Virus genome (UHGV): UHGV-0096064
Length of the DNA stretch: 64,000 nucleotides
Reading direction: 5' to 3' (one strand)
Source: a virus
Every line of letters begins with the position of its first letter. Positions within the stretch are counted from its first letter, which is position 1. The notes under the pieces are model-generated. The model had not been told where the DNA came from. It ran no database searches and worked only from the letters and a program-made list of their open reading frames with translations. Of this stretch, positions 1 to 64,000 are shown in pieces. Both the position numbers and the translations under genes were made by a program.

Positions 1-163
1 AGTGGCTGCGGAAGAAGCTCGGCGGCAGCTTGCTCAGGAACAGGGCTTCGGCACGACCATGACGGTTCAGGCCCCGGCGCAGCCCTCGGCAGGAAGTGAA
101 GATGTAAACTCCGCCCTCTCCAATCTGCTGGCGGCGGCTGGCAGCTACGGCGGACAGGCATAA
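1..163 (+). CDS. C-terminal fragment of unknown protein (window edge)
   Basis: Frame 2 is open from the window start to TAA at 161-163; Ala/Gly-rich tail ...LLAAAGSYGGQA. Not in the ORF track because it is truncated. Confidence 0.3.
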   Translation, partial: VAAEEARRQLAQEQGFGTTMTVQAPAQPSAGSEDVNSALSNLLAAAGSYGGQA

Positions 164-188
164 AATGATACGCTAACCTCCAAACAAG

Positions 189-3100
189 TTGGTGGGTATA
201 GTCATGCAACAGAATATCTTCCAGTCTCCAGCATCTCAAATCTCACCAACTGTTTGGCAGACCGCTGTCAACTTCCTGCGGCTGGTCTTGCCTACGGGCG
301 TGGGGTTCTACAGCACCTCCTCGGTGGGGGCGAACCCCGGCTCGTGGCGAGACCAGCCGCATGCCAACATCGAGTCGATGGCCCAAACGGTGCTCTCGCT
401 CTCGGCGCAGCAATGCAACACCTACTTCGCCATGTCCGGCTTCCGTGAAGGACTCCATGAAGAACAGAAGCCGAACGGGAAGACGGCTACAGTCTTCCGC
501 ACGCAGGCCAACGCCATAGCGCAGCGTTGCCTCTGGCTCGACATCGACTGCGGGAAGGCGAACAGCGTCTATCCCAACGATGTCGCCGCCATCAATGCGC
601 TTACAAATTTCCTCAAGCAGACGGGACTCCCTCTTCCTGTCGTCGTCAGCTCCGGCCACGGCCTCCATCTCTACTGGCCTTTCATGGAGTCCGTAAGCAC
701 CACGCAGTGGCTGCAAATGGCCGGGATGCTCAAGTCCCTCTGCACCCACTTCCAGTTCGACGCCGACCACAGCCGGACGATGGATGCCGCCAGCGTCCTG
801 CGCGTGCCCGGCACCTACAACTACGACTTCAAGGGCAAGTATGACGGGCAGCCCAAGCTGTGCCGCATCCTCATCCTGCCCAAGACCATATACCATGTGC
901 TGGATATTGCCGGGACTCTGGTCAAGGCCATCAAGTCCAACCGGATAGCCCCGGCTACCTATACGTCGCCGCGCTCCACCTATCCTCTCCCGTCCGTAGG
1001 AGCCGTGCCTCCCGCTCCCGAAGGGCTGTCCTTCGTCGGGATGGAGGAAGCCTTCAACGGGCCGAAGCGTCATCCCTTCCAGATTATCAGGAAGTGCCGC
1101 CAGATTCAGCAAGCGGGCCTTGGGACGTACACCCAATGGTACAACATGATGCTGGTCATGAAGCACTGCGCCTTCGGCGAGCAGGCCGTCCACGACATCT
1201 CGAAGATGGACAAGGTGCGCTACGACTACAACAACACCCAGACGAAGCTGACGCAGGCCATTGAGGGCGGCTACGGGCCGTGCCGCTGCGACACCTTCAA
1301 CGAGAAAGACCCCGGCATCTGCCAGTCGTGTCCTTTCTGGGGGAAGATTACCTCCCCCCTCCAGTTGGGCGACCCGTATGTGGAACGCAAGCCTGTGAAG
1401 CTGGTCGCCGCCGATGTGAACAGCGACTCGCCCGTGGTCACGGCGTCCCCCTGCGCTCCCGTCATGGAGGTCATGCCCTTCAACAATCAGGAGTTCTCGG
1501 TCGTCCCCGGCAAGGGCGTCATCTGGCACAAGAAGACGCTCGTGTCCGCAGCCGAAGCCGGGGCCAACGATGATGAAGACCACTACATCACCAAGGACAT
1601 CCTCATTTGCGATGTGGAAATTTATGTCCATAGCGTCTGCATTGACGACACCGGGCCGGACTTGCAGCGCAGCTACCTCGTGCGCAAGCAGGCTCCGGGG
1701 AAGGCACCGGAAGAACTGCGGCTTAACGTGACCTCGGACTTGGGAACGCAGAAGCTCTGGAACTGGCTGGCGAACAATGCGATGCTGCCTGTACACCCCC
1801 GTTACAACAAGCAGTTGAGTGACTTTATGAGCACATATCTAGCGTCCATTCAGAACAAGCTGCCGGAAGTTTTTGTCCGCGACACGTTCGGTTGGGTGAC
1901 GAACCATGACGGCGTGACTGGAGAGTCCTATCCCGGCTTCATCGTCGGGCCTGAGATGTTCACGTCCCGTGGCGTCAAGCCTGTCAAGCTCACGCCCCGC
2001 GCCGCACAGGTGGCCGAGTCCTTCTCCCGTGTCGGGAATCTGGAGAAGTGGAAGATGGTACCGCAGATGTACCGCATCCTCGAACAACCCTTCTCTCAGC
2101 TCATGATGCTGACCGGGTTTGGCGCTCCGTTTATGAAGAACGGCGTCGGCACGGCCACCAACGTGGCCTACTCCCTCTGGGATGTGAAGGGCGGGAAGGG
2201 CAAGTCCACCGTCCTTGAAGCCGTCTCCAGCATATGGGGCTGCCCGAAGCATCTCCTCCAGACGAAGAACGATACCGTCTCGTCCCGTTTCCAGAAGTAC
2301 GCGGTTCACAAGAACCTGCCCATCTTCATCGACGAGGTGACGAACATCAGGGAAGCCGACCTCTCCGACCTTATCTACGACATCGTGAACGGACGGGAAA
2401 AGAGCCGTTCGCTTGGCTCCGGTACGGCGCTGGCCCGCTCCGGGTCATGGTCGACCACGACTCTGTTCACCTCGAACAAGTCTCTTTACGAGATGCTCAA
2501 GAGCAGCCACATCCAGTCTGACGCCACCTGCATGCGCGTGGTCGAGCACCAGTGCGACTTCAAGGACTATACGGGCACGCCCTACCAGAAGTACATCGCC
2601 AGCGTGCAGAACGTGATGCACACCAACTATGGGCTCGCTGGCCCGGCGTTCCTCCAGTATTGTTTCGACCATCCCGAAGTGATGGACGAGATTACCCATA
2701 AGGCCAAGGCTTTCGCCCAGACCTATACCGTCCAGTCCGACGAACGGTTCTGGATGTACGGCATCGGCATCCCGCTGGCGGCTGGTGAAATCGCCGTCCG
2801 CGCCGGACTCATCGACTACGACATCCCGTACCTGCGCGAGTGGTGCGTCAAGGTGCTCCTGCCCTCGCTCCGCGAAAAGATTCGCGACACGAAGTCCAGC
2901 GGCGACAACCTGCTGTCCGAGTTCCTCAACGAGAACATCAGCCACACCCTGTCCGTGAGCTCGGCCAAGCGCCCCTCCAGCCAGAAAGACCCCGGCATCC
3001 AGTCCGGCCTCGACACCTACGTCAAGTTTTACCCGGTCGGCGCTCTCTATATCCGCCACGAACAGGACACGAACACCTACTACGTCAGCACGAAGCGGCT

Positions 3101-3278
3101 GCAATACTGGTGCCGGGACAACCGAATCTCGATGGACGTCATGCTTCAAGAGCTGCGGAACAAGGGCGTCTACCAGAAGAACGACAAGATTCAATACGCC
3201 CTCGGCAAGTGGGTGTCGGCTCTTGACCATAGCAGGTCGACGGTCTTCCGGTTCGTCATCCCGCAGGATAAGGAATAG
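189..3278 (+). CDS. DNA primase-helicase (AEP prim-pol domain + P4/D5-type SF3 helicase)
   Basis: 1029 aa. N-terminal region has the AEP primase-polymerase signature (LWLDIDCG ... SSGHGLHLYWPF). C-terminal region has a P4-alpha-type Walker A (DVKGGKGKST). This arrangement is common in phage and plasmid primases. Confidence 0.8.
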   Translation: MVGIVMQQNIFQSPASQISPTVWQTAVNFLRLVLPTGVGFYSTSSVGANPGSWRDQPHANIESMAQTVLSLSAQQCNTYFAMSGFREGLHEEQKPNGKTATVFRTQANAIAQRCLWLDIDCGKANSVYPNDVAAINALTNFLKQTGLPLPVVVSSGHGLHLYWPFMESVSTTQWLQMAGMLKSLCTHFQFDADHSRTMDAASVLRVPGTYNYDFKGKYDGQPKLCRILILPKTIYHVLDIAGTLVKAIKSNRIAPATYTSPRSTYPLPSVGAVPPAPEGLSFVGMEEAFNGPKRHPFQIIRKCRQIQQAGLGTYTQWYNMMLVMKHCAFGEQAVHDISKMDKVRYDYNNTQTKLTQAIEGGYGPCRCDTFNEKDPGICQSCPFWGKITSPLQLGDPYVERKPVKLVAADVNSDSPVVTASPCAPVMEVMPFNNQEFSVVPGKGVIWHKKTLVSAAEAGANDDEDHYITKDILICDVEIYVHSVCIDDTGPDLQRSYLVRKQAPGKAPEELRLNVTSDLGTQKLWNWLANNAMLPVHPRYNKQLSDFMSTYLASIQNKLPEVFVRDTFGWVTNHDGVTGESYPGFIVGPEMFTSRGVKPVKLTPRAAQVAESFSRVGNLEKWKMVPQMYRILEQPFSQLMMLTGFGAPFMKNGVGTATNVAYSLWDVKGGKGKSTVLEAVSSIWGCPKHLLQTKNDTVSSRFQKYAVHKNLPIFIDEVTNIREADLSDLIYDIVNGREKSRSLGSGTALARSGSWSTTTLFTSNKSLYEMLKSSHIQSDATCMRVVEHQCDFKDYTGTPYQKYIASVQNVMHTNYGLAGPAFLQYCFDHPEVMDEITHKAKAFAQTYTVQSDERFWMYGIGIPLAAGEIAVRAGLIDYDIPYLREWCVKVLLPSLREKIRDTKSSGDNLLSEFLNENISHTLSVSSAKRPSSQKDPGIQSGLDTYVKFYPVGALYIRHEQDTNTYYVSTKRLQYWCRDNRISMDVMLQELRNKGVYQKNDKIQYALGKWVSALDHSRSTVFRFVIPQDKE

Positions 3279-3288
3279 GATAAAAGAA

Positions 3289-3320
3289 GGGTGCCCCTCC
3301 AGTCTCATAAAGGGGCACCC
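3289..3320. terminator. bidirectional hairpin between convergent genes
   Basis: Perfect 10-bp stem GGGTGCCCCT/AGGGGCACCC with a 12-nt loop. A-tract on the plus-strand 5' side gives a U-tract for the minus-strand transcript of gene 3388..4101. Sits 11 nt after the primase stop. Confidence 0.6.
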
Positions 3321-3387
3321 CGGCGGTGGGTAGCGTCCTGCAACAAGACACCGGGCCAACCATAGGCCAAGTGGCCCGGTGTGTCAA

Positions 3388-4101
3388 TTACGCCTTTTTA
3401 CGGCGCGGACGTACCGTGGGCGACTCATCCATCGCGTCAGGCTGGAAAAGGTCTACAGAGGCCGTTTCTGTCGCATTGGCGGCCACGCTGGAGGTGGACG
3501 CAGCCGCTGCCTTGGCGACCTTGACCTTCACTTCCTCGACCACGATGCTGTTGCCCATGCAGTTGGTGGCGGCGACGGACACGTTGAACGTCCCGGACGC
3601 GGTCGGCGTACCGGAGAGGCGAACCAAATCCTGCTCATACTCGGCGCTCATCCAGTCGGGCATCCCGGTCACATCGTAGTTGATGGGGAGCGTGCCGTCG
3701 AAGGTGACGCGCCCTTCCCATTCCTCATTCACGAGGGCAGTGGGGGAAACGGTCTGCTTGTGGGTCACTTCGACGCACTCGCAGTCGCCGCCCTCGCAAC
3801 AGTTGTAATTGCAGATGAGCCACTTGATGACGGGCACGCTGGTCTCGAAGAAGAGGCAGGTGCCGCGAGGGAACTTGCGTGCCTCGCTCCCGCCGTAGCC
3901 CCGCTCCATGACGAGGGTGCCGCACTGGTTCTCAATGTACACCCACTCGGTATACAGGTTGTCCCGCAGGGACAGGATGGTGGAGTCACCGTCCGGGATG
4001 TGGGCCAGCAACCGGGCGTAGTCCCGTGGCGTCAGCGGGAGAAACGAGTCATCGGCATAGAGTACATCGTGGAGCGTGGCGGAAAATGGTTTGAGAATCA
4101 T
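3388..4101 (-). CDS. hypothetical Cys-rich protein (last gene of late block)
   Basis: 237-aa ORF with a Cys cluster (CNYNCCEGGDCEC). No recognisable family. Confidence 0.45.
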   Translation of the reverse strand: MILKPFSATLHDVLYADDSFLPLTPRDYARLLAHIPDGDSTILSLRDNLYTEWVYIENQCGTLVMERGYGGSEARKFPRGTCLFFETSVPVIKWLICNYNCCEGGDCECVEVTHKQTVSPTALVNEEWEGRVTFDGTLPINYDVTGMPDWMSAEYEQDLVRLSGTPTASGTFNVSVAATNCMGNSIVVEEVKVKVAKAAAASTSSVAANATETASVDLFQPDAMDESPTVRPRRKKA

Positions 4102-4111
4102 GGTGTCTCCT

Positions 4112-4594
4112 TTAGCAGTCGTCGCTGTTGCAGGGGGTTTGCGTCACCGAAACGGAGTCAATCAGGACAGGGGTCGTGCAAAGGTCGATGTCCAGTTTGG
4201 CGATGAGCCGCCCGTCATTGAACTCAAGGATGCCCCAATACCGTCCGGGCGGAAGGTGCCAGAGCTGGTCGTCAAACCGGAAGACCGTCTCCCCCTTGTC
4301 GTTGGTGTCGAAGGCGGGATACACCAGCGCCGGAAGCTCATGAGGGTAGACGGCGTCCGTCCACGGCGTCTCGTATCCGGGCCAGCATCCTGTGAAAATC
4401 AGTTCTGACTTGAGGCGGCACTTGCAATGGGGCGCTTGGATGACAAGGCGCACATGCTCATAGTCGATAAGCTGCCCGCCGTTGCACCCCGGCTGTACCA
4501 GCTTGACCGCGAGCTCCGGCTGCCCCCAACAGATTCGGGTGATGGTCGATTTCATATCCTTACCTTGACTTCCGATAGTGAGTGTCGTAAACAA
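4112..4594 (-). CDS. hypothetical protein
   Basis: 160-aa ORF packed 10 nt upstream of gene 3388..4101 on the same strand. Confidence 0.45.
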   Translation of the reverse strand: MFTTLTIGSQGKDMKSTITRICWGQPELAVKLVQPGCNGGQLIDYEHVRLVIQAPHCKCRLKSELIFTGCWPGYETPWTDAVYPHELPALVYPAFDTNDKGETVFRFDDQLWHLPPGRYWGILEFNDGRLIAKLDIDLCTTPVLIDSVSVTQTPCNSDDC

Positions 4595-4665
4595 CCTAGG
4601 TCATGTCTCACCATTTGGCAATCCCGAATGGCGTACCACTCTGACATGACACATCACCTGCCACG

Positions 4666-4707
4666 CCCTCCCGGTCTTGCCTTCGTACCGGGAGGGTTTC
4701 TCTTTTT
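4666..4707 (+). terminator. intrinsic-terminator-like hairpin (U-tract on plus strand)
   Basis: Perfect 10-bp stem CCCTCCCGGT/ACCGGGAGGG with an 11-nt loop, followed by TTTCTCTTTTT on the plus strand. Lies immediately 3' of the giant minus-strand gene (stop at 4709-4711). Confidence 0.5.
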
Positions 4708-4708
4708 C

Positions 4709-7700
4709 CTAGTTCATGTACAAGTCCGCTTGATCATCGTGCAGCGCAATGGCGGCCTTCTCCGCAGCCTCCAAGGTGCGGAACTTGCCGAGATGCTCAC
4801 CCGTCAACAGGTAGTGCTGCCACGCCTGTTCCGGCGACCACCGCTCCCCATTGGGGCCGATGGACGGGAAGTTGACCCAGAGGCCGTCCCCATCCTGTTC
4901 GGTCATGGTGGCTACCGTACTGATTGTCCCGTCCGCGTTCTTCACCACGGGCCGATTGTAGAGGTCGATGTTGCCGGGGATGACCGGGGCGTTGGGCACC
5001 TCATGACGCAGCGCCGCCGACGCATCCTCATCCGGTACGTCGAACCGACCACGGTAGCCGCGGTTGAAGTAGTTCAGGCCGTTCACCGTGTTCTCCTGCA
5101 CCGCATTGCGGGCAATGCTCCAGTCCGTATACACTTGGCGGATGGCGTCCTCGTCCATGTCTGGGCCGAACAGCGCATCCAGCGTCTTCCGCGTCTCGCT
5201 GTTCAAATCGGACAACTGCCTGTCCGCCACGTAGATGGAGATGTAGTCGTCGGCTTCTTCCTGAGTGAACCCGGCGGACAGGAGGATGTCCTTCTTCTCG
5301 CCCACCGTCCCCTTCAAGGCGTTGCCGATGCCAGCCCTGCGGATGAGGTTCTCGTAGTGCTCACGCGCATTGTAGAAGGAGGTCTGGGTCACGTTCATGC
5401 CCGTGGCGTAGATGGACGTGGCACCGAGCGCCGACCAGAACGGCCCCAATTGCTCCCGTGTGGACTGGTAGATGGGGTTCTTGTAGAGCGGGTCGTGTTC
5501 AATCCAAGCCATGACGCCCTGCAACACGCCGCCCAGATACCCGTTGGCGAGGGCGCGGATTTCTTCCGGGGCCATGTCCACGCCGATGGCGTCGTAAAGA
5601 CCCTTGGCGATGTTCACCCATGTCCTGTCTGTCGTCAGGTTGTAGTGGTCGGACTGGCGCGCCGTCCTGTTGTACGAGTCGTAGGACAGCTTGGCACCGG
5701 AATAGGAGTACCCTGTAGCCACCTGAACGGCAGGCTGCATAATCATGGGCGACATGGTCTGGATGATGAACTGCATCGGGTTCTGCTTGAACTCGAACGC
5801 AGGCATCGAGTTGGGCACGAGCGACTTGCCGAAGACGACCATCATGGTAGCCATGAGGTCGCCGCAGCTCATCTTCCCCCGCTCCACCCGGTCGAAGCCG
5901 TAGGCCGCAAGCGCGCCGAGCATGGCCGGGCCGAAGCCTGTGGGCCACTTCACGTAAGCGCCGCCGCCCGTGCCGACCGGGATGAAGGTGCAAACCTGCG
6001 ACAGCGGCATCATGTCGAGGATGCGCTCGCCTTCTTCCCCTTCTCCGAGGCTGTCCTGAATCAACGGGATGAGCGCCCGGATGGAGGCGTAGGATGCGAA
6101 CAGGACGGCCCATCCACGGATGGCCTTCATCCTGAGCTGCCTCGCCTGCGGATGGTTGCCGAACGTCATGGTGTGCAGGCCGAGTGCGCCGAGAAGGTTG
6201 CTTGCCGTCTGTCCTATCGAGTTGGTGAACGGGAACAGGGGCGAGAGGTAACGGGACGTGAACCGCCCACGCTGCGCCATGTTCATCAGGGTCGACACCC
6301 CGCTCACGGTGTCGCGCATGTTGATGCCGTTCTCCCGCATCTTGATGAACTGCGCGAACGTGGGCAGAGCATAGAAGAAGTTGCCCCACTCCGTGATGGT
6401 GTTGATGGCCTTGCCGATGGTGCCGCTTCCAAGTTTCTTCAACGAGTTGGGGATGACGGCGCGCACATCGGTGGCCGTCCGGCGCTTGTTCAGACGCAGA
6501 AGCTCGTTGTAGTTGGAGGAGGAGTCCACCCCGCTGGCCTTGAAGTCCTGCATCATCCGGTCGATGTAGGCGTTGCCTGACGTGCCCGTCGACCAGTACC
6601 GCGCAAGCCGGATGAAGTTCATCGGGTTCAGGGCGAAGCCCACCATCTGGCAGGCGATGCGCGCACCCGGCACATTCTCCCCGCGCTCGTTGGTGAAGTT
6701 CCTCGTCGGCAGATAGGACACACGTTCCGTGAAGTCGCGCACGCTGGTCAGGACGGGGAAGTATGGTTTGAACCTCGTATAGACGCTGGCATAGGAGCGC
6801 GTCACCGTCGCCAAAGCCGACAAGACCTTGTCCGGTGCCGCAGCGTAGAACGGGTTGCGGACGGACTCGTGAACCTTGGGGTCATCGAACATCACCCGGT
6901 AGGCTTGGATGACGCTCTGCCCACTCTCGTCCACATCCAGTACGCGGATGACCACGTCCGTGCTGTCCTCGACGTTGCGCGCCCATTGCTCCGCCTGCTT
7001 CGTGTGCTGGCCCGTGCCGTATCGGATACCGTTCACGATGTTCTCAGGCACCATCGCCATGCCGTTGTAGAACTTGGTGTTCCCCGCCTCGCTCGTGACG
7101 TTGCCCTGTTTCTCGAACATGAGGTAGGCTTGGCGCAGGTAGGAGCCGAACTCGGACATCCCGACGCTGCGCGACGCCCGCGTCCCGTATTGGACAAGCG
7201 CCGTCCATGCGTCCTGTGCAGGGGTGCGGGAACCGTAACGGTGGAAGTTCTGCCGGGGGGCATAGTAGGAGATGTCGTTGATGCCCCCAGTGCCAGCTTG
7301 CTTGTCCGTGGTCATGGCGCAGTAGTAGAGCCACTCGTCGAACCGGGCGAAGTCGGCATCGGAGAGCTGCCCATTCTCAAACAGGAATCTTGTTACCCAT
7401 GAGTAACCATTGCCGAGCATGGCAAGGCCCGCGTTGCACTTCTCCTGTCCATACCGGGCCACGACCTCGGCGATTTCCGCCTGAGCCTCGGCTACCGTCC
7501 GACCGCCGTACAGGTTCACGTCCACATCCTCGCCCGCTTGCCGGGCCAAGTACGCGGAGAGTGCGCTCTTGGCGGCCTTCACAGCGTCAATCTTCTCCTG
7601 TCCGTTGGGCAGCATGTACGCTTCCTGAACGGCGCGCTCTAGTTCAATCTGCTGCTTCGGCGCGGCCTCAAGCGTATGCTGCGCCGTGCGGTAGCGGCCC

Positions 7701-10700
7701 ATATCGGACATGAACTTGTCCACGTCCACGGACTTGCCGTCGATGTCGTAGGCGTTCTCATTGGCCCACTTCATAATGGGCTCGTAGACGTTGTTCATGA
7801 AGAGCCGTGCGGCACCCGTGATGCGATTCTGCAACGTGTTGAACGACTGGAGGAGAGGAGTCTCGTCCGGGTTCGTCCTGCTGTTCGACAGATGCTTCAA
7901 GCAGTACAGCCGGAAGTCGGCCCCGCCGTCGACGAAGTTGCGCCGGATGCTGGTGGCGAACGACGCCCAACGCCCGGCCCGCCACTCAGGAGAATAGGCC
8001 GTCTCAATGAACCCCTTGCGGCGGTACGCCTCCATCTCCTTGCCCTTGCGCAAGGACTCGGCGTTCTCCCGTGCGATGGTGCTGACAAGCTCGGCGGCGC
8101 GGGCAAGCCCATCCTCCTCGACGTCGCCAAGGGGGGCGTACTCGTTCACGTCGAAGGTGCCGTCAGGATTGGCCGTCTCGCCTGCGTCGCCGGGGGCCAT
8201 GCCCTCGGACAGCTCGGCGTTGATGGCGTCGCCGAGTTCAATCTTCTCGGCGGCAATCTCTTCCGGCGTGCGGATGACGGGAGGCTCGGACGCAGTCTCG
8301 GCCCCGCGCACCACATCGGAAGTGGAGTCCAGCATGTTGCCGTTCTGCATCCCGTTCACGGACGTGTCGGCCTGCGGAGTCAGGAGACCGGAGACAAGCT
8401 GCTGCGTCACGTAGGTGGGCGTGTTGCCGAGCGTCGCCAGCGGAGAGGTCATGTTCTGCGGGTCGACCATCGCCTCGTTGATGGCGTTGTTGTAGAGGCT
8501 GTCCGGTGCGGCGTCCGCCATCTCCATCGTCTGCGCGGCGTAGTCGATGGAGGTGTCCAGTGCATTGTCCTGTTCCAGATTGATTTGCTCTCTGGGGGAA
8601 GCGGTCTGCATGCCGACTGCGTCGCGCATGTAGTCGGCGGCGAAAGTGTACGCGGCACGCGGGTCATAGCCAGCCTGCATCATGCTGGTCATGACGTTGG
8701 TGAACTGGACATCCAGAGCCACGCGGGTTTGCAGGTCGACATCCAGACGCAGCGCGTCGATGATGTCGTTGACCGGAGTGTTCAGGCCCGTGAGCTGGCG
8801 GTCGAAAGCATCCCGCACCTCGACGGGAAGCACGGCATTGTAGATGTCGTTGCGCAGCTCGTAAGCCACCGAGTCCTTCTTGAGCTGGCGGAAGGAAGAG
8901 TATCTCAGGTATTGGTCAATAACCTCCCGAACCTGCACATACCACCGGAGAATGAACTCCTTCACGCGCTCGAAGATGGGCTGCAATCCGGAGTTCTTGG
9001 GCACCGTGCCGTCCATCATGTACCGCTCGAAGGCCGTGGTGATGGACTCATGCGCCCGTGAGCCCCATGTCGGCGGGTTGAAGAAGTTGGCTTCGGGTAC
9101 GCCAGCGTACCGGGCCAGCGTCTTCAAGTCCGCAAGAAGCTGCGACGCCATCGGGTTGGACTGGATTTCAGCCTGAGACATCCGGGACAGGACAAGCACG
9201 CCCTCGTAGATGAAGTAGTGCTCGAACTCGTGCAGGATGGTGTTGACGTCAGCGTCGGGGCGGACGCGGACGGCGCGGTTCGCAAGGTTGTAGTTCGGGT
9301 CGTAGATTCTCTCCGCGACGAAAGACCCACGCTGGTTCTCACTCCGGGTAGTGGGAAGAAGCGTAATCTCGTCGAGCATCTGGCGCACCGTCTTCTGCGA
9401 CACCTGCGCCAAGGTGTTGAGCATCCGGTACACAAGGACGGCGGCTGTGTTGGCAGACTGCTCATCCCTTTTCAGTTCCTTGCGGAAACGGTCGAGGAGA
9501 TGCTGGAGGTCATTGAAGGCGTCCATAGACTCCGCAGAGTTGCGGATGTCTTGGAGGAAGGCGTTGATGGTGTTGGCGGTAGCCATGTCCATCTCGGCCT
9601 GACGCAACGCCTCGGCATCCGAGTAGCCGCTGCTCTTGTAATACTGCTGACGGTCTCTGCGGAACTGCTCAAGGATGCTGGTCGTGGACTCTACAGAATC
9701 CCCGGATTCCGCAAGGCGGCCAAGGACTCCTGTGAATCGACCATCGCTTGAGCGTTGCTCTGTCGTGCTTGGATAGCCTCCATCGCCAACAGCCTGTCCC
9801 GCGCCTGCGGTATCATCTGGGCGACCACTTCGTCCGCTGTCGGCTCCGTCTCCGGCCTGCGGCCCCATTGGTTGATTAGGCTGAACATCGCCAGCAACCG
9901 TTCCGGGGTTCGCGTATGCGGCCCCACCAGCCCCTGCGCCTTGAGTTGTTCCACCAGCGCCAACAACATCTTGAGGGCTTCCGGCGACAACGCCTGCACC
10001 ATCTGCGGGTTGAGCGGCTGCTGTTTGGCGATTTGCCGCAACGCCGCCTGCACCAGCTTCCGTTGCTGTTCCGGCGTTAGTTCTAAGAAGTCTGTCATGT
10101 TCTACCTTCTTCCATTGCTCAAAGCGGTTCTTGATGTCCTGTCCGGAAAGCTGCGACAAGTTCGCGTCCACGTTGTCGATGACGGACTGGACGCTTGCAC
10201 GCATGCGCTCATCCGGGGCAATCTGGTACGCCCGCGCCAAAAGGGACAGAAGTTCTTCCGTCTTGTCGTAGAAGGACAACCCATACTCGGATGTCCACGA
10301 GGCGGGCGGTTGGCTGCTGGCGATGTCGCGCATGACTTCCCGCGCACGGTTGACCAGCGCGTTGAAGTCTGCGGTACTGGACACGGGCACGGTCGGGCGC
10401 GGCGCTTCCGGCACAGGCGAAATGGTGGGCTCTACCGGAGTGCTGACAGGCTCGACAGTGGGCTCGACGGTAGGCTCAACACGGGGCTCGGTCTGGACTG
10501 GAGCAGGCGTCGGGTTCACGGGCGTAAGCGGCGTCACCGGGCGGCCCGTGTTGTTCATCTTCCAGTCCGTATACGCATTGACGGCGTTCACCGTCACCAT
10601 CGGGTTCCGGTTCAGGTAGCCCTGCAACCGGACGAAGACAGGCTCAAGGCGCTTGATGTCGAGGCCAGCGGCTTCGGCGCGCTGCATGTTCTCGAACATG

Positions 10701-12259
10701 GGCGTGAGGTCGGCGATGGACACGGGCGCTTCGGATGCGTCTATCCTGTCCATCTCCTCACTGACCCCGGCGAGGGCCGCAGTAATCTCACTCTCCCTCG
10801 CAGCCTGCTCAGGAGTGTACTTCTGGTTGACGACGCCGCCGGGCAATGCAGGGGCCTGAGAGGGCTCAGGAACGTTGAAGCCGCCGACCGTACCTTCCGG
10901 TTCGGGAGTGCGCGTTCCGCGTCCGGGAGGGGGCGTTGTGGGGCCGGAATCGGCATCCCCTCCACGCAGCCCACCGATGCCGCCGAGGAACCCGCCGACT
11001 GCGGCACCAGTGACGCCCGCTTCAAGCGCACCCTCGGTCAAGGGTCGGGCGTCACCAGTCGCCGCATTGTATGCGTAGTTCTGGGAGACCTGTTCCGCAT
11101 ACTCGGAAGGGAACTCCTCAGCCGCGCCGAGGGCGACGCCGGAACCGAGGCGGCGGATGATGCCGCCGCGAATGAGCGGGGCCAGCACACTGGAGCGGGC
11201 GATGAGGGCTTCCGGCCCAAGGACGCCGGATGCGGCACCGATGCCCGATGCGATGGGCAGGGCGGCGGCAGCGGCGTCGCGGGCCATCACAGCGCGGATG
11301 TCCGCGTCGCTCATGCCCTGTGCGGCGAGGGCCTGATACTGCGGCACACGGGACAACTTCTCCGTGGGCGCGTCAAAAATCTCCTGTGCGACCTGAGCGA
11401 CCACACCTGTGGCAGACTGGACGGCACCAGCCGCAGCCGCGCCTGTAGCCGCGCCGACTGCGGAACCCACGGGGCCGCCCACGGAACCGACAGCGGCACC
11501 GCCACCTGCGGCACCGATGCTGGTCAGGACATTGGGCCACTGCTCAAGCACGAGGTTCAGGAGAGGACGAAGGCTCCTGTCCTCATACATGCGGCGGAAG
11601 ACGACCCAAGAGTCCGAGTCGGCGGCACGCAGCTCCTGTTCGCGGCGGTAGTCGTTAAGGCGCTGCGCATTCTCCGAACGGCGCTGCACCTCGTTGGCCG
11701 CGCTCTGGGAAAGCTCTCTGGCAAGCGCGTCGGCAGACTCGCGCAAGTCCGCGCCTTCGGTCTTGGACATGGCGTCGGCAAGCAACGGGATGGTGTACCC
11801 TTGGTCAATGGCCGTGTCCAACCCCTTCTGCATACTGGCGTAGAAGTTGGACATCATGGCAGGGAACCCGGTAGCTGCCGCTTCCTGTTCCTCGGCTTCC
11901 CGGCGCAAGGGCTGGAGGATGCCGTTCTTGAAACGGTTCGCCGCCGTGGTGTCCTGACCAAACCGCTGCTTGGCGTATTCGGGCCACACCTGATTCTCGT
12001 ACTGGTCGAGAATCTCGTACTTCCTCTGGTACGACGCCTCCTGCCACCACGGTTGCCCACGGAGTTCATCAATGACCCGCCGGGTCTCCTCCATCATGTA
12101 GTTCTGCTCAAGTTTCTGAGCGAGCTTGGCCTCCTCTTTCTTGTTGAGTGAGGGGGCCTTGGGAGTGGCGGGGAGCGGCGCGTGCCTGTAACCCTGCAAG
12201 GGGTCGATGGGTTCGGTAAGGATGGAGCCGCTAGGAAGACCCATGTTGTTGCGTGCCAT
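4709..12259 (-). CDS. giant virion-associated/ejected protein (2516 aa) with internal HExxH (zincin-like) motif
   Basis: Uninterrupted 7.5-kb ORF. Gly/Ala-rich and Pro/Thr/Val-rich (TVEPTVEPTVEP) low-complexity linkers. Motif NTILHEFEHYFIYEG (HExxH) near the middle. C-terminal NIDLYNRPVV...DGTISTV segment. Position at the 3' end of the structural operon next to a lytic-transglycosylase virion protein. No polymerase or other enzymatic motif confidently recognised. Confidence 0.55.
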   Translation of the reverse strand: MARNNMGLPSGSILTEPIDPLQGYRHAPLPATPKAPSLNKKEEAKLAQKLEQNYMMEETRRVIDELRGQPWWQEASYQRKYEILDQYENQVWPEYAKQRFGQDTTAANRFKNGILQPLRREAEEQEAAATGFPAMMSNFYASMQKGLDTAIDQGYTIPLLADAMSKTEGADLRESADALARELSQSAANEVQRRSENAQRLNDYRREQELRAADSDSWVVFRRMYEDRSLRPLLNLVLEQWPNVLTSIGAAGGGAAVGSVGGPVGSAVGAATGAAAAGAVQSATGVVAQVAQEIFDAPTEKLSRVPQYQALAAQGMSDADIRAVMARDAAAAALPIASGIGAASGVLGPEALIARSSVLAPLIRGGIIRRLGSGVALGAAEEFPSEYAEQVSQNYAYNAATGDARPLTEGALEAGVTGAAVGGFLGGIGGLRGGDADSGPTTPPPGRGTRTPEPEGTVGGFNVPEPSQAPALPGGVVNQKYTPEQAARESEITAALAGVSEEMDRIDASEAPVSIADLTPMFENMQRAEAAGLDIKRLEPVFVRLQGYLNRNPMVTVNAVNAYTDWKMNNTGRPVTPLTPVNPTPAPVQTEPRVEPTVEPTVEPVSTPVEPTISPVPEAPRPTVPVSSTADFNALVNRAREVMRDIASSQPPASWTSEYGLSFYDKTEELLSLLARAYQIAPDERMRASVQSVIDNVDANLSQLSGQDIKNRFEQWKKVEHDRLLRTNAGTATEAGAGGVAANRQTAAAQPADGAGVVAGSPQDVVGAGGTTQGAGAGGAAYANPGTVAGDVQPNQPMGPQAGDGADSGRSGRPDDTAGAGQAVGDGGYPSTTEQRSSDGRFTGVLGRLAESGDSVESTTSILEQFRRDRQQYYKSSGYSDAEALRQAEMDMATANTINAFLQDIRNSAESMDAFNDLQHLLDRFRKELKRDEQSANTAAVLVYRMLNTLAQVSQKTVRQMLDEITLLPTTRSENQRGSFVAERIYDPNYNLANRAVRVRPDADVNTILHEFEHYFIYEGVLVLSRMSQAEIQSNPMASQLLADLKTLARYAGVPEANFFNPPTWGSRAHESITTAFERYMMDGTVPKNSGLQPIFERVKEFILRWYVQVREVIDQYLRYSSFRQLKKDSVAYELRNDIYNAVLPVEVRDAFDRQLTGLNTPVNDIIDALRLDVDLQTRVALDVQFTNVMTSMMQAGYDPRAAYTFAADYMRDAVGMQTASPREQINLEQDNALDTSIDYAAQTMEMADAAPDSLYNNAINEAMVDPQNMTSPLATLGNTPTYVTQQLVSGLLTPQADTSVNGMQNGNMLDSTSDVVRGAETASEPPVIRTPEEIAAEKIELGDAINAELSEGMAPGDAGETANPDGTFDVNEYAPLGDVEEDGLARAAELVSTIARENAESLRKGKEMEAYRRKGFIETAYSPEWRAGRWASFATSIRRNFVDGGADFRLYCLKHLSNSRTNPDETPLLQSFNTLQNRITGAARLFMNNVYEPIMKWANENAYDIDGKSVDVDKFMSDMGRYRTAQHTLEAAPKQQIELERAVQEAYMLPNGQEKIDAVKAAKSALSAYLARQAGEDVDVNLYGGRTVAEAQAEIAEVVARYGQEKCNAGLAMLGNGYSWVTRFLFENGQLSDADFARFDEWLYYCAMTTDKQAGTGGINDISYYAPRQNFHRYGSRTPAQDAWTALVQYGTRASRSVGMSEFGSYLRQAYLMFEKQGNVTSEAGNTKFYNGMAMVPENIVNGIRYGTGQHTKQAEQWARNVEDSTDVVIRVLDVDESGQSVIQAYRVMFDDPKVHESVRNPFYAAAPDKVLSALATVTRSYASVYTRFKPYFPVLTSVRDFTERVSYLPTRNFTNERGENVPGARIACQMVGFALNPMNFIRLARYWSTGTSGNAYIDRMMQDFKASGVDSSSNYNELLRLNKRRTATDVRAVIPNSLKKLGSGTIGKAINTITEWGNFFYALPTFAQFIKMRENGINMRDTVSGVSTLMNMAQRGRFTSRYLSPLFPFTNSIGQTASNLLGALGLHTMTFGNHPQARQLRMKAIRGWAVLFASYASIRALIPLIQDSLGEGEEGERILDMMPLSQVCTFIPVGTGGGAYVKWPTGFGPAMLGALAAYGFDRVERGKMSCGDLMATMMVVFGKSLVPNSMPAFEFKQNPMQFIIQTMSPMIMQPAVQVATGYSYSGAKLSYDSYNRTARQSDHYNLTTDRTWVNIAKGLYDAIGVDMAPEEIRALANGYLGGVLQGVMAWIEHDPLYKNPIYQSTREQLGPFWSALGATSIYATGMNVTQTSFYNAREHYENLIRRAGIGNALKGTVGEKKDILLSAGFTQEEADDYISIYVADRQLSDLNSETRKTLDALFGPDMDEDAIRQVYTDWSIARNAVQENTVNGLNYFNRGYRGRFDVPDEDASAALRHEVPNAPVIPGNIDLYNRPVVKNADGTISTVATMTEQDGDGLWVNFPSIGPNGERWSPEQAWQHYLLTGEHLGKFRTLEAAEKAAIALHDDQADLYMN

Positions 12260-12263
12260 ATGC

Positions 12264-13481
12264 TTATCCTAATGCCGTTACGGGTACGGCGTCGATTAAC
12301 GCCAACAATTCATTCTTGTACGGACTGTTCAGGGCATCCACATGGAGGAAGTCCGCCGTGCCGAAGGCGTTGGTGCGGCGAAGCTCGTTCTCCAAATACT
12401 CCAGAGGCGTCGGCTGCGCCGGGGCTGCCGCGACCGGGACAACGTTGCGCGGGTCGGCCAAGAGGTCGGCCATCCCCTGTTCAAACGAGGTGCCCTTCGG
12501 CTGGATGACGTTCCCGTTCGCATCCATAGGCAGGGTCTGGAACTGAGTGGGTGCCGCCGCCATCTGCTGCGGCGGGGCGAGAAGGAACTCAGGAGTATCC
12601 AGAGGGCCGACCGCAACTGGAGCTGGAGCCTGCTGAGGGATAATCTCTACGCCCGTGCTCGTCCTGTCAACATTGGGCTGCTGGACAAGGGTCGGCTCGT
12701 CGATGTGGTACGAGGGATAGGTGTGCCGGGGCGTGAGCGGCGTCGGCGCACGCAGCACGCTGTCGAGCGCGGCGAAGGTATCGGGAGTCAGCGGGCCGGG
12801 AGCGATGGCAAGAGGCCGCCTCCTGTTGTACCGGGCGTTGAGGGCGTCGCGCACGGAGCTGCGGTTGTAGGCGGGGATGGGGCCGACCGAGACCTTGGGC
12901 ATCGGGCGGGCCATAGGCGCAGGCTGCGTCGCTCCGCCGGGCAGGGTGGGATACTTCACATCCTGTCCGTTCGCCCACCGCTTGAGCGCGGTGTTATAGG
13001 CGGTATAGGCGAAGTCGGAAGTCCGTGTGCCGTGCCGTCCTTTTGCGAGGCTGGAGGATGGGAGAGCAGCCCAACGCTGTGCGAGCTTGGGGAGGGCCGC
13101 GTCGAAGTCGCCGCGCATCAACGGGTCGAGGGCACCCGTGTCCATCATGAGCGCAATCGCCATCCTGTCCTGCGCTTCGGGAGAGAACCCGGAGATGTTG
13201 TACCGCTTGGCGAGGTCATCGGCTGTGGACTTGAGAATCTGGTAGCGGCCCGCAGCCGTGGACTTCTGCTGTTTCCCACGCAGGTCGGTATATGTCCCGG
13301 CGACGTTGGGGTGCGCGGAGAAATCGGACATCCGCCCGGCACCGAACAGGGCGTCGTAGCCCTGCCCGGCGGCGTAGGCGTCCTTGCCGACTTCCGCTTC
13401 GGCAATCATGTCCAGAGCGGCACGCACGTAAGGGTTGCGTAACGCCTCTTCCATCCGTGTTGTACGTGACGATGCGGCCAT
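12264..13481 (-). CDS. virion protein with N-terminal lambda-R-like lytic transglycosylase (GH104) domain
   Basis: STAAGRYQILKSTADDLAKRYNISGFSPEAQDRMAIALMMDTGALDPLMRGDFDAALPKLAQRWAALPSS aligns residue-for-residue with phage lambda R (STGAGRYQLLSRWWDAYRKQLGLKDFSPKSQDAVALQQIKERGALPMIDRGDIRQAIDRCSNIWASLPG). Has a ~250-aa Pro-rich C-terminal extension. Confidence 0.8.
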   Translation of the reverse strand: MAASSRTTRMEEALRNPYVRAALDMIAEAEVGKDAYAAGQGYDALFGAGRMSDFSAHPNVAGTYTDLRGKQQKSTAAGRYQILKSTADDLAKRYNISGFSPEAQDRMAIALMMDTGALDPLMRGDFDAALPKLAQRWAALPSSSLAKGRHGTRTSDFAYTAYNTALKRWANGQDVKYPTLPGGATQPAPMARPMPKVSVGPIPAYNRSSVRDALNARYNRRRPLAIAPGPLTPDTFAALDSVLRAPTPLTPRHTYPSYHIDEPTLVQQPNVDRTSTGVEIIPQQAPAPVAVGPLDTPEFLLAPPQQMAAAPTQFQTLPMDANGNVIQPKGTSFEQGMADLLADPRNVVPVAAAPAQPTPLEYLENELRRTNAFGTADFLHVDALNSPYKNELLALIDAVPVTALG

Positions 13482-14635
13482 TATTTCTTCCCTTGCTGCT
13501 GCGCGGCTCCGGTATCAATAAGGAACTGAGTCGTGGCGTTGCCCATCTCTGCGTTGATGGGAAACATCCGGTACTGTCCCTCTTGCGTGCGCAGGACAAT
13601 GTTGTTGCCAGCGATGACCATGTTGCCGGGGGTGATGCCGTCAAGGACATCCTGAGTCACGCCGATGTTCGCCAAATCGTCGATGGTGGCGAAGCTGTCG
13701 GCCTGCAACGGGTCACGCTCATAGGGCTGCCGCGTCGCATAGGAGGAGACCGGGAGACCCAAAAGGTTGTTGTAGTAGTCCTCGTTCGAGAACGGCGTCA
13801 GGTTGTCCGTGGCCCGGTACTGCCACTTCCCATCGACCATCGTCGGGTTCAGGTTGGGCAGGGCATAGGACGACCGAGTGCTCGGAGTAATCCCATAGTC
13901 CCGATAGAGCTGCTCGACGCGGGCGTTGTAGGCGTTGATGTCCCTCTGCTCCGAGTCGTAGGCCGCACGCTGCTCAGGAGAAAGCGCCTGATTCGCGTCG
14001 ATGGTGGGCGTCCGGCGAGGCAGCCCACGGTATTCCGGTTGCTGCTGAGTCGGGACGGTGGCGGCAGTGGGCTTCTGCGTCGAGGTCGGCGCAGTGGTCG
14101 AAGGCTGCGTCGGCTGTCCGCCCGGCTTGAAGTTCGGGATGGACGGGATGGAAGGTATCGTCTGCTGCGGGGAACCCGTCAGGCTCGGCGTGGTCGCGCC
14201 GCCCGGAACAGGATTGCCGTACTTGTCGCGGGGGATGCCCACGTTGTTGGCCGCCCAATCGTAAGCGCGGGTGTCGTACCCATATCTGGACAGAGCCGCA
14301 TTCAGGGCGGCGAGCTCCCCGGTCGCCCGGTCATTGGCGTACTGCGGGGCCACGCTGGTGCGCGCCTGCGAGAGTGCGGACTCCTGAGCGAAACGCCCCG
14401 GCATGGCCGCTTCTTCCAGAATGTCCTGCCGCTCAAGGGAACGGTTGTTCAGGGCGTGCTTGTCGGTAATCTCGAACTCCCGGTTGACGCGGGGGGAGAA
14501 AGTAGCCAAGGCTTCAAGGTTGTCCAGTTGGCCCTTCTGGACGGTGTTGTATTTCTGCAAGTCATCCCAATTGGCTTTGCGGGCAAGCTCGGTGCCTTCA
14601 ATCCAAGGGGTGAACAAATCGGGAATAATCAGCAT
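13481..14635 (-). CDS. hypothetical virion protein (Pro/Thr/Gln-rich middle)
   Basis: 384-aa ORF in the structural operon. No recognised family. Confidence 0.45.
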   Translation of the reverse strand: MLIIPDLFTPWIEGTELARKANWDDLQKYNTVQKGQLDNLEALATFSPRVNREFEITDKHALNNRSLERQDILEEAAMPGRFAQESALSQARTSVAPQYANDRATGELAALNAALSRYGYDTRAYDWAANNVGIPRDKYGNPVPGGATTPSLTGSPQQTIPSIPSIPNFKPGGQPTQPSTTAPTSTQKPTAATVPTQQQPEYRGLPRRTPTIDANQALSPEQRAAYDSEQRDINAYNARVEQLYRDYGITPSTRSSYALPNLNPTMVDGKWQYRATDNLTPFSNEDYYNNLLGLPVSSYATRQPYERDPLQADSFATIDDLANIGVTQDVLDGITPGNMVIAGNNIVLRTQEGQYRMFPINAEMGNATTQFLIDTGAAQQQGKK

Positions 14636-14657
14636 ACCAGCCCCCTCACTTCATTAT

Positions 14658-15494
14658 TTAGTTTGCAATCGGCCCCATTGCCAATACCGTTCCTAAAGAG
14701 GAGGACTGCCCCGTCAATGGGGATGCCGACGAGAACTGCGCCGGGTATCGCGTCTCCCGTGCGGTGCTCAGGTATCCGAGAAGTTTCATAGCACCTTGGG
14801 CACCGGAGTCAAGCAAGCCGCCGAGCTGCGCCAAGGCGTCGTTTGCGGCACCAGCGTAGCTTGCGGAAATCTGCTGGATGCCGCGACCTAGGTTGAGTAT
14901 CTGCGTCCTGCGGTTCCAACGCTGGTCGCTCTTGATGTACGACCAGAACGCTTCGTCCCGCAGGTTGTAGTTGATGGTGTCGTCACGGGAGATGGCTTCG
15001 GCGTAGTCCATGTCGTTCAGGAGGGACGTATCCACGCAGAGCGCATACTTCTTCGCGAGGTCGGCCATAATCTCATCGGCCCACCGGAACGCGGAGTTGT
15101 TGTAGGAGTTGCCCCGTTCCCGTGCTCCGGGATAGTCCGGTTCATGCTCCTCGGCGTTGCCCGCCTCGTTCAGCATGGCCCGCTCCAGCGGCGCATAGTT
15201 GTCCTTGAAGCGGTTCCATCTGTCCTCGGCTATGTTGGCGTAGTCCTTGGCGATATCATACCGCTTCTCCATGATGGAGATTTGCGCGATGGTGTTGGCC
15301 GTAGCCACGGCGATAAGCGCCGCCTTCCACAGCATCTTCTCCCACGACTCGCCCGCGTCCCCATATTCCGGCTGCGCCCAATTGCACATCTGCTCACGGA
15401 TGATGGCGATGTCGGCAGCCTGTTGCTGCTGGTAGCCGTCGATGGATGTGGACGATACGGTGACGTTCCCGTTCGGGATGCAATGGCAGCTCAT
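14658..15494 (-). CDS. hypothetical virion protein, paralog A of tandem pair
   Basis: 278 aa. Shares two conserved blocks with neighbour 15498..16319 (AALIAVATANTIAQISIMEKRYDIAKDYANIAEDRWNRF vs AAAVAVAGINTAAAIKIADWQYEIAKQYLDIAKWWRNYY; RWNRRTQILNLGRG vs RWKRRTEVMNRGRG ... RYP/QYP). Confidence 0.5.
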   Translation of the reverse strand: MSCHCIPNGNVTVSSTSIDGYQQQQAADIAIIREQMCNWAQPEYGDAGESWEKMLWKAALIAVATANTIAQISIMEKRYDIAKDYANIAEDRWNRFKDNYAPLERAMLNEAGNAEEHEPDYPGARERGNSYNNSAFRWADEIMADLAKKYALCVDTSLLNDMDYAEAISRDDTINYNLRDEAFWSYIKSDQRWNRRTQILNLGRGIQQISASYAGAANDALAQLGGLLDSGAQGAMKLLGYLSTARETRYPAQFSSASPLTGQSSSLGTVLAMGPIAN

Positions 15495-15497
15495 GGC

Positions 15498-16319
15498 TTA
15501 TCCTCCTAAAGCATTGCCCCCGGCGGCCTGCATCGAGCCGTCAGGGTTCACGACGACGCCCGACCGGATGGTGGGTTCCGGCGCAGGCTCAGGAGCGGGC
15601 GCGGCGGCAGGGGCCGCCATCGGCATGGGGGCCATCATCTGCTGCGTCCGGCCACGCATCAGGGTGGGATACTGCGTCTCATTCTTGTTCCACGAGTAGC
15701 CCAGATAGCGAAGGGCTCCGGCGGCACCCTTGCCAGCCTGCTTGCCCAAGTCGCCGAAGATGCCGAACGACAACTGAGAGAACTGGATGTTGTTCGCCAT
15801 CATGCCCCGGCCCCGGTTCATCACCTCGGTGCGCCGCTTCCAGCGCACGTCATTGCGCGCCTCAATGAACGCCCGCTCGTTGCGGTAGCCGAGACCGGAC
15901 AGAGCAGCCAAGGTAGTGGCTTCCGAGTTCAGCACGTCCTTGAGGAGCGCCTCACGCAACCCGGTGCAATACTCGCTCGTACACTGGATGGACTTCTCAG
16001 CCAGCCCCTTGAACTGGAGTCTGCCGTATGTCCGGGAACGACCAACGGCGATGTCGTAGAGAGGCTTCTCTTCCTCCAGCGCCCACGCTTCTTCCAGTTC
16101 CTTGTCTTCCCAAGGCTTGTAGGCAGAGTTGTAATAGTTGCGCCACCACTTGGCGATGTCCAGATATTGCTTGGCGATCTCATACTGCCAGTCCGCTATC
16201 TTGATGGCAGCCGCCGTATTGATGCCAGCAACGGCGACAGCCGCCGCCTCCATAATCGTATTGACTAGGTTCTTGTTGGAGTCCGTCTGTCCATGACGGC
16301 AAGTGAGTGACGTAGCCAT
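15498..16319 (-). CDS. hypothetical virion protein, paralog B of tandem pair
   Basis: 273 aa. See paralog A. Poly-Ala/Pro C-terminal tail. Confidence 0.5.
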   Translation of the reverse strand: MATSLTCRHGQTDSNKNLVNTIMEAAAVAVAGINTAAAIKIADWQYEIAKQYLDIAKWWRNYYNSAYKPWEDKELEEAWALEEEKPLYDIAVGRSRTYGRLQFKGLAEKSIQCTSEYCTGLREALLKDVLNSEATTLAALSGLGYRNERAFIEARNDVRWKRRTEVMNRGRGMMANNIQFSQLSFGIFGDLGKQAGKGAAGALRYLGYSWNKNETQYPTLMRGRTQQMMAPMPMAAPAAAPAPEPAPEPTIRSGVVVNPDGSMQAAGGNALGG

Positions 16320-16329
16320 AGCAACCTAC

Positions 16330-16788
16330 CTAGGCTTTTACATGACGGTCTACGGTAAACGAGTGCTTCTTGGGCCACGGCACCGTGGCGTCGCCCGGCA
16401 CCTCGGAACTAATCCATATCTCATTGATGCCCATGAACCCGATAATGTTCATGAGATACTTGAACAGGCCGTCCTGAATCTCCCGCGTCCGGCCATAATA
16501 AACTTCGGCCTGTACCGCCGTGGCGTTGTACAGGAGGGGGACGAACCGGACGCCGATGAAGAACCCGACAGGCTTGTCGTCCTCATAGGCAATGATGATG
16601 AGGAGACTCCCCATAATCCACATCTGGGTGAACGTGAGCACGTTGAAGCTCATGTCGCACCCGTACATGGACTTGCCCCGTTGAGCCCAATACTCATTGA
16701 GCATCGGCATCAACGTCTTCTGCATGAACTCGATGGCGTCCGAGTGTTCCCTCGGCTCCTCAATGTACTTGTATACAACCTTGGACAT
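16330..16788 (-). CDS. hypothetical protein
   Basis: 152-aa ORF, tight spacing within the operon. Confidence 0.4.
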   Translation of the reverse strand: MSKVVYKYIEEPREHSDAIEFMQKTLMPMLNEYWAQRGKSMYGCDMSFNVLTFTQMWIMGSLLIIIAYEDDKPVGFFIGVRFVPLLYNATAVQAEVYYGRTREIQDGLFKYLMNIIGFMGINEIWISSEVPGDATVPWPKKHSFTVDRHVKA

Positions 16789-16801
16789 GCTACCCTACCT
16801 T

Positions 16802-18445
16802 TTATCGTCCTGAGTTTACGGTCATTTCCGTCATGCCAATATCGACATAATCAACATCGCCAGTCCCATACAGGCCCACTCTATAATTAAGATGTCGGCC
16901 CACTCGTCCAAGTCGCACAGGTTCTTCATCATGGATGTAACACGCATAAGCCAAATCCGGGTGAGGTGTGAGAAGTTTAAACAGCGTCCCTTGCGTCCGT
17001 ACCTTGGCGGTCGTGGGGGATGCCTTGCCGCCGAACGACAGCTCCCGGCTCTCCCAAATGTAGGGGCGCAGCGTGTCCCCGGCGTTCCACTGGTAAATCA
17101 ACCTGTCCGTCTCCAGCATCATAAGCTCACCCGTGCTCGTTGTCACCATGTCCACAGGCTGGTCGCTGATAGTGGAGAGGGCACCCAACCGGAAGTCGGT
17201 GTAAGTATCCCCATCAATCTCCAGCATGAACGAGATGATGTCGGTGACGCAGATGAGGTACCCGCGCCAGTAGGCAAGGCGCACCGTGTCCGGGCGAATC
17301 TTTATCCAGTCGTCCGTACTGAACCACTGCGAGGTGATAATCTGGAACTTGGCATTTGGCATGACAAGGACAAGCCCATCCTTGGAACTGTACACCATCC
17401 CGAACGGCGTGGCGATGGCGGAGTTGGGATAGCCGCAGGCGATGTCCGGGAGAGGGATGTCGGCCTCTTCCGTGTTCCGGCACTTGCGGGGCTCGCAGCT
17501 CGGCCCCCCGTCGATGACGTAGGGGTAGCCATCCGTCGAGACGAACACCGTCGAGTCCACCGTCACCATATGGACGATGTTATACGGCAGAGTCATGTCG
17601 TACTCGGCGGGCCAGTTGTACGGCTGGAAGGCGGCGGAGAAGTGTACCTCGTTGTCGGTCACTCCAGTCAGCACGCCCGTTCCCCGCATGTACCGGATGT
17701 ACCGGAGATTCTTCGGGGGCACCCTGACCTCACGGGTGTTGCACACGGGGCCAAGGTACATCTCTTTCAGCGTGTCCGTATAGGAGTTGGTCGGCAACTG
17801 AATCTCGGCCACTTTCAGGAAGTCGGTGGCGGGTTCCTGTTCCTTCGTATGGTCATCCCGGTAGGCCGTCGCCGTCCGGTAAATCCATATCTCCGTGATA
17901 CCGTACCCATCCGGGGGAAGCGCCATGTTGCTGACGACCACCGGGTCGCCGTCCTTCACGGTGACGGACGTGCTGATAGGACTGGGAGCGGACTCCTCCC
18001 CGAAGATGTTCACGTAGGTGTACATATAGCTTCGGGAGGAACAGTCGCGCCCATCCTTCTCCGTGGCGGATACGGTCGGTGCCGACACCGGGGCCGGGAC
18101 GCCGAGGAAGTAGTAGGTCGGGATGCAGTCATCCAGCACCATCGTCTCCGGTTGGTCGACGCGCCCGGTGAGGAACAGCCGCCCGTAGTCGGTGACATAC
18201 TCGGCGACGGTGACGCACTCGGCCCACGTCAGGGCGTAGCACCCCTTGTAGTACAGGGTCTTGGCATCATTGACCGCCATGTCCACGGCCTTGCGTTCAC
18301 GCCATGCCTGCACCTTGCTGTTCCGCAGCTTCACATCATGGGCGACGGTCGCCTCGTTCTCACGCAACAGATGCCACGGGGTACGCGGTACGATGCCGCC
18401 GAAGTTCTGGATGATGGGCATAATGACTCCTACGATGCGCAGCAC
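16802..18445 (-). CDS. putative tail structural protein
   Basis: 547-aa ORF in the tail region. Beta-rich composition. No family recognised. Confidence 0.4.
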   Translation of the reverse strand: MLRIVGVIMPIIQNFGGIVPRTPWHLLRENEATVAHDVKLRNSKVQAWRERKAVDMAVNDAKTLYYKGCYALTWAECVTVAEYVTDYGRLFLTGRVDQPETMVLDDCIPTYYFLGVPAPVSAPTVSATEKDGRDCSSRSYMYTYVNIFGEESAPSPISTSVTVKDGDPVVVSNMALPPDGYGITEIWIYRTATAYRDDHTKEQEPATDFLKVAEIQLPTNSYTDTLKEMYLGPVCNTREVRVPPKNLRYIRYMRGTGVLTGVTDNEVHFSAAFQPYNWPAEYDMTLPYNIVHMVTVDSTVFVSTDGYPYVIDGGPSCEPRKCRNTEEADIPLPDIACGYPNSAIATPFGMVYSSKDGLVLVMPNAKFQIITSQWFSTDDWIKIRPDTVRLAYWRGYLICVTDIISFMLEIDGDTYTDFRLGALSTISDQPVDMVTTSTGELMMLETDRLIYQWNAGDTLRPYIWESRELSFGGKASPTTAKVRTQGTLFKLLTPHPDLAYACYIHDEEPVRLGRVGRHLNYRVGLYGTGDVDYVDIGMTEMTVNSGR

Positions 18446-19776
18446 ATTTCCAGAACGCTCTGGTTCTCGAATGCGGTCTCATCCACCTTGGTGACGCTAA
18501 TGGTGTAGGTACCCGGCTGCTGGTTGTCCAGCTTGCACCGGACTTCAACGAGGGCAATCTCAATGCTCTTCAACACGCCAGCGGCGGTGAAAGTGTAGTC
18601 CTTGCGGAAGATGCCCATGTAGTCGTTGGTCTCCTGTTCATTCACCGTGACATTGATGTACGCCTTGCACTTGTCGGTGTACTTGTTATAGTCCAAATCG
18701 GGAAGAACAGGTTCGGTGCCGGAAGTGCCGCCGATGGTAATCGTCGAGATGACCTCGTACCCAAACCACGACACGTAGATGGAACCACTCCGGTCGGTGT
18801 TGAAGGAATCGGAAACAGTCGTCTGGCCCACGGAGTGCGTATGGTGCCGCCCGATGTTCGCCGTCTCCCGGACAACCGGAGTGACCGCCGTGATAGAGCC
18901 GAGCCCATTCACGGTGATGGCGTTGTCGTAGGGGTCGAAGGTCTGCTCGGTGATGTCGATGATTTGGTCGACGCCGATGACGCGCCCGGCAAGGTCAAGG
19001 CTCAGGTCATAGCCGCCGCAGACGTAGTGCCCGGCATCAATCCCGGACTCGGACAGGGACACGGTGACGATGCCAGCCGTGTTCACCGCTTCGATGCCGG
19101 GGCCAGCCACCACACCGAGCACAGAGGTGGAACCATCCGGTGCCGCGTACTTCGTGATTTGCCCGTACTCGTTCACGGTGAACCCTACATAAGTGCCGGG
19201 GTTCGCCATCACGGGAACAAGGCCGAGGATGTAGGGGTCAGTCAGGCTACCCTGTCCAGTTACGGTGAGCGCGCCCGTGTCCTCGGACTGGACATAGGTC
19301 TTCGACGCCTCGACGGGATTGGAGGAAATGACCAGCGGACTGCTCGTGCTGCCGCACCCGGAGATGTTGATGCCGCTGCCAGCCGTTACCGAGAGGTAGG
19401 TGCCGAGACGCCCCGCCCCGTCGAGCGAGGAGAGGTTGCAGGCATTGGGTTGCAGGTCGATGGAGCCGCCGCCGGAACCCCCTCCAGAATCGCCGCAGGA
19501 GGCCGCTGCTGGCGCGCAAGGGCCGGGGGTATACTCGAACACGGGATTGGGGCGTGCGCTCACGATACAGCCGTTCTCGACGACAATGACGCCATATTCC
19601 CCATCCGGGATGTTGGCGTCGCCCTCGACCGACAGGCACTCCCCATTGTACACCAGCGACCGACCGAACGGCAGGCATACGCTGAACGGTTCGCAGACAG
19701 GTTTGGTGTGCTCGCCCCCAAGCGACGTGGGCTCGCATTGGGTCACACGCTTCTGTTTCCTACAAAGGTCATTCAT
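18430..19776 (-). CDS. putative tail/fiber-like protein
   Basis: 448 aa. Gly/Ser-rich (GDSGGGSGGGS) and Thr/Val-rich beta-type composition typical of fibers. Overlaps the downstream gene by 16 nt. Confidence 0.4.
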   Translation of the reverse strand: MNDLCRKQKRVTQCEPTSLGGEHTKPVCEPFSVCLPFGRSLVYNGECLSVEGDANIPDGEYGVIVVENGCIVSARPNPVFEYTPGPCAPAAASCGDSGGGSGGGSIDLQPNACNLSSLDGAGRLGTYLSVTAGSGINISGCGSTSSPLVISSNPVEASKTYVQSEDTGALTVTGQGSLTDPYILGLVPVMANPGTYVGFTVNEYGQITKYAAPDGSTSVLGVVAGPGIEAVNTAGIVTVSLSESGIDAGHYVCGGYDLSLDLAGRVIGVDQIIDITEQTFDPYDNAITVNGLGSITAVTPVVRETANIGRHHTHSVGQTTVSDSFNTDRSGSIYVSWFGYEVISTITIGGTSGTEPVLPDLDYNKYTDKCKAYINVTVNEQETNDYMGIFRKDYTFTAAGVLKSIEIALVEVRCKLDNQQPGTYTISVTKVDETAFENQSVLEMCCAS

Positions 19777-19785
19777 ATCAGCTCC

Positions 19786-20439
19786 CTACAGGACACGGGG
19801 GCGTTTCGCCCGGAGTGCGCCGCGCTGCCCGTTCATCATTGCTTGTACCGACGCCGTGCGGATGCCCTGAATAAACCGGGCCTCTGACTCCTGTGCCCGG
19901 TTGACGCTCGACCACGGCTTCGACGCCATACTGTACAGGTAGAACTTCGTCCCGTCCATTATGACATCATAGAAAGTGGTGAGCAATACGGAGTCCACCT
20001 CGCAGGCGTCATAGGTAGGAGCCACGGACATCGTCACCTTGAACACGTCCTTGCATTTCACAGGGCTGAAATGGATGACGTTGGGTTCCTCGAACCACGA
20101 GTAGGTGCCGCAGGGCAGGCGGCACGGCTCAGACGTCACGCGCACGACAGGACTGGAGCAGATGCAATGGCTGGTCTGGCACACGCTCAGAACGGCCACG
20201 ATGTCCATACAGTCCTGCGGCTCCAGCAAATAGTTCTCCACGCAGGGCTGCGCGAAGATGGTGGCCGTGCGCCGCAGGGCGTTGCTGTTCCTAGCGAAGC
20301 GATTGATGGCCCTAAGCAGGAAATGGGGGAAGGCATCGGACGGCATCTCGTTGAACTCGAAGGCCAGCTCCGGGACGAACTCCTGTAGGGACACCTTGGG
20401 GTAGGCGTCGAACACGACACTAGTTTGAGGGTCTTGCAT
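19786..20439 (-). CDS. hypothetical structural protein
   Basis: 217-aa ORF. Confidence 0.4.
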   Translation of the reverse strand: MQDPQTSVVFDAYPKVSLQEFVPELAFEFNEMPSDAFPHFLLRAINRFARNSNALRRTATIFAQPCVENYLLEPQDCMDIVAVLSVCQTSHCICSSPVVRVTSEPCRLPCGTYSWFEEPNVIHFSPVKCKDVFKVTMSVAPTYDACEVDSVLLTTFYDVIMDGTKFYLYSMASKPWSSVNRAQESEARFIQGIRTASVQAMMNGQRGALRAKRPRVL

Positions 20440-21082
20440 CGTCCTTCTCCGCGATGATGTCCTTGCTGTTTACCTGCGCATTGAGCAGTTCCCAGAACGC
20501 CGTCCGGTGGTCTTTGGCTACGGAGATGATGTTGGTGTTGTTCTCCCCATCCACCATCTTTGCCCGGTACAGAACCCACTGGACGACTGCGGCCCTAATC
20601 TCGATGGGCACGTCAAAATCCCCACCAAAATCCTTCGGCATCACGGCACATTCCACAGAGACGTAGACGTCCACACCAGCCGGGACTTGAGGATAAACCC
20701 AGAGCTTGTCGGTCACGTTGTCGATGGAATACTCGGTAAGCTCGAAGTCCTTGGGAGACCGGAGACATTTCCTCCCCGTCCACTGGAGCTTGTCGTCATT
20801 CTTCCTCGGACGCAGGGGACGGATGAGCCGTCCGTCTTTGGTAGTCTGGCCGATGACCCGGCGCACATGCGTGCAATCGCATGTATCATGCACCACGGTG
20901 CAAGGTTGCAGCTTAATGACGCGAATCTCCGTAAACAAATCAGGGCGCTCTATGAAGGCGGTTTGAATCGCCTCTTCCAGATACGCCCTAAGTTGCGCCC
21001 GTGACCATGTGGTAAACTCATGGCCCGGAGCCGCGTCGTTCAAGTCTACTGCAATCTCGTAAAGCAGCGACTCAACACTCAT
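20420..21082 (-). CDS. hypothetical structural protein
   Basis: 220-aa ORF with a 20-nt overlap to the neighbour (translational coupling). Confidence 0.4.
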   Translation of the reverse strand: MSVESLLYEIAVDLNDAAPGHEFTTWSRAQLRAYLEEAIQTAFIERPDLFTEIRVIKLQPCTVVHDTCDCTHVRRVIGQTTKDGRLIRPLRPRKNDDKLQWTGRKCLRSPKDFELTEYSIDNVTDKLWVYPQVPAGVDVYVSVECAVMPKDFGGDFDVPIEIRAAVVQWVLYRAKMVDGENNTNIISVAKDHRTAFWELLNAQVNSKDIIAEKDDARPSN

Positions 21083-21091
21083 TATATACTC

Positions 21092-21724
21092 CTAGCAGCG
21101 GTTCTGTCTGGTGAAAAATTCCTTAATGGCATCCCCGACCGGGGCGTTGGATGTCCCTACGGCGGACAAGGGCATGGCCGCCTGTACAGCCGAAGCCTCG
21201 GCATAATTCTGCGTGAAGTCCTGCGGGATGCCAAGCGTCGCGCTTGCCATCGTCATATCGGGAACCGCGCCCTGCGTGTCGCCAAGACTGAACTGCTCAG
21301 GGTAAAAGCACAGGCCGGGAGGAGTAGGAGGCAGAGGGGCCGAAGGTTCCTGTTCCGCCCGCTTGGGCAGAGGCTTTTCCTCCTTCGGCTCCTCATCAAC
21401 CTTCTTCGCGTCGATGGAGAGCTTCACCCTCTGGATGTCGTCAAGGGTAGCCGGGGAACGGCCACGCCAAGCAGATGGCTCCGTGTTCCCCTGCTCATCA
21501 CAGTTCTCGCAAAGGTCAGGACGGCTGGCGAAGAACTCAGACCAGACATGGATTTCTCCGGTCGCCTTCACCCGCACACATGGAGACACGGGAAGAGGGG
21601 GCTGTTCCCAATTCTTGGCCCCCATCTTCCTCAAGTCTGCCATGCGTTCCTCATAGTCCTCAGAGAAGGAGAAGTTCCCCATGATGCGGTCTTGTTGCAT
21701 TTGTCTAACCACCGGATGTTGCAT
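21092..21724 (-). CDS. hypothetical protein (Pro/Glu/Lys-rich middle)
   Basis: 210-aa ORF. Confidence 0.4.
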   Translation of the reverse strand: MQHPVVRQMQQDRIMGNFSFSEDYEERMADLRKMGAKNWEQPPLPVSPCVRVKATGEIHVWSEFFASRPDLCENCDEQGNTEPSAWRGRSPATLDDIQRVKLSIDAKKVDEEPKEEKPLPKRAEQEPSAPLPPTPPGLCFYPEQFSLGDTQGAVPDMTMASATLGIPQDFTQNYAEASAVQAAMPLSAVGTSNAPVGDAIKEFFTRQNRC

Positions 21725-21732
21725 GTGTATAT

Positions 21733-21912
21733 CCTAACGGCGCGAGGCGCGGGTTCCGCGAACCTTACGTTCGCCGTTGCCGCCCACGGTCGACTCGTTG
21801 CTCATGGAAGTCGTCGCATGGAGGCGCAGCTTCGAGGGACGGGTCGTGGTGTCGCGGGCGATGTCGCCGACAGGGGGCTTCGGGAAGCCGTTGAAAGTAC
21901 GAGAGTCAGCCA
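21733..21912 (-). CDS. small basic protein (59 aa) missed by the ORF track cutoff
   Basis: ATG preceded by AAGGAGG at 7 nt spacing. Exactly fills the gap between genes 21926..22633 and 21092..21724. Arg/Lys-rich (MADSRTFNGFPKPPVGDIARDTTTRPSKLRLHATTSMSNESTVGGNGERKVRGTRASRR). Coordinates +/-1. Confidence 0.5.
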
Positions 21913-21925
21913 TTATGGGCCTCCT

Positions 21926-22633
21926 TTAGTAATGGGTCGGGCACTCGAACGCCTGCGTCTTGGCGGACAGGTACCACCCGTTCTGCGCCATCCAAATCTT
22001 CACGTTGCTGTTGGAGGGCAGGGACACAATCTTGAGTCCGAGGTAGATGGTACGACCCGGAACCAGAGAACCGGAGTCGTCCGCCGGGGGCAGGGTCGGG
22101 TTGGCATACAGCGGCACGGCGTAGCCGCCCGTCACCTTCGTCAGAGAGACAAAAGCGTTATAGGGCTTGTCCACGGGAATGGGAGTGGTGATGGCCTGCG
22201 CGGTCACGGCATCGTCCACGTCATTGATTTCAGTGAAGGTGAAGGAACCGGAGTCCTCATCGTAGGACACGGCGCGGGCGGTCAGGGCCACCGTGCAGCC
22301 AGCAAGCTGCGGATCAGGCTCGACAATCTTGAAGTTGATGCCAGTGACGAAGTGGTCTTCGGGCACGGCAATCAGGTCGATGATGTTGTCCACCTGCGGG
22401 TTCTTGTCCCGCAGCATATCGCGCTGCCAGAACATGCCGACGCCGTTCGGACGGAAAGGCATCCCAAGGGTGAAGTAGCCGAGGTTGTAGGCCCCGTCAG
22501 AGTGGGAGTCGTAGGGCGGCGATTTCAGGATATTGTGTTCGGAGTGGGGCGGGAGGAACTGCGGATAGTCCCCTTCACACCACATATAACGGACGACAGG
22601 AGTACCGCCACGGATGAAAGAAACGTCTGCCAT
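21926..22633 (-). CDS. hypothetical head/decoration-like protein
   Basis: 235-aa ORF immediately downstream of the candidate capsid gene. Confidence 0.4.
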   Translation of the reverse strand: MADVSFIRGGTPVVRYMWCEGDYPQFLPPHSEHNILKSPPYDSHSDGAYNLGYFTLGMPFRPNGVGMFWQRDMLRDKNPQVDNIIDLIAVPEDHFVTGINFKIVEPDPQLAGCTVALTARAVSYDEDSGSFTFTEINDVDDAVTAQAITTPIPVDKPYNAFVSLTKVTGGYAVPLYANPTLPPADDSGSLVPGRTIYLGLKIVSLPSNSNVKIWMAQNGWYLSAKTQAFECPTHY

Positions 22634-22645
22634 GAGAATGTCTCC

Positions 22646-23605
22646 TTAGTTGGTCTTGAAAGTCCAGTACGCCACGGCCATCGCTTCGGGGTACAGCATC
22701 TTGCCGCCCCAAACGGCCAGCATCTGGTACTCGACGCCGAAGGTACGGGGCGAGGGCATGATGCGACCGTCGATGATGTCGGAAGCGTAGGCGAACGCAC
22801 CACGGTGGCCCGCGATGACATAGAAGCACACACGCCCATCCGGTTCGACAACGTAAGGAGCATGGGTGGTTTCGATGACGTTGAAGCCGCCAAGGGGCAC
22901 ATTCCAGAGGCCGTCGATGCCGAAGCTGCACGGCTTGCAGGAACCCGTCCAAGCGGCGTTGGCGAAGTTGGACATGGACAGGACAGGACGGAAGGCCACG
23001 GGCATGACGACGAACATCTCGCCGTCCTTCCACATGAGCTGTTCAGTCAGCACCTGCTGGAGCTGCGCCATACGCAGGGGGATGTTGTCCTTGTCCACGA
23101 CCACCGGGTTGCCACGGGAGCCGAGGTCGACGGTGCCGAACTTGCCAGCGGCGGAACCCTTGTTCTGGGTGCTGGCTTCGAGAATCATGGCGGTGAGAAC
23201 CCATTCGCGCTGCATGGCGACGTAGGTTTCATATACGCTGTCGAGGAACTTTTCTTCCCAAGCGGCCCAACGCTCGCAGGCGAAATGGATGTCCGTCTGG
23301 TCAATCTTGATGGCGTTGTAGGCCGCGTTGCAGATGGACAGACAGATGGCCTGCGCACTGACCTGATTGGGCACCATCTCCTGATTCTTCTGGTAGGCAC
23401 GCCACGGGCCGACTTCGGGAGCTTTCAGAATCTGCACCTGCTGGTTGCATTGCAGGATGCGTTCGTCAATCTCGGAGTTGGTGATTTCCGGCAGGAAGTC
23501 ACGTTCGTACACCCGTGCGATGATTTCATTGTAATAGCCGGGACGTGCAAGCGGGGTAGCCTCAAGACCACCATACCCGGAGGAAGACTGCAAAATCATA
23601 GACAC
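22646..23605 (-). CDS. candidate major capsid protein
   Basis: 319-aa ORF directly downstream of the scaffold-like gene. Call is by position only; no motif recognised. Confidence 0.4.
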   Translation of the reverse strand: MSMILQSSSGYGGLEATPLARPGYYNEIIARVYERDFLPEITNSEIDERILQCNQQVQILKAPEVGPWRAYQKNQEMVPNQVSAQAICLSICNAAYNAIKIDQTDIHFACERWAAWEEKFLDSVYETYVAMQREWVLTAMILEASTQNKGSAAGKFGTVDLGSRGNPVVVDKDNIPLRMAQLQQVLTEQLMWKDGEMFVVMPVAFRPVLSMSNFANAAWTGSCKPCSFGIDGLWNVPLGGFNVIETTHAPYVVEPDGRVCFYVIAGHRGAFAYASDIIDGRIMPSPRTFGVEYQMLAVWGGKMLYPEAMAVAYWTFKTN

Positions 23606-23625
23606 CTCTACAAAGTTTACGGACG

Positions 23626-24711
23626 CTATCTAAGAGCGTCGCGATGTTTCTTCATGACAGACCGGAAATCCTCACGGCTCATCTGTCCCGTCTGCACCAT
23701 GAACTTATACTGTGCAATCTGGTCACTCGTCAAACGCCCACCTTCCTCAGCCGCAGGCGCGGGGGCAGTGGTTGCCGCAGCCGGACTCACGCTCGCAACA
23801 TTGGCGAGGTCGGGCACCGACTGCTTCACCTGATTCAAGACGTTGATGACGTAGTCGGCATTACCCCGCTGGTACTCGGCAGCCACAAGCTGACCGACGA
23901 GAAGCCCCGCGTTGCCGCCGATGGGCGACATCATCATCTGCTGGTAGGCCGGAGTCTTCTGGAGGGACTCCAAATCGGGATGGGCTTTGAGGATAGCATC
24001 CCGCGTTTTATTGAGACGGGCCGTGAACTTCTCGTCATCCAGCTTGCGGAACCGCTCTTGCAGCTCCTGCTCAAGCTGCTGGACACGAGCTTCGGAATCC
24101 TTCACGGCACGGTTGGCTTGTTCCCGCACGGTACGAACAATAGGAGCAAGCAGCTTCTTCGCGTCTTCCTTGTCGATGGTGGTAAATTCAGTTTCGGACG
24201 AAGACAGGAGCTGCTCAATCTCCCGTTCTTCCTTCATCCGAGCCAGCTCATCAGGAAGGCGACGCGCTTCCTCAAGCTGCCTACGAGCCTCCTCCAGTTC
24301 GCGGCGAAGCGCCACGTTGTCGTCCGGCTCCGTGTGAGTAGGCGCGGCCTGACGCTGCTGTTCAAGGTTGGGATGCGCGTTCGTGTTGGAGTGGCCCATA
24401 ACCACGGACAGGGCATCCACATAATTCTCCGGCAGCTTCACGGAAGCGACAGGAGTGAGCGTAGGCTCCGTACTGTTCTGAGCGGTTTGGACAGGTTCCG
24501 TGATGGGTGGGATGGGCGGCACCACGGGAGGCTGAACCGGAGGCTGGACGACAGGCTGCGGGTTCGCCACAGCGGTCGTCTGCGCCGGGTTGCCGCCGCG
24601 CAGGTGGGCCGTCTCTTCACGGAACTTGGCAGCCGCAGCCGCAGCGGGATGCGGGTGCCGTACTTTCGGTTGTACCACAGGAGCCTGTGGCTGGATTGGC
24701 ATCGTCGACAT
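23626..24711 (-). CDS. candidate scaffolding protein
   Basis: 361 aa. Pro-rich N-terminus (PVVQPPVQPPVVPPIPP), then a long charged coiled-coil segment (ELEEARRQLEEARRLPDELARMKEEREIEQLL). Sits between the portal-side genes and the capsid candidate. Confidence 0.5.
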   Translation of the reverse strand: MSTMPIQPQAPVVQPKVRHPHPAAAAAAKFREETAHLRGGNPAQTTAVANPQPVVQPPVQPPVVPPIPPITEPVQTAQNSTEPTLTPVASVKLPENYVDALSVVMGHSNTNAHPNLEQQRQAAPTHTEPDDNVALRRELEEARRQLEEARRLPDELARMKEEREIEQLLSSSETEFTTIDKEDAKKLLAPIVRTVREQANRAVKDSEARVQQLEQELQERFRKLDDEKFTARLNKTRDAILKAHPDLESLQKTPAYQQMMMSPIGGNAGLLVGQLVAAEYQRGNADYVINVLNQVKQSVPDLANVASVSPAAATTAPAPAAEEGGRLTSDQIAQYKFMVQTGQMSREDFRSVMKKHRDALR

Positions 24712-24726
24712 GGAGCTACCCTCTCA

Positions 24727-25002
24727 TTATTTGGCTGTAGACCTAAGCTGTACAAGCCTTGTAAAAAGCATCTCGACCCCTTTCTTGATGCCATGCTTAT
24801 GCACTGCATCCATTCTGGCGTCAGGGTCGAATGCGGCTTTTCTCGCGGCTTTATCGAAGTCTTGATCTGCTTTCTGCACCGCCGTTTCCAAAAAGTCAAT
24901 CAACCCTTGCAGGGCTGCGGCGTCGGCAAGCAACGGACGGAGCTGGCTTGTCTCCATCTGTTCCGCTGCTTGCCTGATAGCGACGCTACTTTTTGGGAGC
25001 AT
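24727..25002 (-). CDS. hypothetical protein
   Basis: 91-aa ORF. Confidence 0.35.
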   Translation of the reverse strand: MLPKSSVAIRQAAEQMETSQLRPLLADAAALQGLIDFLETAVQKADQDFDKAARKAAFDPDARMDAVHKHGIKKGVEMLFTRLVQLRSTAK

Positions 25003-25153
25003 ACGTCAGGCCCGTGATGCGGCTACGCTGGTCGCCGGAACCGGAAGTCCCGGACTGGGCGCGCCCATTGCCGGGGGCGACGGTCGTCCCCGCAGGCGGC
25101 GTGATGATGGAAGGCTTACGGTACGTCCTCGGCTTACGGCAAGTAGAACACAT
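24986..25153 (-). CDS. small protein (55 aa) below track cutoff
   Basis: Fills the gap between 25159..25359 and 24727..25002 with short overlaps. N-terminus MCSTCRKPRTYRKP. Hand-derived coordinates +/-1. Confidence 0.3.
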   Translation of the reverse strand: MCSTCRKPRTYRKPSIITPPAGTTVAPGNGRAQSGTSGSGDQRSRITGLTYAPKK

Positions 25154-25158
25154 AGTCC

Positions 25159-25359
25159 TCACCTCTTATCGTAGCGCAGTTCGTCCAACTTCTCGAAACC
25201 GGGGCGGCGTCTGCGCAATTCACACCGCCTCGCTTCCTCCTCAAAACGCCTGTCCTCATCCTGTTGCTTGAGGTAGTCCATCCGGGAGCAGGACTCGCCG
25301 TCAAAGAGACGCCCAAGCATGGGGAACTGAGGACGCTTTCTCACAGGGCCAGTGTACAT
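25159..25359 (-). CDS. small charged protein (66 aa)
   Basis: Starts 10 nt after the stop of gene 25369..25842. Arg/Glu-rich. Confidence 0.35.
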   Translation of the reverse strand: MYTGPVRKRPQFPMLGRLFDGESCSRMDYLKQQDEDRRFEEEARRCELRRRRPGFEKLDELRYDKR

Positions 25360-25368
25360 AGGCTCTTC

Positions 25369-25842
25369 CTATTCGGCGGTATACGCCGGGATAAGGTACT
25401 TCCCTACCTTGAGGTACGCGGCAGGGCGGCCAAGGAGCTGGTCACGGAAGGAACCCACAATCGTGGTGGGCACATCATTCTCCACGGTGGCTTCCGTGAC
25501 CTGCGGCGATTCAGAAGCTACCACAGGCTCAACGGCCTCGGCAATAGCTTCCTGCATCTCGGCGCAGGTGGGCACTTGGGCATTCGGCACATGGGCCTTG
25601 CCAGCGCAGTCCTTGAATACGGCAGCCACATCCTCGGCGGGGAACTCGACGCAGCCCTTGACGTATTCGCAAAGGAACTGCGCAAGCTGTTTCGCCACGG
25701 CATCGTCCACTTTCACGGAACCCGTGAGGGACACGCCCGACAACTCGGAACCAGTGACGGTGCCGCCGCTGACATCCGGCGTCTTGATAATCGGGTCAAC
25801 CCAAGTTCCGCCGTCGAAAGGCCCGGTATTGGTGCAACTCAT
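25369..25842 (-). CDS. hypothetical protein
   Basis: 157-aa ORF. Confidence 0.4.
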   Translation of the reverse strand: MSCTNTGPFDGGTWVDPIIKTPDVSGGTVTGSELSGVSLTGSVKVDDAVAKQLAQFLCEYVKGCVEFPAEDVAAVFKDCAGKAHVPNAQVPTCAEMQEAIAEAVEPVVASESPQVTEATVENDVPTTIVGSFRDQLLGRPAAYLKVGKYLIPAYTAE

Positions 25843-25844
25843 AG

Positions 25845-26309
25845 TTACTCCCCAAGAAGAAATTTAGAGTCCCAAGGGAACTCATCCTTTGTAACGATGC
25901 GCAGATAAATCCGTGCATCCCCTACAGCCGTCTGGTCATTCAGGATGAACCTGTATGAACCGGGGATATGCAGCAACATGATGTTGTTGCACTTCGACAG
26001 TTCGTAAGTGCAGTCATTATGCCGCATGGTTTCTTTCGCAAGAAGCTGCGTCTGGTACTGGCGCAAATCCCACACAGGGCAGGTCTCGGCCTTGCGCTTG
26101 GGGATGACCCCTTCTTTGAACAGGAGCATCTCAAGGCAGGCCACCTGCGGGGCAAGCAACTCGGACTTGTCCGCACGTTCCTTGTAGTCCTTGAAGCCGA
26201 ACGCCTGAATGATAGCCACTTCACCGGGGAACACATGGAAGAAGGGGCTTTCCACGGACAAAGACGTTTCCGTCATGATAGGGACATAAATACTCTTGTC
26301 GATAGCCAT
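25845..26309 (-). CDS. hypothetical protein
   Basis: 154-aa ORF, 3-nt spacing to the neighbour. Confidence 0.4.
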   Translation of the reverse strand: MAIDKSIYVPIMTETSLSVESPFFHVFPGEVAIIQAFGFKDYKERADKSELLAPQVACLEMLLFKEGVIPKRKAETCPVWDLRQYQTQLLAKETMRHNDCTYELSKCNNIMLLHIPGSYRFILNDQTAVGDARIYLRIVTKDEFPWDSKFLLGE

Positions 26310-26312
26310 GAC

Positions 26313-26981
26313 TTAATTCGCCACCTTGTAATTACCGGGATAGTAGAATGCAGGCATGTGCATGATGGAAGCCAACGGAACGACCATGTATTCCACTTCC
26401 ATATCCCCAAGCATGTCGGTATCACTCAATTCCAACTCATACGTGCCGGGAATCATGACAATCAACTGGAGGATGGGCTGCTGTACAATACCGAGAAAGT
26501 GCTTTCCCAAACCCCAATATTGTCCGCCAAGCGTCATCTTTTCACGGAACAGAATACGGCCATCGGTGCCGTAGGCACCATCCATAGCGCAAGGGTCGCA
26601 AGTGTCCCCGGTCGTCGGCCCGGTCGTAGACTTCACCAGACGATTCACCCAAATCATACCGTTATCCGGCATGTTGTAGGTGTCGATGATGATGGCCTCA
26701 CCGGGATTCACAGTGAAACTGCGAGAATAGATGGTGCCATGCCGGGTCTCCGGACTGAACAGGATAACCTTCCCCGGTGCCGCCATGAGCGCCGTATCGT
26801 CCGGGCCACAACGCATGGGATTGATGGGATACCCGGTAGAGATTTTACTTCCGCACTTCATACAATACCCCAAAGCCAACTGCCCGCCACCCCAAGGATA
26901 ACCCCGTAGATGACGCCGCGCACCGACGCGCAGCACCAGCAAGGGTCTTCCATCCACGGGATAGGCCAGAACAGCCAACAC
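26313..26981 (-). CDS. hypothetical protein (start uncertain; possibly internal M at ~26861)
   Basis: 222-aa ORF. Confidence 0.4.
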   Translation of the reverse strand: MLAVLAYPVDGRPLLVLRVGARRHLRGYPWGGGQLALGYCMKCGSKISTGYPINPMRCGPDDTALMAAPGKVILFSPETRHGTIYSRSFTVNPGEAIIIDTYNMPDNGMIWVNRLVKSTTGPTTGDTCDPCAMDGAYGTDGRILFREKMTLGGQYWGLGKHFLGIVQQPILQLIVMIPGTYELELSDTDMLGDMEVEYMVVPLASIMHMPAFYYPGNYKVAN

Positions 26982-27068
26982 CAGAAGTCATAGAACAACG
27001 AGGGTTCTTTCGTCTGACCATTGCTCAACACCGGATGGCACCAGTTGATATGGTCGAGGAAAAAATCC

Positions 27069-27386
27069 TTAGCCTTTTTCCACAGCTTTTCCAGCATCTT
27101 CATCCTCGCCCAACTTGTAGAACACGGACACTTGGCTGAACAGAGCTTGCGCCACCTTGACGAAAGCACGCCACAGGCGGCGGTTCTTGGGCGGAACGAC
27201 AATCATCGGGTCGGCCCAATAAACGCGGCGCTGATTGCCCACGTATCCGCCGGAACGGTAGTAGGCTTCACCATTCCCGGTACGGACGGTGAACCCGCCA
27301 TCGTTGTTGACGGCGACCACATTGCCCGTCCCGATGCCAAGCACGTATACGGTGTCGCCAAGCTCTACAGGATAACCATCAATCAT
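27069..27386 (-). CDS. hypothetical small protein
   Basis: 105-aa Gly-rich ORF just downstream of the portal candidate. Confidence 0.4.
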   Translation of the reverse strand: MIDGYPVELGDTVYVLGIGTGNVVAVNNDGGFTVRTGNGEAYYRSGGYVGNQRRVYWADPMIVVPPKNRRLWRAFVKVAQALFSQVSVFYKLGEDEDAGKAVEKG

Positions 27387-27402
27387 CTCTCATACCTCTT
27401 GG

Positions 27403-29373
27403 TTACATGCTACCCGCAGGCAGTTGCGCGGCATCCTGCGATGGGGCGGCTGCCGCAGCCGACATATCTCCTGCATCCCCTGCGGGCAACGCCGTCGCCC
27501 CGTTGGGGCCGGGCGTACTGGATGGAACGGGCGAAACAGGCGTGAGGAACTCTTTCGGAACACCCATATTGCCAAGCACGTTATTCAAAGCCCACGCCAT
27601 AATCGCCATCCCATTCGGCATCTGGGCAAGCTGCTGCCCGGCGGAAGCAGTCAACTGCAAAATCTCATACGAATTTTGACGGTCTATTTCCCGTTGTAAC
27701 AGACCAGTTGCCCCCTGTGCAAGCACCTTGCAGTCGCCCTTCACGGACGGGTCTTTGCTGTAGACCATGTTGTAGTTGTACAACAACTGGCCCAACGGAG
27801 CGAATACGGACTGGTCGATGTTGGCGACGGCGGCCTGCAATGCTTTCTCCGCATTGCCTTGAAGCATCGCGGCACCACGGAAGGTACGGTTCACACCGGA
27901 ACCCTGCGCCGTCCCGTGCAGCGCCGCCGGGATATTGGACACTCTGTCCACCAAAGCCATAAAGTATTCAAGGACTTGGAGGTAGGAACCCATGACGCTT
28001 GGGATGTCGTAGAACCGCAGGGCCGGGTTGTTTCCGCTGACCTCCCCATCCGCCAAGTAGACGGTGTTGGGGACAAGCCGGGCGATGTCCTCGTCCGTCA
28101 TGTACTTGCTCAAGCGGGCGTAATCGGCTTCCACGATGGGGCCGGATGAACTGGCCGCGTTCATCACCAGATACCGCAGAACCGTGAGGTAGCAACGCTC
28201 CACGTCCCGGATACGCTGCGGGATGCTGAAACTTGGGATGCGGTCATGGGTCTTGTAAAAGCTCGCCGTGAACACCGGACGGACATTCAGATTCGGATTC
28301 GGCTGGACAACCACCTGAACCGTATGTCCTTTGATGACCGTCACCATCGCGTTGTAAAATTCCAAATCCTCAACGTGGGTGATGCCATACGTCCGCAGCT
28401 CCTTACCGCTGAAATACCCATAGTGGATGAGCACGTCGATGGTGGCAGAGCAGTTGGCCCACAGGACAAGGCGGTTATCCGGCTGGTCGGGGTTCTCGGA
28501 CAACCACTGGAACTCATAGTTGCTGTCCTTCTCCGCTTCCTCCAGAACCTTGATGATGTTCTCCTTGATGTAACTGTTCATCCGGGCAGCTTCCATCAAC
28601 TTCTGCCGCGTCCACCGCTGGCGAAGGAAGATGCCCGTGCCCCGCTGTGTGTCGGGACTGTCAGGAGAATACCAGAAATCCCACGGGGATACGGAGTGGA
28701 ACTCGTAGAACGTCTCCAGTTTGGTGGCGAGCTTGTCCCCATCCCACTGGAGGCGCGGCCTGCGAGTCGGCACCGGGCCATGCAGGACAGCGAACGGGTA
28801 GACGGTGAAGTCCGTGGCGAACCCATACATCGCCGTATTCCATCCGCCCTCAATGCACTGGTCGGTCATGAGCTTTTCCATGCCGTCAGCCGCACGCTTG
28901 GCGAAGTCGTACTCCTTCCGCATCACCGCAGTCTTCAACGACCGGACAAGTTCAGTAAGGTCGCCCGTATACTGGTTGTTGAAGATTTCATTCTGCAACT
29001 GAGAGAGCACCTCGTACCGCCCGGACTCGGACAGGGACGGGATGGGAGTAGGCTGAATCGTCCAAGGCAAGGCGTTGCCCTGAACCAACGTCTCGGTAAG
29101 ATACGACTGGACAAGACCGGACTTCATCGCCGTGATGTTGACGTAGGCATCCACCCCAATCTCATCGGCAATCTGCCTGTCCGGGCCGGAAAGGTTCCCA
29201 TTGAACTGGTCGTAGCATTCGCGCAAAACCTGACGAAGAGGCTTGTCGCCCACAAGTTCCTGCGACTGCCAACGGATGGCCTCATTGAACCGCGTGAGCG
29301 TGATGTGGGCCAGAGGGTCGCGAGCTTTCGGCGGCACTTCTATGGTTTTTGCATAATTATATACATCTGCCAT
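27403..29373 (-). CDS. candidate portal protein
   Basis: 656-aa ORF immediately downstream of the large terminase, start overlapping the terminase stop. Size and position are typical of portals; no motif-level confirmation. Confidence 0.5.
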   Translation of the reverse strand: MADVYNYAKTIEVPPKARDPLAHITLTRFNEAIRWQSQELVGDKPLRQVLRECYDQFNGNLSGPDRQIADEIGVDAYVNITAMKSGLVQSYLTETLVQGNALPWTIQPTPIPSLSESGRYEVLSQLQNEIFNNQYTGDLTELVRSLKTAVMRKEYDFAKRAADGMEKLMTDQCIEGGWNTAMYGFATDFTVYPFAVLHGPVPTRRPRLQWDGDKLATKLETFYEFHSVSPWDFWYSPDSPDTQRGTGIFLRQRWTRQKLMEAARMNSYIKENIIKVLEEAEKDSNYEFQWLSENPDQPDNRLVLWANCSATIDVLIHYGYFSGKELRTYGITHVEDLEFYNAMVTVIKGHTVQVVVQPNPNLNVRPVFTASFYKTHDRIPSFSIPQRIRDVERCYLTVLRYLVMNAASSSGPIVEADYARLSKYMTDEDIARLVPNTVYLADGEVSGNNPALRFYDIPSVMGSYLQVLEYFMALVDRVSNIPAALHGTAQGSGVNRTFRGAAMLQGNAEKALQAAVANIDQSVFAPLGQLLYNYNMVYSKDPSVKGDCKVLAQGATGLLQREIDRQNSYEILQLTASAGQQLAQMPNGMAIMAWALNNVLGNMGVPKEFLTPVSPVPSSTPGPNGATALPAGDAGDMSAAAAAPSQDAAQLPAGSM

Positions 29374-30980
29374 TACATTACCTTTCGCAAAATTTTGCGG
29401 CGTTGCGCCAACCTACGGACGACTTGCGAAGCCTTTACGTCATTGGCTGTTTCTTCCCGGCAAATATACATGGCCCCATACTGGACGGCGTCTGCGATGT
29501 GGGAGTACATATTTTTCTCAGGCTTGGCATCATATGCCGCGCCCACGGAACCCATAACCCGCAAACGCTTATACCTATACCCACCCTGAAACGCCTTGAT
29601 TGTCAAGCTGCAATGTGGCGATATGATGATGCCGCCAGCATTTTTGTTCAAGAGCTGGTCGACGGCACGGATACGAGTCTTCGGGTCATTGGTCTTCGGC
29701 ATATACACCTCGAACCCTTTCTGCTCAAGGTGGGTACTTGGAGCCAATCCCGTATAGGCGTCCTTGGCGTTGGCCGGGTCACAGGCAACAATGATGTTGC
29801 ACTTCGGATACTTGGACAGGATAAGGGGCATGAACGCCTGTTCAATGAACGCCTCCATCCCAAGGCCCTCACCATACAGCTCATCGACAATAGCCCACCG
29901 TCCCTGATTCTGTTGGAAGAAAACCGCGCCCGGATGGATGCCGGAAGTGTCGTACCCGATAATGGTGGTGCTGTACGGAATGGGCTCAATCTCGTTCCGG
30001 GCGACATGGGTGTCGTACTTGAACATGGGCCACACGGGTTTACCATCCCTCATCGGGACGTCGAGCATACAGAACAGGGAGTCGATTTTATCCGTCCGGC
30101 CTTCAAGCTGCCACGCCGCCATCTGGTTCCGGTAGTAGTCCATCCCCTTCTCACGAAGAAACTCTTCCTGTTTCTCGACGGGCCATTCGTTGAAATCGTC
30201 CGGCTTCGCCTTGGCTCCGAGATTCCGCAGGTTCTCGGCGTTGGGGTTCGTCTCGTACCGGACATTACCCAAGTCGTCTTCAATCTTGAACGCTGCCGGG
30301 GGCTGCTCGAATATCTCCCAATTCGGCTCAGGGTGAGCTTTCATGTGCAGGAGGAAGTGACCCTGCGGCGGCTGGTTGGTATCAATCAGGAGGCCAGCAT
30401 AGGAGCAACCGCCCATGTCATCAGAAGGATAACGACCCACACGGCCCAGAGCACTGACGAGGATTTCATAGTCGATACTGGTCGCTTCGTTGATGATGGC
30501 GAATGACCAGTTCTTTGACTTTAATTTTTCAGCATCCTCGGCAGCTTGGAGGGCAATCAGCTCGAACTCGACCTGCGCGATTGTCCCCATTCCCGGCTGC
30601 CACGGCTGGTGGAATTGCAGCCACTCATAGGAACCATCACCCACCGGGAAACGATAGACCCCCTTGATGGGAGAACCACCGAGACGGATGGTGCCGAACT
30701 TCGACGGAAAAACCTCCAGAATGCTCTCTCGCGTCGTGGAAACGAGTTCAGGATATGTACCACGGATAACCCCGATTCGTGTGTACCTGACCCCATCAGG
30801 GGCCGGATTTTGGGCAAGACAATAAAACTTCGCGTCGTTCATAATCATGCAGGTCTTGCCCGAACCATACGGCCCGAAAATCAACTTCACGACTGCATCC
30901 GAGTCGTGGAACTTTATCCCCGTAGGAGAGGGTATGTAATTGAAATCAGGAATAAACATGAGGTTACTCCGTATAATCAA
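29373..30980 (-). CDS. terL: terminase large subunit
   Basis: 535 aa. Walker A GPYGSGKT near the N-terminus. ATPase/nuclease-sized. Preceded by a small subunit candidate with a 17-nt overlap. Confidence 0.85.
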   Translation of the reverse strand: MIIRSNLMFIPDFNYIPSPTGIKFHDSDAVVKLIFGPYGSGKTCMIMNDAKFYCLAQNPAPDGVRYTRIGVIRGTYPELVSTTRESILEVFPSKFGTIRLGGSPIKGVYRFPVGDGSYEWLQFHQPWQPGMGTIAQVEFELIALQAAEDAEKLKSKNWSFAIINEATSIDYEILVSALGRVGRYPSDDMGGCSYAGLLIDTNQPPQGHFLLHMKAHPEPNWEIFEQPPAAFKIEDDLGNVRYETNPNAENLRNLGAKAKPDDFNEWPVEKQEEFLREKGMDYYRNQMAAWQLEGRTDKIDSLFCMLDVPMRDGKPVWPMFKYDTHVARNEIEPIPYSTTIIGYDTSGIHPGAVFFQQNQGRWAIVDELYGEGLGMEAFIEQAFMPLILSKYPKCNIIVACDPANAKDAYTGLAPSTHLEQKGFEVYMPKTNDPKTRIRAVDQLLNKNAGGIIISPHCSLTIKAFQGGYRYKRLRVMGSVGAAYDAKPEKNMYSHIADAVQYGAMYICREETANDVKASQVVRRLAQRRKILRKVM

Positions 30981-31536
30981 TCACATTGGTCTGCGGCTGC
31001 GCCATGATGTGCGCCAACTTCTTGTTGGTCGGCAGCTTCGGGATATTGAAAGAAATGTTCACAGCCGTCTGGTTCACGTTCCCGCCCTCGTTCTTGTTCT
31101 CGACAGGAGCATCCATGCCCGCGCTCCGCATCAGGATGGACAAGAGCTGGAGCATGGCCTTGTCTTCCATCTCGCCGCTCTTGGCCCGGAGATACAGGCG
31201 CTCCTGCAAGTCGCTGACCAATGACTCGGTACGGATACGGTAGCTGGCGAACGGCCCAAGTTCCCGCAGCCTAGCCATCTCGGACTTCACGAGGTCGACG
31301 AAGACCGGGAGCTTCATCAGGTGGACGAAGTCCTCAGCCGGGATGTCATAAGACTTGGCGATGTCCGAGGCCGTATATACGGTGCCCGATTGCGGTTGGG
31401 ACATCAGAGCGATGTCCCGCGCAATCATGGGCCACTGATGCTGCTTTTTCAACAGCAACGGCGATAAATCCAAGGGTGTATTCATTGCAGGCATAACCAA
31501 CCACCTAGGGAGAAAGGGGGCCTTTCGACCCCCCAT
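30964..31536 (-). CDS. candidate terminase small subunit
   Basis: 190-aa ORF directly upstream of and overlapping terL. Called by position only. Confidence 0.4.
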   Translation of the reverse strand: MGGRKAPFLPRWLVMPAMNTPLDLSPLLLKKQHQWPMIARDIALMSQPQSGTVYTASDIAKSYDIPAEDFVHLMKLPVFVDLVKSEMARLRELGPFASYRIRTESLVSDLQERLYLRAKSGEMEDKAMLQLLSILMRSAGMDAPVENKNEGGNVNQTAVNISFNIPKLPTNKKLAHIMAQPQTNVIDYTE

Positions 31537-31540
31537 TTGC

Positions 31541-34500
31541 TTACTTGAACCGGATGAGGGCCGCAGCTGCAGTCTGGTTCGTGTTACCGGACACGCTAAT
31601 CTTCACAGCCTTGCCAGCCAGCGCGGAGATGGCGGTGGCGCGGGTGCCAATCGTCACCGCAGAACCCGAAGAGAACTCAGGCTCAATGGAGAACGTCAGC
31701 GCATTGGCCCCGGCACCGTCCGCTTCCTTGGCGATAAGCTGCACCGTGGAGCGATCACCCGGAATGAAGGTGTGGATGATCGGAATCGTAGCACTGGACT
31801 CGAAGGTGTAGTACAGCGGCATGTCGGCATAATCAGCCGCATCCACAGCATTCGTGACCTGAGTCTTCAGCCAATCCGCATTCACAGACACCCCGGCAGC
31901 TTCCACCTTGATACCGCCGTTGACCTTGGCATTCACCGCCACAGACTTGGTGCCCGTACCGGAGATGGTCACACCGTTCCCGGCGGCCACCTTATCGCCC
32001 GTGTCCACGTTTTCCGCCAACCATGTGGTGTTGACGGAGATACCGCGGGCGTCGACGGTGATACCACCATCGGCCTTAGCCTTGGCAGTGATGGTCTTCG
32101 TGGTCGTACCGGAAATGATCACACCGTTCCCGGCGGCTACCTTGTCGCCAGTATCCACGTTTTTAGCCAGCCAATCGACGCTGACCGAGATACCCGTGGA
32201 GTCGACCAGAATACCGCCGTCCGGCTTCGCCTTGGCAGCCACGGTCTTCGTCCCGGTTCCGGTCAGGGTGATGCCGTTGCCAGCCGTAACCTTGTCGCCG
32301 ACCTTACCGGCCAGCCAAGATGCATCGACATAAACACCACTGGCATCGACCACGAGACCACTGGCAGCCTTCACCTTGACGGTAATCGTCTTAGTGTCAG
32401 TACCCTTAACGATCACACCGTTACCCGCAGCGACCTTGTCCCCGGCGGTAGTATGTTTGGCAAGCCATGCGGCATCAACAGAGACACCCGTTTCATCAAC
32501 GACAATGCCGCCGTCAGTTTTGGCCTTGACTTGGAAAGTCGAAAGCGCCAGTTCAAGACCATCACCCGCTTCATAATCACGCACATGCTTCTTGAAGAAG
32601 CTATACGTGATAATAGCCTCATTAATGGGATTCTGAGGCGTCATCGGCGCGACACCGTAAGGTGAAGGTGTATCTCGCAATTCCGTAAAAATAGGAAGCA
32701 CAACACCGAGAGAAGCCACTTGGTCATCCGCAGCTCCCTGAACAATATTCATCAGGATAGTGTGGTCTGTGGGAGAGACATTATGGCTAATGCTGGACAG
32801 CAACTTGCCGCCACCAACCCCGTAAGTCGTAACCAGATTGGCCCGGCCTGTTTCCTTAGTCAGAGCCGAACTCACCACAGCAATATGCTGAGTAATAGTC
32901 CCGTCCTGATTCAGCTTACCAGTAAAAGCCTTAAGGTCGGCAATGGTCTGATCACCGGAAGTACGGACAACCGTATCATCCACGGCGATGCCAGCGGCAG
33001 CCACCTCGATACCGTCACCCGCCTTGGCGGAGATAGTATCGGAAGCAATGGCAATACCATTGCCAGCCTTGTAGTTGCTGGCCGCATGCTCAGACAGCCA
33101 CTCGGTGTCCACGGAGATGCCGTCAGCGTCCACGATGATGCCGCCCTCAGCCTTGGCCTTGGCCGCAACCGTCTTGTTCGTCCCGTTCGCCGTGATGGAC
33201 ACGCCGTTACCAGCGACCACGGTGTCACCGCCAGCATGGTCTTTCAACCACTCCTCGTCGATGAACACGCCGTTCTCGTTGACGATAAGGCCGCCATCAG
33301 CACCCGGCTTCACGGAAATGTTTTTGGTGGTATCTTGATCAACGATGGTAACACCGCTACCAGCGGAAACGATGTCACCCTTGTCATGCTGCGCCAGCCA
33401 GTCCGTATCAATGTGGAGGCCATAGCTGTCGACCAACAGGCCCGCATCCAGCTTGACCTTGGCGTTGATGGTGGTGGTGGTGTCAGTCTCGGCACTGAAA
33501 CTGATACCGTCGCCCGGCTTGTACTCCATCACCTTGGGCAAATCGTCGGCAGACAGGTACGCACCCTTGTCAGAGCCTACGTTGATGAGGTTGCCCTCAT
33601 CACTGGAGACCACGTTGACGGTGAACTTCCCTTCGGAGTCGAACGTCAGAGCGTTTTCCTCGTCTTTGGTGGACACCATCGTCGACATATCGACACTCAG
33701 CTCATCAGCTTCGGTGAAGCTCAGGTGTCCATCAGCGGCAGCCTTCACGGAAATCTTGAACCCGTTGAAGATGATACCGTTGCCAGCGACATAATCGCCG
33801 CCCAAGCAGTGTTCCTCAATCCACTTCTCGTCGATGTAAACGCCGGAATCGTCGATGAGGATACCGCCAGCATCCTTCGGCTTGACCGCGATGGACTTGG
33901 CATCCTCGCCCTCGGTCACGGTAATGCCGAGACCAGCGTCGACCTTGTCGCCAAGCTGAGGCGTGAGCCACTCGGTGTCCACACCCACGCCATTCTCGCC
34001 GACAGTCAGGCCGCCTTCGGGGTCAACCTTAACGGAAACGGTCGCATCAGAACCGGACAGGGAGACGTTGATACCATCCCCGGCCACAGGTTTCGGCGCA
34101 TGTTCGCCAAGCCACTCCTCATCCACATAAACGCCATCGGCATCGGTACGGATACCGCCGCCAGCTTTCGTCTTCGTGGCAACGCCATCGGCGTCCTTGC
34201 GCAGACCCCCAAGGGGATTCAGCTTCACGGCCAGACCACCCTGAGAACCTTCGGAAGAGGCACCAGCGGCGAGGCACTCAAGGCCGGACGTGTTGTCGTT
34301 GGCGGCGGTCAAGTCCATCTTCACGGCGATAGTCTTGACGAACTCGTCATCCCCAGTAAGGGCGATACCACAACCCGCCTGAACCTTGTCGGAACGCTTG
34401 GCGAGCCAGTCCTCATCAATACTCAGACCATTGGCCGCGTTGCACAGGATACCACCGTCTTCATGGAGACGGACGATAATCTGCTTCCCGTCCATCTCGA

Positions 34501-35956
34501 TGCCGCAACCGGAAGTGTACGGGTCAACCCGAAGCTGACCGGACTCGTCGACATACAGGTCGTTATCGTCGCCACCAGTACCCACAATCTTGCTGGTGTC
34601 CACGGCGATGCCGCCGTCTTCACCGAGCTTGAGGGTGCCGTCCTCGCTCAGATGCACCATGATGGGAGACACCGACGCACCGGAAATGGTCTGAGCCGCA
34701 CCGAACATGAGGCCGGACTTGGCGATGAGGGGCAGGTCGAGGTACCCATTGTGGCAGGCAAGGCCGTTGTAGGGCTTGCCCGTGGTGCCGTCGCCGCGCA
34801 GGAGCACGGAGATGACATCGTTGGCAACCTTGATGCCGCAGCCACCAGTGTAGTTGTCGATGAAATCATCCACGTTCACATACACATCGACCACGTTGCC
34901 GTTCGACAGGAGATAGACGAAGCGCATATACTTGCCGGGGATGATGCCGACGCCGGGGGTGAAAGTGGCGGAACCCGTCAGCTTCATGCCAGTCAGCGCC
35001 TTCCAGTTGATGGTCAGGAGAGACCCGTCAGCGAACCGGAAGGTGGTCGGCTGCGTGGAGACAACGGCGGACTCACGGTGGTCTTCGAGGAAGGAGGCGC
35101 GGGCCACTTCGGGCCACAGGCCGGAGTGCTCGGCATCAAGCTCATACTCGAAGTCGATGGTCTGTTCGACGTTCAGCTTCGTGTGGAACTTGAGGCCCAT
35201 CCCGCCGTCGAAGTCGTAGTCGCCGTACTTCATCGCGATGGACAGCATGTAGTCGCCTACCGTGTCCTCTTCGCCGGAAGCGTCAGGTTTGCCGTCCACG
35301 ATGTAAACGGCGCGCAGGGAAGAGGTCGAGGTCATGATGGTCACGGTATCAACCACGACCCCATCATGCCCGGTGATGTTGAGCTTGCCAGTGTTGGCAT
35401 CGTACTCAACGCCGACCTCGGAAGAAATCTTCCCGTTGTTCCCCTCGTAGAGAATCTTGTCGTTGCGGTTGACCAGCGAGTCGAAGTCGGCGTAAGCGCC
35501 GCCGTCTTCACCGCGTTCGAGAAGGTTGCCGTCATCCTTGGAGATGACTTCGAGAACCTCGAACACGTCCTCACGGGTCAGCTTGATTTTGCCGTCCACC
35601 TCACTGATTGTCAGAAGGTTGATGACGGCGTTGGACAGGATGTCGTTCCCGTCAATCTTGACGCCGCCATCGGAACCGAAGCCGAGCATGTTGTCCGCGT
35701 CGGCGGAAATCTTCGGTTCGGCGGGCAGGGCGAACAGCTTGCCGTCCACACCGAGCTTGATGATGTTGTTGTCCGTCGCGCTGACGAAATCGTCAGCCTT
35801 CACGGACAGGCCGTCAGCAAGGTTCTTGAGCAGGTTCACGCCGTCCGTGGACACGGGGACGAAAACGGGACTGAGGAGGGAACCCTCGGTCGCCGATACG
35901 TGTTTCTTCCCATCGACAGACAGCGTAACCGGAGTAAAAAAGATAGCCACAGGCAT
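31541..35956 (-). CDS. tail fiber / receptor-binding protein with internal tandem repeats
   Basis: 1471 aa. Many copies of a ~45-48-aa unit (e.g. KVAAGNGVIVKGTDTKTITVKVKAASGLVVDASGVYVDASWLAGKVGD). Gly/Asp/Thr/Val-rich beta-structure composition. Confidence 0.6.
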   Translation of the reverse strand: MPVAIFFTPVTLSVDGKKHVSATEGSLLSPVFVPVSTDGVNLLKNLADGLSVKADDFVSATDNNIIKLGVDGKLFALPAEPKISADADNMLGFGSDGGVKIDGNDILSNAVINLLTISEVDGKIKLTREDVFEVLEVISKDDGNLLERGEDGGAYADFDSLVNRNDKILYEGNNGKISSEVGVEYDANTGKLNITGHDGVVVDTVTIMTSTSSLRAVYIVDGKPDASGEEDTVGDYMLSIAMKYGDYDFDGGMGLKFHTKLNVEQTIDFEYELDAEHSGLWPEVARASFLEDHRESAVVSTQPTTFRFADGSLLTINWKALTGMKLTGSATFTPGVGIIPGKYMRFVYLLSNGNVVDVYVNVDDFIDNYTGGCGIKVANDVISVLLRGDGTTGKPYNGLACHNGYLDLPLIAKSGLMFGAAQTISGASVSPIMVHLSEDGTLKLGEDGGIAVDTSKIVGTGGDDNDLYVDESGQLRVDPYTSGCGIEMDGKQIIVRLHEDGGILCNAANGLSIDEDWLAKRSDKVQAGCGIALTGDDEFVKTIAVKMDLTAANDNTSGLECLAAGASSEGSQGGLAVKLNPLGGLRKDADGVATKTKAGGGIRTDADGVYVDEEWLGEHAPKPVAGDGINVSLSGSDATVSVKVDPEGGLTVGENGVGVDTEWLTPQLGDKVDAGLGITVTEGEDAKSIAVKPKDAGGILIDDSGVYIDEKWIEEHCLGGDYVAGNGIIFNGFKISVKAAADGHLSFTEADELSVDMSTMVSTKDEENALTFDSEGKFTVNVVSSDEGNLINVGSDKGAYLSADDLPKVMEYKPGDGISFSAETDTTTTINAKVKLDAGLLVDSYGLHIDTDWLAQHDKGDIVSAGSGVTIVDQDTTKNISVKPGADGGLIVNENGVFIDEEWLKDHAGGDTVVAGNGVSITANGTNKTVAAKAKAEGGIIVDADGISVDTEWLSEHAASNYKAGNGIAIASDTISAKAGDGIEVAAAGIAVDDTVVRTSGDQTIADLKAFTGKLNQDGTITQHIAVVSSALTKETGRANLVTTYGVGGGKLLSSISHNVSPTDHTILMNIVQGAADDQVASLGVVLPIFTELRDTPSPYGVAPMTPQNPINEAIITYSFFKKHVRDYEAGDGLELALSTFQVKAKTDGGIVVDETGVSVDAAWLAKHTTAGDKVAAGNGVIVKGTDTKTITVKVKAASGLVVDASGVYVDASWLAGKVGDKVTAGNGITLTGTGTKTVAAKAKPDGGILVDSTGISVSVDWLAKNVDTGDKVAAGNGVIISGTTTKTITAKAKADGGITVDARGISVNTTWLAENVDTGDKVAAGNGVTISGTGTKSVAVNAKVNGGIKVEAAGVSVNADWLKTQVTNAVDAADYADMPLYYTFESSATIPIIHTFIPGDRSTVQLIAKEADGAGANALTFSIEPEFSSGSAVTIGTRATAISALAGKAVKISVSGNTNQTAAAALIRFK
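31800..32540. repeat. ~144-bp tandem coding repeats (about 5 near-identical copies) inside tail-fiber gene
   Basis: Repeated nucleotide blocks (...gatcacaccgttcccggcggc(c/t)accttgtcgcc...) corresponding to the C-terminal five 48-aa protein repeats. More divergent copies extend 5' to about 34300. Boundaries approximate. Confidence 0.6.
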
Positions 35957-36136
35957 CTCCTGATACTAAAGGTACGTTACTAGTAAATGACCATATATCA
36001 TTAATCGCCGCTGCAAGCACAACTGCAATCACAGGAACTGTCACACGCACAATCCCCGGCAGTATGGCCTGCATCAGCGACACCATTGGATGCAATCATA
36101 GCGGCGCAAGCTGCAACAGTGAGGGTCACGGTATCG

Positions 36137-36487
36137 TCAGTCGTCCGAAACCGTTCGTACCACAGCTTCTTCGTTTGCCGCTTGGATGAATCTGATTTCC
36201 TCAAACCTGTCATTGGCAACCTCCAGCTTGTCGTCATACTGACGAATGATAAGGAGTAAATCCTCAACCGTACAGATGGTATCACCCACGACAGGATGAG
36301 GAATAGGAGCAAGCAAATACTCCGGCACCCGCGTCGTATTCACCTTACTCACTTTCAGGGAAGGCGTGCAGCCCACGCACAAGCTCAGGAGGGATAACAA
36401 CAGACAGCACGCTGCGAACCTCTTGGCTCTGCGCAGCCATTTTAGACAGACGCTTCTCGAAAGATAGGAACTGTGTCTGGCGTTCAT
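36137..36487 (-). CDS. candidate o-spanin (outer-membrane lipoprotein)
   Basis: Signal peptide with a lipobox-like LLLSLLSLCVGC. Pro-containing ~70-aa mature part. Gene overlaps the 3' part of the i-spanin candidate in another frame (Rz/Rz1-like architecture). Confidence 0.45.
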   Translation of the reverse strand: MNARHSSYLSRSVCLKWLRRAKRFAACCLLLSLLSLCVGCTPSLKVSKVNTTRVPEYLLAPIPHPVVGDTICTVEDLLLIIRQYDDKLEVANDRFEEIRFIQAANEEAVVRTVSDD

Positions 36488-36704
36488 GCTCTCTATTCTC
36501 CAACCGTTGCGTCGCTTCTTCCACCCGTGCCGAACGAGCTATTTCTTCTGTCAACACCATATTCATGTCTTGCAGGGATTCTGTCAACAGCTCGTTGCGC
36601 TCACGCAAACTCTCCAACTCCCTGTACCCAAAATAAACCGCCAAGGCAACGACGCCGACAAACACCGCGCCTATGACGGCGGCAACCTTTTCCACTTCGG
36701 ACAT
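36345..36704 (-). CDS. candidate i-spanin
   Basis: N-terminal TM helix (VAAVIGAVFVGVVALAVYFGY) followed by coiled-coil-prone charged sequence. Located after the holin. Confidence 0.45.
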   Translation of the reverse strand: MSEVEKVAAVIGAVFVGVVALAVYFGYRELESLRERNELLTESLQDMNMVLTEEIARSARVEEATQRLENREHERQTQFLSFEKRLSKMAAQSQEVRSVLSVVIPPELVRGLHAFPESE

Positions 36705-37252
36705 GGCGGCACCTTCCCGTTGAGGGCCTCTTCGACATGGCGGCGCACTTCCGGGTCATTCAACTCCACGCTGATATGCGCGGCCACCCGCTGCCGAAGG
36801 ACGCCCATAATCTTCTCCAGCACCGGATGGATGGGACAGCCGAGGCTCCGCAGGTTGTTGATGATGCTCGCGGCTTCGGTGAGGCAGCAACAGAACAGAC
36901 CCCAATTCACGGCGTAGATGATGACCCCGGAAGTTCGGAAAAAGGCATAGCAAAGAAGCCCCGTGATGACCACCAGCGCCATATAGGTCAGGAACTTGCG
37001 CATCCAGTGGAACAGGTACTTGGGGTCGAACGTCCCGTAGACTCTGGACTTCAACACGCCCAAGACGAGATCGGCGGATGCGAACAGGATGTAGATGCCG
37101 AAGACGTTGACATCACCATAAAGCACCTCGGTGAAGAATGTAGCGACAGCGGCTATAACCATTTTAGCGTAGTAACCAAACATAAGCTGTCCTGCATAAT
37201 ATACGGTGCTGTCCCGAAGGCTCTCCAAGGACTCTATTACTGCATTCTTCAT
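36671..37252 (-). CDS. holin (phage holin 4_1 / LL-H-like family)
   Basis: Multiple TM segments. IYILFASADLVLGVLKSRVYG resembles the DxITG..K..SSKxGxxG core of family-4 holins. Adjacent to endolysin and spanin candidates. Confidence 0.55.
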   Translation of the reverse strand: MKNAVIESLESLRDSTVYYAGQLMFGYYAKMVIAAVATFFTEVLYGDVNVFGIYILFASADLVLGVLKSRVYGTFDPKYLFHWMRKFLTYMALVVITGLLCYAFFRTSGVIIYAVNWGLFCCCLTEAASIINNLRSLGCPIHPVLEKIMGVLRQRVAAHISVELNDPEVRRHVEEALNGKVPPCPKWKRLPPS

Positions 37253-37255
37253 AGA

Positions 37256-37864
37256 TTACCCCTCGAAATCCGAACGCTCAAGCAACGTATACGTAAAAGA
37301 ATTTCCATAGACCGACCGCGCTTTCTCCAATACTTCAATGAACTTCTTGTATTCCGCCGCCCCCGCGCCCACCGTGCAGCCCTCTGACCAGTTGTCCACC
37401 TGAATGGAGGTGTGGGTCTTGGACGACCAGTGAATGTTGATGCCGAACATCCCCCACTGGATGTCCCCATAGTCCATATACAAGTCCATGTTCTTGTCCC
37501 GGTATACGGCCACAGGCTTTATCTGGACGAGAGCCTTCTCCTTGCCCTTGTGCAAGCCCAGAGCATAGGCACCCCTGTATTGCCCCGGCACCATAACGGC
37601 CCGGCCATAGGATGGCGGGCTTATCATCGGCCCCTTGCCGGGGTCGGTGGTGCAGGCGAACCTGTCATCCACCCATTCACCATCCACCTTATATAACAGG
37701 CACAGCGTATCGTCAAATTTGTTGGTGACTTGGCGGCTGTTTCGGATGCCTACCACGTTGGTATTGTAGTCGCCCTCGGTAAACACGGCATACCCCTTGC
37801 GGCGCATGACCGAGAAAATATCGTCAAGGCTGTAGTCGACCATAGGATTCTCCTTTTGGAGCAC
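37256..37864 (-). CDS. putative endolysin (unrecognised fold; likely start at internal ATG ~37843 after AAGGAGA)
   Basis: 195-202-aa soluble protein immediately upstream of the holin. Called by position only. No match to lysozyme, amidase_2, M15, M23 or CHAP signatures by eye. Confidence 0.35.
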   Translation of the reverse strand: MLQKENPMVDYSLDDIFSVMRRKGYAVFTEGDYNTNVVGIRNSRQVTNKFDDTLCLLYKVDGEWVDDRFACTTDPGKGPMISPPSYGRAVMVPGQYRGAYALGLHKGKEKALVQIKPVAVYRDKNMDLYMDYGDIQWGMFGINIHWSSKTHTSIQVDNWSEGCTVGAGAAEYKKFIEVLEKARSVYGNSFTYTLLERSDFEG

Positions 37865-37901
37865 AGGGTAAAATAATTATGGGAAACCCTCAACAAAACC
37901 G

Positions 37902-37930
37902 TTGACATCCGGGACGAATGCGTCTATATA
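37902..37930 (+). promoter_or_regulatory. consensus sigma70-like promoter TTGACA-N17-TATATA
   Basis: TTGACA at 37902-37907, 17-nt spacer, TATATA at 37925-37930, on the plus strand inside a minus-strand block. Confidence 0.5.
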
Positions 37931-37936
37931 TGGCTC

Positions 37937-38136
37937 ACCGAAAAGGGAATGAACCACGAGCGGCCTGCCGAAGCTGGCTGGATTGACGGGGACTCGTAAT
38001 GGAAGACGGTCAGCTTGATGCTTCCCGCAACCGGTTTATATCTCTCTTTCGTAGAACTGCGCGATACCCACTATCAGCAGAACCCCCTTGGAAGGGTTTT
38101 ACCACCAACTTGTTCCTTCCAAGGGGGCTTTCTTTT
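37937..38136 (+). ncRNA. candidate ~200-nt small RNA (promoter to intrinsic terminator)
   Basis: Transcript predicted from the consensus promoter to the terminator at 38083-38136. Only a 58-codon low-complexity ORF (37999-38175) lies inside, and it runs through the terminator stem. Confidence 0.35.
38083..38136 (+). terminator. intrinsic terminator (13-bp stem, 19-nt loop, CTTTCTTTT tract)
   Basis: CCCCCTTGGAAGG ... CCTTCCAAGGGGG followed by a T-rich tract on the plus strand. Also lies 12 nt beyond the 3' end of minus-strand LRR gene 38149..39255. Confidence 0.6.
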
Positions 38137-38148
38137 GCCTATTGGCGC

Positions 38149-39255
38149 CTACCGCCAACTAGCTGGAATGTTTGAATAATTTGCCGCATTGGTACAATTC
38201 ATGAAAGTGAAGTCATGGGTCGGCGTGTTCGGGTACTTCGACCACAAGGCCGGGACGCTCGACGTAATGGCGGCATCATACGAGAACGAATGGGTGAAGT
38301 CCTCGACCGATTTGGTCGTATCGAACAACGATTCCGGCACCGTGATTAACCCTGTACAATTATTGAACACATAGGCGAAGTTGGTCACTTTGGTCGTGGT
38401 GCTGAACAGGCCAGACGGGACGACGATAATCTCAGGACACTCCATGAACGTGCCGTAAAAGCTGGTCGCCTCGGTGTTATTCTTGAAAAGCGTCGACGGG
38501 ACTTGAACCAGATTGCTGCACCGGGCGAACGTCCCGGCGAAAAGCTGCGCCTTGGAGTTGTTGGCGAACAGATTCTGCGGCACCTCACGCAACCCGTCGC
38601 AGCCGTCGAAGCAATAGGAAAAGTCCACGACATTGGGGTTCCCCGCGAACAGGTCAGCCGGAATGTCCGTCACCTTCACCAGCCCATGGAAGCAGTTCTG
38701 GAACCCGGTCGCCGCCTTGCAATTGGCAAACAAATTCTCCGGGATGGATGAAATCAGGGAACAGCCGTTGAAGCTGTTGGAGAACCCGGTACACTCCGTC
38801 CACAGGTCAAAGAGGCCCACCGGGATGGAGCGGAGATGCGAGCAGCCGTAGAAGTGGGAATAGGGGTCGGTCAGCACCGGGGGCAAGCTGTAGGTCTCGG
38901 CACCATCCGGCCCGATGTTGACAAGGGTCTCCCGAAAGAATTGGGTATGCGGGATAGCCGCCCGTTCAGGGTTGCTTCCCACGAACTGGACTTGGCGCAT
39001 GTCCTTTGCCCAGATGCGCATGGTGTAAACGCCGGACTGGTCATAGTCGTGGATGAGCTGGTCGGTATCGCTGCTTCCGGCCTTGACGGTCGTGACCTTG
39101 CCATCTCCCCACTCAATGAAGGTATCAATCAGGAATACCCCCCTCTCGTCTTCCAGATAACCGAGCGGCGCGCTCGTCCGCTTTCCCCCGGATGTGGTGG
39201 CCCCGGTGTCCACGACGAACACCATCGGCATCATATTGTCTCTGTATCCATACAT
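38149..39255 (-). CDS. LRR (BspA-like, LRR_5-type) repeat protein, paralog 1
   Basis: Repeats of F..C..L..I.IP..LF.NN..V..F...F. N-terminus MYGYRDN is shared with the other LRR genes. Start refined to an ATG 93 nt inside the track ORF. Confidence 0.7.
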   Translation of the reverse strand: MYGYRDNMMPMVFVVDTGATTSGGKRTSAPLGYLEDERGVFLIDTFIEWGDGKVTTVKAGSSDTDQLIHDYDQSGVYTMRIWAKDMRQVQFVGSNPERAAIPHTQFFRETLVNIGPDGAETYSLPPVLTDPYSHFYGCSHLRSIPVGLFDLWTECTGFSNSFNGCSLISSIPENLFANCKAATGFQNCFHGLVKVTDIPADLFAGNPNVVDFSYCFDGCDGLREVPQNLFANNSKAQLFAGTFARCSNLVQVPSTLFKNNTEATSFYGTFMECPEIIVVPSGLFSTTTKVTNFAYVFNNCTGLITVPESLFDTTKSVEDFTHSFSYDAAITSSVPALWSKYPNTPTHDFTFMNCTNAANYSNIPASWR

Positions 39256-39269
39256 AACGGCATATCCTA

Positions 39270-39285
39270 TGTGTGTGTGTGTGTG
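39270..39285. repeat. (TG)8 dinucleotide microsatellite in divergent promoter region
   Basis: tgtgtgtgtgtgtgtg lies 15-30 nt upstream of the LRR1 start codon (minus strand) and ~80 nt upstream of plus-strand gene 39366. Confidence 0.8.
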
Positions 39286-39365
39286 CATCCCTTGACGAAT
39301 CTGCCTGGCAGTGCATACTACCCCCAAAGAACACCCATTGTCCAACACCCAATACAGGAGCCAAT

Positions 39366-39953
39366 ATGGACAGACTCATTTGCGGCTACCCGGTCGTGCC
39401 CAAGGCGAAAACGCTCATGGTGTACTCCGACCCCGACTATACCAGCCCCTACCCCGGATATGCTCTGGAAGAAGTCATGAACTTCCGTGCGGACGACAAG
39501 CCCTATGTCGGCCCCGTCGAGTTTGAATACGACGACAGCATCACTGGCCCCGCGTCCGTGACGACCGACAGCAAAGGGAAAGCCACCGTCACCCTCACGC
39601 CGAACAGAGATGGCCTCTCCATCATCACATGCAAATTCGGGGGGGGAGAGTACGAACTCAGGTACAGTGTGCTAAACCATCAGGTGAGGTTCGGCGTCAG
39701 AACCATCTACCAGAACCGGAACACCTCCACAACGCTCTGGGTCAACAATAACTTGCAGGAATACAACGGGACGGTCTCCATCAAGTACCCGGCAGGGCTT
39801 ACCGGGCCGACCAGCGGTAAGATAAGCGCCGGGGCGATGGCAATCACCATCAACGGCTCCACGCTCGGACGCAAACAGGTCGACGTCCAGTTCGGCGTGC
39901 AGACCGCCTACTGCGCCGTGGAAGTCATTAAAGACCCGATGCCTCCTCAGTAA
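39366..39953 (+). CDS. hypothetical secreted/Ig-like protein
   Basis: 196 aa from an ATG preceded by AGGAG. Thr/Gly-rich beta composition (TVTLTPNRDGLSIITCKFGGGEYELRYSV). Confidence 0.45.
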   Translation: MDRLICGYPVVPKAKTLMVYSDPDYTSPYPGYALEEVMNFRADDKPYVGPVEFEYDDSITGPASVTTDSKGKATVTLTPNRDGLSIITCKFGGGEYELRYSVLNHQVRFGVRTIYQNRNTSTTLWVNNNLQEYNGTVSIKYPAGLTGPTSGKISAGAMAITINGSTLGRKQVDVQFGVQTAYCAVEVIKDPMPPQ

Positions 39954-40027
39954 CCCGTACACCCCCTGTCATTCCGGCAGGGGGTTTCGTTTTGAACAGG
40001 ATTGACTATCCATTACCCCCCTTAAAA

Positions 40028-40055
40028 TCCTTTGATAAACCCTATCATCAAAGGA
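40028..40055 (+). promoter_or_regulatory. inverted repeat TCCTTTGAT-N10-ATCAAAGGA overlapping the SD of gene 40063
   Basis: Perfect 9-bp arms. The right arm contains the AAGGA Shine-Dalgarno 8 nt upstream of the ATG at 40063. Confidence 0.5.
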
Positions 40056-40062
40056 TGGAACC

Positions 40063-40695
40063 ATGTACGGATATTTGGAAAACAAGGGCAGGGTCATGGG
40101 AAAACTCGCCTTCTCCTGCTCTTGGAACTTCGTCGGCGACCTCGCCAACAACCCCCGGTACAACGCGCTAGTGACGACGCCGAACCTCCTCTTCCTCTCG
40201 ACGTCCTATGAAGAGCCGGGAGCGGATGACGGGATGGAGTTCACCTCAAACGGCCTTGTCTGCACCGAGGGGTCGATTGCCACGAAGACGCAAACGGATT
40301 CAAGCTGGACAATCTCAGGACTTACGGGGTCACAAATCAACATGGGCGCGGGTTCGGCCAATGCCTTCAACATCATCAACTACCTGACCGCATGGGTCTG
40401 GAGTCCGAAGAAGGAACAGTGGTATTCTCTGGGCACACTCCCCTCGTATGCACCGGGGTCTCCGACTTCCGTCAACACCGACCAGCACCTGTCGATGGAT
40501 AGGCAAGGCGAGGTGAGCTACCTCGAAGCCAAGGAACCCTCTGACGACCACCGCATCATCCGGTGGGAAGACTTCGACTTCCACTTCCAGATGACGGCGG
40601 TCTATACGGACAAGTACGAGAGCTGCAACTTCAAGGAACCCATCGTGAACGTGCGCTTCGGCGCGCCCTACGAGTTCGACCCCGACTACTTCTAG
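40063..40695 (+). CDS. hypothetical protein (N-terminus MYGYLENK resembles the LRR paralog N-termini)
   Basis: 210-aa ORF on the opposite strand to the surrounding LRR genes. Confidence 0.5.
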   Translation: MYGYLENKGRVMGKLAFSCSWNFVGDLANNPRYNALVTTPNLLFLSTSYEEPGADDGMEFTSNGLVCTEGSIATKTQTDSSWTISGLTGSQINMGAGSANAFNIINYLTAWVWSPKKEQWYSLGTLPSYAPGSPTSVNTDQHLSMDRQGEVSYLEAKEPSDDHRIIRWEDFDFHFQMTAVYTDKYESCNFKEPIVNVRFGAPYEFDPDYF

Positions 40696-40801
40696 AAAAG
40701 GCCGGAATGGGGCCTAGGATGGCGATAACGGGTCAAGATAGCGTTGGATAAGGGATGAGGGATTGCGAGGCTCTGGAGGGCGTTTCTGCCCCGGAAAAGG
40801 T

Positions 40802-40834
40802 GAACCCCTCTCAAGTTGCAGTTGAGAGGGGTTC
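40802..40834. terminator. strong hairpin (13-bp perfect stem GAACCCCTCTCAA/TTGAGAGGGGTTC, 7-nt loop)
   Basis: Between convergent genes 40063..40695 (+) and the small membrane ORFs (-). TTTT follows on the minus strand. Confidence 0.5.
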
Positions 40835-40939
40835 GGAGGACTGGTCATGTCCATACGTTGGAGTACGTATACGGCAGGAGACCGAAATCAGGATGTTTCC
40901 TTAATTACCCCGCCAGTATACCCCGGACGGGGCTTGAAG

Positions 40940-41071
40940 TCAACAGCCGCCCCATCGCTCCATCGCGTAGATGAGGATGCAGGCTATCACCCATCCCCAG
41001 AAGATGCCGCTGCACGCGGCCCAGAACGGGACGCACAGGAAGACGAACGTGAGGAACAAGATGTAAGCCAT
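40940..41071 (-). CDS. small hydrophobic membrane peptide (43 aa), below track cutoff
   Basis: MAYILFLTFVFLCVPFWAACSGIFWGWVIACILIYAMERWGGC. Start codon 1 nt after the stop of 41073..41264. Hand-derived. Confidence 0.3.
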   Translation of the reverse strand: MAYILFLTFVFLCVPFWAACSGIFWGWVIACILIYAMERWGGC

Positions 41072-41072
41072 A

Positions 41073-41264
41073 CTAAAGAGTTCTCGTGGCCCAAAGGATG
41101 AAGGCGATGCAGGCCAAAAGGCTCACCAGCACGGCGCAGGCAATCGCGAAATCATCCGAGGGCACGGCCTCCCGGTTCTGGCAGGGGCACTGGACGACGA
41201 TGGTTTGGCACACAGGCTGGCACTGGACAGGCATCGGATACTGAACGGACGGAGAAGCATTCAT
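41073..41264 (-). CDS. small membrane protein (63 aa, C-terminal TM helix)
   Basis: Cys/Pro/Gln-rich N-terminus, hydrophobic C-terminus (AIACAVLVSLLACIAFILWA). Confidence 0.35.
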   Translation of the reverse strand: MNASPSVQYPMPVQCQPVCQTIVVQCPCQNREAVPSDDFAIACAVLVSLLACIAFILWATRTL

Positions 41265-41304
41265 ATCGAGGACTCCTTTGGGTTAAATGGTTCGAGAACG
41301 GATG

Positions 41305-42916
41305 TTACTTCCAATCGTCGGGAATGTCAACGTAGTTGGAAGCACTGGTCACGTTGCGGAAACACCTGCCATGGTCGGCGACATCAGGGTATGTCGTCCA
41401 TAGCGTGGGTACGGCGCTTGTTACCTGTGAGCAACCGAGGAATGTACTTACAAAACTTTCCACTTTGCTCTTATTGTCAAACAACCCGGACGGGATGCTC
41501 TTTAGAACCTGCCAATTCGCGAACGTATTCTGGAAAGATGTGACATCCGGCTGGTTCCTGAACAGTCCGGCGGGAATCTCCACACCAGCCCACCACTCGG
41601 AAAAGGCGTTATAGAAGTTGGTCGCCTTGATATTGTTGGCAAATATGTCTTCCGGTATATGCGTCATCTTGGACAAACCGGCAAACACGCTGCCGAAGTT
41701 AGTAACCTTGGTGTTCTTAGCGAAAAGGTTCGCAGGGATTTCTCCCACGATACTCTGACATCCGCTGAACGTGGCGAAGAACACCGTGGCATCCGGCTAG
41801 TTGTCGAACAGTCCTTCGGGTATCCCCGTTATCAGGCTGCAATCGGAGAACACATAGGAGAAATCGGTAATCTTGGGATTGTTGGCGAACAATTCCGCCG
41901 GGATAGTACCCGTCACCTTGTAGCAGCTTTCAAACAGATACTCGACATCCACGAGTTCCGTCATGGCGCTCAGGAGATTGCCCGGAATGGAACCCGTGAG
42001 GTTCCTGCAATTGTCGAACAGATGGGCCACGGTGGTGACTTTCGTATGCTTGGAGAACATGGAGGGCATGGGATTGGCCCAACTCGAACAATTTTGGAAG
42101 GTCGATGCAAACGAAGTCACTTCGAGATTGGTGTCGAATAATGTCGTGGGCACCGAAACCAGCGAGGTGCAACCATAGAACGTGTTGGTGAAGTCGACGA
42201 CTCTGGTGTTCTTGGCGAAAAGTCTGGACGGGATGGTGGTGATGCCGCACGTTGAGAATGTACCGTAAAAAAGTCGTGACGTCCGGGCAATTATCAAAGA
42301 GGTTGTTGGGAATGGCCTTGATGCCGAGGCATCCATAAAAACAATCGGAAAAACTGTTGACCTTGACGGTCTTGTCGAAGAGACCGGATGGGATTTCCGT
42401 CAAACCGGAACAGGTGTGGAACGTGGAGTTGAAGGTCTCGGTGTTCGGATTGCCGTCGAAAATCCCGGCGGGGATGGCCTTCAATTTGGAGCAGCCGTAG
42501 AACGCGCCCTTGAACGCGGTCGGGACAAGTTCCGGAAAGCTGTATCCGGTAGGGTCTTTCGGCACGATGCCGACAAGCGTGTCCTGCCACAAGTCCATGT
42601 TCTTTATGGCGTTCGTAAACGAGCACTTGCCGAGGTCGTCCGCCGTCACTCCTATGACGTACTCGCCCGGCGTCGCGTAAGTATGCGTGGCGTACTCGTC
42701 GAAATAGGCATCACTATACTCGATGCCCTTGGGGATGGTCGTAATGGTGCCGTCGCCCCAATCCACTTGTACGGCAGTCTGCGTTTTATAACCAGACATC
42801 ATATTCTCGAACGCATGGATGGAGCTCATGGCTTTCGTATTGCCCGATGTCGTAGCCTCGGTATTCACGACACAATAGACGTATTCCCTATCCTTATGAT
42901 TCAAATAAGCATACAT
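41305..42916 (-). pseudogene. LRR (BspA-like) paralog 2, disrupted by in-frame TAG (41797-41799) and a +1 frameshift in an A6/T6 run (42267-42272)
   Basis: Three track ORFs (41930..42940, 41797..42336, 41305..41784) are one continuous LRR reading frame. It reads DVTTF|YGTFSTCGITTIP across the homopolymer if one T is removed, and GLFDN-TAG-PDATVFFATFSGC across the stop. Confidence 0.65.
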
Positions 42917-42938
42917 AATGATACTCTCCTTATTTTCC

Positions 42939-42948
42939 ATATATATAT
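42939..42948. repeat. (AT)5 dinucleotide repeat upstream of LRR2 start
   Basis: atatatatat lies 23-32 nt upstream of the SD-preceded ATG (42914-42916) on the minus strand. Confidence 0.6.
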
Positions 42949-42992
42949 GGGGATTCAGTCAAAGAGCGACGCCATGTGAGGTCAGGAGGGGA

Positions 42993-44708
42993 CTACTTCC
43001 AGTCGTCAGGAATGTCGGCGTAGTTGGTCAACTTGCTGCAATTTCTGAAACATTTAGTTCCATTGGCGTCAGGATGAGTGACCCACAAGTCGGGAGCTGT
43101 TCCAACCAGCTTGTAACAATTCTCGAATATCTGGTGGAAATCCTTGATATTCGGATTGTTCACGAAGAGGTTCGTTGGCAGCGTCGTCAAATTGGTGCAT
43201 CCATTAAACATCATCTCCACGTCATCCAGAGCAGGATTGTTGTCAAACAACCCTTCCGGGATGGCACCCTCCAACGTGTTCAAACTATAGAAAGCGTAAG
43301 CCAAATTCTTTAACTTGGGGTTGTTGGCGAACAGCTTGGCGGGAATGGAGCCGTTGAAATCACAACCGTAGAACACGCTGTCGAGATACGTTAGCTCCGG
43401 GCAATTGGCAAAAAGATTCTCAGGAATGGGGCCGTTCAAATTGCATACCCTGAACAAACCGGAAAAAATCTCGGCAAGCGGGTTATGAGCGAACAACCCT
43501 TCCGGAATGGGGCCCACCAAACCATCACAACCATAGAAACAGCCGGAGAAGTTCGTCACTTCGGGGCAATTGGCAAAAAGGTTTTCAGGGATAGTTCCTG
43601 TGAGTCCCTCGCAGAACCGGAAGGTATCCGAAAACGTCTGCACCTTCGTGCAATTGGCAAAGAAGTTCTCAGGAATGGCACCAGTGAGCTTCTCACATTC
43701 ATAGAACGTCGCCTCGAAAGAAATAACTTCGGGGCAATTGGCGAACAAACCCGCAGGCAGGGAACCCGTCAGGCCCTTGCAACCGTAGAATGCAGAGACA
43801 AAGGTACCCGCCTTCCGGTTATTGGCGAAAAGATTCTCAGGAATGGAGCCAGTGATATTTTCGTCAAAATAGAACAATCGGTCAAAAGTGTAAGCTATGG
43901 TGTTGTGGGCAAAAAGGTTTTCAGGGATAGGCCCTGTCAATCCAGGGCAGTGGCTGAATACATAGGCGAACGATGTCACATTGGGATTGTTGGCGAAGAG
44001 ATTCTCAGGAATTTCAGTCAGTCCCTCACAACCATTGAACACGCTGTCAAACTTGTAAACTTTTGGACAATTGGCAAAAAGGTTTTCAGGGATAGACGTG
44101 ATATTTTCACAGCTATAGAATGTGGAAGCAAACGACTCGACCTTGGTGTTCTTGGTGAAAAGGTCTTCGGGAAGCGCACCCGTAAGTCCAAGACAATAAT
44201 AGAACGTATTTTCAAAAGTGGTGGCGTCTACGTTTTTGTAGAATATGCCTTTAGGAACCTGCGTCAACTTCTTGCAACTATAAAAGGCATAAGCAAGTCC
44301 GTCATGCCGGAAAACAGGCAGCGAATAGGACTCGGCACCCTTGGGGCCAATCCCGATAAGAGTTCTTCTATAGACATTCCATTCACTCTGGTTGATGTCA
44401 TAACCATGCAACTTGCAGACGCTGAAATCATCAGCGTAAACAGTCACAGTATATTCGCCGGGGGTGGCATAGTCATGCGTGGAATATTTATCCCAATACT
44501 GTGAATAAAACTCCGTACCCTTGGGAATTTCGGAAATTGAACCATCACCCCAATCAATAGTAATTGCCGTCAGGGATTGCTCATCAAGACCAAAGCTATT
44601 GAATGAATATACTGGAACCACAAACTCGGTATCACCCTCGTTGGTGGCCTCGGTATTTATAAGAAAGATAAGGCTTTCACGCGGCTCATTGTCACGATAA
44701 CCATACAT
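42993..44708 (-). CDS. LRR (BspA-like) repeat protein, paralog 3 (571 aa)
   Basis: About 18 LRR_5-type repeats (FxxCxxLTGxIPExLFANxP.V..F). Start refined to the MYGYRDNEP ATG with AAAGGAGA upstream. The track ORF extends a further 234 nt upstream. Confidence 0.7.
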   Translation of the reverse strand: MYGYRDNEPRESLIFLINTEATNEGDTEFVVPVYSFNSFGLDEQSLTAITIDWGDGSISEIPKGTEFYSQYWDKYSTHDYATPGEYTVTVYADDFSVCKLHGYDINQSEWNVYRRTLIGIGPKGAESYSLPVFRHDGLAYAFYSCKKLTQVPKGIFYKNVDATTFENTFYYCLGLTGALPEDLFTKNTKVESFASTFYSCENITSIPENLFANCPKVYKFDSVFNGCEGLTEIPENLFANNPNVTSFAYVFSHCPGLTGPIPENLFAHNTIAYTFDRLFYFDENITGSIPENLFANNRKAGTFVSAFYGCKGLTGSLPAGLFANCPEVISFEATFYECEKLTGAIPENFFANCTKVQTFSDTFRFCEGLTGTIPENLFANCPEVTNFSGCFYGCDGLVGPIPEGLFAHNPLAEIFSGLFRVCNLNGPIPENLFANCPELTYLDSVFYGCDFNGSIPAKLFANNPKLKNLAYAFYSLNTLEGAIPEGLFDNNPALDDVEMMFNGCTNLTTLPTNLFVNNPNIKDFHQIFENCYKLVGTAPDLWVTHPDANGTKCFRNCSKLTNYADIPDDWK

Positions 44709-44738
44709 ATTGGTTCTCCTTTTTGTCCTTTCTATACA

Positions 44739-44748
44739 AGAGAGAGAG
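44739..44748. repeat. (AG)5 dinucleotide repeat upstream of LRR3 start
   Basis: agagagagag lies ~31-40 nt upstream of the ATG at 44706-44708 (minus strand). Confidence 0.55.
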
Positions 44749-45255
44749 CTGGCAAGGACTGGAGCGGGACAGGGTGTGGGCCGGGAACTGGACTGGAAAT
44801 TTCTCCGAAAAAATTTTGGAGGGGGTGAATGCTGTGGATTCAGACGGGGGTCAACGAAGCCCCCACCCCCCCTCGGACTGGACTCATCTACGAACTCGGC
44901 GTCGACGGTGTCGCGCAATGTAGGTTGGCACAGGAATTGCATAGGAAAAGTTGCTCGAAGTCGCGAGCGTTCCTATATATGGAGTGGCCGGGGCGCGCCA
45001 AGTCCTTCGTCCAAATCCCCCGCCGGGCCGTCCCTACCCTCGACGCCCTCGACGCCCTCGACGCCCTCCCGCCCGCCTCACTCCATCACCTTGATGAAGC
45101 GGCCTGACGCGCCGCCTGCTCCACGTTCGCGGCTCATCCCTACCTTATATATACCCTGACCTTTTCGCCGCAAGCTGACGCGCTTCCCGTCCTGCTATGT
45201 CATCAGCTCCATCCAGTCCCGCCAGTCCCGCCAGTCCTACCAGACAACCAAGTGC

Positions 45256-45548
45256 ACAATGTAATATCAACAAACCTATATTACATTGTTACCTACACTG
45301 TAGTATTACACTGTTACAGGTGTTATATTGTAGCATTACACTGTAACGCGCAATGTACTTTTACAATGTAACACCTGTTACAATGTAATGTTATTGTAAA
45401 TTACATTGCACACTTGCTTACATTGTTATGGCATTGTTTTTTACATTGTTGCAGGTGTTACATTGTTTTTTACAATGTAAGTTACACTGTAAGTGTAATT
45501 ACATTGCATGTAACATTGCGTCGCGCAATGTAAATTTTTACAATGTAA
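45256..45548. repeat. dense array of 11-bp palindrome TTACAnTGTAA (about 17 copies in 300 bp; about 24 in 45250-46250) - putative iterons/operator array
   Basis: For example TTACAATGTAA at about 45361, 45378, 45470, 45538, 45817; TTACATTGTAA at about 45686 and 46119; TTACACTGTAA at about 45336 and 45482. Includes a perfect 12-bp IR ACAATGTAATAT-N10-ATATTACATTGT at 45256-45289. Confidence 0.75.
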
Positions 45549-45571
45549 TTACACACAGCGCGGGTTCCTTA

Positions 45572-45589
45572 TTGATAATGGATTATCAA
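45572..45589. promoter_or_regulatory. perfect palindrome TTGATAAT-GG-ATTATCAA (operator-like)
   Basis: 8-bp arms with a 2-bp spacer, immediately followed by CTTGCAACTTTTGCAA. Confidence 0.5.
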
Positions 45590-45752
45590 CTTGCAACTTT
45601 TGCAAAAAACGAGATTCCGTAAGTTGTTGAATTTGTTGACCCGGAAAAATTTTCGCAAACCCCAAAAAGTGGTGAAAAAATTACACAGGGAGAAAGTTAC
45701 ATTGTAAAAACGGGGACGAACGGGAGGACAGGAAGAGTAGAAAAATCAAGGG

Positions 45753-45811
45753 TTTATATATATTATTTTTTAAAAAAGAATAAAATATATATATGTACTA
45801 TGTAACTTTTT
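45753..45811. other. AT-rich stretch (~59 bp, 3-4 G/C) - candidate DNA-unwinding element
   Basis: tttatatatattattttttaaaaaagaataaaatatatatatgtactatgtaactttttacc in an otherwise ~60% GC genome. Flanked by iteron-like repeats. Confidence 0.45.
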
Positions 45812-46429
45812 ACCCCCTTACAATGTAACGGCCTATCCTAGTCGGCAAAAATGCAAAATGCTTTTTTCCAAATCGCCGAACTTGATTGTGAAAATTTTCA
45901 CCACTCAGGCGGCCTCGATTTACATAAGCTGCTATGTAACTTTTTGCGGAACCCCCCAAAAAAAACTTGCAAATTTGCATACCCCCTTGAAAATCAGCGT
46001 AACACTTCAACGATTTCAACAACTTGCAACCAATTTTAAAATGCAAGTGAATTTTTTCACACTTGCAACTAGTTGGAATATATTAGGATACATCTTGCAA
46101 GTCAATTTGCAACCCCATTTTTACATTGTAAAAAGTAAAATCGTGTTACTCGTTTACATTGCGCAACACCGTCGACGCCGCCTTACACTGCATAACGCAA
46201 TGTAAAAACAATGCAACAATCCTCACTATGTAATTACATTGTTCTGCCCCTTGTCCAGTTCTGAGCGCGACACACGCGACGCCGTCCCCAAGTCCTGAGC
46301 TCCGCCCTGTCGCCTCTGCCTTCCGAATCCGGTTTCACTATCCCCAATAATCCAGTTCACCTTAACATCTTGATATTCCTACTCAATCCAGTTCAACAAA
46401 AATAATTCCGAAAATTTTCGCTACAACTC

Positions 46430-46458
46430 TTGACAACATTTCAGTAACTCCTTATCTT
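46430..46458 (+). promoter_or_regulatory. sigma70-like promoter TTGACA-N17-TATCTT for the early operon
   Basis: TTGACA at 46430-46435 and TATCTT at 46453-46458, ~85 nt upstream of the first early gene (46544). Confidence 0.45.
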
Positions 46459-46543
46459 GGCATCAACAACGGCGAACAACGCCGCCGGTTGCTACCGTAG
46501 CAACCCGATAACTTCACCTAATCCTATTCAAAGGAGTTCCCCA

Positions 46544-46894
46544 ATGGCTATGAGCTTTATGCTTTCCGTCCAGTCCACGTTCGCGCCTGAGCCCATTACG
46601 GGCATCGTCAAGGGTGATCTTGTCGTCTACCATCATGACGGCACGGTTGTCGCCGTCTATCACAAGGGCTCTGTCCTGTTCGCTCCGGTCTATTCGGATT
46701 CCCATATCGAGGCCGTGAACTTCTTGATGCACCTGTTCGCCATCCCCTTTTTTGTCCGGAACATGAACGGGACGAACTGGATAACGTCCCGGCTCACGGG
46801 GGAAACCCGGTATACCGTGAAGCCATACCTTGTCGCTCTTGCCGACTATCAGCTTGAGTTCCTCGACAACCTTGAAGCAATCGTCAACGCGTGA
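46544..46894 (+). CDS. small early protein, paralog family member P1
   Basis: 116 aa. ATG preceded by AAGGAG. Weakly shares a Y.G..(V/I)A.Y core with the downstream paralogs. Confidence 0.5.
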   Translation: MAMSFMLSVQSTFAPEPITGIVKGDLVVYHHDGTVVAVYHKGSVLFAPVYSDSHIEAVNFLMHLFAIPFFVRNMNGTNWITSRLTGETRYTVKPYLVALADYQLEFLDNLEAIVNA

Positions 46895-46905
46895 GGAATC
46901 CAGTC

Positions 46906-47316
46906 ATGAGAACAAACATCCCCGATAGAATTATCAGGGCTATCCACGCTTATTCCCCGTGGGCTTGCGAGACTGTGCAAGTTGTCGTCGAATGCCGTCG
47001 ACTGGCGAACGGACGAATTGTTTCATCTCTCACTGTCCGGTATAAGGGGTTCGCCATTGCTTGCTATGATTCCGAAACCGGAACGCTTTCCATTATCCGG
47101 TGCCACAACTTTGACGGGATGGCGGCGGCTCGAATCAATTCCGTACTGCGTGCCTTCAAGTTGAATGAACGGCTGGCATATCATAAGGGGGAATGCCTGA
47201 TTCTTACCAGTGACGCCAACGTCCCTATGGAACCTTATGACGTATTCAACTTGTACGTCCCTATTGACAACCGTCCTGTTGTCCCTTACTATGGATTACA
47301 GTTGACCGACAACTGA
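46906..47316 (+). CDS. small early protein, paralog family member P2
   Basis: Core LTVRYKGFAIACYDSETGTLSIIRCHNFDGMAAARINSVLRAFKLN. Confidence 0.55.
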   Translation: MRTNIPDRIIRAIHAYSPWACETVQVVVECRRLANGRIVSSLTVRYKGFAIACYDSETGTLSIIRCHNFDGMAAARINSVLRAFKLNERLAYHKGECLILTSDANVPMEPYDVFNLYVPIDNRPVVPYYGLQLTDN

Positions 47317-47330
47317 CTTGCAACTATCCA
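47302..47330 (+). promoter_or_regulatory. promoter-like TTGACC-N17-TATCCA
   Basis: The -10-like TATCCA is part of the recurrent ATCCAGTTCAACC motif (47326-47338). ~35 nt upstream of the ATG at 47365. Confidence 0.35.
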
Positions 47331-47364
47331 GTTCAACCACACTGGCACCAAAGGAGTGTGTACC

Positions 47365-47757
47365 ATGCGGCAGATTACTAAGGAAATGGTGGAAGCGATA
47401 CGAGCCCCCCGGCGGTACTGGAAGGACAACACGCTTGTTTCCGTCATACACAACGAGGCAACCGGACTGTTCAGCTTGTCCGTCTACCTCCATGACCACC
47501 TGATTGCCCGGTACGTCAACACCGACAACACCTTGTGCATATCCACGGCGGGGTGGTCTACCATGACCACAAGGGAGAGGCTCAACGGCGTCCTTCACGC
47601 TTTCGGACTCCCGCACTATACCCGCCGCATTTGCCATAACCTTTGGCTGTTCGACGAGAACGAGAACCGGGAGGTGATGAAGGGCAATAACTTCTATGAC
47701 ATTCCCATTGACCGGGACAAGTGCCCCGTCAACCTCCCCCCGCTCGTCAAGCCCTGA
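47365..47757 (+). CDS. small early protein, paralog family member P3
   Basis: Core LSVYLHDHLIARYVNTDNTLCISTAGWSTMTTRERLNGVLHAFGLP. ATG preceded by AAGGAG. Confidence 0.55.
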   Translation: MRQITKEMVEAIRAPRRYWKDNTLVSVIHNEATGLFSLSVYLHDHLIARYVNTDNTLCISTAGWSTMTTRERLNGVLHAFGLPHYTRRICHNLWLFDENENREVMKGNNFYDIPIDRDKCPVNLPPLVKP

Positions 47758-47859
47758 CCCCGAACTTTCATCCAGTCCAGTACCCGGCGGACAAGCGGAC
47801 TCTACATCCGCCCGCCGTCACGCGAACCCTAACGCCCATGCCAAGCATGGAGGTACATC

Positions 47860-48666
47860 ATGCAACAAGTTATCCGCCACTCCGTCCAGTCCTTCATGGC
47901 CTGCACCCCCTACCGTCACCGGGATACCGAGATTGCCGTTTCCCATGACGACAACGGCACCCCGTCCGTCCGCCTCAACTACTACGGCAACCGCGTAGCC
48001 CTCTACTCTCAGGGCGTGCTCATGGTTTCCCCATGCGGATACGCCACCCGCTCGACTGTCGTCCGCATCAACGCCGTGCTTGACGCTTGCGGCATCCCCG
48101 CCCGCTTCATCCTTAAGCGCACCCCCTCCAATCGGAACCAGCTCCATATCAGCCACAAGGGGAAGACCTCCCTTGTCGGGAACCTCCACGCATCCCACGC
48201 TTTCAACGTCCCTGACGGCTATCAGCCGGGGTTCAACGGCTACTCCCATTCAAGCCCTGACCCCCTCCCTACCCGTGAACAGCCCACGCCCAACCGTTCC
48301 TATTCGTCCATGAAGACGTGGCGCATGGCCGCACAAGCCCTCTCCGCTTTCCGGGAGTACGACTCCCGCCATGTCCATGTCCGATACGTCGACTACGACA
48401 CGCCCGCTCAACAGGCGCGCCTCTATATGCACAAGACGAACCTTGTCTATCTTACCCACGGTTCCGTTGGCTTCTTCCCTCCCGAATCCAAGACGCAAGC
48501 TGAGTGCCTGTCCGTTGTCCTCCCCATCATCGACGTACCCGCCACCGTCCGGTGGAACGGCGGGCATCCTGTCGTCGTACCGAATGACGTCGACCAGCCG
48601 CCATTCCATTTCCCCGACAAGCAAGCCCCTGTCGTCTTTGTCAGGGCTTCCCAAATTTTCGTCTAG
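47860..48666 (+). CDS. early protein, paralog family member P4 (longer, 268 aa)
   Basis: Core VRLNYYGNRVALYSQGVLMVSPCGYATRSTVVRINAVLDACGIP. Pro/Ser-rich middle. Confidence 0.55.
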   Translation: MQQVIRHSVQSFMACTPYRHRDTEIAVSHDDNGTPSVRLNYYGNRVALYSQGVLMVSPCGYATRSTVVRINAVLDACGIPARFILKRTPSNRNQLHISHKGKTSLVGNLHASHAFNVPDGYQPGFNGYSHSSPDPLPTREQPTPNRSYSSMKTWRMAAQALSAFREYDSRHVHVRYVDYDTPAQQARLYMHKTNLVYLTHGSVGFFPPESKTQAECLSVVLPIIDVPATVRWNGGHPVVVPNDVDQPPFHFPDKQAPVVFVRASQIFV

Positions 48667-48716
48667 CCCTCGTCCAGTCCATCCCTTGAACCCATACCCA
48701 GACAGGAGAATACCCA

Positions 48717-49139
48717 ATGGAAGACCAGCGACTTGACCTGTCCCTGTGGGAGTGCCGCCACTTCCCGAACATCTTCAACGCTCTGAGGAATCGCGAATGG
48801 CGGTACGCCGCCGCCGACTACCTCGTTGCCACCGACAACGACAGGATACAGGTGACCCGCGCTCTCTATGACGGCTTCACCATCCTGTCCCTGTCGAACG
48901 GGAATACCCTGCACTTTCCCAACCCCCAACCCCCGGCGGATTCCGTCCCGTTCATCCGGTTTACGCTCATGCAATGCCGCGTTCCGTTCGCCGTCGAACT
49001 CCTCCCGTCCGGGCAACTGGAGTTCAGGACGAAAAACAACATGCGGATTGACCCGTCCGGGTTGCCCCTCGTGCTGAACTCCGAGTTCCGCATGTCCCGC
49101 AATACCTTTGTTCAAACCATGTTGAAGGCGTGGAGGTAG
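48717..49139 (+). CDS. small early protein P5 (divergent family member?)
   Basis: 140 aa, weaker similarity (RYAAADYLVATDNDRIQVTRALYDGFTILSLSNGNTLHF). Confidence 0.45.
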   Translation: MEDQRLDLSLWECRHFPNIFNALRNREWRYAAADYLVATDNDRIQVTRALYDGFTILSLSNGNTLHFPNPQPPADSVPFIRFTLMQCRVPFAVELLPSGQLEFRTKNNMRIDPSGLPLVLNSEFRMSRNTFVQTMLKAWR

Positions 49140-49140
49140 C

Positions 49141-49497
49141 ATGTCACACAAGCCGCCAGTCATTGCGCCATATGTCGACGCCTTCATCAAGCGCCATATC
49201 CTACGGCATCGGCAAGTGGTCATACAGAACTTCACCAGCGAGGAAGGACAACGGACGACTTGGCTATACAACAAGGGCAATCTTGTCCTTATGTTATCCA
49301 ACTTCCAGTTGTCCATCCATACTTATCACCTGACCGAATTTACTGAGGCACTTGCCAACGGCGTGCTGAAAGCCTATGATATGGGTATCCATATTCATGC
49401 TACCGACAGGTATGTTTATATTCAGTATGACAATGGGCATACCGTGAAGAAAGATAAAGGCAATATTTTTTCCGTCTTTGTCCCGTTAAAGGATTGA
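49141..49497 (+). CDS. small early protein P6 (family member; noticeably AT-richer coding sequence)
   Basis: Core TTWLYNKGNLVLMLSNFQLSIHTYHLTEFTEALANGVLKAYDMGIH. Start 1 nt after the P5 stop (GGAGG inside P5). Confidence 0.5.
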   Translation: MSHKPPVIAPYVDAFIKRHILRHRQVVIQNFTSEEGQRTTWLYNKGNLVLMLSNFQLSIHTYHLTEFTEALANGVLKAYDMGIHIHATDRYVYIQYDNGHTVKKDKGNIFSVFVPLKD

Positions 49498-49567
49498 CAA
49501 CCACAAGCCGTTGTGCCATAACCGAGACAAGGCAAGCAACCAAACCTTTATTACAGGAGTTTCCGTT

Positions 49568-49909
49568 ATGTATATGACTCTTTCTGTTGACGATTTCCTG
49601 GATGCGTTCAATGACGCCGGGCGTGGCAACCAGTTTTCCAGTCAGGGCTTGCGCGCCATGTTCGATTACTTCACGGACTTGGAAGACCAGACAGGCGAAC
49701 CGATGGAACTGGATGTTGTGGCTATCTGCTGCGACTATACCGAGTATGATAGCGCCCTCGACGCCGCTTCCGAATACGGATTCGAGCCGGAAGAAGACGA
49801 CTCCCCCGAAGACGTCGAAGATTCCGCTTTCGACTGGTTGCAGGAAAGGACGATGGTCATTCCTGTCGGCGAGGAGACAAGCGGGGGCGTGATTATCGCC
49901 GCGTTCTAG
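49568..49909 (+). CDS. small strongly acidic protein (candidate DNA mimic / anti-restriction)
   Basis: 113 aa, very Asp/Glu-rich (EPEEDDSPEDVEDSAFDW). Promoter-like TTGACA(49494)-N17-CATAAC upstream. Confidence 0.45.
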   Translation: MYMTLSVDDFLDAFNDAGRGNQFSSQGLRAMFDYFTDLEDQTGEPMELDVVAICCDYTEYDSALDAASEYGFEPEEDDSPEDVEDSAFDWLQERTMVIPVGEETSGGVIIAAF

Positions 49910-50003
49910 TTGTGGCCTCTACCCTATCCCGTTCATCCCGGACGGGGTAGGCTGTGAGTTCACAACAACCCGTCAACCAAAGGAGAAACCCCTGTTCAAC
50001 CTG

Positions 50004-50300
50004 TTGGCTCACACAATCGACGAGACTATGCTTGAGCTTATCGACAAGCAAATCAAGCGATTCGTTTCCGGGAAGTGCGACGCCGTCCACGCTATGGTTG
50101 TCATTGAAAATCTTGTGGACAAGTACGCCAACTATCGGACGGCGCAACGGGTGGCGGATGAAGCCAAGACCACCGTCGACGAACTGAACGCGCAAGCTGA
50201 GGCCACCGCTGTTGCCTACGACAAGGCGCGGACTGATGCAGAACTGCATTATGGCTTGTTGCTCAAGGGCTTGTCCCAAGCCAACGACCTGAACAATTAA
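50004..50300 (+). CDS. hypothetical small helical protein
   Basis: 98-aa ORF (start may be internal). Confidence 0.35.
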   Translation: MAHTIDETMLELIDKQIKRFVSGKCDAVHAMVVIENLVDKYANYRTAQRVADEAKTTVDELNAQAEATAVAYDKARTDAELHYGLLLKGLSQANDLNN

Positions 50301-50327
50301 CCATCCAATCACAAGTGAGGTATCGCC

Positions 50328-50957
50328 ATGAGGACTGAACAGATTACCCGTACATGGTACAAGTTCGAGGAACTTCCGGAAGACGACCAGCAAAAGATTA
50401 TGGATGATATGTTGCTGCGTTCTGATCTTGCTCAAAGAGAAATGGAATACGTGCAGGATAGGGATTTTTGGAGTGACCTTGAAAAGCAATTCCATTTGGG
50501 TGTACAGGTTGACCAGCATATATACTATGACGTTGCCCGTTACGTGGATGTTGTCGCCTACCATCGGGAAGATTTCTATGAGCATGTCCTGTCTTTGTAC
50601 GCCCGCAAGTTTACGGACGATGAACGCAAGTTTATCAATCAGCTCATTGATGCGGATGTTCTGTCGTTTTCTATCGACCGTCGCCATAAGTATTCTTGTA
50701 GCGGCGTCCGCGTCGAGTGTGCTCTCCGGTACATGAGCGAACTTACGGAGTTTGAAGATAACTATGACGAGGCCGTGGACATGGCGGACAAGTTCCTGTC
50801 TGTCGTCGAGGAATACGCTGAGGACTTTCTTGAGGAAGCGCGCCTCGCCATCCGCCGCCTCTATGAGTACGCCACAAGCGAGGAATATATCCGGGACTGC
50901 TGCATCAACTTGGATAGCGAATACACCTATGACGATCAGGGGAGGCTTGTCTTATGA
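50328..50957 (+). CDS. acidic protein (209 aa), candidate anti-restriction-like
   Basis: Asp/Glu/Tyr-rich. Contains YYDVARYVD, reminiscent of the YDVARYY segment in ArdA. Similarity is weak and by eye only. Confidence 0.4.
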   Translation: MRTEQITRTWYKFEELPEDDQQKIMDDMLLRSDLAQREMEYVQDRDFWSDLEKQFHLGVQVDQHIYYDVARYVDVVAYHREDFYEHVLSLYARKFTDDERKFINQLIDADVLSFSIDRRHKYSCSGVRVECALRYMSELTEFEDNYDEAVDMADKFLSVVEEYAEDFLEEARLAIRRLYEYATSEEYIRDCCINLDSEYTYDDQGRLVL

Positions 50958-51331
50958 GCCACGTACTTGGTTCCTTCTTCCGGGGCATCCCATGCACTGA
51001 CGGCACCCTGACTTGTTCCGTTGACGGGTTCTCCGTTCTCGACAGGAAAGACGTCACGCTTGCCTATTGCAAGGACGGTTGCGTTACCGTCTTTACCAGC
51101 CCCTCCATCCTTAACGATTTCAGGAACCGCGCCGCCGTCAACCGGATGTTGGCTTACGCTAGGACTAAGTACAACTGGAAGGTATCCTACATTTTCCACG
51201 GTATGCGTCCTTTCAACAATTACCTGAGTTCCGTTAGGGACGACAACACCGAGTCCTCTTGTTTCAGGATGGACGGCATAAGCTCCATCAAGTTCAGTCT
51301 TCAAACGGGTGACATTTACATCTTCAACTAA
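50954..51331 (+). CDS. hypothetical protein
   Basis: 125-aa ORF overlapping the upstream stop (ATGA). Confidence 0.4.
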   Translation: MSHVLGSFFRGIPCTDGTLTCSVDGFSVLDRKDVTLAYCKDGCVTVFTSPSILNDFRNRAAVNRMLAYARTKYNWKVSYIFHGMRPFNNYLSSVRDDNTESSCFRMDGISSIKFSLQTGDIYIFN

Positions 51332-51541
51332 CTGATTGTTCCTCACCTATCCCGGTCATGTTCCGGGGTAGGGCATGGAGCAGGCAGAAATGGCCCGCTG
51401 AGGCGCTTTCCTGTCCGTCCCCAACCCAGACAAGGGGACAGGAGAGAATGCCCCGGAGAATCCGTCTACGGCGGAACAAGTACGGGCCGTTGACAGGCCG
51501 CCGGATGCGGCGCAATCTTTCAAACACGGAGGCAAGAAGTC

Positions 51542-51883
51542 ATGGCGAGAAGACAACTCTTTGAAACGGGCGGCATCCCCAAGCATATTAGGGTTTACGA
51601 CAACGGCGGGGAGACTACCGACAGGTATACTATCGTATTCACCTACGCCCACAGGATAGGGTTCAAGGGCCGCGTCCCGTTCATGGGTAGCGGCGTTGAC
51701 CCACGGGGCATGTCCTACTTCACCGACTTGGCGCGGGAGATGTTCGCTCTGGAGAAGGGGAACAAGCGCATCCGGTTTACGGATTTGCCCGACGCCGTGC
51801 AGCGTGAGGTTCTCCACCTGTACCGGGAGTTGTGGAACGTGAAGCCTGACGTTACCCTTATGGACGGGGAAGCGGACGCATGA
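51542..51883 (+). CDS. hypothetical protein (YDNGGETTDRYT motif)
   Basis: 113-aa ORF. Confidence 0.4.
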   Translation: MARRQLFETGGIPKHIRVYDNGGETTDRYTIVFTYAHRIGFKGRVPFMGSGVDPRGMSYFTDLAREMFALEKGNKRIRFTDLPDAVQREVLHLYRELWNVKPDVTLMDGEADA

Positions 51884-51957
51884 CGTGGCTTACAGCCATT
51901 ATCCTGTGCATGCTCATTGCGCTTTCCGAACGCTAACTTTCAACGGTAGGTGTACAA

Positions 51958-52470
51958 GTGATGATAGGGCTATTCATTCAAGCAACCAGCATGGAGGGGA
52001 CGCGCAACGTCCTGCTTGTCCTGACCGGACAACAGGAGAAAGTCCTGAACCTTCAAGGCAACGAGTCGTTGATTGCCACGGTTATCAACGGTATGGACTT
52101 GGCTTTGCCTGAGACTCCTCCTGTTCCAGACAACGGGATGGGAGAGCCCCGGCAAGTCTGCATTCCTCATACCCTGTCTGAGCTTACGCCAACGGACAAG
52201 TTCAAGCTGGTCATGAGCAACCCCCCCCTGTATGCGGACGGGGAAGACGTCGACTTGCTGGACGTGGACTGGTCATGGGTTATCCCCCATCCCATACGGG
52301 CATCCCGGTTTGTTCGTATCTTGCAGAAGCTAGGCATCCATACCGTGGCGGATATGTCCATCCCGTCCCGTGCCGACTACATGCACACGCCGGGGATTGG
52401 GAGGATAAGCCTCATGGCTATCGAGGGCGTGCTCCATATGTACGGCTACACCTTGAGCGCGGGGGATTGA
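51958..52470 (+). CDS. protein with C-terminal RNA polymerase alpha-subunit CTD-like helix-hairpin-helix domain
   Basis: RASRFVRILQKLGIHTVADMSIPSRADYMHTPGIGRISLMAIEGVLHMYGYTL follows the alpha-CTD pattern (L.LSVR..N.L....I..VGDL......LL...N.G.KSL.EI...L...GL). Start uncertain. Confidence 0.5.
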   Translation: MMIGLFIQATSMEGTRNVLLVLTGQQEKVLNLQGNESLIATVINGMDLALPETPPVPDNGMGEPRQVCIPHTLSELTPTDKFKLVMSNPPLYADGEDVDLLDVDWSWVIPHPIRASRFVRILQKLGIHTVADMSIPSRADYMHTPGIGRISLMAIEGVLHMYGYTLSAGD

Positions 52471-52471
52471 T

Positions 52472-52795
52472 ATGAGAGAGCCCATTAAGCACGCCGTCGC
52501 CTCGTTGCGTAAGGACAAGGAGAAATACTTTGCCCAACTTAGACAGGCGCAAGACAGGTACGAGGCCAGCGCCCGGCTGTTGGCTGTAGCCGCTTCCCCG
52601 TACCAGATTGGGGACAGGCTCCGCTATTACCGTCCCGACATCGGAGACGAGGCCGCCGGGATTGTGGTCGACATTATTGCCCCTGCTGTGGGCAAGGGTG
52701 ACTTCTGCCTGACCGTGCGCCGCCGTCTCCGCAACGGCGCGTTCTACCCATACGTCGAGTTCGTCCACAAGGAGGACATTATATGCGAGAAGTAA
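52472..52795 (+). CDS. hypothetical protein, tandem paralog 1 (coiled N-terminus + GDxxRY beta domain)
   Basis: PYQIGDRLRYYRPDIGDEAAGIVVDII matches PYEVGDVVRYREKHTQRTLIGRIIKVV in the next gene. Confidence 0.45.
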   Translation: MREPIKHAVASLRKDKEKYFAQLRQAQDRYEASARLLAVAASPYQIGDRLRYYRPDIGDEAAGIVVDIIAPAVGKGDFCLTVRRRLRNGAFYPYVEFVHKEDIICEK

Positions 52796-53127
52796 ATGTA
52801 GAGGAAGCCATCCAGTCTATGGTTGGCGTACAGCGCATGGCGGACAGGCTGAACCGTGCCCGTCAGGACTACAGCGTGGTCGTCCATGAGTTTCTGGATA
52901 AGTTCTGCCCTTACGAGGTGGGAGATGTTGTCCGGTACAGGGAGAAGCATACCCAACGCACTCTGATAGGACGCATTATCAAGGTCGTCCCGAACCTGTC
53001 GGGCAACATCAATCAGGGGCTCTACAAACTGGAGATATGCAAGCGGACGGGCATCGGCACCTATCGCCGGGTGCCGGATATTGTGGACATGGGATATGTC
53101 ATGGAGGTTTTCAATGGCGGTTACTGA
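52783..53127 (+). CDS. hypothetical protein, tandem paralog 2
   Basis: Same architecture as 52472..52795. Confidence 0.45.
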   Translation: MREVNVEEAIQSMVGVQRMADRLNRARQDYSVVVHEFLDKFCPYEVGDVVRYREKHTQRTLIGRIIKVVPNLSGNINQGLYKLEICKRTGIGTYRRVPDIVDMGYVMEVFNGGY

Positions 53128-53461
53128 TTATCTCCGTCCGGTGAAACACCACACTTGCGGCATCCCGCCTCTCGTGATGATGAGCTTGCGCAACTTCTCC
53201 CTCGCCGCTCCCAAGCGGCTGGTGGACTTGGCACGGGAGACCTATGACAACCTGTGCGGACGGATAGAGGACTGCCTGTCCGGTCGTGGGGTGCCCGTCG
53301 ACAAGGAGGAACTCGCCGCCGAGATTGCGGCGCACCTTATCATTGACGCCGCCTATCTCCACGACAGGCTCAGGGTGGCGGGTGCCCTCGTCGGGCCATT
53401 CCCCTATGACTACCTCGCCGACCGTATCATGCCGAGGAAAGACAAGGAGATAATCCAATGA
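53114..53461 (+). CDS. hypothetical protein
   Basis: ATG preceded by GGAGG. 115 aa. Confidence 0.4.
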   Translation: MAVTDYLRPVKHHTCGIPPLVMMSLRNFSLAAPKRLVDLARETYDNLCGRIEDCLSGRGVPVDKEELAAEIAAHLIIDAAYLHDRLRVAGALVGPFPYDYLADRIMPRKDKEIIQ

Positions 53462-53904
53462 CTTACTATGTGTTGGGATTCGTCCTCGACCTTGAGCGCA
53501 ACAAGGCGTGGCTCATTGAGAAGCGCCGCCCGGAGTGGCAGTGCGGGAAACTGAACGGCATCGGCGGACACGTCGAGCCGGGGGAGGCACCCCTCGCCGC
53601 CATGCAGCGGGAGTGTTACGAAGAATCAGGATATGACACGGGAGACTGGGTAAATGTAGGCGTACTGGAAGGTAACAACTTTGTTATCAACGTCTATTAT
53701 ACCCTTGTAAATCCAGAGGTTAAGCTGAGGACAGCGACGGATGAGAACATTCATCTCGTCGATATGTACAAGGTAATGACCATCGGTTCCCGTGGGGTTG
53801 AACATCTCCCCCTCTGCTTGGGGTTGTGCTTGGCGCATATCCAAACTGGCGGGGCTGTTGATGCCCACATAACTTTTTCCGATTTTTATCCGCATAACGG
53901 TTGA
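53458..53904 (+). CDS. Nudix hydrolase
   Basis: Canonical Nudix box GHVEPGEAPLAAMQRECYEESGY (G-x5-E-x7-REUxEExGU). Confidence 0.8.
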   Translation: MTYYVLGFVLDLERNKAWLIEKRRPEWQCGKLNGIGGHVEPGEAPLAAMQRECYEESGYDTGDWVNVGVLEGNNFVINVYYTLVNPEVKLRTATDENIHLVDMYKVMTIGSRGVEHLPLCLGLCLAHIQTGGAVDAHITFSDFYPHNG

Positions 53905-53929
53905 CATTAGGTTCCCGTTCCAGTATCCA
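53901..53929 (+). promoter_or_regulatory. promoter-like TTGACA-N17-TATCCA with duplicated CCAGT motif
   Basis: Overlaps the Nudix gene stop, ~55 nt upstream of the MucR-like gene start. Confidence 0.35.
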
Positions 53930-53983
53930 GTACGTAAGGGTGGGCACTGCCACCAGCAACAAAACACTTTAAGGAGAAACGTC

Positions 53984-54427
53984 ATGTCTGACTATCGTGA
54001 AATGGCTCTGGACTTCATGAACAAGCAGGCTACCATTCGTGAAATGACTCCCGCCGAATACGTCGCCGGGGTTAAGGAAGCCGAGAAGCAGTTCGAGCTG
54101 CTCGATCAGGTCGAGGAGGAATCCTCTGACCAGACCATGCTCGTCGCTGACCCCGCCACTGCCATCAAGGAACGCACCATCACTTGCTGCTGCTGCGGGA
54201 ACCAGTACCGCCTGCTGACCCGCAAGCACCTTGCCAGCCACGGGTTGGACTATGAACAATACCGCCAGCTTTGCGGCTACAAGCCTGACCTTCCCCTTAT
54301 CGCCAAGTCCTTGCAGCGTGAGCGCCGCAACCGCATGCGCGAGATGCGCCTGTGGCAGAAGAAGGAAGGCGCTCAGGGTCATGAGCAGGCTCAGGTTCTC
54401 CCCAAGCCCAAGGCTTTAGAGGACTAG
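53984..54427 (+). CDS. Ros/MucR-family zinc-finger transcriptional regulator
   Basis: ERTITCCCCGNQYRLLTRKHLASHGLDYEQYRQLCGYKPDLPLIAKSLQRERRNRMREM aligns with the Ros/MucR core ([56 protein letters not shown]). Confidence 0.65.
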   Translation: MSDYREMALDFMNKQATIREMTPAEYVAGVKEAEKQFELLDQVEEESSDQTMLVADPATAIKERTITCCCCGNQYRLLTRKHLASHGLDYEQYRQLCGYKPDLPLIAKSLQRERRNRMREMRLWQKKEGAQGHEQAQVLPKPKALED

Positions 54428-54437
54428 GAGGCTGGTC

Positions 54438-55301
54438 ATGGAACAGCAAGAACTTGAACAGCGGATAGTCCAGTTGGAGGCTACCGTAAACGCTCTGGTC
54501 ACGCAGTTCCTTCCCCCCGTCACGGAACGGCTCGCCGCCTTGGAACGCATCGTCCGGGTTATCAAGCCGGAAGGGACAGAGGGAGAGGAGAAGCCAGCGG
54601 CTGAACCGCGCAAGCGTTCCGCCCTGTCCTACCGGATGTACCAGATGGTGAAGCTCCTGCATGAGCAGGGCGCTCCCGTGAAGGAAATCGTCAGTCGGTG
54701 CGACTTGCCCTATACGACCGTGCGGGCGTACATCAATCTCTCTCCCGAACGTGTCGAGCAGCTTCGGCAGAAGCAGGAGAAGAAGGATGCGGAAGCGGCG
54801 GAACGTGCGCTGCGTGCGATGCGCAAGCAGGCGAAAGAGATGGGCAACGACATGCCCGTACCTCCTCCGCCCGCTGGTGCCGATGCTGACGTGGACGCTC
54901 CGGCTGGCGTGGTGGTAGGCACGGTCGACCCGAAGACGCCTCGTGAGGAGGCGTATGTGGCGGCCCAGAACCAGTCCGTCCTGTCTGCCGAGGGGACGCT
55001 CGCCAACCCCACGGTGGCGGCGGAACCCGTGCCGACCGAGGCCGTAGCCGAGGACAGCTATCAGGTCGAGTGCCCCCGTTCGATGGAGCCCTACGGTTCC
55101 GCCGGATGGTATGACTGGACGCATGAGCTGCGGACGTTCGCTCAGTCTCACCAGTTCCCCGATGGGTTCCCTCGTTTCTATCCCGTCGACAGGGGTACGC
55201 TGGTCTACGTCCAGTACATGAACGAGCAGGTGGAGCCGACGCCTGTCGCCGCTGGCGCGGTCGATTGGGCCTTCTCCGTACTGCGTTGGAAGTTGGTATA
55301 G
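54438..55301 (+). CDS. HTH-containing putative transcription regulator
   Basis: Leu-zipper-like N-terminus. HTH-like YRMYQMVKLLHEQGAPVKEIVSRCDLPYTTVRAYIN. Poly-Pro/Ala linker. Confidence 0.45.
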   Translation: MEQQELEQRIVQLEATVNALVTQFLPPVTERLAALERIVRVIKPEGTEGEEKPAAEPRKRSALSYRMYQMVKLLHEQGAPVKEIVSRCDLPYTTVRAYINLSPERVEQLRQKQEKKDAEAAERALRAMRKQAKEMGNDMPVPPPPAGADADVDAPAGVVVGTVDPKTPREEAYVAAQNQSVLSAEGTLANPTVAAEPVPTEAVAEDSYQVECPRSMEPYGSAGWYDWTHELRTFAQSHQFPDGFPRFYPVDRGTLVYVQYMNEQVEPTPVAAGAVDWAFSVLRWKLV

Positions 55302-55348
55302 TTTTATCGGTGGCGGCACACGCTGCCGCTACCCATTAAAATTGTGCG

Positions 55349-57457
55349 GTGGGTACAATGCGTTGCGTCTATCTGGACATCGAGACTTACTACGACTCCG
55401 AGTATACGCTCAAGAAGCTGTCGATGGAGTCCTATATCCGAGACCCACGGTTCGAGCTGTACCTTCTCGGCGTCGCCGTGGACGACTATCCTGTCCATAT
55501 GGTCGACGCGGCACAGGTGCCAGCCGCATTGAAGGCTCTTGCCCTCGACGCCCCGGACTGCATCACCTTCATCCAGAACGCCAAGTTCGACGCGAGCGCC
55601 CTCGTGTGGAGGTACGGCGTAAGGATAGCCAACCCCGTATGCACGCGGGCAATGGCCCGGTGGGTGGGCATCAGCCGCCTTACGCAGGAGTCGCTGGCGG
55701 CGCAGTGCGAGTTCCTCGGCACGGGCGTCAAGGGAGACTTCATCCAGAACATGCAGGGCAAGCGCGTCGCCGACCTCACAGCCGACGAGTACGCCGCCTA
55801 CAAGCTGTACTGCACGCATGACGTGGAGCAGCTCAGGTCGAACGTGAAGAAGATGCTCCCGTTCATGACGGTCGACGCGCTCCGGTTCATCATCCTGACC
55901 ACCAAGATGTACACCGACCTCGTGTTCGACTTGGACAGGAACCTGCTCTCCAAGTATTACCAACAGTTGAAGGACAACCACAGGCGGGCGCAACAGGAGC
56001 TCCAGCGCCTGTTCCGGTTCGACTCGCCGGAAGAATTTCTCAAGGCCATCCGCAGCAAGAAGAAGTTCTGCGAGATGCTGGAGTCCATCGGCGGCGTAGT
56101 GCCCTACAAGGAGAGTGAGAAGAAGACGGCGACGAGGCTCAAGCAACTCCAGCTTGAACTGGAGGCGCTCCCTCAAGGCTCGCCGGAAGCCGCCGCCATC
56201 AACCGGACGATTGAGGAAGGGACGTATGTGGTCATGGAACCAGCCCTCGCCAAGAATGACTTGGCTTTCATCGAGCTCATGAACTCTCCCAATCCCGACA
56301 TCGCCGCGCTTGCCACGGCACGGGCGGAGAACAACAGCTCCATCTCCATGTCCCGTGCGGCGACGTTCCTCGACGTGTCCACACGGGGCAAGCTCCCCGT
56401 TCCGCTTGAAGCGTTCCACGCATGGACGGGACGCTACGCTGCGGGGAGTGGCGAGGATGCCAAGTCCGATGGGCTGAACCTCCAGAACCTAGCCAAGAGG
56501 ACGGGAGACAAGACGCTTCGCAAGTGTGTCCGTGCGCCGCAGGGCTGCAAGATTGTGGCTGCCGACTCCTCCCAGATTGAGGCCCGTACCTTGGCATGGC
56601 TTGCCAACGAGAATGACCTCTTGGAAGACTTCCGTTCCGGTGCCGACCCGTACTGCCGCATGGCTGCGGTCGCCTACTCCGAACCGTATGACACCATCCT
56701 GTATTGGGCCAAGGGTGCCGGGGCCAAAGACCCTGACGGAGACCCGGAGCTGAAAGCTAAGTACAAGCAGTACCGCAACATAGGCAAGACGATGGTGCTC
56801 CAGCTTGGGTACTACAGCGGCGGGGCCAAGCTCTCCCTGTACATGATGCAGAGCGGCATCCAGTTGAAGCCTACCAAAGAGGAACACGATGCCGAATGCA
56901 AGCGCCTCGTCCAGACTTATCGGCAGACCAACCGTGCCATCCGCGCCTTCTGGACTATATGCGATGACGTCATCGTCCAGTTGGTGAACGGGAACACGGG
57001 ATACTTCGGCGGCCCGGAAGGGAAGACGTACTACTATGACGGGCGGCATCAGGTCTTCGGGCGGACGGTGCCCGGCATCCTGTTCCCTGACGGGTACTGG
57101 TTGCTCTATCCCAACTTGCGGACATCCATAGACGAGAACACGCAGCGGCCCATTTACGTTTACGACAAGATGGAAAAAGGTCGCAAGGTAACTGTACAAT
57201 TGCATAGCGGTGTGTTATGTAACAACATCACGCAAGGGCTGGCGTTCTCATTGATGCGTTGGCAGGCGCTTCTCATTAACGAGAAGTATCCAGTTCGTAT
57301 CAACATCCATGACGCATGGGGCGTTGTGGTTGAGGAAGCGGAAGCTGACGAGGCCGTGGCCTATATGCGCAAGTGTATGAAGTCCCTGCCTGATTGGGCC
57401 AATGGGTTGCCTGTCAACTGCGACGTTGAAATGGGCGATGATTTCACCATAGTATAG
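55349..57457 (+). CDS. DNA polymerase, family A, with N-terminal 3'-5' exonuclease domain
   Basis: Exo I YLDIETYYD. Pol motif A DSSQIEARTLAWL, motif B KQYRNIGKTMVLQLGYYSGGAKL, motif C-like INIHDAWGVVVEE. ATG at 55358 is an alternative start. Confidence 0.8.
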   Translation: MGTMRCVYLDIETYYDSEYTLKKLSMESYIRDPRFELYLLGVAVDDYPVHMVDAAQVPAALKALALDAPDCITFIQNAKFDASALVWRYGVRIANPVCTRAMARWVGISRLTQESLAAQCEFLGTGVKGDFIQNMQGKRVADLTADEYAAYKLYCTHDVEQLRSNVKKMLPFMTVDALRFIILTTKMYTDLVFDLDRNLLSKYYQQLKDNHRRAQQELQRLFRFDSPEEFLKAIRSKKKFCEMLESIGGVVPYKESEKKTATRLKQLQLELEALPQGSPEAAAINRTIEEGTYVVMEPALAKNDLAFIELMNSPNPDIAALATARAENNSSISMSRAATFLDVSTRGKLPVPLEAFHAWTGRYAAGSGEDAKSDGLNLQNLAKRTGDKTLRKCVRAPQGCKIVAADSSQIEARTLAWLANENDLLEDFRSGADPYCRMAAVAYSEPYDTILYWAKGAGAKDPDGDPELKAKYKQYRNIGKTMVLQLGYYSGGAKLSLYMMQSGIQLKPTKEEHDAECKRLVQTYRQTNRAIRAFWTICDDVIVQLVNGNTGYFGGPEGKTYYYDGRHQVFGRTVPGILFPDGYWLLYPNLRTSIDENTQRPIYVYDKMEKGRKVTVQLHSGVLCNNITQGLAFSLMRWQALLINEKYPVRINIHDAWGVVVEEAEADEAVAYMRKCMKSLPDWANGLPVNCDVEMGDDFTIV

Positions 57458-57467
57458 GAGTGGTAAC

Positions 57468-58220
57468 GTGGCTGAAAAGAAGCAATACGGTATCGGCATG
57501 GGTGTCTTGTCGCCTACGGCGTTGAAGACATTCGCCACTTGTCCGAGGAAATATCAGGCAATGTACATCACCAAAGAGGTGAAGTATACGCAATCTCCCG
57601 CCGCCGTCCGAGGCGACAAGCTCCACACCTTGATGGAAGCGGCGTGCCGGGAAGGATGGAACACCATCCAGTGGCCCGAAGCGGGCAACATGCAGCATGC
57701 CCGTGGGTTCGTTCAGGCCGTCGCCAACTTGAAGGCCGCCGGGTGGCTTGTCCGTCCCGAACTCCAGACCGCCGTCAGCCGTGACGGGAAGACGAAGGAC
57801 TGGTTCGACAAGGCACCGGAAAGTTTCCTTCGCAGCCGCATCGACATCTGCGCCACCAACCCGGCGTTCCCCTACGCCATCGTCATCGACTGGAAGACGG
57901 GGAAGAAGTACGATGTGGACACCATCCAGTTGGCTATCAACGCCATGTGCTTGCAGCCCCAAACTGGAATCTCCGATTACAAGATGATGTTCGCCTACCT
58001 CGACAGCGGGGATGTGGTCGAACACTCTTGCCACCTCCCCCCTGTCCCTTTCTCCCGGTATGGGGAGGTGGTTCATCAGCTCCATCCTGACGTGGCGAAA
58101 GTGTACGAGCTCATCGGCACGTTGGAGGAACAATACAAGGTCGACGTGTGGCCTGAGAAGGCCAACCGTTTCTGTGACTGGTGCGATGTCCAGTCGTGCC
58201 CCAAAAAACAAGGCAGGTGA
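57468..58220 (+). CDS. PD-(D/E)XK nuclease, Cas4/RecB-like with Fe-S cysteines
   Basis: IVIDWKTGKK (D-x-K) core. N-terminal Cys (FATCPRKY) plus C-terminal CDWCDVQSC, a four-Cys pattern typical of Cas4/AddB nucleases. Confidence 0.65.
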   Translation: MAEKKQYGIGMGVLSPTALKTFATCPRKYQAMYITKEVKYTQSPAAVRGDKLHTLMEAACREGWNTIQWPEAGNMQHARGFVQAVANLKAAGWLVRPELQTAVSRDGKTKDWFDKAPESFLRSRIDICATNPAFPYAIVIDWKTGKKYDVDTIQLAINAMCLQPQTGISDYKMMFAYLDSGDVVEHSCHLPPVPFSRYGEVVHQLHPDVAKVYELIGTLEEQYKVDVWPEKANRFCDWCDVQSCPKKQGR

Positions 58221-58222
58221 TA

Positions 58223-58510
58223 ATGGCTATAGTGGATGTAGTTTACGTCCCCGGTACCAATGGAGTGGCAACGACCCCGTTGGCTGCGATGTTCGATAAT
58301 GTGTACAATATCATGCGCTCGTTGAACGGAACCACGCAGCCCATTGAACGAGTTCAGTTCAACACGGAGGTTCATAGTTTCTACATCACGACGCATGTGA
58401 ACGGTGAGAAACTTCGTATCCAGATGGATATGACCGACCTCGTCGTGGTTCAGATAGACAGCGAGCTGACGCGGAACCTTTTCAAGCAGTATTACAAACA
58501 GTTCAATTAG
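58223..58510 (+). CDS. hypothetical protein
   Basis: 95 aa from an internal ATG of track ORF 58181..58510. Confidence 0.35.
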   Translation: MAIVDVVYVPGTNGVATTPLAAMFDNVYNIMRSLNGTTQPIERVQFNTEVHSFYITTHVNGEKLRIQMDMTDLVVVQIDSELTRNLFKQYYKQFN

Positions 58511-58519
58511 GAGGACATT

Positions 58520-58831
58520 ATGACTCATAACGTGCTTATCGAAATTCACATGGATGAACCCAAGACCCTGCTGGACAAATGCTTCATTGATTTGAAAAGG
58601 GGGTTCGACGCCATCTGCACGGACGTGGACGGCTTTGGCGACATCCTGCTCGACACGGGTACCCATATCCTCCAGATTCCGCTGGTGATGGGCAACAATA
58701 CCCGGACGCTTGCCATCAACGTGGCGCTCTTGGCGCAGCTCACCATCGACTTCGATGAACTGTGCCGCATCCTCAAGCGGTATATGGAGTGGCGAGACGA
58801 AAAGGAGGGTAAGGGTTGTGGCAATCAGTAG
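58520..58831 (+). CDS. hypothetical protein
   Basis: 103-aa ORF. Confidence 0.35.
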   Translation: MTHNVLIEIHMDEPKTLLDKCFIDLKRGFDAICTDVDGFGDILLDTGTHILQIPLVMGNNTRTLAINVALLAQLTIDFDELCRILKRYMEWRDEKEGKGCGNQ

Positions 58832-59210
58832 TCTGTATGATGAAGAAACCCGGATGTACAACATCTATGGGGAGAACCTCTCCAACCGGGCCATCGAGTT
58901 TCTTGAGTTCGCCACCGAGGTGTTGCGTCATATCGAACATTATACGGTGCCTCAGTATGGAGACGCTCCTAGCGACCAGATGAGCACGGCGACGGAACAG
59001 GATGCCAAGTTCAGCATCCAGCGGTACTTGAACCGGATGGGGCAGAACAGCCGGGGCGCTGGCGAACAGGCCCGTGACCTGCTCAAGATAGCCCACTACG
59101 CTGCCATCATCTGGGGAATGCGTGGCCTCAATTCCATTAACCCCGTCATCTATCAGGGCGTCAATGAACTGGAACCCCTGACTATGGAGGATGCACATGC
59201 CCGTTCTTAA
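58818..59210 (+). CDS. hypothetical protein (probable GTG start after AAAAGGAGGG)
   Basis: In-frame part of track ORF 58710..59210. Confidence 0.35.
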   Translation: MAISSLYDEETRMYNIYGENLSNRAIEFLEFATEVLRHIEHYTVPQYGDAPSDQMSTATEQDAKFSIQRYLNRMGQNSRGAGEQARDLLKIAHYAAIIWGMRGLNSINPVIYQGVNELEPLTMEDAHARS

Positions 59211-59688
59211 CACTCCCGAAGGTAAGGTAAAGCGCGCTGGTCGTGCCATTTGCAAGGAAGTCGGCGTCTACCATTTCCCCGTCCAACAGGGCGGCACCAG
59301 CAACGCGGGCATCCCTGACGATGTGGTGTGCGCTTGGGGCCTCTTCCTCCAGATTGAGTACAAGCACCACATGGTCTGGGACAAGCGTACCGTGACGGCC
59401 TACCGCTCCCTCCCCTCTGACCGTCAGGTCTGGATGATGGAGAAGTGCCGCCGGGGTCTGGGCGTGACGTGGGTCATCGACGATACCAACCTGCACCTTC
59501 TCGAACCGAGCCTGCGGGCCATTGAGGAAGTGGCTGGCGAACCCGTCGCCTTTATCTGGCAGACGGCGATGAACGCTCCGGTGGTGTGGGATTGGTCGTA
59601 TGCCGACTTCGCCATGTACAAGAAGGGCATAGGCTCCGTCGAGCGCTGCCTCGGACGCAGCATTCCCGTCTACGTCAAGGGGATGTAA
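59191..59688 (+). CDS. VRR-NUC domain nuclease
   Basis: GIPDDVVCAWGLFLQIEYK fits the VRR-NUC PD-(D/E)XK core (G.PD...G...IE.K). Confidence 0.6.
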   Translation: MHMPVLNTPEGKVKRAGRAICKEVGVYHFPVQQGGTSNAGIPDDVVCAWGLFLQIEYKHHMVWDKRTVTAYRSLPSDRQVWMMEKCRRGLGVTWVIDDTNLHLLEPSLRAIEEVAGEPVAFIWQTAMNAPVVWDWSYADFAMYKKGIGSVERCLGRSIPVYVKGM

Positions 59689-59690
59689 TC

Positions 59691-60359
59691 ATGCCAAGCA
59701 GTCTCTTGCCAGCAAATGAATACTTTGTCGAGTTCATCCCGCAGGCCGGGAGTTCCGCTCATGTCGTCATTGACCTTGAGACCTTGGATACGAAGCCGTC
59801 CGCTGCCGTCATCGCCGTGGGCGCAGCCGCCGTCATCCCGGATTCACGCAAGACGTACCTCTTCTACTATCCGGTCACGCTCGACTCCAACCTTGAGGTC
59901 GGACGCACCATCAACGGCGACACGCTCGGCTGGTGGATGCGGCTGGTTCCTCAAAGCCCCGAAGCCGCCAAGCTCATGGAAGTGGTCAGCCTGTCCGGGG
60001 AGGAGAACACCCATTACGGATTGGGGCATGTGCTCATCAAGCTCTTCGACTGGTTGCATAATCTCGTAAAGGATAAGTCCAACCTGTACGTGTGGGGCAA
60101 CGGTGCCGACTTCGACATCGCCATCCTGAACAGCGCCTTTGCTGGCTGCGGTCTGGACATCCCGTGGTACTACGGGAATGTACGATGCTTGCGTACACTT
60201 CGGTTCGTGTCCGGATTCCACGACAAGTGGCCTGACTACTACGATATGGTCAAGCCTATGGTTCCCCATCACGCCATGTATGATGCACTAGCCGAGGCCC
60301 TGTGGCTCGACGTCATCCTCGACAACCTCAACCACCAGAAGTTCCAACATGCTGATTGA
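59691..60359 (+). CDS. DEDDh 3'-5' exonuclease (DnaQ/RNase T-like)
   Basis: Exo I VIDLETLDT, Exo II WGNGADFDIAIL, Exo III HHAMYDALAEA. Confidence 0.75.
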   Translation: MPSSLLPANEYFVEFIPQAGSSAHVVIDLETLDTKPSAAVIAVGAAAVIPDSRKTYLFYYPVTLDSNLEVGRTINGDTLGWWMRLVPQSPEAAKLMEVVSLSGEENTHYGLGHVLIKLFDWLHNLVKDKSNLYVWGNGADFDIAILNSAFAGCGLDIPWYYGNVRCLRTLRFVSGFHDKWPDYYDMVKPMVPHHAMYDALAEALWLDVILDNLNHQKFQHAD

Positions 60360-60759
60360 CAGATACAACGAAGACGACCTCACCATATCTTTCGATGCGG
60401 CCTATGATGTCTTCAAGAAGGCTACCGAGTATTGGCTGAACAAATTCGGTATGCACGATTGGGAAGTGTACATCGACTGCAAGAACCAGCCGGGGTACTA
60501 CGCCCACTTCGACATCAATTGGGAAGGGAAGATGGTTCAGATTGACATCTCCAATGCCCCGGAAACGGTATGGACTGAGGAGCGCGCCAAGCAGACGGCG
60601 TTCCATGAAGTGCTTGAGGTACTCCTGTTCGAGCAGAAGCACATCATGGAGACCATCAAGGACGAGGACGCCCGGCTGGAGGCTCTGGAAGCCAACCGCC
60701 ACGAGCTCATCCACAGGTTGATGCCCATCTGCCTGACGGCAAAAGCTGCGGGATACTAG
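60349..60759 (+). CDS. hypothetical protein
   Basis: 136 aa. Contains HELIH (HExxH) near the C-terminus; significance unknown. Confidence 0.35.
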   Translation: MLIDRYNEDDLTISFDAAYDVFKKATEYWLNKFGMHDWEVYIDCKNQPGYYAHFDINWEGKMVQIDISNAPETVWTEERAKQTAFHEVLEVLLFEQKHIMETIKDEDARLEALEANRHELIHRLMPICLTAKAAGY

Positions 60760-60760
60760 T

Positions 60761-61051
60761 ATGCAGGGCCGTTTCTTTTTCCGGGTTGAGCCAAGGGTAG
60801 GCAAGGACATGGTGGTGTATGCTTACCACATCAGCCATGCCGTGCTTATCTTCCGGGAAGTGGTAACGCATAACTTCTACTGCGACATCGACAGCGCCGT
60901 GCTGCGGAAGATTGAACTGGATGACCCCGTAAACTTCGCCTATCGTACCATAACCCGTGTCTCGTTGAAGCAGCTCCCCAACGATACGACGATATGGGCC
61001 GTGGACGATGACGACAACGTGTTGAGATTCAAGCCTGACGAGTGGGTATAG
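60761..61051 (+). CDS. hypothetical protein
   Basis: 96-aa ORF. Confidence 0.35.
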   Translation: MQGRFFFRVEPRVGKDMVVYAYHISHAVLIFREVVTHNFYCDIDSAVLRKIELDDPVNFAYRTITRVSLKQLPNDTTIWAVDDDDNVLRFKPDEWV

Positions 61052-61052
61052 C

Positions 61053-62741
61053 ATGGATGCCATGAACGATTTGTTGGTTGTGCCTGATACTGGCGTCATC
61101 ATCGACAAGGCTCACAACAACTACATCCTGAACATCACCGACCCTGCCATCACAGCGCAGATTAAGGAGGCTGTTCCGTTTGTAATGACGCGAGCTTACG
61201 ACAAGGGGGAACTCGTCCTTCTCCCTGTCCATGATGACACGCTCCGGTTGCTCCGTAACATGAAGCTCCCCACGGCGGGGATGGAGCCGCTCCGGTGGCA
61301 GTACCATGCCCCGTTGATTGAGGGTGAGTTTAAAGCTATGGTGCATCAGGTCACATCGGCTGCGTTCATGGCATCCCATAATCGGTGCTTCAATACCAGT
61401 ACCATGCGAACAGGCAAGACTGGCAGCGTTATAATGTGTACCGATTATCTCCAGTCGGTAAAGGGAGTTACTGGAGCTGTCCTTATCGTGGCTACAGTTT
61501 CTAACTTGACAGGCGTGTGGAAGCGGACTATAGATAAGACACTGCCGAATAGAATAGCGGTAGTGGTTCATGGTGGTACAGGCAAGGCCGACCGTGTTCG
61601 TCGGCTTAATACTCCGGCTGATTATTATATCATTAACTACGATGGGGTTAAGATTGCTCATGATGAAATTAAGGCGATGGTACTTGACGGACGCATCAAC
61701 ATTGTTGTAGTGGATGAATTAACCCATTACGGCAACCCCGACTCCGGCAGGTTTATCGCTATGAACGACATCGTGAACAAAGGCCCCCGCACCCCGGACT
61801 ATGTCTACGGACTCACCGGGTCTCCGGGAAAGAACCCCATCCCCATCTTCGGGTTCGTCAAGCTCATCAACCCGGAGAAGCTCCCGTGCAAGCGGCTCAG
61901 TGTGTGGCAAGACTACACACAGTACCGCTTCGGTCGGGAGACGTGGCAGTGGAGGAACCGCCCCGGCTGCGACAAGATTATCTTCGAGACCATGCAGCCC
62001 AACATCCGGTTCGACAAGGCCGACATCATGGACTTGCCCCCGGTCGTCCGTCAGACGCGGGACTGCGACCTGTCGAAAGAACAGAAGGTCGCCTACAAGA
62101 AGATGCGGGAAGACATGATGGCTCTGACCCAAGACGGGACGGTCATCGAAGCCGTCCACAAGGCGAGCCTCACCCACAAGCTGTTCCAGATTGCGCTCGG
62201 TACGGCGATTGGCGCGGACAAGAAGGCCCTCATCCAGTTGGACAACGGCCCCCGGATTGCCACCATCGTCGAGGTCATCAAGGAAGCGGCTGCCAAGGTC
62301 GTCATCTTCTGCACCTACACCGGAGTCATCGACAGGCTGGCGAAACAGCTCAAGGACAAGGGCTATACGGTCGGCGTCGTGGATGGGCGCGTCACCGGGA
62401 AGAAGCGGGACACCCTGTTCCACGACTTCCAGAACAGGAAAGACCCCCACATCCTGATTGTCCACCCCCAGACGGTGGCGTTCGGTGTGGAGCTGGCGGC
62501 GGCGGACACCATGATATTCAACGGCCCGCCCCTGTCCGGGGACTTCATATACGAGCAGGCGCTTGAACGGCTGTCGAGCCTGAAACAGAAGGCGAGGCAA
62601 ATATCCATCATCCAGATAGTTGCAACGGAAGAAGAACGGAACTTCTTTTCGGGTCTGGATATGGGGGTCAAGTCGAGCAAGCTGGTCAACGACCTCTTCG
62701 CCGAGGTCACGAAGGCAGGAAACAAGGGAGGTTCCCAATGA
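61053..62741 (+). CDS. SNF2-family (SF2) helicase
   Basis: Motif I MRTGKTGS, motif II VVDELTHY (DExH). C-terminal helicase domain with HPQTVAFGVELAAADTMIFNGP. Confidence 0.8.
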   Translation: MDAMNDLLVVPDTGVIIDKAHNNYILNITDPAITAQIKEAVPFVMTRAYDKGELVLLPVHDDTLRLLRNMKLPTAGMEPLRWQYHAPLIEGEFKAMVHQVTSAAFMASHNRCFNTSTMRTGKTGSVIMCTDYLQSVKGVTGAVLIVATVSNLTGVWKRTIDKTLPNRIAVVVHGGTGKADRVRRLNTPADYYIINYDGVKIAHDEIKAMVLDGRINIVVVDELTHYGNPDSGRFIAMNDIVNKGPRTPDYVYGLTGSPGKNPIPIFGFVKLINPEKLPCKRLSVWQDYTQYRFGRETWQWRNRPGCDKIIFETMQPNIRFDKADIMDLPPVVRQTRDCDLSKEQKVAYKKMREDMMALTQDGTVIEAVHKASLTHKLFQIALGTAIGADKKALIQLDNGPRIATIVEVIKEAAAKVVIFCTYTGVIDRLAKQLKDKGYTVGVVDGRVTGKKRDTLFHDFQNRKDPHILIVHPQTVAFGVELAAADTMIFNGPPLSGDFIYEQALERLSSLKQKARQISIIQIVATEEERNFFSGLDMGVKSSKLVNDLFAEVTKAGNKGGSQ

Positions 62742-63199
62742 CGTTCGACATTACCGAGGCCGTCGAGAAGTGGCGCGAATACCGCAAGTCCCGGCTCGAA
62801 CTGGAAGACCTCGCCAAGAAGATCAAGAATGGCCCCGAAGCGCAGATGCGTGCCGCCATCCTCATGTACCTTGACTCGCAGGGCATGAATGGGTCAAAGA
62901 CAGCGGCTGGCACCGTGTCGAAGACGAGCAAGGATCACCTTGAAGTGGTCGACACCGAGGCCTTGCTCCGCTTCATGCTCTCCAATATGATAACCGCGCT
63001 CAAGGAAGGACGCCCGCTGGCGGATGCCCTCATCCTCCAGAAGACGCCCCTCAAGAGCGGCATCACGGAACTGGTTCGCCAACGTCTCGACGTGGATGGG
63101 GGCACTCCCCTGACCGACGAACAGTTCAACGGTATCGCGGCGCAGTTCGGAATCAAGCGCGTTTCCGAACCGGACATCAGTTTCTCAAAGAACTCTTAA
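62738..63199 (+). CDS. hypothetical protein
   Basis: 153-aa ORF overlapping the helicase stop. Confidence 0.4.
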   Translation: MTFDITEAVEKWREYRKSRLELEDLAKKIKNGPEAQMRAAILMYLDSQGMNGSKTAAGTVSKTSKDHLEVVDTEALLRFMLSNMITALKEGRPLADALILQKTPLKSGITELVRQRLDVDGGTPLTDEQFNGIAAQFGIKRVSEPDISFSKNS

Positions 63200-63212
63200 A
63201 GGAGAATGAGTT

Positions 63213-64000
63213 ATGACTCAGGACAACAACACCCCGGCTGTCATCCCTTCCGCCATGCAGAACCTCATCATGTCCCCGCCTGCTGAACTCATGGGGATGC
63301 TTGCCTCGAACTTCGACGGGGCCTATGCCGACTTCGGCGGCGTGTTCCGCTCCATCTCGTTTAAGGGGTTCCAGTTCACGTTGAAGGAATCCGGTTCGTC
63401 CACCGTTCATCCTCTGCAATACCTGCCCATCGTCATCCTCGGCATGGCCCACGACAACCACTGCGTGTGGTACGGCAAGGCTTACGGTTCCGCGACCGAA
63501 GGCGAACGTCCTGACGCCGTGTGGTGGGAGAAGCAGGGCGCTCCGGCGAACGTCCCCGCTTCCGCTCTCGTGAAGGATGCCAATGGCCGCAACCAGTATC
63601 AGATTCAGCGCCGCCTTGCCGTGGCTCTGCTTCGCCAGAACCACAATGACGGCTCCATGTTCATCGACCTTGAGAATCCCTTCGTCATGGACATCGGTGC
63701 CATGTCCATCTTCGGTGCCGACATGCCGAACCAGTGGGCTTTCTCCCTCGCCGGACTCATCCGCTTCTGCTCCCGCAGCCGCGTGATGCCGCTCCATTTC
63801 GTCACCAATGTGATTTTCGACCGGAGCCAGTCCGTGCCTTCCGTCCGCTTCGTCCCGGCGAACCAGAATGGTCAGCTCGTGTTCCTTGACTCTTTCTCAC
63901 TTGAACAGGTATACCGGGTTGCGGCGTCCACGGAAATCCGCGACCTGCTGAATGTCCGTGTGACCTCGACCCAGAACCCGGCGGGCAACCCGCAGTCTCA
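63213..64000 (+). CDS. hypothetical protein, 3'-truncated at window end
   Basis: ATG preceded by AAAGGAGA. Open to the end of the window (>262 codons). Not in the ORF track because no stop is present. The antisense track ORF 63177..63797 is judged spurious. Confidence 0.5.
   Translation, partial: MTQDNNTPAVIPSAMQNLIMSPPAELMGMLASNFDGAYADFGGVFRSISFKGFQFTLKESGSSTVHPLQYLPIVILGMAHDNHCVWYGKAYGSATEGERPDAVWWEKQGAPANVPASALVKDANGRNQYQIQRRLAVALLRQNHNDGSMFIDLENPFVMDIGAMSIFGADMPNQWAFSLAGLIRFCSRSRVMPLHFVTNVIFDRSQSVPSVRFVPANQNGQLVFLDSFSLEQVYRVAASTEIRDLLNVRVTSTQNPAGNPQS

Follow-up and report, generated by a model that had tools for sequence, protein, structure and literature searches.

The locus and its flanking genes

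The window, by which we mean the whole 64-kb stretch of phage DNA that was analysed, contains a gap of 305 nt (37844-38148) between two minus-strand genes. A putative promoter and a hairpin lie in this gap, both on the plus strand. That the two flanking genes are on the strand opposite to these elements had been stated in the initial annotation and was confirmed by the positions of the ORFs. The features of the locus, including those of the RNA that the gap is predicted to encode, are as follows.

36345-36704 and 36137-36487, lysis cassette: Rz/Rz1-like spanins
36671-37252, lysis cassette: holin
37256..37843, minus strand: endolysin-like gene, first gene of the lysis cassette
37865..37893, minus strand: candidate promoter of the lysis operon, back-to-back with P_R
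37902..37907, plus strand: -35 hexamer TTGACA of the putative sRNA promoter (P_R)
37925..37930, plus strand: -10 hexamer TATATA of P_R
37939..38051, plus strand: P1, a long imperfect hairpin predicted in the RNA body
37945..37974, plus strand: variable block 1, in the 5' strand of P1
37975..38012, plus strand: apex and upper stem of P1
38013..38040, plus strand: variable block 2, in the 3' strand of P1
38057..38080, plus strand: P2, a small predicted hairpin
38083..38136, plus strand: intrinsic terminator
38149..39348, minus strand: BspA-type LRR gene, convergent with the sRNA unit

The endolysin-like gene matches phrog_3000 and phrog_33083, and its true start is the ATG at 37843, which is preceded by a ribosome-binding site, AAGGAG, at 37855..37850. 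This gene, the holin and the spanins were all assigned from PHROG and Pfam hits. The LRR gene, on the other side of the gap, matches phrog_9915; its stop codon lies 12 nt past the U-tract of the unit, and, going from the LRR gene into the gap, the hairpin starts 21 nt past that codon. Farther on, at 39273-40695, are plus-strand ORFs that start past the distal end of the LRR gene.

The presence of Rz/Rz1-like spanins in the lysis cassette points to a Gram-negative host. The phage looks virulent, having a family A DNA polymerase and no integrase among the ORFs scanned. It is also new, since the nearest DNA polymerases of cultured phages (Pseudomonas phages phiR18 and KPP25) are just 28% identical to its own. 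A search of the INPHARED phage DNA gave zero matches. Protein-anchored searches of IMG/VR, the JGI metagenomes and the GTDB genomes yielded no host; they returned mostly unrelated phages with lysins at most 51% identical and without the unit. There was only one closer genome match, a contig of phage origin that had been binned into a Methanocorpusculum MAG from a goat gut.

Promoter and terminator

Direct reading of the sequence places TTGACA, a 17-nt spacer and TATATA at the coordinates given in the initial annotation. The description of this promoter as a textbook, near-perfect one was overstated, however, as its -10 hexamer agrees with TATAAT at four of six positions and lacks the conserved final T, for a total of 10 matches out of 12. 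The same imperfect -10 hexamer is the reason why a consensus scan omits P_R. The accompanying claim that such a promoter would be rare by chance held up well: TTGACA-N16-18-TATA was observed twice on the two strands of the 64-kb window, against 0.07 occurrences expected from shuffled sequences. Transcription from P_R would start near 37937.

There had also been a worry that the true host might not use promoters of the sigma-70 type. It is eased by the enrichment of TTGACA-N17-TAnnnT in the window (4 sites against 0.79 expected), three of the four sites being close upstream of ORFs. The region between 39 and 58 kb holds 29 promoter-like sites, compared with 13.7 expected. From these sequence patterns, sigma-70-type promoters appear to be used in this phage.

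The candidate promoter of the lysis operon, recognized by sequence reading only, would consist of TTGAGG (37893..37888), a 17-nt spacer and TACCCT (37870..37865), and CATAAT (37881..37876) provides an alternative -10 hexamer. The TTGAGG on the lysin strand and the TTGACA of P_R are 8 bp apart.

The hairpin with a 13-bp stem and a U-tract, reported earlier at 38083-38136 on the strand of the promoter, was likewise found by direct reading. Its G+C-rich stem is made by the arms CCCCCTTGGAAGG (38083-38095) and CCTTCCAAGGGGG (38115-38127) with a 19-nt loop between them, and it is followed by CTTTCTTTTG, in which a C precedes the U-tract UUUCUUUU. It is one of only two perfect 13-bp inverted repeats in the window, and no other copy of the hairpin itself occurs there. 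Read in the minus direction, the hairpin is followed by UUCUGCUGAU, which makes a poor tail; the U-tract is present on the plus strand only, and the hairpin is thus oriented for plus-strand termination. A 13-nt identity between the terminator loop and positions 183-195 of the window is same-sense, not complementary, and at chance level.

Coding potential and known RNA families

The gap had been said to contain a single ORF of 58 codons (37999-38175) that runs through the terminator. The second part of this statement stands. The first does not, as there are further ORFs of 54 codons in another plus-strand frame and of 32 codons on the minus strand, as well as a micro-ORF of 16 codons at 37950-38000; none of them is gene-like. 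The 58-aa ORF has no Pfam match, and no homologue of it was found among 5.8 billion predicted proteins, which did not include the ORF itself; gene calls in the related contigs show no gene in the gap. The micro-ORF remains in frame across the alleles described below. Its start codon directly adjoins its Shine-Dalgarno sequence, and the micro-ORF covers only one of the two variable blocks.

No tRNA or tmRNA gene was found in the window by ARAGORN. The comparison with Rfam (release 15) that the initial annotation had proposed returned no family at the gathering thresholds over the whole window, and at E<=10 the region 37700-38300 gave only two chance-level matches, both falling on the terminator of the unit, His_leader with 16.7 bits (threshold 49) and suhB with 14.1 bits (threshold 41). 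The unit appears to belong to no described RNA family. As judged from its sequence, it has what is expected of a stand-alone sRNA gene, namely an intergenic location, a promoter of its own, a Rho-independent terminator on the same strand and no translated ORF. It also has the attributes of a moron, with its own promoter and terminator, a position between conserved phage genes and a content that varies among close relatives; the cargo is an RNA, unlike in the classical definition.

Other classes of RNA were considered and set aside. Retron msr-msd and CRISPR-derived or guide RNAs (bridge RNA, omega RNA, RNA anti-CRISPR) were weighed only on account of the variable segment, and were rejected in view of the neighbours, which are the endolysin-like and LRR genes, and of the hairpin being single-copy in the window. 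A relation to the pRNA of phi29 was dropped, the partner genes or the genome type being absent.

Predicted structure of the RNA body

Minimum free energy and centroid folds agree on P1. The P1 region folds on the plus strand with -41.2, -38.6 and -35.1 kcal/mol in the three alleles, and on the minus strand with -31.1, -27.6 and -25.0 kcal/mol, so that the plus-strand fold is about 8-10 kcal/mol more stable in every one of them. The difference arises because G-U pairs become C-A mismatches on the other strand. The complete RNA has a folding z score of -4.0, which is owed largely to the terminator; for the body without the terminator z is -2.0 on the plus strand, a modest value relative to shuffled sequences, and +0.3 on the minus strand. 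That the RNA is read from the plus strand is indicated by this strand specificity in combination with the location of the U-tract. Downstream of P1, the hairpin P2 (CUGC..GAUA CCCAC UAUC..GCAG) is invariant among the close relatives.

Two alleles among close relatives

By protein-anchored look-ups across different metagenomes we gathered about 13 near-identical contigs, the lysins of which are 98-100% identical to that of the window, and the unit is present in every one. The two promoter hexamers do not vary among these contigs, and four sites in or beside the spacer do. The terminator stem is invariant in every related contig as well; the L001 allele has a single change nearby, which lies at the base of the terminator loop.

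Two discrete alleles of the RNA body exist, A in the window and seven other contigs and B in four contigs, with a sub-variant of the latter, B', in L001. The alleles differ at 23-24 positions, all of which fall within 37945-38040, while the flanks show 0-4 differences per 100 nt. The divergence between the alleles is about 10 times that of the flanks and is confined to the two strands of P1, in a segment that is about 25% diverged. Allele alignments and the divergence profile delimit variable block 1, which includes an internal-loop segment (37963-37972, 10 nt) where A and B differ at all 10 positions, and variable block 2, which holds the compensatory partners of block 1. Between the two blocks, the 38 nt of the apex and upper stem have no difference between A and B and two changes in B'. 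A sequence from the unit, GGGGACTCGTAATGGAAGAC, is suited as a k-mer query for further alleles.

Three pairs in the inner stem of P1 have changed on both sides and remain paired (in the column numbers of alignment A3, 42-85 from A-U to G-C, 44-83 from C-G to U-A and 41-86 from A-U to U-A). When the 3' partners are slid by 1-3 columns, only 0-1 doubly compensated pairs are obtained and pairing falls from 92% to 39-49%. The outer stem of P1 re-forms in allele B at a shifted register. In a shuffle control of the covariation, 45 of 500 shuffles reached the observed score, the statistics being weak with only three distinct sequences. In a further control, allele A was mutated at random at an equal number of sites, and the resulting folding energies were not clearly poorer than those of the real alleles (44/300 and 13/300 for L009, 116/300 and 113/300 for L001). 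As this outcome is marginal for L009 and not significant for L001, we claim compensation at the level of pairs and not conservation at the level of energy. We therefore regard the modelled structure of P1 as having the support of specific pairs and as short of proof.

Allele B was found beside a lysin identical to the lysin of allele A, which means that the hairpin has been exchanged or has evolved independently of its flanks. Three features of the sequence comparison suggest that selection acts on the RNA itself, namely the apex common to A and B, the lack of variation in the 3' half and the compensation in the stems.

The lysin-side slot in more distant relatives

In phages whose lysins are 55-68% identical to that of the window, the architecture of the locus is kept and the RNA sequence is not. 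A TTGACA on the strand opposite to the lysin gene is found 58-59 nt from the lysin ATG in the group of the window, in the L054 group and in L059/L060, at 49 nt in L146 and at 83 nt in L049/L053, and L237 keeps it at the equivalent place. In L054, L059 and L237 the arrangement TGTCAA-N7-TTGACA represents the back-to-back -35 boxes of divergent promoters.

What follows the promoter differs from one lineage to the next, and the length of the unit ranges from 80 to 350 nt. In L054 there is a 190-nt RNA (z = -3.9) and then a terminator. L237/L238, with a lysin 88% identical to that of L054, have an unrelated 215-nt RNA (z = -5.9) and a terminator, and L146 has an 80-nt RNA with a terminator. L049, L053 and L144 have two tandem promoters; in L049/L053 a terminator follows the second promoter and a weaker hairpin with a short T-run follows the first, and the L144 contig ends inside the second unit. 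In L059/L060 the promoter is followed by a 140-nt leader and a gene for a 109-aa protein. With the terminator removed, RNA bodies of the relatives have z scores of -3.5 and -5.8.

The RNA was compared by blastn and nhmmer (--max) with fetched loci totalling 1.26 Mb; homologues were detected only in the near-identical group, and no similarity was detected between the RNA bodies of different lineages. Exact-pattern scans of IMG/VR for the apex and the P2 region recovered the single known relative only, and a scan of the GTDB genomes for the apex recovered none. On the related loci, Rfam scans and ARAGORN returned no family and no tRNA or tmRNA. A CCUCC motif resembling an anti-Shine-Dalgarno sequence occurs in three of the six lineage RNAs and is too weak to serve as evidence.

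The L054 unit abuts a gene-free region of 1.7 kb with ACATTGT repeats, and the same motif marks the low-GC region of the window at 45.2-46.3 kb. This correspondence suggests that, in the lineage of the window, insertion of the LRR and Big-domain genes (38.1-45 kb) has separated the sRNA unit from the regulatory region.

Search for targets

We looked for possible targets of the RNA among the phage transcripts. Scans of the 64-kb window for exact complements gave matches at chance level only. In a duplex-energy scan of four accessible segments against all 40-nt windows, the best results either were no better than so many tests would be expected to give or fell on non-coding strands. Full-length RNAduplex runs against translation-initiation regions produced artefactual duplexes of whole molecules and were discarded.

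The initial annotation had read the locus as an sRNA gene possibly acting on the lysis or LRR transcripts. That there is a discrete, non-coding unit on the plus strand has stood, given the invariant hexamers, the U-tract on the plus strand only, the strand-specific fold, the compensatory changes and the lack of a coding signal. No test supports regulation of the lysis or LRR transcripts: the RNA is divergent from the lysin gene without overlap and stops 12 nt short of the LRR stop codon.

Discussion

The segment 37902-38136 may well be an autonomous gene of the moron type whose product, a structured non-coding RNA about 200 nt long, acts in trans as a regulatory or decoy RNA; this is our preferred reading, and we hold it with about half of our confidence. 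The sequence elements and their conservation, the two alleles, the strand specificity of the fold and the lack of a coding signal are what we observed; transcription of the unit, its termination, its early timing and the functional steps that follow are what we infer from them. The host sigma-70 RNA polymerase would start at TTGACA/TATATA, back-to-back with the promoter of the lysis operon and probably early in infection. Transcription would head away from the lysin gene, and the strong intrinsic terminator would stop it before the convergent LRR gene. The product would be composed of P1, with a constrained apex and fast-changing middle stems and internal loop, of P2, and of the terminator hairpin with its U-tail. 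Such an RNA would most likely serve as a regulator or decoy. It would use the invariant apex or the 3' half to act in trans on a partner of the host or of the phage, most likely on an RNA or protein of the host. The variable section of P1 could be a structural scaffold or a determinant of specificity.

Several points speak against the sRNA reading: the -10 hexamer lacks its final T, the phage offers no target, and the bodies in the relatives share no detectable sequence. Unrelated bodies would also be expected from the free drift of a functionless transcript. In a rival account, which is unlikely but carries some weight, it is the promoter that matters and the RNA is a by-product. P_R, overlapping the lysis-operon promoter, could occlude or modulate it early or could oppose read-through from the upstream gene into the lysis genes, the terminator would merely stop antisense transcription into the neighbouring gene, and the body would be essentially free to drift. 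The position of the promoter and TGTCAA-N7-TTGACA are indeed kept beside bodies that are unrelated even where the lysins are 88% identical, the length of the unit varies between 80 and 350 nt, in L059/L060 it is a gene for a protein that this promoter drives, and the target searches in the phage found none. Constraint on the RNA is nevertheless argued for by the compensatory changes and by an apex of 38 nt identical in A and B within a segment about 25% diverged; the strand-specific fold and the marked structure of the relatives' bodies after removal of the terminator also count against a mere by-product. We consider it very unlikely that the RNA works as a cis-antisense, with read-through transcripts of the LRR gene carrying the complement of the sRNA ahead of the lysin and pairing leading to cleavage or termination, which would shield the lysis cassette from upstream transcription. 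The weak minus-strand tail UUCUGCUGAU makes read-through plausible, the replacement of alleles would be tolerated because cis-encoded pairs co-vary automatically, and an antisense RNA associated with the endolysin gene of phage PAK_P4 is a precedent (PMC12197685). The lysin, however, has an apparent promoter of its own about 15-40 nt from the ribosome-binding site, so that the lysis mRNA need not hold the complementary region, and L054 and L237 lack any upstream gene on the lysin strand from which transcription could read through.

A terminated leader near its promoter, of the type of the lambda PR'-tR' 6S RNA or StxS, would have the same anatomy of a promoter, about 200 nt of RNA and a strong terminator beside lysis genes. 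By default only the short RNA would then be produced, and a phage antiterminator would permit read-through to downstream genes on the plus strand. Genes past the terminator are co-oriented with the unit in several relatives, and StxS illustrates that by-products can turn into regulators (PMC7547250). We nonetheless find this highly improbable: the orientation of the unit is away from the lysis and late genes, a convergent gene of 1.2 kb meets it head-on in this phage, the plus-strand ORFs at 39273-40695 could be reached only by crossing the whole LRR gene in antisense, and no antiterminator was identified. We give very little credence to the idea that the hairpin is the terminator of the LRR gene and the promoter-like sequence arose by chance or belongs to the promoter region of the lysin, with no plus-strand RNA being made. 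For a terminator of the LRR gene the U-tract lies on the wrong strand, a promoter and U-tract on the opposite strand recur in L146, L054, L237, L049 and L053 with unrelated sequences, and the chance expectation of the promoter pattern is 0.07 per window; these outweigh, in our opinion, the location of the hairpin 21 nt past the LRR stop codon, the imperfect -10 hexamer and the absence of the promoter from the consensus scan. Next to no credence is given to a small protein as the product, be it from the 58-aa ORF or the micro-ORF. The former crosses the terminator and has its stop beyond the U-tract, has no Pfam match or homologue and lies in a gap without a called gene in the relatives. The latter has a Shine-Dalgarno sequence abutting its start codon and would explain only one of the two variable blocks. 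These facts have to be set against both ORFs being open in all alleles, GGGGA occurring 6 nt before the ATG at 37999, and the slot in L059 holding a gene for a 109-aa protein.

On our preferred reading as a trans-acting RNA, the unit is a credible candidate, on sequence grounds, for a phage sRNA in a variable "RNA slot" beside the lysis cassette. A broader proposal, which we regard as distinctly unlikely, is that a family of gut phages of about 65 kb has such a slot with a conserved host-type promoter and terminator, in which lineage- and allele-specific structured RNAs would be under diversifying selection as counter-defence decoys or determinants of superinfection specificity; the apex would be the effector site and the variable part of P1 the specificity module.

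To our knowledge, only a few model phages have yielded sRNAs of their own, and hardly any such RNAs come from uncultured gut phages. The present locus is a well-bounded candidate with two natural alleles. It also provides a positional rule for finding others, a divergent TTGACA whose distance from the lysin start is 58-59 nt in three lineages (in two more it is 49 and 83 nt) and after which a structured RNA of 80-350 nt and a terminator usually come. The less ordinary aspect is the combination of a fixed slot and a conserved promoter with a structured RNA that is replaced quickly and occurs as two alleles in one phage species. If the bodies are functional, phages diversify small RNAs at a fixed slot much as they do protein morons; if they are functionless, the locus illustrates control of the lysis operon at the level of the promoter.

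Comparison with known systems

The immunity antisense RNAs c4 of P1/P7 and sar of P22 have allele-specific loops. The RNA described here resembles them in being a small structured phage RNA in which close relatives differ in a short segment and pairing is kept. It differs from them in that no complementary site was found in the phage and there is no antirepressor or immunity context. Immunity antisense RNAs are discussed in a review (PMC12197685), as are stand-alone, trans-acting phage sRNAs, such as PreS of lambda, VpdS of VP882 and the prophage-encoded AgvB and AsxR. With the latter group the unit shares an intergenic location, a short independent RNA (predicted in our case), a Rho-independent terminator with a U-tail and a phage of a Gram-negative host. 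It has no sequence or Rfam relationship to them, it is longer than most at about 200 nt, and it has a long hairpin in two alleles.

The 6S RNA of lambda and StxS are short transcripts that start at the late promoter PR' and are terminated at tR' (PMC7547250). Like these, the unit has a promoter for the host polymerase, a short transcript and a strong terminator adjoining the lysis cassette. Unlike these, it is on the plus strand with the lysis genes on the minus strand, has no antiterminator context and faces a convergent gene. A late leader of this type was rejected as its identity, as the unit is not co-oriented with the lysis and late genes and is divergent from the lysin. The endolysin gene of a Pseudomonas phage has a cis-antisense RNA of about 550 nt, PAK_P4as15, associated with it (PMC12197685; PMC5563952). 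In both cases a phage RNA lies beside an endolysin gene and on the opposite strand; the RNA described here is divergent from the lysin gene and has no sequence in common with it. An endolysin cis-antisense RNA of that kind was also rejected, the predicted transcript (37937-38136) starting 94 nt beyond the lysin ATG at 37843 and running away from it.

Morons, known from the genomics of lambdoid phages, are extra genes between phage genes, with a sigma-70 promoter and a factor-independent terminator of their own. The unit differs from them in that its cargo is a non-coding structured RNA and not a protein, and in that the phage looks virulent. As in the phage morons, an autonomous cassette of promoter, cargo and terminator is set between the genes of a long operon-like block, and its cargo varies among close relatives.

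A possible second moron-like unit in the window

A stretch of the window minus strand, 40802-41330, looks like a second moron-like unit. Its components are as follows.

41330..41302, minus strand: promoter, TTGACA-17-TAACAT
41071..40940, minus strand: 43-aa ORF, strongly hydrophobic, MAYILFLTFVFLCVPFWAACSGIFWGWVIACILIYAMERWGGC
40802-40834: perfect hairpin of 13 bp

The putative product of the 43-aa ORF could be a small membrane peptide, for example a toxin, a factor for exclusion or a modulator of the holin. The candidate small RNA (sRNA) unit at 37902-38136 (plus strand) has a TTGACA-N17-TATA promoter, and the sole further match to this pattern in the window lies at 61506-61532 (plus strand), within the region of a SNF2-helicase ORF.

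Promoters and transcribed bodies in related phages

Two TTGACA promoters are found in tandem upstream of the lysin gene in three of the fetched relative loci (L049:1900-2430, L053:2000-2430 and L144:1-300). The first promoter in L049 and L053 is followed by a hairpin that is weaker and has a short T-run, and the second by a clear terminator, the second unit of L049 carrying an insertion of ~120 nt relative to that of L053; the second unit of L144 is incomplete, as the contig end falls inside it. The lysins of two other loci, L237 and L238, are 88% identical to the lysin of relative L054, and both TGTCAA-N7-TTGACA and the extended -10 (TGTATAAT) are kept in L237:1166-1440 and the equivalent region of L238. 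The transcribed body of ~215 nt is completely unlike that of L054; it is made up of long perfect hairpins (z = -5.9) and folds equally well on either strand.

Two of the public contigs call for comment. At L236:121-208 (minus orientation) the public metagenome contig breaks off inside the sRNA apex, the 38-nt top of hairpin P1, and continues into Nextera adapter sequence (CTGTCTCTTATACACATCTCCGAGCCCACGAGAC); the break is an artefact of the assembly. JAFQBW010000009.1 (L147/L056), a 64-kb contig from the same phage family as the window, is binned in GenBank with a goat-caecum "Methanocorpusculum sp." MAG. Given the Rz-like lysis genes and the sigma-70-type promoters on this contig, its binning is almost certainly wrong and is uninformative on the host.

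LRR genes and the low-GC region

The LRR genes between the lysis and early regions look like a variable cluster. When window 38500-38800 is compared with L009, L234 and L235, an inner part of the LRR gene proves to be replaced or deleted in some of the relatives, with products of 236 aa versus 368 aa. Several more LRR genes, at 41305-44942, have matches to phrog_9915 (the same PHROG) or Pfam LRR_5.

Window 45200-46300, which is without genes and has a GC content of 0.45, is probably an early regulatory or origin region. It contains repeated palindromes (ACAATGTAA/ACATTGT) and clustered TTGACA-type promoters on both strands. Its ACATTGTA motif also occurs in L054:500-2220, a gene-free stretch of 1.7 kb that adjoins the sRNA unit of that relative.

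What the first reader, a model, noticed from the sequence alone, without database searches (positions are those of the whole stretch)
38149..44708. Accessory island of three paralogous BspA-type LRR genes with lower GC and mixed strand orientation
Three minus-strand genes (38149..39255, 41305..42916, 42993..44708) encode LRR_5/BspA-like repeats (F..C..L..IP..LF.NN..V..F) and share an N-terminal MYGY(R/L) leader. Their C-terminal repeat regions have diverged. Two unrelated plus-strand genes (39366..39953, 40063..40695; the latter also starts MYGYLENK) and two tiny membrane-peptide genes are interspersed. By eye the island is ~10 points lower in GC than the core structural genes. Its position after the lysis cassette, at the start of the late transcription unit, is moron-like. 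Such proteins could be auxiliary receptor-binding or host-adhesion proteins, or lysogenic-conversion-type factors.
Basis: partly seen in the sequence, partly recalled or inferred. Interest (0 to 1): 0.55.

Follow-up and report, generated by a model that had tools for sequence, protein, structure and literature searches.

The report
Hypervariable LRR adhesin genes in gut phage
An uncultured human-gut phage carries one stable and two rapidly swapped leucine-rich-repeat genes next to its lysis and tail-fibre genes; they are probably host-binding proteins on the virus particle, which makes this an ordinary kind of phage host-range locus built from an unusual fold.

Summary
The three minus-strand paralogs are real. 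Each has a short M-Y-G/A-Y head, a PKD-like Ig domain, 7-14 repeats of 27-28 aa and a conserved C-terminal cap. AlphaFold models g3 as an LRR solenoid (pLDDT 93.7).

The description needs three corrections:
- **The middle gene is a pseudogene here.** It has an extra T in a T-run (42267-42272) and an in-frame TAG (41797-41799). Both are derived and are present in two other independent assemblies. Relatives have an intact 536-aa gene.
- **The low GC applies only to g3 (0.466) and g2 (~0.52).** g1, ORF195 and ORF210 match the genome (0.57).
- **Curated LRR_5, DUF285 and PARCEL models are not passed.** g3 just misses LRR_5.

Ten related genomes are 92-99% identical in the flanks. They show ten different g3/g2 arrangements: whole-allele swaps, head/body shuffles and in-frame chimeras between repeats. 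g1 is kept in all ten.

The proteins have no signal peptide, and I found no lysogeny genes. The same LRR module with the same cap is fused to baseplate protein gpI in a Klebsiella P2-like phage. In a distant relative, a g1 homolog sits directly after the fibre genes.

Best reading (about 0.5): virion-displayed host-binding adhesins that diversify by cassette recombination. This is a new member of a known kind, of moderate interest.

The parts
42993..44708 (-). g3: intact 571-aa LRR gene (MYGYRDN head, PKD-like domain, 14 repeats of 27-28 aa, C-terminal cap). It sits in the hypervariable slot and has foreign composition (GC 0.466, GC3 0.55).
   Evidence: ORF; repeats; AF2 pLDDT 93.7; LRR fold matches; GC and CAI z about -3.4. 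The slot holds a 482-aa allele in L003 and a 753-aa allele in L017 and L027. It has no separate gene in L023, L026 or L021, and a chimera in L031. dN/dS against L005 is 0.22.
41305..42916 (-). g2: LRR pseudogene. Repairing one frameshift and one stop gives 536 aa with 13 repeats.
   Evidence: Split into ORFs 41930-42940, 41797-42336 and 41305-41784. L003 has an intact 536-aa ortholog, 98% identical. Both lesions are derived in the window lineage when polarised with outgroups. Both are also present in L022 and L028, two separate assemblies that are 100% identical to the window over 36000-47000.
42267..42272 (-). T6 run carrying the 1-nt insertion that frameshifts g2. T5 would read DVTTFYGTFSTCG.
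   Evidence: Sequence; T5 in L003 and L023.
41797..41799 (-). In-frame TAG in g2. Relatives have CAG (Gln), which aligns with the NQPD/NCPD position of other repeats.
   Evidence: TAG is an ordinary stop here: 26 of 64 called genes end in TAG and no tRNA gene is present.
41073..41264 (-). Small ORF (63 aa) with a C-terminal hydrophobic segment, conserved in all relatives.
   Evidence: present in L003, L005, L017 and L021-L031. dN/dS 0.14.
40940..41071 (-). Small ORF (43 aa), hydrophobic. The identical protein is found on at least 24 contigs.
40063..40695 (+). ORF210: non-LRR, near-orphan protein of unknown fold. Its first about 10 codons resemble an LRR-gene head (MYGYLENKGR against MYAYLNHKDR). 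It is a presence/absence cassette.
   Evidence: Only 2 homologs exist among 5.8 billion proteins. It is absent in L005 and L029, frameshifted in L003, and truncated or split in L021 and L031. In L018 an ORF210-like body follows an LRR head, at the slot where sister contig L019 has an LRR gene. AF2 failed, pLDDT 28.8.
39961..39985 (+). Terminator-like hairpin with a 10-bp G+C-rich stem, just after ORF195.
   Evidence: This is a consensus match only.
39366..39953 (+). ORF195: small protein with a sub-threshold bacterial Ig-like (Big_1 / Big_3_5 / invasin D3) match. It is conserved in all relatives.
   Evidence: Pfam E = 4e-5 to 6e-5, below cut-off. dN/dS 0.23 against L005. Present in all loci.
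39639..39646 (+). G8 tract inside ORF195 (codons about 92-94). Its length differs between genomes and switches the reading frame.
   Evidence: G8 in the window, L003, L005, L017, L026 and L031; G7 in L023; G9 in L027. ORF195 is called as two ORFs in L023 and L027, and also in L029, where the tract itself could not be read.
38149..39255 (-). g1: intact 368-aa LRR gene with 7 repeats. It is the conserved member, with native composition.
   Evidence: 365-368 aa in L005, L021, L023, L026, L027, L029 and L031. Intact as far as it can be read in L017, where the contig ends inside the gene. Frameshifted only in L003. dN/dS 0.32. A 46%-identical full-length homolog lies after the fibre genes of distant relative L019.
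39138..39145 (-). Interrupted poly-G tract in g1 (GAGGGGGG on the coding strand).
   Evidence: Relatives have G8 (L017, L021, L023, L026, L027, L029), G7 with a frameshift (L003) or G5 in frame (L005).
44695..44708 (-). Recurrent recombination joint at the ATG-TAT-GGT-TAT (MYGY) head of the g3 slot.
   Evidence: Alignments of L017, L023, L026 and L027 to the window break at 44695-44698. The L018/L019 pair breaks 24 nt into the gene, right after the equivalent CGY.
42948..44542 (-). Segment replaced wholesale between the window and L003, which are 99% identical elsewhere. It runs from codon 56 of g3 (just after WGDG) to the g3-g2 intergenic spacer.
36137..37864 (-). Flanking lysis cassette: endolysin-like gene 37256-37864, holin 36671-37252, i-spanin 36345-36704, o-spanin 36137-36487.
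   Evidence: Pfam Phage_holin_4_1, E = 9.5e-11. PHROG endolysin and Rz-like spanin hits.
31541..35956 (-). Flanking 1471-aa fibre protein, the other receptor-binding candidate of this phage.
   Evidence: Pfam Av_adeno_fibre (48.1 bits) and BppL_N (29.5 bits), both above cut-off. It shares segments with the Mtd_N-bearing fibre genes of L019.

Best explanation
The locus is the variable host-recognition module of an uncultured virulent-type gut podophage whose host is probably in the Rikenellaceae (Alistipes). It lies between the early/late control region and the lysis and fibre genes.

It encodes monomeric adhesins with the layout [short M-Y-x-Y head + PKD-like Ig domain]-[LRR solenoid]-[C-terminal cap]. 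I infer that these are made in the cytoplasm late in infection, mounted on the virion, and bind structures on the bacterial surface as auxiliary or alternative receptor-binding proteins alongside the 1471-aa fibre.

g1 is the stable member. The two slots next to the control region (g3 and g2) diversify quickly in two ways:
- Homologous recombination at conserved joints: the head, the WGDG motif, the C-terminal cap and the spacer.
- Unequal crossing-over between LRR repeats of neighbouring paralogs. This swaps whole alleles, shuffles heads and bodies, makes in-frame chimeras, and leaves fragments and pseudogenes. g2 in this window is one such pseudogene.

Shown: paralogy, fold, lack of export signals, the pseudogene, the mosaic population structure, and homology to LRR modules of tail proteins.

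Inferred: virion location, ligand, and any docking role for the head.
For: 1. **Fold and architecture.** The AF2 model is a high-confidence PKD-like domain plus LRR solenoid. Foldseek matches LRR receptors and many phage proteins annotated as BspA-family LRR.
2. **Same module in virion proteins.** Klebsiella phage ST16-OXA48phi5.4 gp35 reads Tail_P2_I (131 bits) + Big_2 + LRR_5/DUF285. It aligns to g3 at 31% identity (E = 2e-52) through to the same C-terminal ...Y.D.P..W cap. The tblastn matches in rV5-like coliphages fall under genes annotated as tail proteins, next to tail-fibre genes.
3. **Linkage.** Here the genes adjoin the lysis cassette and the fibre gene. In distant relative L019 (endolysin 50% identical) the g1 homolog (46%) directly follows fibre genes that carry Mtd_N domains and share segments with p1471.
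4. **Population pattern typical of receptor-binding genes.** Ten genomes that are 92-99% identical in the flanks have ten different g3/g2 arrangements. The joints fall at conserved heads, and two arrangements are in-frame repeat-to-repeat chimeras (L021, 919 aa; L031, 545 aa).
5. **The intact copies are under purifying selection.** dN/dS is 0.32 for g1 and 0.22 for g3.
6. **No export and no lysogeny.** There is no N-terminal hydrophobic signal. No integrase was found, and the phage has its own DNA polymerase, helicase, primase and exonucleases.
7. **The bacterial homologs look like surface adhesins.** They are 30-47% identical Bacteroidales proteins. One is named a BspA-family surface protein by NCBI, and many carry fimbrillin-like, BACON or PKD domains. 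They contain the same PKD + LRR + cap unit at their C-termini.
Against: - There is no direct evidence that any of these proteins is in the virion.
- They have no recognisable tail or baseplate anchoring domain (Pfam, PHROGs and NCBIfam).
- The only PHROG hit, phrog_9915, has unknown function.
- LRR solenoids are usually monomeric, unlike the trimeric fibres and spikes that serve as classical receptor-binding proteins.
- The phage already has a large fibre, p1471.
- Two island genes (ORF195, ORF210) are on the opposite strand, so the island is not a simple part of the late operon.
- Losing g2 in this lineage is evidently tolerated.
- The annotations of the cultured-phage homologs as 'tail protein' are themselves mostly predictions.
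Confidence: 0.5

Rival explanations
1. Virion decoration for environmental adherence rather than host recognition. The PKD/Ig + LRR proteins and the Ig-like ORF195 would sit on the capsid or tail and bind mucin or other gut glycans. This is a Hoc-like, 'adherence to mucus' role that raises encounter rates without determining host range.
For: - The N-terminal domain is PKD-like and ORF195 has Ig-like matches, though all are below cut-off. From general knowledge, Ig-like domains on phages are typically non-essential surface decorations.
- g2 can be lost.
- A separate large fibre exists.
- The source samples are gut metagenomes, judging from the sample names.
Against: - Allele turnover between near-identical phages is extreme and the joints are conserved. 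That fits an arms race with a variable bacterial surface better than binding to host mucus.
- Homologous modules are fused to a baseplate wedge protein, not to capsid proteins.
- In L019 the gene follows the fibre genes.
Confidence: 0.15
2. Non-structural LRR proteins that act in the infected cell or after lysis. They could be protein-binding modules that sequester a host defence or takeover target, or soluble proteins released at lysis. Diversification would then be driven by variable host targets.
For: - There is no signal peptide and no virion-anchor domain.
- The genes lie right next to the early/late control region, not among the tail genes.
- LRRs are general protein-protein interaction modules (general knowledge).
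Against: - The genes are oriented with, and contiguous to, the late lysis and structural block.
- The closest characterised context of the same module is a baseplate fusion.
- The bacterial homologs are extracellular surface proteins.
- The distant relative places the gene after the fibre genes.
Confidence: 0.2
3. Largely decaying cargo. The LRR genes would be fragments captured from bacterial surface-protein genes, carried as near-neutral passengers in a recombination hot spot, with no function for the phage.
For: - g2 is a pseudogene here. Fragments and frameshifted copies occur in relatives: L005 has a 202-aa fragment, and L003 has g1 and ORF210 frameshifts.
- g3 has foreign GC.
Against: - g1 is kept at 365-368 aa in 8 of the 10 distinct genomes, with dN/dS 0.32. 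It is intact as far as it can be read in a ninth (L017). g3 has dN/dS 0.22.
- The chimeras found are in frame and full length.
- Every genome retains at least two intact LRR genes.
- A 46%-identical homolog persists in a distant relative.
Confidence: 0.07
4. Lysogenic-conversion or moron surface factor. The proteins would be expressed from a prophage and displayed on the bacterial surface like host BspA proteins.
For: - The homologs are bacterial surface proteins.
- g3 has lower GC.
- ORF195 has its own terminator-like hairpin.
Against: - There is no signal peptide or lipobox. Maximum 15-aa hydropathy in the first 55 residues is below 1.0.
- No integrase or repressor was found among the proteins of 250 aa or more that were scanned. 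The phage has virulent-type replication genes.
- All 24 contigs carrying the identical p43 protein are under 200 kb, and the 13 largest fall in the 50-200 kb class. The seven complete contigs shown are 62.5-66.5 kb, which is phage-genome size rather than bacterial contigs.
Confidence: 0.03

Closest known systems
Mosaic tail-fibre / receptor-binding-protein loci of tailed phages (conserved N-terminal part, exchangeable C-terminal part; for example the host-recognition modules discussed in PMC10579305)
   Same: The locus is next to the tail and lysis genes. Flanks are nearly identical between relatives while the gene bodies are swapped wholesale. Breakpoints fall in a conserved N-terminal head. 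Several alternative genes sit side by side.
   Different: The variable part is a monomeric-type LRR solenoid, not a trimeric fibre, beta-helix or spike. No known virion-anchor domain is present. Diversity also arises by unequal crossing-over between internal repeats of neighbouring paralogs. Virion location is unproven.
BspA-family / DUF285 (PF03382) / PARCEL-repeat LRR surface proteins of Bacteroidales
   Same: They are homologous at 30-47% identity, with the same PKD-like domain + LRR + C-terminal cap unit. The repeat length is similar, at 26-28 aa.
   Different: The phage proteins lack the 300-400-aa N-terminal part of the bacterial proteins (signal or lipoprotein sequence, fimbrillin-like, BACON). 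They also do not themselves reach the curated cut-offs of LRR_5, DUF285 or TIGR02167.
Klebsiella P2-like phage ST16-OXA48phi5.4 gp35 ('tail protein I') and the 'tail protein' genes of rV5-like coliphages under the tblastn matches
   Same: gp35 has the same LRR module, at 31% identity, down to the terminal Y.D.P..W cap and preceded by an Ig-like domain. The rV5-like matches are 32-35% identical and lie under annotated tail proteins.
   Different: In gp35 the module is covalently fused to a recognised baseplate domain (Tail_P2_I). Here it is a stand-alone gene with only a 10-residue head before the Ig domain.
Paralog families with a common N-terminal module and variable binding domains on phage Goslar (DUF7941 proteins, some with LRR domains; bioRxiv 10.64898/2026.04.21.720040)
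   Same: Several paralogs share an N-terminal part and differ in a C-terminal binding domain that can be an LRR. That preprint proposes a role in host recognition.
   Different: The N-terminal module is unrelated. Goslar is a jumbo myovirus, and no allele turnover between strains is described there.
Hypermutable poly-G tracts in phage receptor-binding genes (Campylobacter phages, Sorensen et al. 2021 Cell Rep 35:109214, cited in PMC10877375) and phage contingency loci (bioRxiv 10.1101/2025.10.21.683753)
   Same: G8 tracts lie inside ORF195 and inside g1 of most relatives. Their lengths differ among natural genomes (7/8/9 and 5/7/8) and switch the frame.
   Different: Only differences between assemblies were seen. 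Variation within a population and reversibility were not shown. G8 tracts are no more frequent than chance in this genome. In the window the g1 tract is interrupted by an A.

Membership tests
Pfam LRR_5 (PF13306, BspA-type LRR) | Whole-protein score at or above the gathering cut-off (27.7 bits) | tested here: not met
   g3 26.6 bits (E = 6e-6), g2 (repaired) 16.5 bits, g1 no hit at E <= 0.01. g3 is borderline.
DUF285 (PF03382) / PARCEL 26-residue repeat (TIGR02167) | A match to the curated model above its cut-off | tested here: not met
   No PF03382 hit at E <= 0.01 for any of the three. TIGR02167 scores 22.6 against a 30-bit cut-off for g3 only. However, many homologs at 30-47% identity carry PF03382 in the precomputed annotation, and the related Klebsiella gp35 passes both LRR_5 and DUF285. 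The three genes are therefore divergent relatives rather than scored members.
Leucine-rich-repeat superfamily (fold level) | Tandem repeats of 20-30 residues forming a curved solenoid with a conserved hydrophobic core pattern | tested here: met
   7-14 repeats of 27-28 aa with the pattern IP..LF.N...V..F...F..C..L. AF2 gives a solenoid with pLDDT above 95 across the repeats. Foldseek probability is 1.00 to LRR receptor ectodomains. phmmer finds the GSO1 LRR at E = 1.4e-12.
BspA-like bacterial cell-surface proteins | An N-terminal export signal (signal peptide or lipoprotein) or another surface-anchoring part | tested here: not met
   Maximum 15-residue Kyte-Doolittle hydropathy in the first 55 residues is 0.15-0.97. 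The proteins start directly with the PKD-like domain.
Phage receptor-binding / tail-fibre proteins | Homology to a known virion-anchoring (tail, baseplate or fibre N-terminal) domain | tested here: not met
   No tail, baseplate or fibre family was found in Pfam, PHROGs or NCBIfam for g1, g2 or g3. The only PHROG hit is phrog_9915, of unknown function.
Phage receptor-binding / tail-fibre proteins | Location in or beside the tail and lysis module, and a hypervariable body behind a conserved N-terminus when relatives are compared | tested here: met
   The genes adjoin the lysis cassette and the 1471-aa fibre. In L019 the gene follows the fibre genes. Ten arrangements occur in ten genomes, with joints at the head.
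Phage receptor-binding / tail-fibre proteins | Presence in the virion and binding to the host surface | not testable with these tools
   This needs virion proteomics, cryo-EM and adsorption assays. No cultured relative exists: portal identity to any cultured phage is 28% or less.
Moron (independently acquired, independently transcribed accessory gene) | Composition different from the genome, and presence/absence among close relatives | tested here: inconclusive
   Met for g3 (GC3 0.55 against 0.75) and for ORF210 (an indel among relatives). Not met for g1 or ORF195, which have native composition and are present in all relatives. Whether each gene has its own promoter and terminator could not be judged, because the sigma-70 scan is not suited to a Bacteroidota host.
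Stop-codon recoding (TAG read as an amino acid) or programmed frameshift in g2 | TAG avoided as a terminator, or a suppressor tRNA present; the frameshift site conserved in relatives | tested here: not met
   TAG ends 26 of 64 called genes and there are no tRNA genes. Relatives have T5 and CAG, giving one plain ORF.
Invertible-segment (Mu G / shufflon) or diversity-generating retroelement systems | Inverted repeats flanking the variable part plus an invertase; or a reverse transcriptase plus a template/variable repeat pair | tested here: not met
   No long inverted or near-identical direct repeat pair flanks the genes. There is no invertase or reverse-transcriptase hit among the proteins scanned, which cover all ORFs of 250 aa or more.
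Phase-variable contingency locus | A simple-sequence tract inside the ORF whose length varies and switches the frame | tested here: inconclusive
   The ORF195 tract is G8 here, G7 in L023 and G9 in L027. The g1 tract is G8, G7 or G5 in relatives and interrupted here. Assembly error at homopolymers cannot be excluded, and within-population heterogeneity was not testable.

The most novel reading that the evidence does not exclude
The short M-Y-x-Y head plus the first strands of the PKD-like domain could be a universal plug-in adaptor. It would let unrelated binding bodies be mounted on the same virion site and exchanged by recombination at the head. The bodies would include LRR arrays of any length and the orphan ORF210 domain. 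Poly-G tracts in g1 and ORF195 would add reversible on/off switching. Together this would be a combinatorial, partly phase-variable adhesin repertoire built from monomeric LRR solenoids. It would evolve by the same unequal crossing-over seen in plant resistance-gene clusters, but in a phage.
Probability: 0.2. Interest if true: 0.65.

Novelty: new member of a known kind. Interest (0 to 1): 0.42.

Why it matters
Host ranges of uncultured gut phages, and of Alistipes/Rikenellaceae phages in particular, are almost unknown. This locus is a clear, sequence-defined candidate for the host-range determinant of one widespread human-gut phage lineage. Near-identical genomes turn up in many independent metagenomes.

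It also shows that stand-alone LRR proteins, which are common but uncharacterised in phage genomes, behave in populations like receptor-binding genes. Alleles are swapped at conserved joints, and new repeat arrays arise by in-frame unequal crossing-over. If binding were demonstrated, LRR solenoids would join fibres and spikes as a class of phage adhesin, and the natural allele series would give a ready-made panel for mapping specificity.

Tried and rejected
1. **TAG recoding of the in-frame stop in g2: rejected.** TAG is the commonest terminator (26 of 64 genes), no suppressor tRNA is present, and relatives have CAG.
2. **Programmed frameshift at the T-run: rejected.** TTT-TTA-C, with TTA at 0.9% of Leu codons, would allow a +1 slip that restores the frame. 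But relatives have T5, and the downstream TAG would still truncate the product. A -1 slip gives the wrong frame.
3. **Invertible segment between the oppositely oriented MYGY starts of g1 and ORF210: rejected.** Only about 11 nt are shared, no flanking inverted repeats exist and there is no invertase.
4. **Structure of ORF210: failed.** Only two homologs exist, and AF2 gave pLDDT 28.8, which is unusable.
5. **Endolysin-anchored search of IMG/VR.** Six of the seven loci were unrelated phages sharing only the lysin.
6. **Fibre-anchored scans of IMG/VR and of the JGI metagenomes.** These returned one contig each. The exact-protein look-up of the 43-aa ORF was what delivered the genome series.
The single-protein scan gave three Rikenellaceae hits at 32-40% identity, which is a weak host hint only.
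8. **Excess of nonsynonymous differences between the window and L003.** It looked like positive selection on the island, but it is genome-wide. The L003-derived changes are enriched in A>C and T>G, which suggests errors in that assembly.
9. **Literature search** for BspA or LRR phage receptor-binding proteins of Bacteroidales found nothing directly relevant.

Full report
**What the window is.** The 64-kb window is most of the genome of an uncultured phage.
- The minus strand from about 44.7 kb down to 4.7 kb carries a lysis cassette, a 1471-aa fibre, terminase, portal and major capsid protein. It also carries an SU10-type adaptor, internal virion proteins and a 2516-aa virion-RNA-polymerase-like protein.
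- The plus strand from 46.5 kb carries early and replication genes: DNA polymerase, helicase, exonucleases and primase/helicase.
- No integrase, repressor, reverse transcriptase or tRNA gene was found.
- The portal is at most 28% identical to that of any cultured phage.
- Spanins indicate a Gram-negative host.
- The best genomic hits for the LRR genes are in Alistipes and Tidjanibacter. From general knowledge, the 57% GC also fits Rikenellaceae. This is only a hint about the host.

**The observation.** Three paralogous genes are at the stated coordinates.
- They are 32-38% identical end to end.
- They share a PKD-like N-terminal domain with the WGDG...H.Y..G.Y signature, below the Pfam PKD cut-off.
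- They have 7 (g1), 13 (g2) and 14 (g3) repeats of 27-28 aa, visible in DNA as an 81/84-nt periodicity.
- They share a C-terminal cap ending NY..IP..W(K/R).
- AlphaFold with a 50-sequence alignment gives a confident model of g3 (pLDDT 93.7, pTM 0.91): a beta-sandwich followed by an LRR solenoid. Foldseek matches plant and animal LRR receptors and dozens of phage proteins annotated as BspA-family LRR proteins.
- Formally, none of the three passes the curated cut-offs of LRR_5, DUF285 or the PARCEL repeat. g3 misses LRR_5 by 1.1 bits. Their homologs at 30-47% identity are annotated with DUF285.
- The MYGY 'leader' is not an export signal. In the model it runs straight into the first strand of the Ig-like domain.

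**Corrections to the observation.**
- **g2 is dead in this genome.** One extra T in a T-run (42267-42272) shifts the frame, and 470 nt further on a CAG has become TAG (41797-41799).
  - A genome 99% identical in the flanks (L003) has T5 and CAG, giving an intact 536-aa gene.
  - Polarising with two further genomes shows both lesions are derived in the window lineage.
  - Two separately deposited assemblies (ENA ERZ28661800 and JGI 3300029552) are 100% identical to the window over 36000-47000 and carry both lesions. They are therefore not an assembly accident.
  - TAG is a normal stop in this phage, ending 26 of 64 genes.
- **The GC depression is real but partial.** g3 has GC 0.466, GC3 0.55 and a codon-adaptation z of -3.4, and g2 has GC 0.51-0.52. 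g1, ORF195 and ORF210 are typical of the genome.

**Comparison with relatives.** This is the decisive evidence.
- Looking up the exact 43-aa ORF (40940-41071) found at least 24 contigs. All are under 200 kb, and the 13 largest fall in the 50-200 kb class.
- Combined with contigs found through other proteins, this gives ten distinct genomes that are 92-99% identical to the window in the flanks.

| Genome | g3/g2 slot |
|---|---|
| window (= L022, L028) | 571 aa + pseudogene |
| L003 | 482 + 536 |
| L005 | 571 + a 202-aa fragment + 500 |
| L017 | 753 + 636 |
| L021 | one 919-aa in-frame chimera of the 753 allele and g2 |
| L023 | one 537-aa gene: 753-type head on a g2 body |
| L026 | one 575-aa allele |
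| L027 | 753 + a g2-head::p63 fusion |
| L029 | 571 + 480 |
| L031 | one 545-aa g3::g2 chimera |

- The L031 chimera arose by a deletion from 43237 to 41497, which removes both g2 lesions.
- Breakpoints recur at four places: the first 13 nt of the gene (ATG TAT GGT TAT C, 44695-44708), just after the WGDG motif (44542), the g3-g2 spacer (42948) and the end of g2 (41316).
- Heads and bodies assort independently. For example, the 482 allele of L003 has the head of the 571 allele. Its closest relative, the 480-aa allele of L029, has a different head, MWDYRDYEDLD.
- All alleles in these slots have lower GC (0.43-0.52).
- g1 behaves differently. It is 365-368 aa in eight of the ten genomes, intact as far as it can be read in L017, and frameshifted only in L003. 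It has native codon usage and dN/dS 0.32. g3 has dN/dS 0.22 against its 95%-identical ortholog.
- The stretch is therefore a conserved part (g1, ORF195, the two small ORFs) plus a hypervariable part (g3, g2, ORF210).

**ORF210.** It is nearly an orphan, with two homologs among 5.8 billion proteins.
- Its first ten codons resemble an LRR-gene head.
- In a more distant phage lineage, two contigs 97% identical over 9.8 kb diverge 24 nt into one gene. L019 continues as a full LRR gene 46% identical to g1. L018 continues as an LRR head up to WGDG, followed by an ORF210-like body.
- LRR bodies and the ORF210 body are thus alternative cassettes behind the same head.
- That slot lies directly after fibre genes that carry Mtd_N domains and share segments with the window's fibre p1471.

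**Function.**
- The same LRR module, including the terminal cap and a preceding Ig-like domain, forms the C-terminal two thirds of gp35 of Klebsiella phage ST16-OXA48phi5.4. The N-terminus of gp35 is the P2 baseplate protein gpI (Tail_P2_I, 131 bits; BLASTP to g3 E = 2e-52).
- In rV5-like coliphages the tblastn matches fall under genes annotated as tail proteins, next to tail-fibre genes.
- The bacterial homologs look like surface adhesins: one is named a BspA-family surface protein by NCBI, and many carry fimbrillin-like or BACON domains.
- Together with the missing export signal, the missing lysogeny genes, the linkage to lysis and fibre genes and the population pattern, this makes virion-displayed host-binding adhesins the most likely reading. 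I put it at about 0.5.
- The weak points are these: there is no recognisable anchor domain, LRRs are usually monomeric, a large fibre is already present, and there are no proteomic data.
- The rivals are a mucus or environment-binding decoration (0.15), a non-structural intracellular or released LRR protein (0.2), near-neutral decaying cargo (0.07) and a lysogenic-conversion surface factor (0.03).

**Possible phase variation.**
- ORF195 contains a G8 tract (39639-39646) that is G7 in L023 and G9 in L027. In both the gene is split.
- The corresponding tract in g1 is G8 in most relatives, G7 (out of frame) in L003 and G5 (in frame) in L005. In the window an A interrupts it.
- This resembles the hypermutable poly-G tracts reported in receptor-binding genes of Campylobacter phages (Sorensen et al. 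2021, cited in PMC10877375) and the phage contingency loci of bioRxiv 10.1101/2025.10.21.683753.
- G8 tracts are not over-represented here, and assembly errors at homopolymers cannot be excluded.

**Novelty.** BspA-family LRR proteins are frequent in phage genomes, and mosaic, fast-evolving host-recognition modules are textbook. This is a well-documented new example in an uncultured gut phage lineage, not a new kind of system. Three details are less usual: the genes are stand-alone LRR genes without an anchor domain, in-frame unequal crossing-over occurs between repeats of adjacent paralogs, and a short head is shared with a non-LRR cassette. I could not show these to be mechanistically new.

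Noticed in passing
window 45254-46244 (within the 1.8-kb intergenic region 44709-46540): There is a dense array of about 22 sites matching the palindrome-like motif TTACA(A/T)TGTAA, against 2 elsewhere in the 64 kb. That is 37 strand-matches where 5.9 are expected, and none of 100 shuffles reached 37. The region has low GC (0.33-0.42) and sits between the divergent late and early blocks, immediately upstream of g3. It is a candidate regulator-binding array, origin or genome end.
   Followed up: partly
window 44897-44922 and 46155-46180; 45040-45070; 45215-45240: A 26-nt inverted repeat, 96% complementary with arms 1.2 kb apart, brackets the motif array. Short tandem repeats (CCTCGACGC x3 and CAGTCCCGC x2-3) lie beside it.
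   Followed up: no
window 39639-39646 (ORF195) and 39138-39145 (g1): Poly-G tracts differ in length between natural genomes and switch the reading frame. ORF195 has G7, G8 or G9. g1 has G5, G7, G8 or, in the window, an interrupted tract. This may be phase variation or homopolymer assembly error.
   Followed up: partly
window 31541-35956 (-): This is a 1471-aa fibre protein with adenovirus-fibre-type shaft repeats and a BppL_N motif. Its length differs among relatives (1251-1471 aa are called). In the distant relative L019 the equivalent sequence is split over several genes that carry Mtd_N domains, so the fibre is itself mosaic.
   Followed up: partly
window 4709-12259 (-): This is a 2516-aa protein whose N-terminal part matches the PHROG family of virion RNA polymerases (E = 1e-13). 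The portal is at most 28% identical to any cultured phage, so the phage belongs to an uncharacterised lineage.
   Followed up: partly
window 32979-54718 compared with L003: Isolated differences between the window and the 99%-identical contig L003 are almost all nonsynonymous across the whole genome. In the 29 genes counted (36137-54427) there are 73 nonsynonymous against 27 synonymous codons, and most of the synonymous ones sit in two short patches. Changes derived in L003 are rich in A>C and T>G, while those derived in the window are mostly C>T and G>A. Errors in the Logan assembly of L003 are the likely cause.
   Followed up: partly
whole window: TAG is the most frequent stop codon (26 TAG, 25 TAA, 13 TGA among 64 called genes) in a 57% GC genome. 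TTA and CTA are nearly absent, at 0.9% and 0.5% of Leu codons.
   Followed up: no
L004 (ENA ERZ28653917 scaffold_1348, bacterial contig), locus 1-15761: Six LRR paralogs of 740-961 aa lie in tandem on a Bacteroidales-like chromosome, next to glycoside hydrolase genes. Homologs of g3 therefore also form paralog arrays in bacteria.
   Followed up: no
L018 9798-10504: A 68-aa ORF encodes an LRR-gene head that ends just after WGDG. It overlaps, through an ATGA, the start of the ORF210-like gene, and a G8 tract lies a few codons downstream. This may be a frameshifted fusion gene.
   Followed up: partly

Follow-up and report, generated by a model that had tools for sequence, protein, structure and literature searches.

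Three dinucleotide tracts, each a short distance upstream of one of three paralogous BspA-like LRR genes of a phage (LRR1, LRR2 and LRR3, all on the minus strand), are non-random, lie close to a promoter or 5′ end, and are hypermutable, their length changing unit by unit at a rate well above that of point substitution. We hold it rather probable (about 0.6) that they are part of at least six hypermutable SSRs at the 5′ regions of an accessory gene cluster, together serving contingency-type bet-hedging. Three of the features by which contingency loci are recognised are found here: a repeat longer than chance predicts, a site in a promoter, 5′UTR or 5′ coding sequence, and unit-step polymorphism above the substitution rate. 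The window, meaning the whole stretch of DNA analysed, is 64 kb long, and its relevant features are collected in Table 1.

Table 1. Coordinates of genes, predicted promoters and repeat tracts of the LRR cluster in the window
Feature	Position	Strand	Details
LRR1, 368 aa	38149..39255	(-)	N-terminal beta-sandwich, then BspA/DUF285-type LRR solenoid
LRR1 coding poly-G	39138..39145	(-)	Gene strand GAGGGGGG, codons 36-38; window allele in frame, interrupted by A
(TG)8 on +, (CA)8 on gene strand	39270-39285	(-) gene LRR1	ATG 15-30 nt downstream
Predicted promoter of divergent Ig-like gene	39292..39319	(+)	TTGACG-16 nt-CATACT
Predicted LRR1 promoter	39315..39344	(-)	TGGACA-18 nt-TAGTAT; 9/12 consensus match
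G5 run (C5 on +)	39322..39326	(-)	In spacer of predicted LRR1 promoter
Ig-like (Big_1/Big_3-like), 195 aa	39366..39953	(+)	Divergent from LRR1; coding G8 39639-39646
Predicted promoter of 210-aa 'MYGY' gene	40002..40028	(+)	TTGACT 40002-40007, 15-nt spacer, TAAAAT 40023-40028
210-aa 'MYGY' gene	40063..40695	(+)	Product start MYGYLENKG
LRR2	41305..42916	(-)	Pseudogene in window lineage
(AT)5	42939-42948	(-) gene LRR2	23-32 nt 5′ of ATG
LRR3, 571 aa	42993..44708	(-)	Architecture as LRR1
(CT)5 on gene strand, (AG)5 on +	44739-44748	(-) gene LRR3	31-40 nt 5′ of ATG

Tract positions and length changes among relatives

The preliminary description had placed (TG)8, (AT)5 and (AG)5 15-40 nt upstream of the three LRR starts, and these coordinates proved exact. 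Each tract stands directly 5′ of a Shine-Dalgarno motif. The (CA)8 tract lies in the 110-nt divergent intergenic region common to LRR1 and the Ig-like gene, its end 6 nt upstream of the -35 hexamer in the promoter on the opposite strand, and the (AT)5 of LRR2 is found 8 nt downstream of TTGACT (42957-42962). Across the whole window there are seven dinucleotide runs of at least four units and four of at least five. A window-wide scan found no run of at least five units in coding DNA, as had been said of comparable runs; the fourth such run, (AT)5 at 45785-45794 in non-coding DNA, had been overlooked. Markov simulations of order 1, 2 and 3 predict 0.69, 0.30 and 0.155 runs of at least five units per 64 kb, and the observed four were reached in 0 of 200 simulations at each order. 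For runs of at least eight units the simulated mean is 0.0, against the (TG)8 observed, and runs of at least four units are at chance level (7 observed, 3.7-10 expected). A model trained on local non-coding DNA gives at most 2e-5 dinucleotide runs per nt, which makes it very improbable that three starts should each have a run within 40 nt. Against the earlier caution that the five-unit tracts could be chance stand the four runs observed against 0.15-0.7 expected and the length variation of both tracts among relatives. More broadly, 26 of the 40 SSRs of the window fall in 38-48 kb.

Comparison of tract lengths among relatives, proposed earlier as a check, was clearly positive for all three tracts. 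The relatives were about 15 phage contigs from independent gut metagenomes, all of them short-read assemblies giving consensus sequence only; the gene calls used are those supplied with the fetched contigs, and the sequence is high in GC. The three tracts differ by whole repeat units between invariant flanks, with (CA)n alleles of n = 3, 5, 6, 7, 8 and 10 (flanks identical), (CT)n alleles of n = 4-8, and an LRR2 AT tract of 7, 9, 10, 11 or 15 nt. Predicted -35 and -10 hexamers in these flanks are unchanged while tract lengths differ.

Closely related pairs set these changes against the pace of substitution. The window and contig L006 are separated by 3 substitutions in 15.1 kb, yet carry (CA)8 versus (CA)5 and G5 versus G6. 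L003 and L010 show 0 substitutions in 5279 nt, their sole difference being a poly-G of 10 versus 9, and L020 and L022 share 1.9 kb with 0 substitutions and 4 indels, 4/4 of them within SSRs. Only the (TG) tract shows an indel in every one of the pairwise comparisons. Among the 28 SSRs scored in 27.3-47.8 kb, 6 are variable, 5 of them at LRR-cluster genes. The control repeats (AT)5 at 45785 and A8 at 45958 have constant length in every locus found, and the coding G8 of the Ig-like gene is of equal length in 14/14 loci found. Length polymorphism is therefore present, such tracts are uncommon in the rest of the window, and the length of the other (AT)5 is constant; neither of the observations that the preliminary description had named as refuting its idea was made. 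The (CA)8/G5 haplotype recurs in three sample contigs beyond the window, (CA)5/G6 in three, and L020 and L021 are alike; since the same haplotypes are common to several samples, switching is not extremely fast.

Predicted promoters, leaders and reading frames

Promoters were predicted as sigma-70-type consensus matches, use of this consensus by the host being assumed. Sigma-70-like sites are enriched in the region (19 versus 9.0+/-2.7). Three variable repeats had been overlooked earlier: the poly-C of the MYGY-gene promoter, the G-run of the LRR1 promoter and the LRR1 coding poly-G. The poly-C (C6, 40016-40021) forms part of the spacer of a predicted promoter with canonical hexamers, TTGACT and TAAAAT, and its length gives relatives spacers of 15, 16, 18 or 22 nt. 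At the predicted LRR1 promoter, whose -35 reads TTGACG in an IMG/VR relative, G4, G5 and G6 alleles correspond to spacers of 17, 18 and 19 nt. The (CT)n tract falls between TTGCCA (44750-44755, 5/6 match to -35) and TG-TATAGA (44731-44738), with a spacer of 3+2n, so that n = 4-8 would give 11-19 nt; most observed alleles lead to non-optimal spacers of 11-15 nt. The -10-like hexamers at (CT)n (TATAGA) and at (AT)n are without the conserved T at -7, and these promoter assignments are therefore weak.

The (TG)8 tract is outside the spacer of both predicted promoters, downstream of one and upstream of the other, and lies downstream of the predicted LRR1 promoter, hence probably in the 5′UTR. The earlier placement of the tracts between promoter and Shine-Dalgarno motif thus stands for (CA)8; it does not for (CT)n and (AT)n, which are apparently inside or at the promoter. 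Varying (CA)n over n = 0-12 left the predicted folding of the LRR1 leader and the accessibility of its Shine-Dalgarno/AUG unchanged. We kept as no more than a minor possibility a different LRR1 promoter whose spacer would contain (CA)n (TCGTCA, 7+2n nt, TAGGAT; 17 nt at n = 5): it matches only 8/12 positions, and its mRNA would be leaderless. We likewise considered ATATATA/TATAG(A/G) upstream of several late genes as a phage-specific promoter resembling the '...TATAG' of T7/SP6, and dropped it because, in a window-wide listing, TATAGRR is mostly within coding DNA and inconsistently positioned relative to starts.

For the LRR1 coding poly-G, the effect on frame can be read directly from the sequence: G5, G8 and G11 alleles are in frame, G7, G9 and G10 are not, and 4/14 lineages are out of frame. 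In the predicted structure the encoded loop has low pLDDT and a surface position. This poly-G and the two variable spacer homopolymers lend support to the wider claim of stochastic variation in the LRR proteins. The frameshift in LRR2, which had been offered as a switch, does not. LRR2 carries two lesions, a +1 T in a T5 run (T5->T6, 42267-42272, A6 on the + strand) and a CAG->TAG nonsense codon (41797-41799), and both occur in every window-lineage contig covering the site and neither in L008; LRR2 is therefore a fixed pseudogene and not a switch.

As a mechanism, we propose that slipped-strand mispairing in phage DNA replication would add or remove whole units, leaving progeny that differ in tract length, a change we take to be reversible within a population. 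The length of the poly-C at 40016, of the G-run at 39322 and probably of (CT)n would set -35/-10 spacing and with it transcription strength, and (AT)n may act through promoter spacing as well. Lying in the LRR1 leader and directly upstream of the divergent promoter, (CA)n would be expected to be a graded modulator and not an on/off switch, and the poly-G would turn the LRR1 reading frame ON or OFF. A phage population would then hold mixed expression states of several putative ligand-binding proteins, a form of bet-hedging as in bacterial contingency loci. A more ambitious version, which we put forward tentatively and at somewhat less than even odds, is a 'phasome': at least six repeats, three of them dinucleotide and three homopolymer, would slip independently and govern promoter strength, leader length or reading frame for four accessory ligand-binding proteins, and the virions or lysates from one burst would differ combinatorially in their LRR-protein complements.

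The accessory cluster and competing explanations

Homology and the predicted LRR solenoid fold place the cluster LRR proteins in the BspA type. LRR3 scores 26.6 bits against Pfam LRR_5 (PF13306), below the 27.7 cut-off, and LRR1 has no Pfam match; its beta-sandwich carries a PKD-like WGDG...H.Y..G.Y motif. A cluster LRR protein has 1607 homologues at E<=1e-10, many with PF03382 (DUF285) and some named BspA family, and matches phrog_9915 at E=8e-91. An AF2 model shows an LRR solenoid (pLDDT 91) with Foldseek matches to LRR receptors; against the PDB, Foldseek returned generic LRR receptors only and no specific functional lead. The 'tail protein I' of Klebsiella phage ST16-OXA48phi5.4 has a C-terminal LRR domain homologous at 31% identity, and the LRR genes themselves lie apart from the structural module, with the control region on one side and the lysis cassette on the other. 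The proteins are possibly ligand-binding, with a role in the virion or in interaction with the host. The 1.7-kb non-coding control region is followed first by LRR3. The 210-aa product shares its first residues with the LRR proteins; its gene is missing in some relatives and split by callers in L030.

Neutral instability of microsatellites in an accessory module that is dispensable and decaying, with relaxed selection against repeats and no regulatory role, is the alternative we take most seriously, and we judge it unlikely. Ordinary inactivating mutations are indeed frequent (the LRR2 TAG and T6, a nonsense codon in LRR3 of L006, 1 nt lost with frameshift in the 210-aa gene of L024), the cluster varies in gene number from 2 to 4 among relatives, more distant homologous phages have no LRR cluster at all, and RNA folding is insensitive to n; such irreversible decay fits relaxed selection as well as it does contingency. 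Set against this, six SSRs of five motifs are all at the promoter, 5′UTR or 5′ coding sequence of four genes, their flanks, predicted hexamers included, stay the same where tract length changes, the neighbouring 1.7 kb of non-coding DNA has comparable tracts of constant length, and long pure tracts persist ((CA)10, G11, C9, (AT)7).

That the tracts mainly are, or mark, recombination junctions for shuffling of LRR cassettes through 5′ low-complexity microhomology appears improbable. Two independent comparisons do place a homology breakpoint precisely at the (AT) tract, the coding sequence MYGYLKHKDMETL... stands behind a CT-type leader in L020 and L022 and an AT-type leader in L023, and all LRR cassettes begin with the codons ATG TAT/TGG GGN TAY. 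No breakpoint is seen at (CA)n or the homopolymers, however, and unit-step changes occur where the flanks have not been exchanged; shuffling would in any case be compatible with a regulatory role. Least credible of all, to the point where we give it hardly any weight, is that sequencing or assembly errors in low-complexity stretches produced the length differences. The relatives' short-read metagenomic origin would favour it, as would the proneness to error of 9-11 nt poly-G on some platforms, but the same alleles turn up in independent samples and under different assemblers, the three control repeats are constant, and dinucleotide tracts of 6-20 nt are well inside read accuracy. A contingency-type role of the hypermutable tracts remains our preferred reading.

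Known systems and the phage

Contingency loci are central to bacterial host adaptation and have been ascribed to phages only recently. In Neisseria meningitidis, porA and opc have homopolymer tracts in their promoter spacers. The poly-C and the G-run described here resemble these in lying between the hexamers, with natural spacers of 15-22 and 17-19 nt; they differ in belonging to a phage, in being shorter (4-9 nt) and in having an effect predicted from sequence. The divergent fimbrial promoter of Haemophilus influenzae hifA/hifB contains a (TA)9-11 tract (van Ham 1993, as summarised in PMC2651432), whose unit changes alter promoter geometry and whose regulated product is an adhesion-type surface protein. 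That system is bacterial, whereas ours is in a phage, and its proposed effect on expression is a prediction from sequence. (TG)8 falls beyond both of the top-scoring -35/-10 pairs, and of the dinucleotide tracts (CT)n, with (AT)n as a possible second, is the one placed between hexamers, which are weak. A possible model for (CA)n in the LRR1 leader is H. influenzae hmw1A, in which a heptanucleotide SSR forms part of the transcribed 5′-UTR leader and repeat number sets the level of expression in a graded way (PMC12721329); hmw1A, however, needs a long hairpin cleaved by RNase III, and the LRR1 leader is without predicted n-dependent structure.

Among phages, receptor-binding protein genes of Campylobacter Fletchervirus contain poly-G tracts (Sorensen et al. 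2021, as cited in bioRxiv 10.1101/2025.10.21.683753, PMC12823448). In both cases a coding poly-G of 7-11 nt gives in- and out-of-frame variants of a putative host-interaction protein, matching the G5-G11 of LRR1; here there are also promoter and leader SSRs, including dinucleotides, the phage is uncultured, and the proteins are BspA-like LRR proteins with putative virion association. T2/T4 and other coliphages have homopolymer contingency loci (Gomez, Barrick and Waters, bioRxiv 10.1101/2025.10.21.683753), where SSRs likewise mutate by slippage to create population heterogeneity. Those loci were defined as homopolymers of at least 6 nt, mostly in ORFs, and neither 'dinucleotide' nor 'promoter' occurs in the text of that study. 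As far as our literature search shows, earlier phage contingency loci are coding homopolymers only, and the present system, if our reading is true, would be the first described for a bacterial virus in which dinucleotide contingency repeats are located in promoters. The contingency idea would then also cover control of transcription through phage promoters that contain dinucleotide or homopolymer tracts, and a multi-gene combinatorial switch set. Should the LRR proteins act in receptor binding or adhesion, the result would be heritable, reversible heterogeneity in host range or mucosal attachment, with a bearing on models of gut phage-host coexistence and on how 'strain-level' phage variation in metagenomes is read. 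The phage is abundant, its natural allele spectrum can be read from public metagenomes, and the six tracts form a ready-made, testable marker set alongside three invariant control repeats.

The phage is without a close cultured relative. A megablast search with 36-47 kb gave no match among 50,697 phage records, the endolysin has no relative in 185,579 species genomes, and the window yielded no hit in scans for tRNAs and Rfam families. TerL matches three MAG contigs binned to Methanocorpusculum, Bacteroidaceae and Sodaliphilus. These taxa are mutually inconsistent, the contigs probably being mis-binned phage, and are at odds with the strong Shine-Dalgarno motifs and an Rz-like spanin, and the host was therefore not taken from them. 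Diversity-generating retroelements of the Bordetella phage BPP-1 type act on Mtd tail fibres and are another route to diversifying phage host-recognition proteins, by a mechanism entirely unlike SSR slippage. No reverse transcriptase was come across among the part of the window's ORFs searched; more distant relatives have Mtd_N genes beside an RVT_1 reverse transcriptase. The proposed phasome would belong to a clade in which sister lineages instead carry such a retroelement on tail-fibre genes. The phage itself is best explained as an uncultured, podovirus-like human-gut phage with a putative Gram-negative host.

Hypermutable repeats upstream of the LRR genes

Three paralogous BspA-like leucine-rich-repeat genes, LRR1, LRR2 and LRR3, had been described as each preceded by a dinucleotide tract, and we found all three tracts exactly as positioned there, with Shine-Dalgarno (SD) motifs immediately 3′ of each. 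The window contains four dinucleotide runs of at least five units, the fourth of which, in non-coding DNA, had been overlooked. For 64 kb, Markov simulations predict 0.15-0.7 runs of this length and about none of eight units, and at each Markov order 0 of 200 simulations contained four runs of at least five units; four-unit runs are as frequent as by chance. The pattern is thus confirmed not to be due to chance. The preliminary description had cautioned that the five-unit tracts could be chance occurrences, a reservation that can be set aside given this excess and the variation of both tracts among relatives.

Cultured relatives gave no DNA-level match to the window, and contigs of 62-66 kb from human-gut metagenomes are near-identical to it. 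Relatives were gathered by a DNA pattern scan and protein-anchored scans, by look-ups of exact matches to three proteins (endolysin, Ig-like protein and a 63-aa protein), and by look-ups of homologues from a protein search, giving approximately 15 independent samples and 12 lineages with 93-100% identity to the window. Among them, all three tracts vary by whole units between invariant flanks. On the coding strand, (CA)n has alleles of 3, 5, 6, 7, 8 and 10 units, with a terminal CA to TA change in two lineages, (CT)n has alleles of 4, 5, 6, 7 and 8 units, and the AT tract measures 7, 9, 10, 11 or 15 nt. The near-identical contig L006 has 3 substitutions relative to the window in 15.1 kb and, within the same intergenic region, (CA)5 versus (CA)8 and G6 versus G5. 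An indel at the (TG) tract is present in each pairwise comparison, and in the closest pairs it is among just two or three indels per 8-10 kb. Tract length changes much faster than point substitutions accumulate, and we conclude with high confidence that these repeats are hypermutable.

Simple-sequence repeats (SSRs) were also scored across 27.3-47.8 kb by a flank-anchored scan of 28 repeats (homopolymers of at least 6 nt, dinucleotide runs of at least four units). Six of the 28 were variable, five of them at the LRR genes and a fourth gene whose product starts MYGY: the LRR1 poly-G, (TG)n, the poly-C, the LRR2 T-run and (AG)n. The (AT)5 before LRR2 could not be scored in this way as the relatives' flanks differ, and its alleles come from manual comparison. 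Constant length was found for (AT)5 at 45785, A8 at 45958 and C7 at 44866, and the coding G8 of the Ig-like gene (39639-39646) has one length in 14 of 14 loci found; in L041, a relative fetched later, this gene is disrupted exactly at the G8, which reads GGGGGAGGG. Alleles were reproduced by independent samples and by different assemblers, which, together with the constant control repeats, makes assembly noise unlikely. SSR density is uneven, 26 of the window's 40 SSRs lying within 38-48 kb. The coding C8 at 52221-52228 (...MSNPPLY...) is unchanged in L024, the sole relative covering that site.

Features of the LRR region and of the phage genome
Feature	Coordinates	Strand	Remarks
Terminase large subunit, portal/adaptor, major head protein, internal virion proteins		minus	
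Holin (PF05105), endolysin-like protein, Rz-like spanin	36.3-37.9 kb		
Rz-like spanin	36345-36704		
LRR1	38149-39255	minus	
(TG)8	39270-39285		coding strand (CA)8; 15-30 nt upstream of LRR1 ATG
G-run	39322-39326		spacer of predicted LRR1 promoter TGGACA-18-TAGTAT
Ig-like gene	39366-39953	plus	divergent from LRR1
Poly-C	40016-40021	plus	inside spacer of TTGACT (40002-40007)...TAAAAT (40023-40028)
Fourth gene	40063-40695	plus	210-aa product; starts MYGY
LRR2	41305-42916	minus	
(AT)5	42939-42948		coding strand (AT)5; 23-32 nt upstream of LRR2 ATG
LRR3	42993-44708	minus	
(AG)5	44739-44748		coding strand (CT)5; 31-40 nt upstream of LRR3 ATG
A6	45772		sixth variable SSR
(AT)5, fourth run	45785-45794		non-coding DNA

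Repeats within predicted promoters, leaders and coding sequence

With the predicted LRR1 promoter upstream of it, the (CA)n tract is probably within a leader of approximately 55 nt, and 6 nt separate its end from the downstream -35 hexamer (TTGACG, 39292-39297) of the predicted divergent promoter of the Ig-like gene. In folding predictions, neither the leader structure nor SD accessibility changes with (CA)n length, so that a graded effect at most would be expected; it could run through the length or composition of the leader, the geometry of upstream elements, or Z-DNA under divergent transcription. The (CT)n tract is placed between TTGCCA, matching the -35 consensus at five of six positions, and TG-TATAGA, a -10-like hexamer without the conserved final T; with a spacer of 3+2n, the observed alleles would yield spacers of 11, 13, 15, 17 and 19 nt. 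The AT tract starts 8 nt past a TTGACT, and only the 15-nt allele, found in L041, provides a TATATA hexamer at 17-nt spacing. We infer these promoter assignments from matches to consensus sequences. The region is enriched in sigma-70-like sites (19 versus 9.0 ± 2.7), by a consensus that may not be the host's.

Homopolymers vary in comparable positions. The poly-C sits in what is predicted to be a near-consensus promoter driving the 210-aa gene, and its length alone sets the spacer: 15 nt for the window's allele, and 16, 18 or 22 nt for those of relatives. The G-run of the predicted LRR1 promoter occurs as G4, G5 or G6 (spacers of 17, 18 and 19 nt). Within LRR1 itself, codons 36-38 form a poly-G that is in frame as G5, G8 or G11 and out of frame as G7, G9 or G10, the latter truncating the product at about 41-43 aa in 4 of 14 lineages; the window's interrupted allele, GAGGGGGG, keeps the frame. 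This poly-G is the sole difference between the related loci L003 and L010 in 5279 nt, and another pair, L020 and L022, has 0 substitutions in 1.9 kb while all four SSRs there differ. In an AlphaFold model (pLDDT 91) the poly-G residues map to a loop modelled at low confidence in the N-terminal beta-sandwich, which would fit tolerance of one to three glycines.

Elsewhere in LRR1, the assemblies of two samples fail at the same site within the LRR repeats (38476-38500): L006 has an N-gap there, a contig end separates L013 from L018, and L003 and L010 carry a deletion of about 140 nt nearby, suggesting repeat-number heterogeneity within the gene. The interval from the -10 hexamer to the start of the 210-aa gene holds a perfect inverted repeat of 8 bp, CCTTTGAT...ATCAAAGG (40029-40054), which overlaps the SD with its 3′ arm. 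It may act as an operator or as a hairpin in the leader.

Decay of the cluster and possible function of its repeats

In LRR1 and LRR3 a PKD-like beta-sandwich at the N-terminus leads into an LRR solenoid; homologues occur among BspA/DUF285-type surface proteins, mainly of Bacteroidales, and the Pfam LRR_5 score is slightly under threshold; the products of LRR1-3 start MYGY or MYAY. In one P2-like phage of Klebsiella, "tail protein I" ends C-terminally in a homologous LRR domain, which makes a receptor-binding role plausible. Flanked by the 1.7-kb non-coding control region on one side and by the lysis cassette on the other, the genes occupy a position typical of morons, and release of the proteins at lysis is the alternative. 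Relatives carry two to four LRR genes in differing cassette order. Leader types (CT-type, AT-type) follow position and coding cassettes are swapped (42917-42992; 4680-4860 of L003; leaders of L023 and L020), with homology breakpoints coinciding exactly with the AT tract.

Contrary to the preliminary description, which took a homopolymer frameshift in LRR2 as a sign of stochastic variation, this gene carries a fixed +1 T (T5 to T6 on the gene strand; plus strand 42267-42272) plus a nonsense codon (CAG to TAG, 41797-41799). The window and four of four near-identical contigs covering the site (L004-L007) share the two lesions; LRR2 is thus a pseudogene fixed in this lineage, and the (AT)5 upstream of it stands before a dead gene. 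Among other relatives, L008 has T5 and CAG intact, and L003, L010 and L024 have T5.

From sequence comparison, we consider a regulatory, bet-hedging function of the repeats plausible (probability roughly 0.6). As the main rival, neutral instability in a dispensable module would be a less likely explanation, kept alive by the cluster being dispensable, as its repeats may then be merely unconstrained. Ordinary inactivating mutations occur there too: one of the just 3 substitutions of L006 in 15 kb is a nonsense change in LRR3 (window position ~43397), and the 210-aa gene has a 1-nt deletion in L024 (window position 40330) and is split by gene callers in L030.

Bacterial precedents for regulatory variation include homopolymers in promoter spacers of Neisseria. 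Further examples are (TA)9-11 in the hifA/hifB divergent promoter (PMC2651432) and the hmw 5′UTR repeat (PMC12721329). In phages, poly-G tracts are known from receptor-binding protein genes of Fletchervirus, and T-even and other phages have homopolymer contingency loci (bioRxiv 10.1101/2025.10.21.683753); that work sets the definition at homopolymers of at least 6 nt, and its text contains neither "dinucleotide" nor "promoter". The LRR1 poly-G is a new case of the Fletchervirus type; repeats in promoters and leaders, above all dinucleotide repeats, would be a new form for phages.

The phage, its distant relatives and the adjacent non-coding region

The window (57% G+C) is from a phage genome, and its Rz-like spanin implies a Gram-negative host. 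An internal virion protein (16802-18445), the sole structural protein set against cultured phages, has only about 26% identity to podoviral Stx-type phages. More distant relatives (endolysin 59-67% identical), among them L036 and L038-L040, have no LRR cluster. In L038-L040, several Mtd_N/mtd_2nd tail-fibre genes adjoin an RVT_1 reverse transcriptase (13.8-18.8 kb of each locus), constituting a diversity-generating retroelement; L036 has Mtd_N genes, and no reverse transcriptase was called in its fetched stretch. At the equivalent place the window encodes a 1471-aa BppL_N-like protein, and no reverse transcriptase was noticed. Three loci whose TerL is related (L033-L035) sit in MAGs of Methanocorpusculum, Bacteroidaceae and Sodaliphilus, and are probably mis-binned phage contigs.

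Beside the cluster, 45250-46250 is low in GC, non-coding and dense in repeats, direct as well as inverted, that are similar to TTACA(A/T/C)TGTAA, an arrangement like that of an iteron or operator array; relatives differ there by whole units, as in a 13-nt ATTACACTGTAAC insertion in L022. The stretch 44750-45240 contains 9-mer tandem repeats, three copies of GACGCCCTC (~45040-45066) and three of CCAGTCCCG (~45213-45240), and is flanked on both sides by CCAGTCC motifs in opposite orientations. Relatives have an additional 10-nt CCAG-containing unit directly upstream of (CT)n, and these repeats and units may be regulator binding sites.
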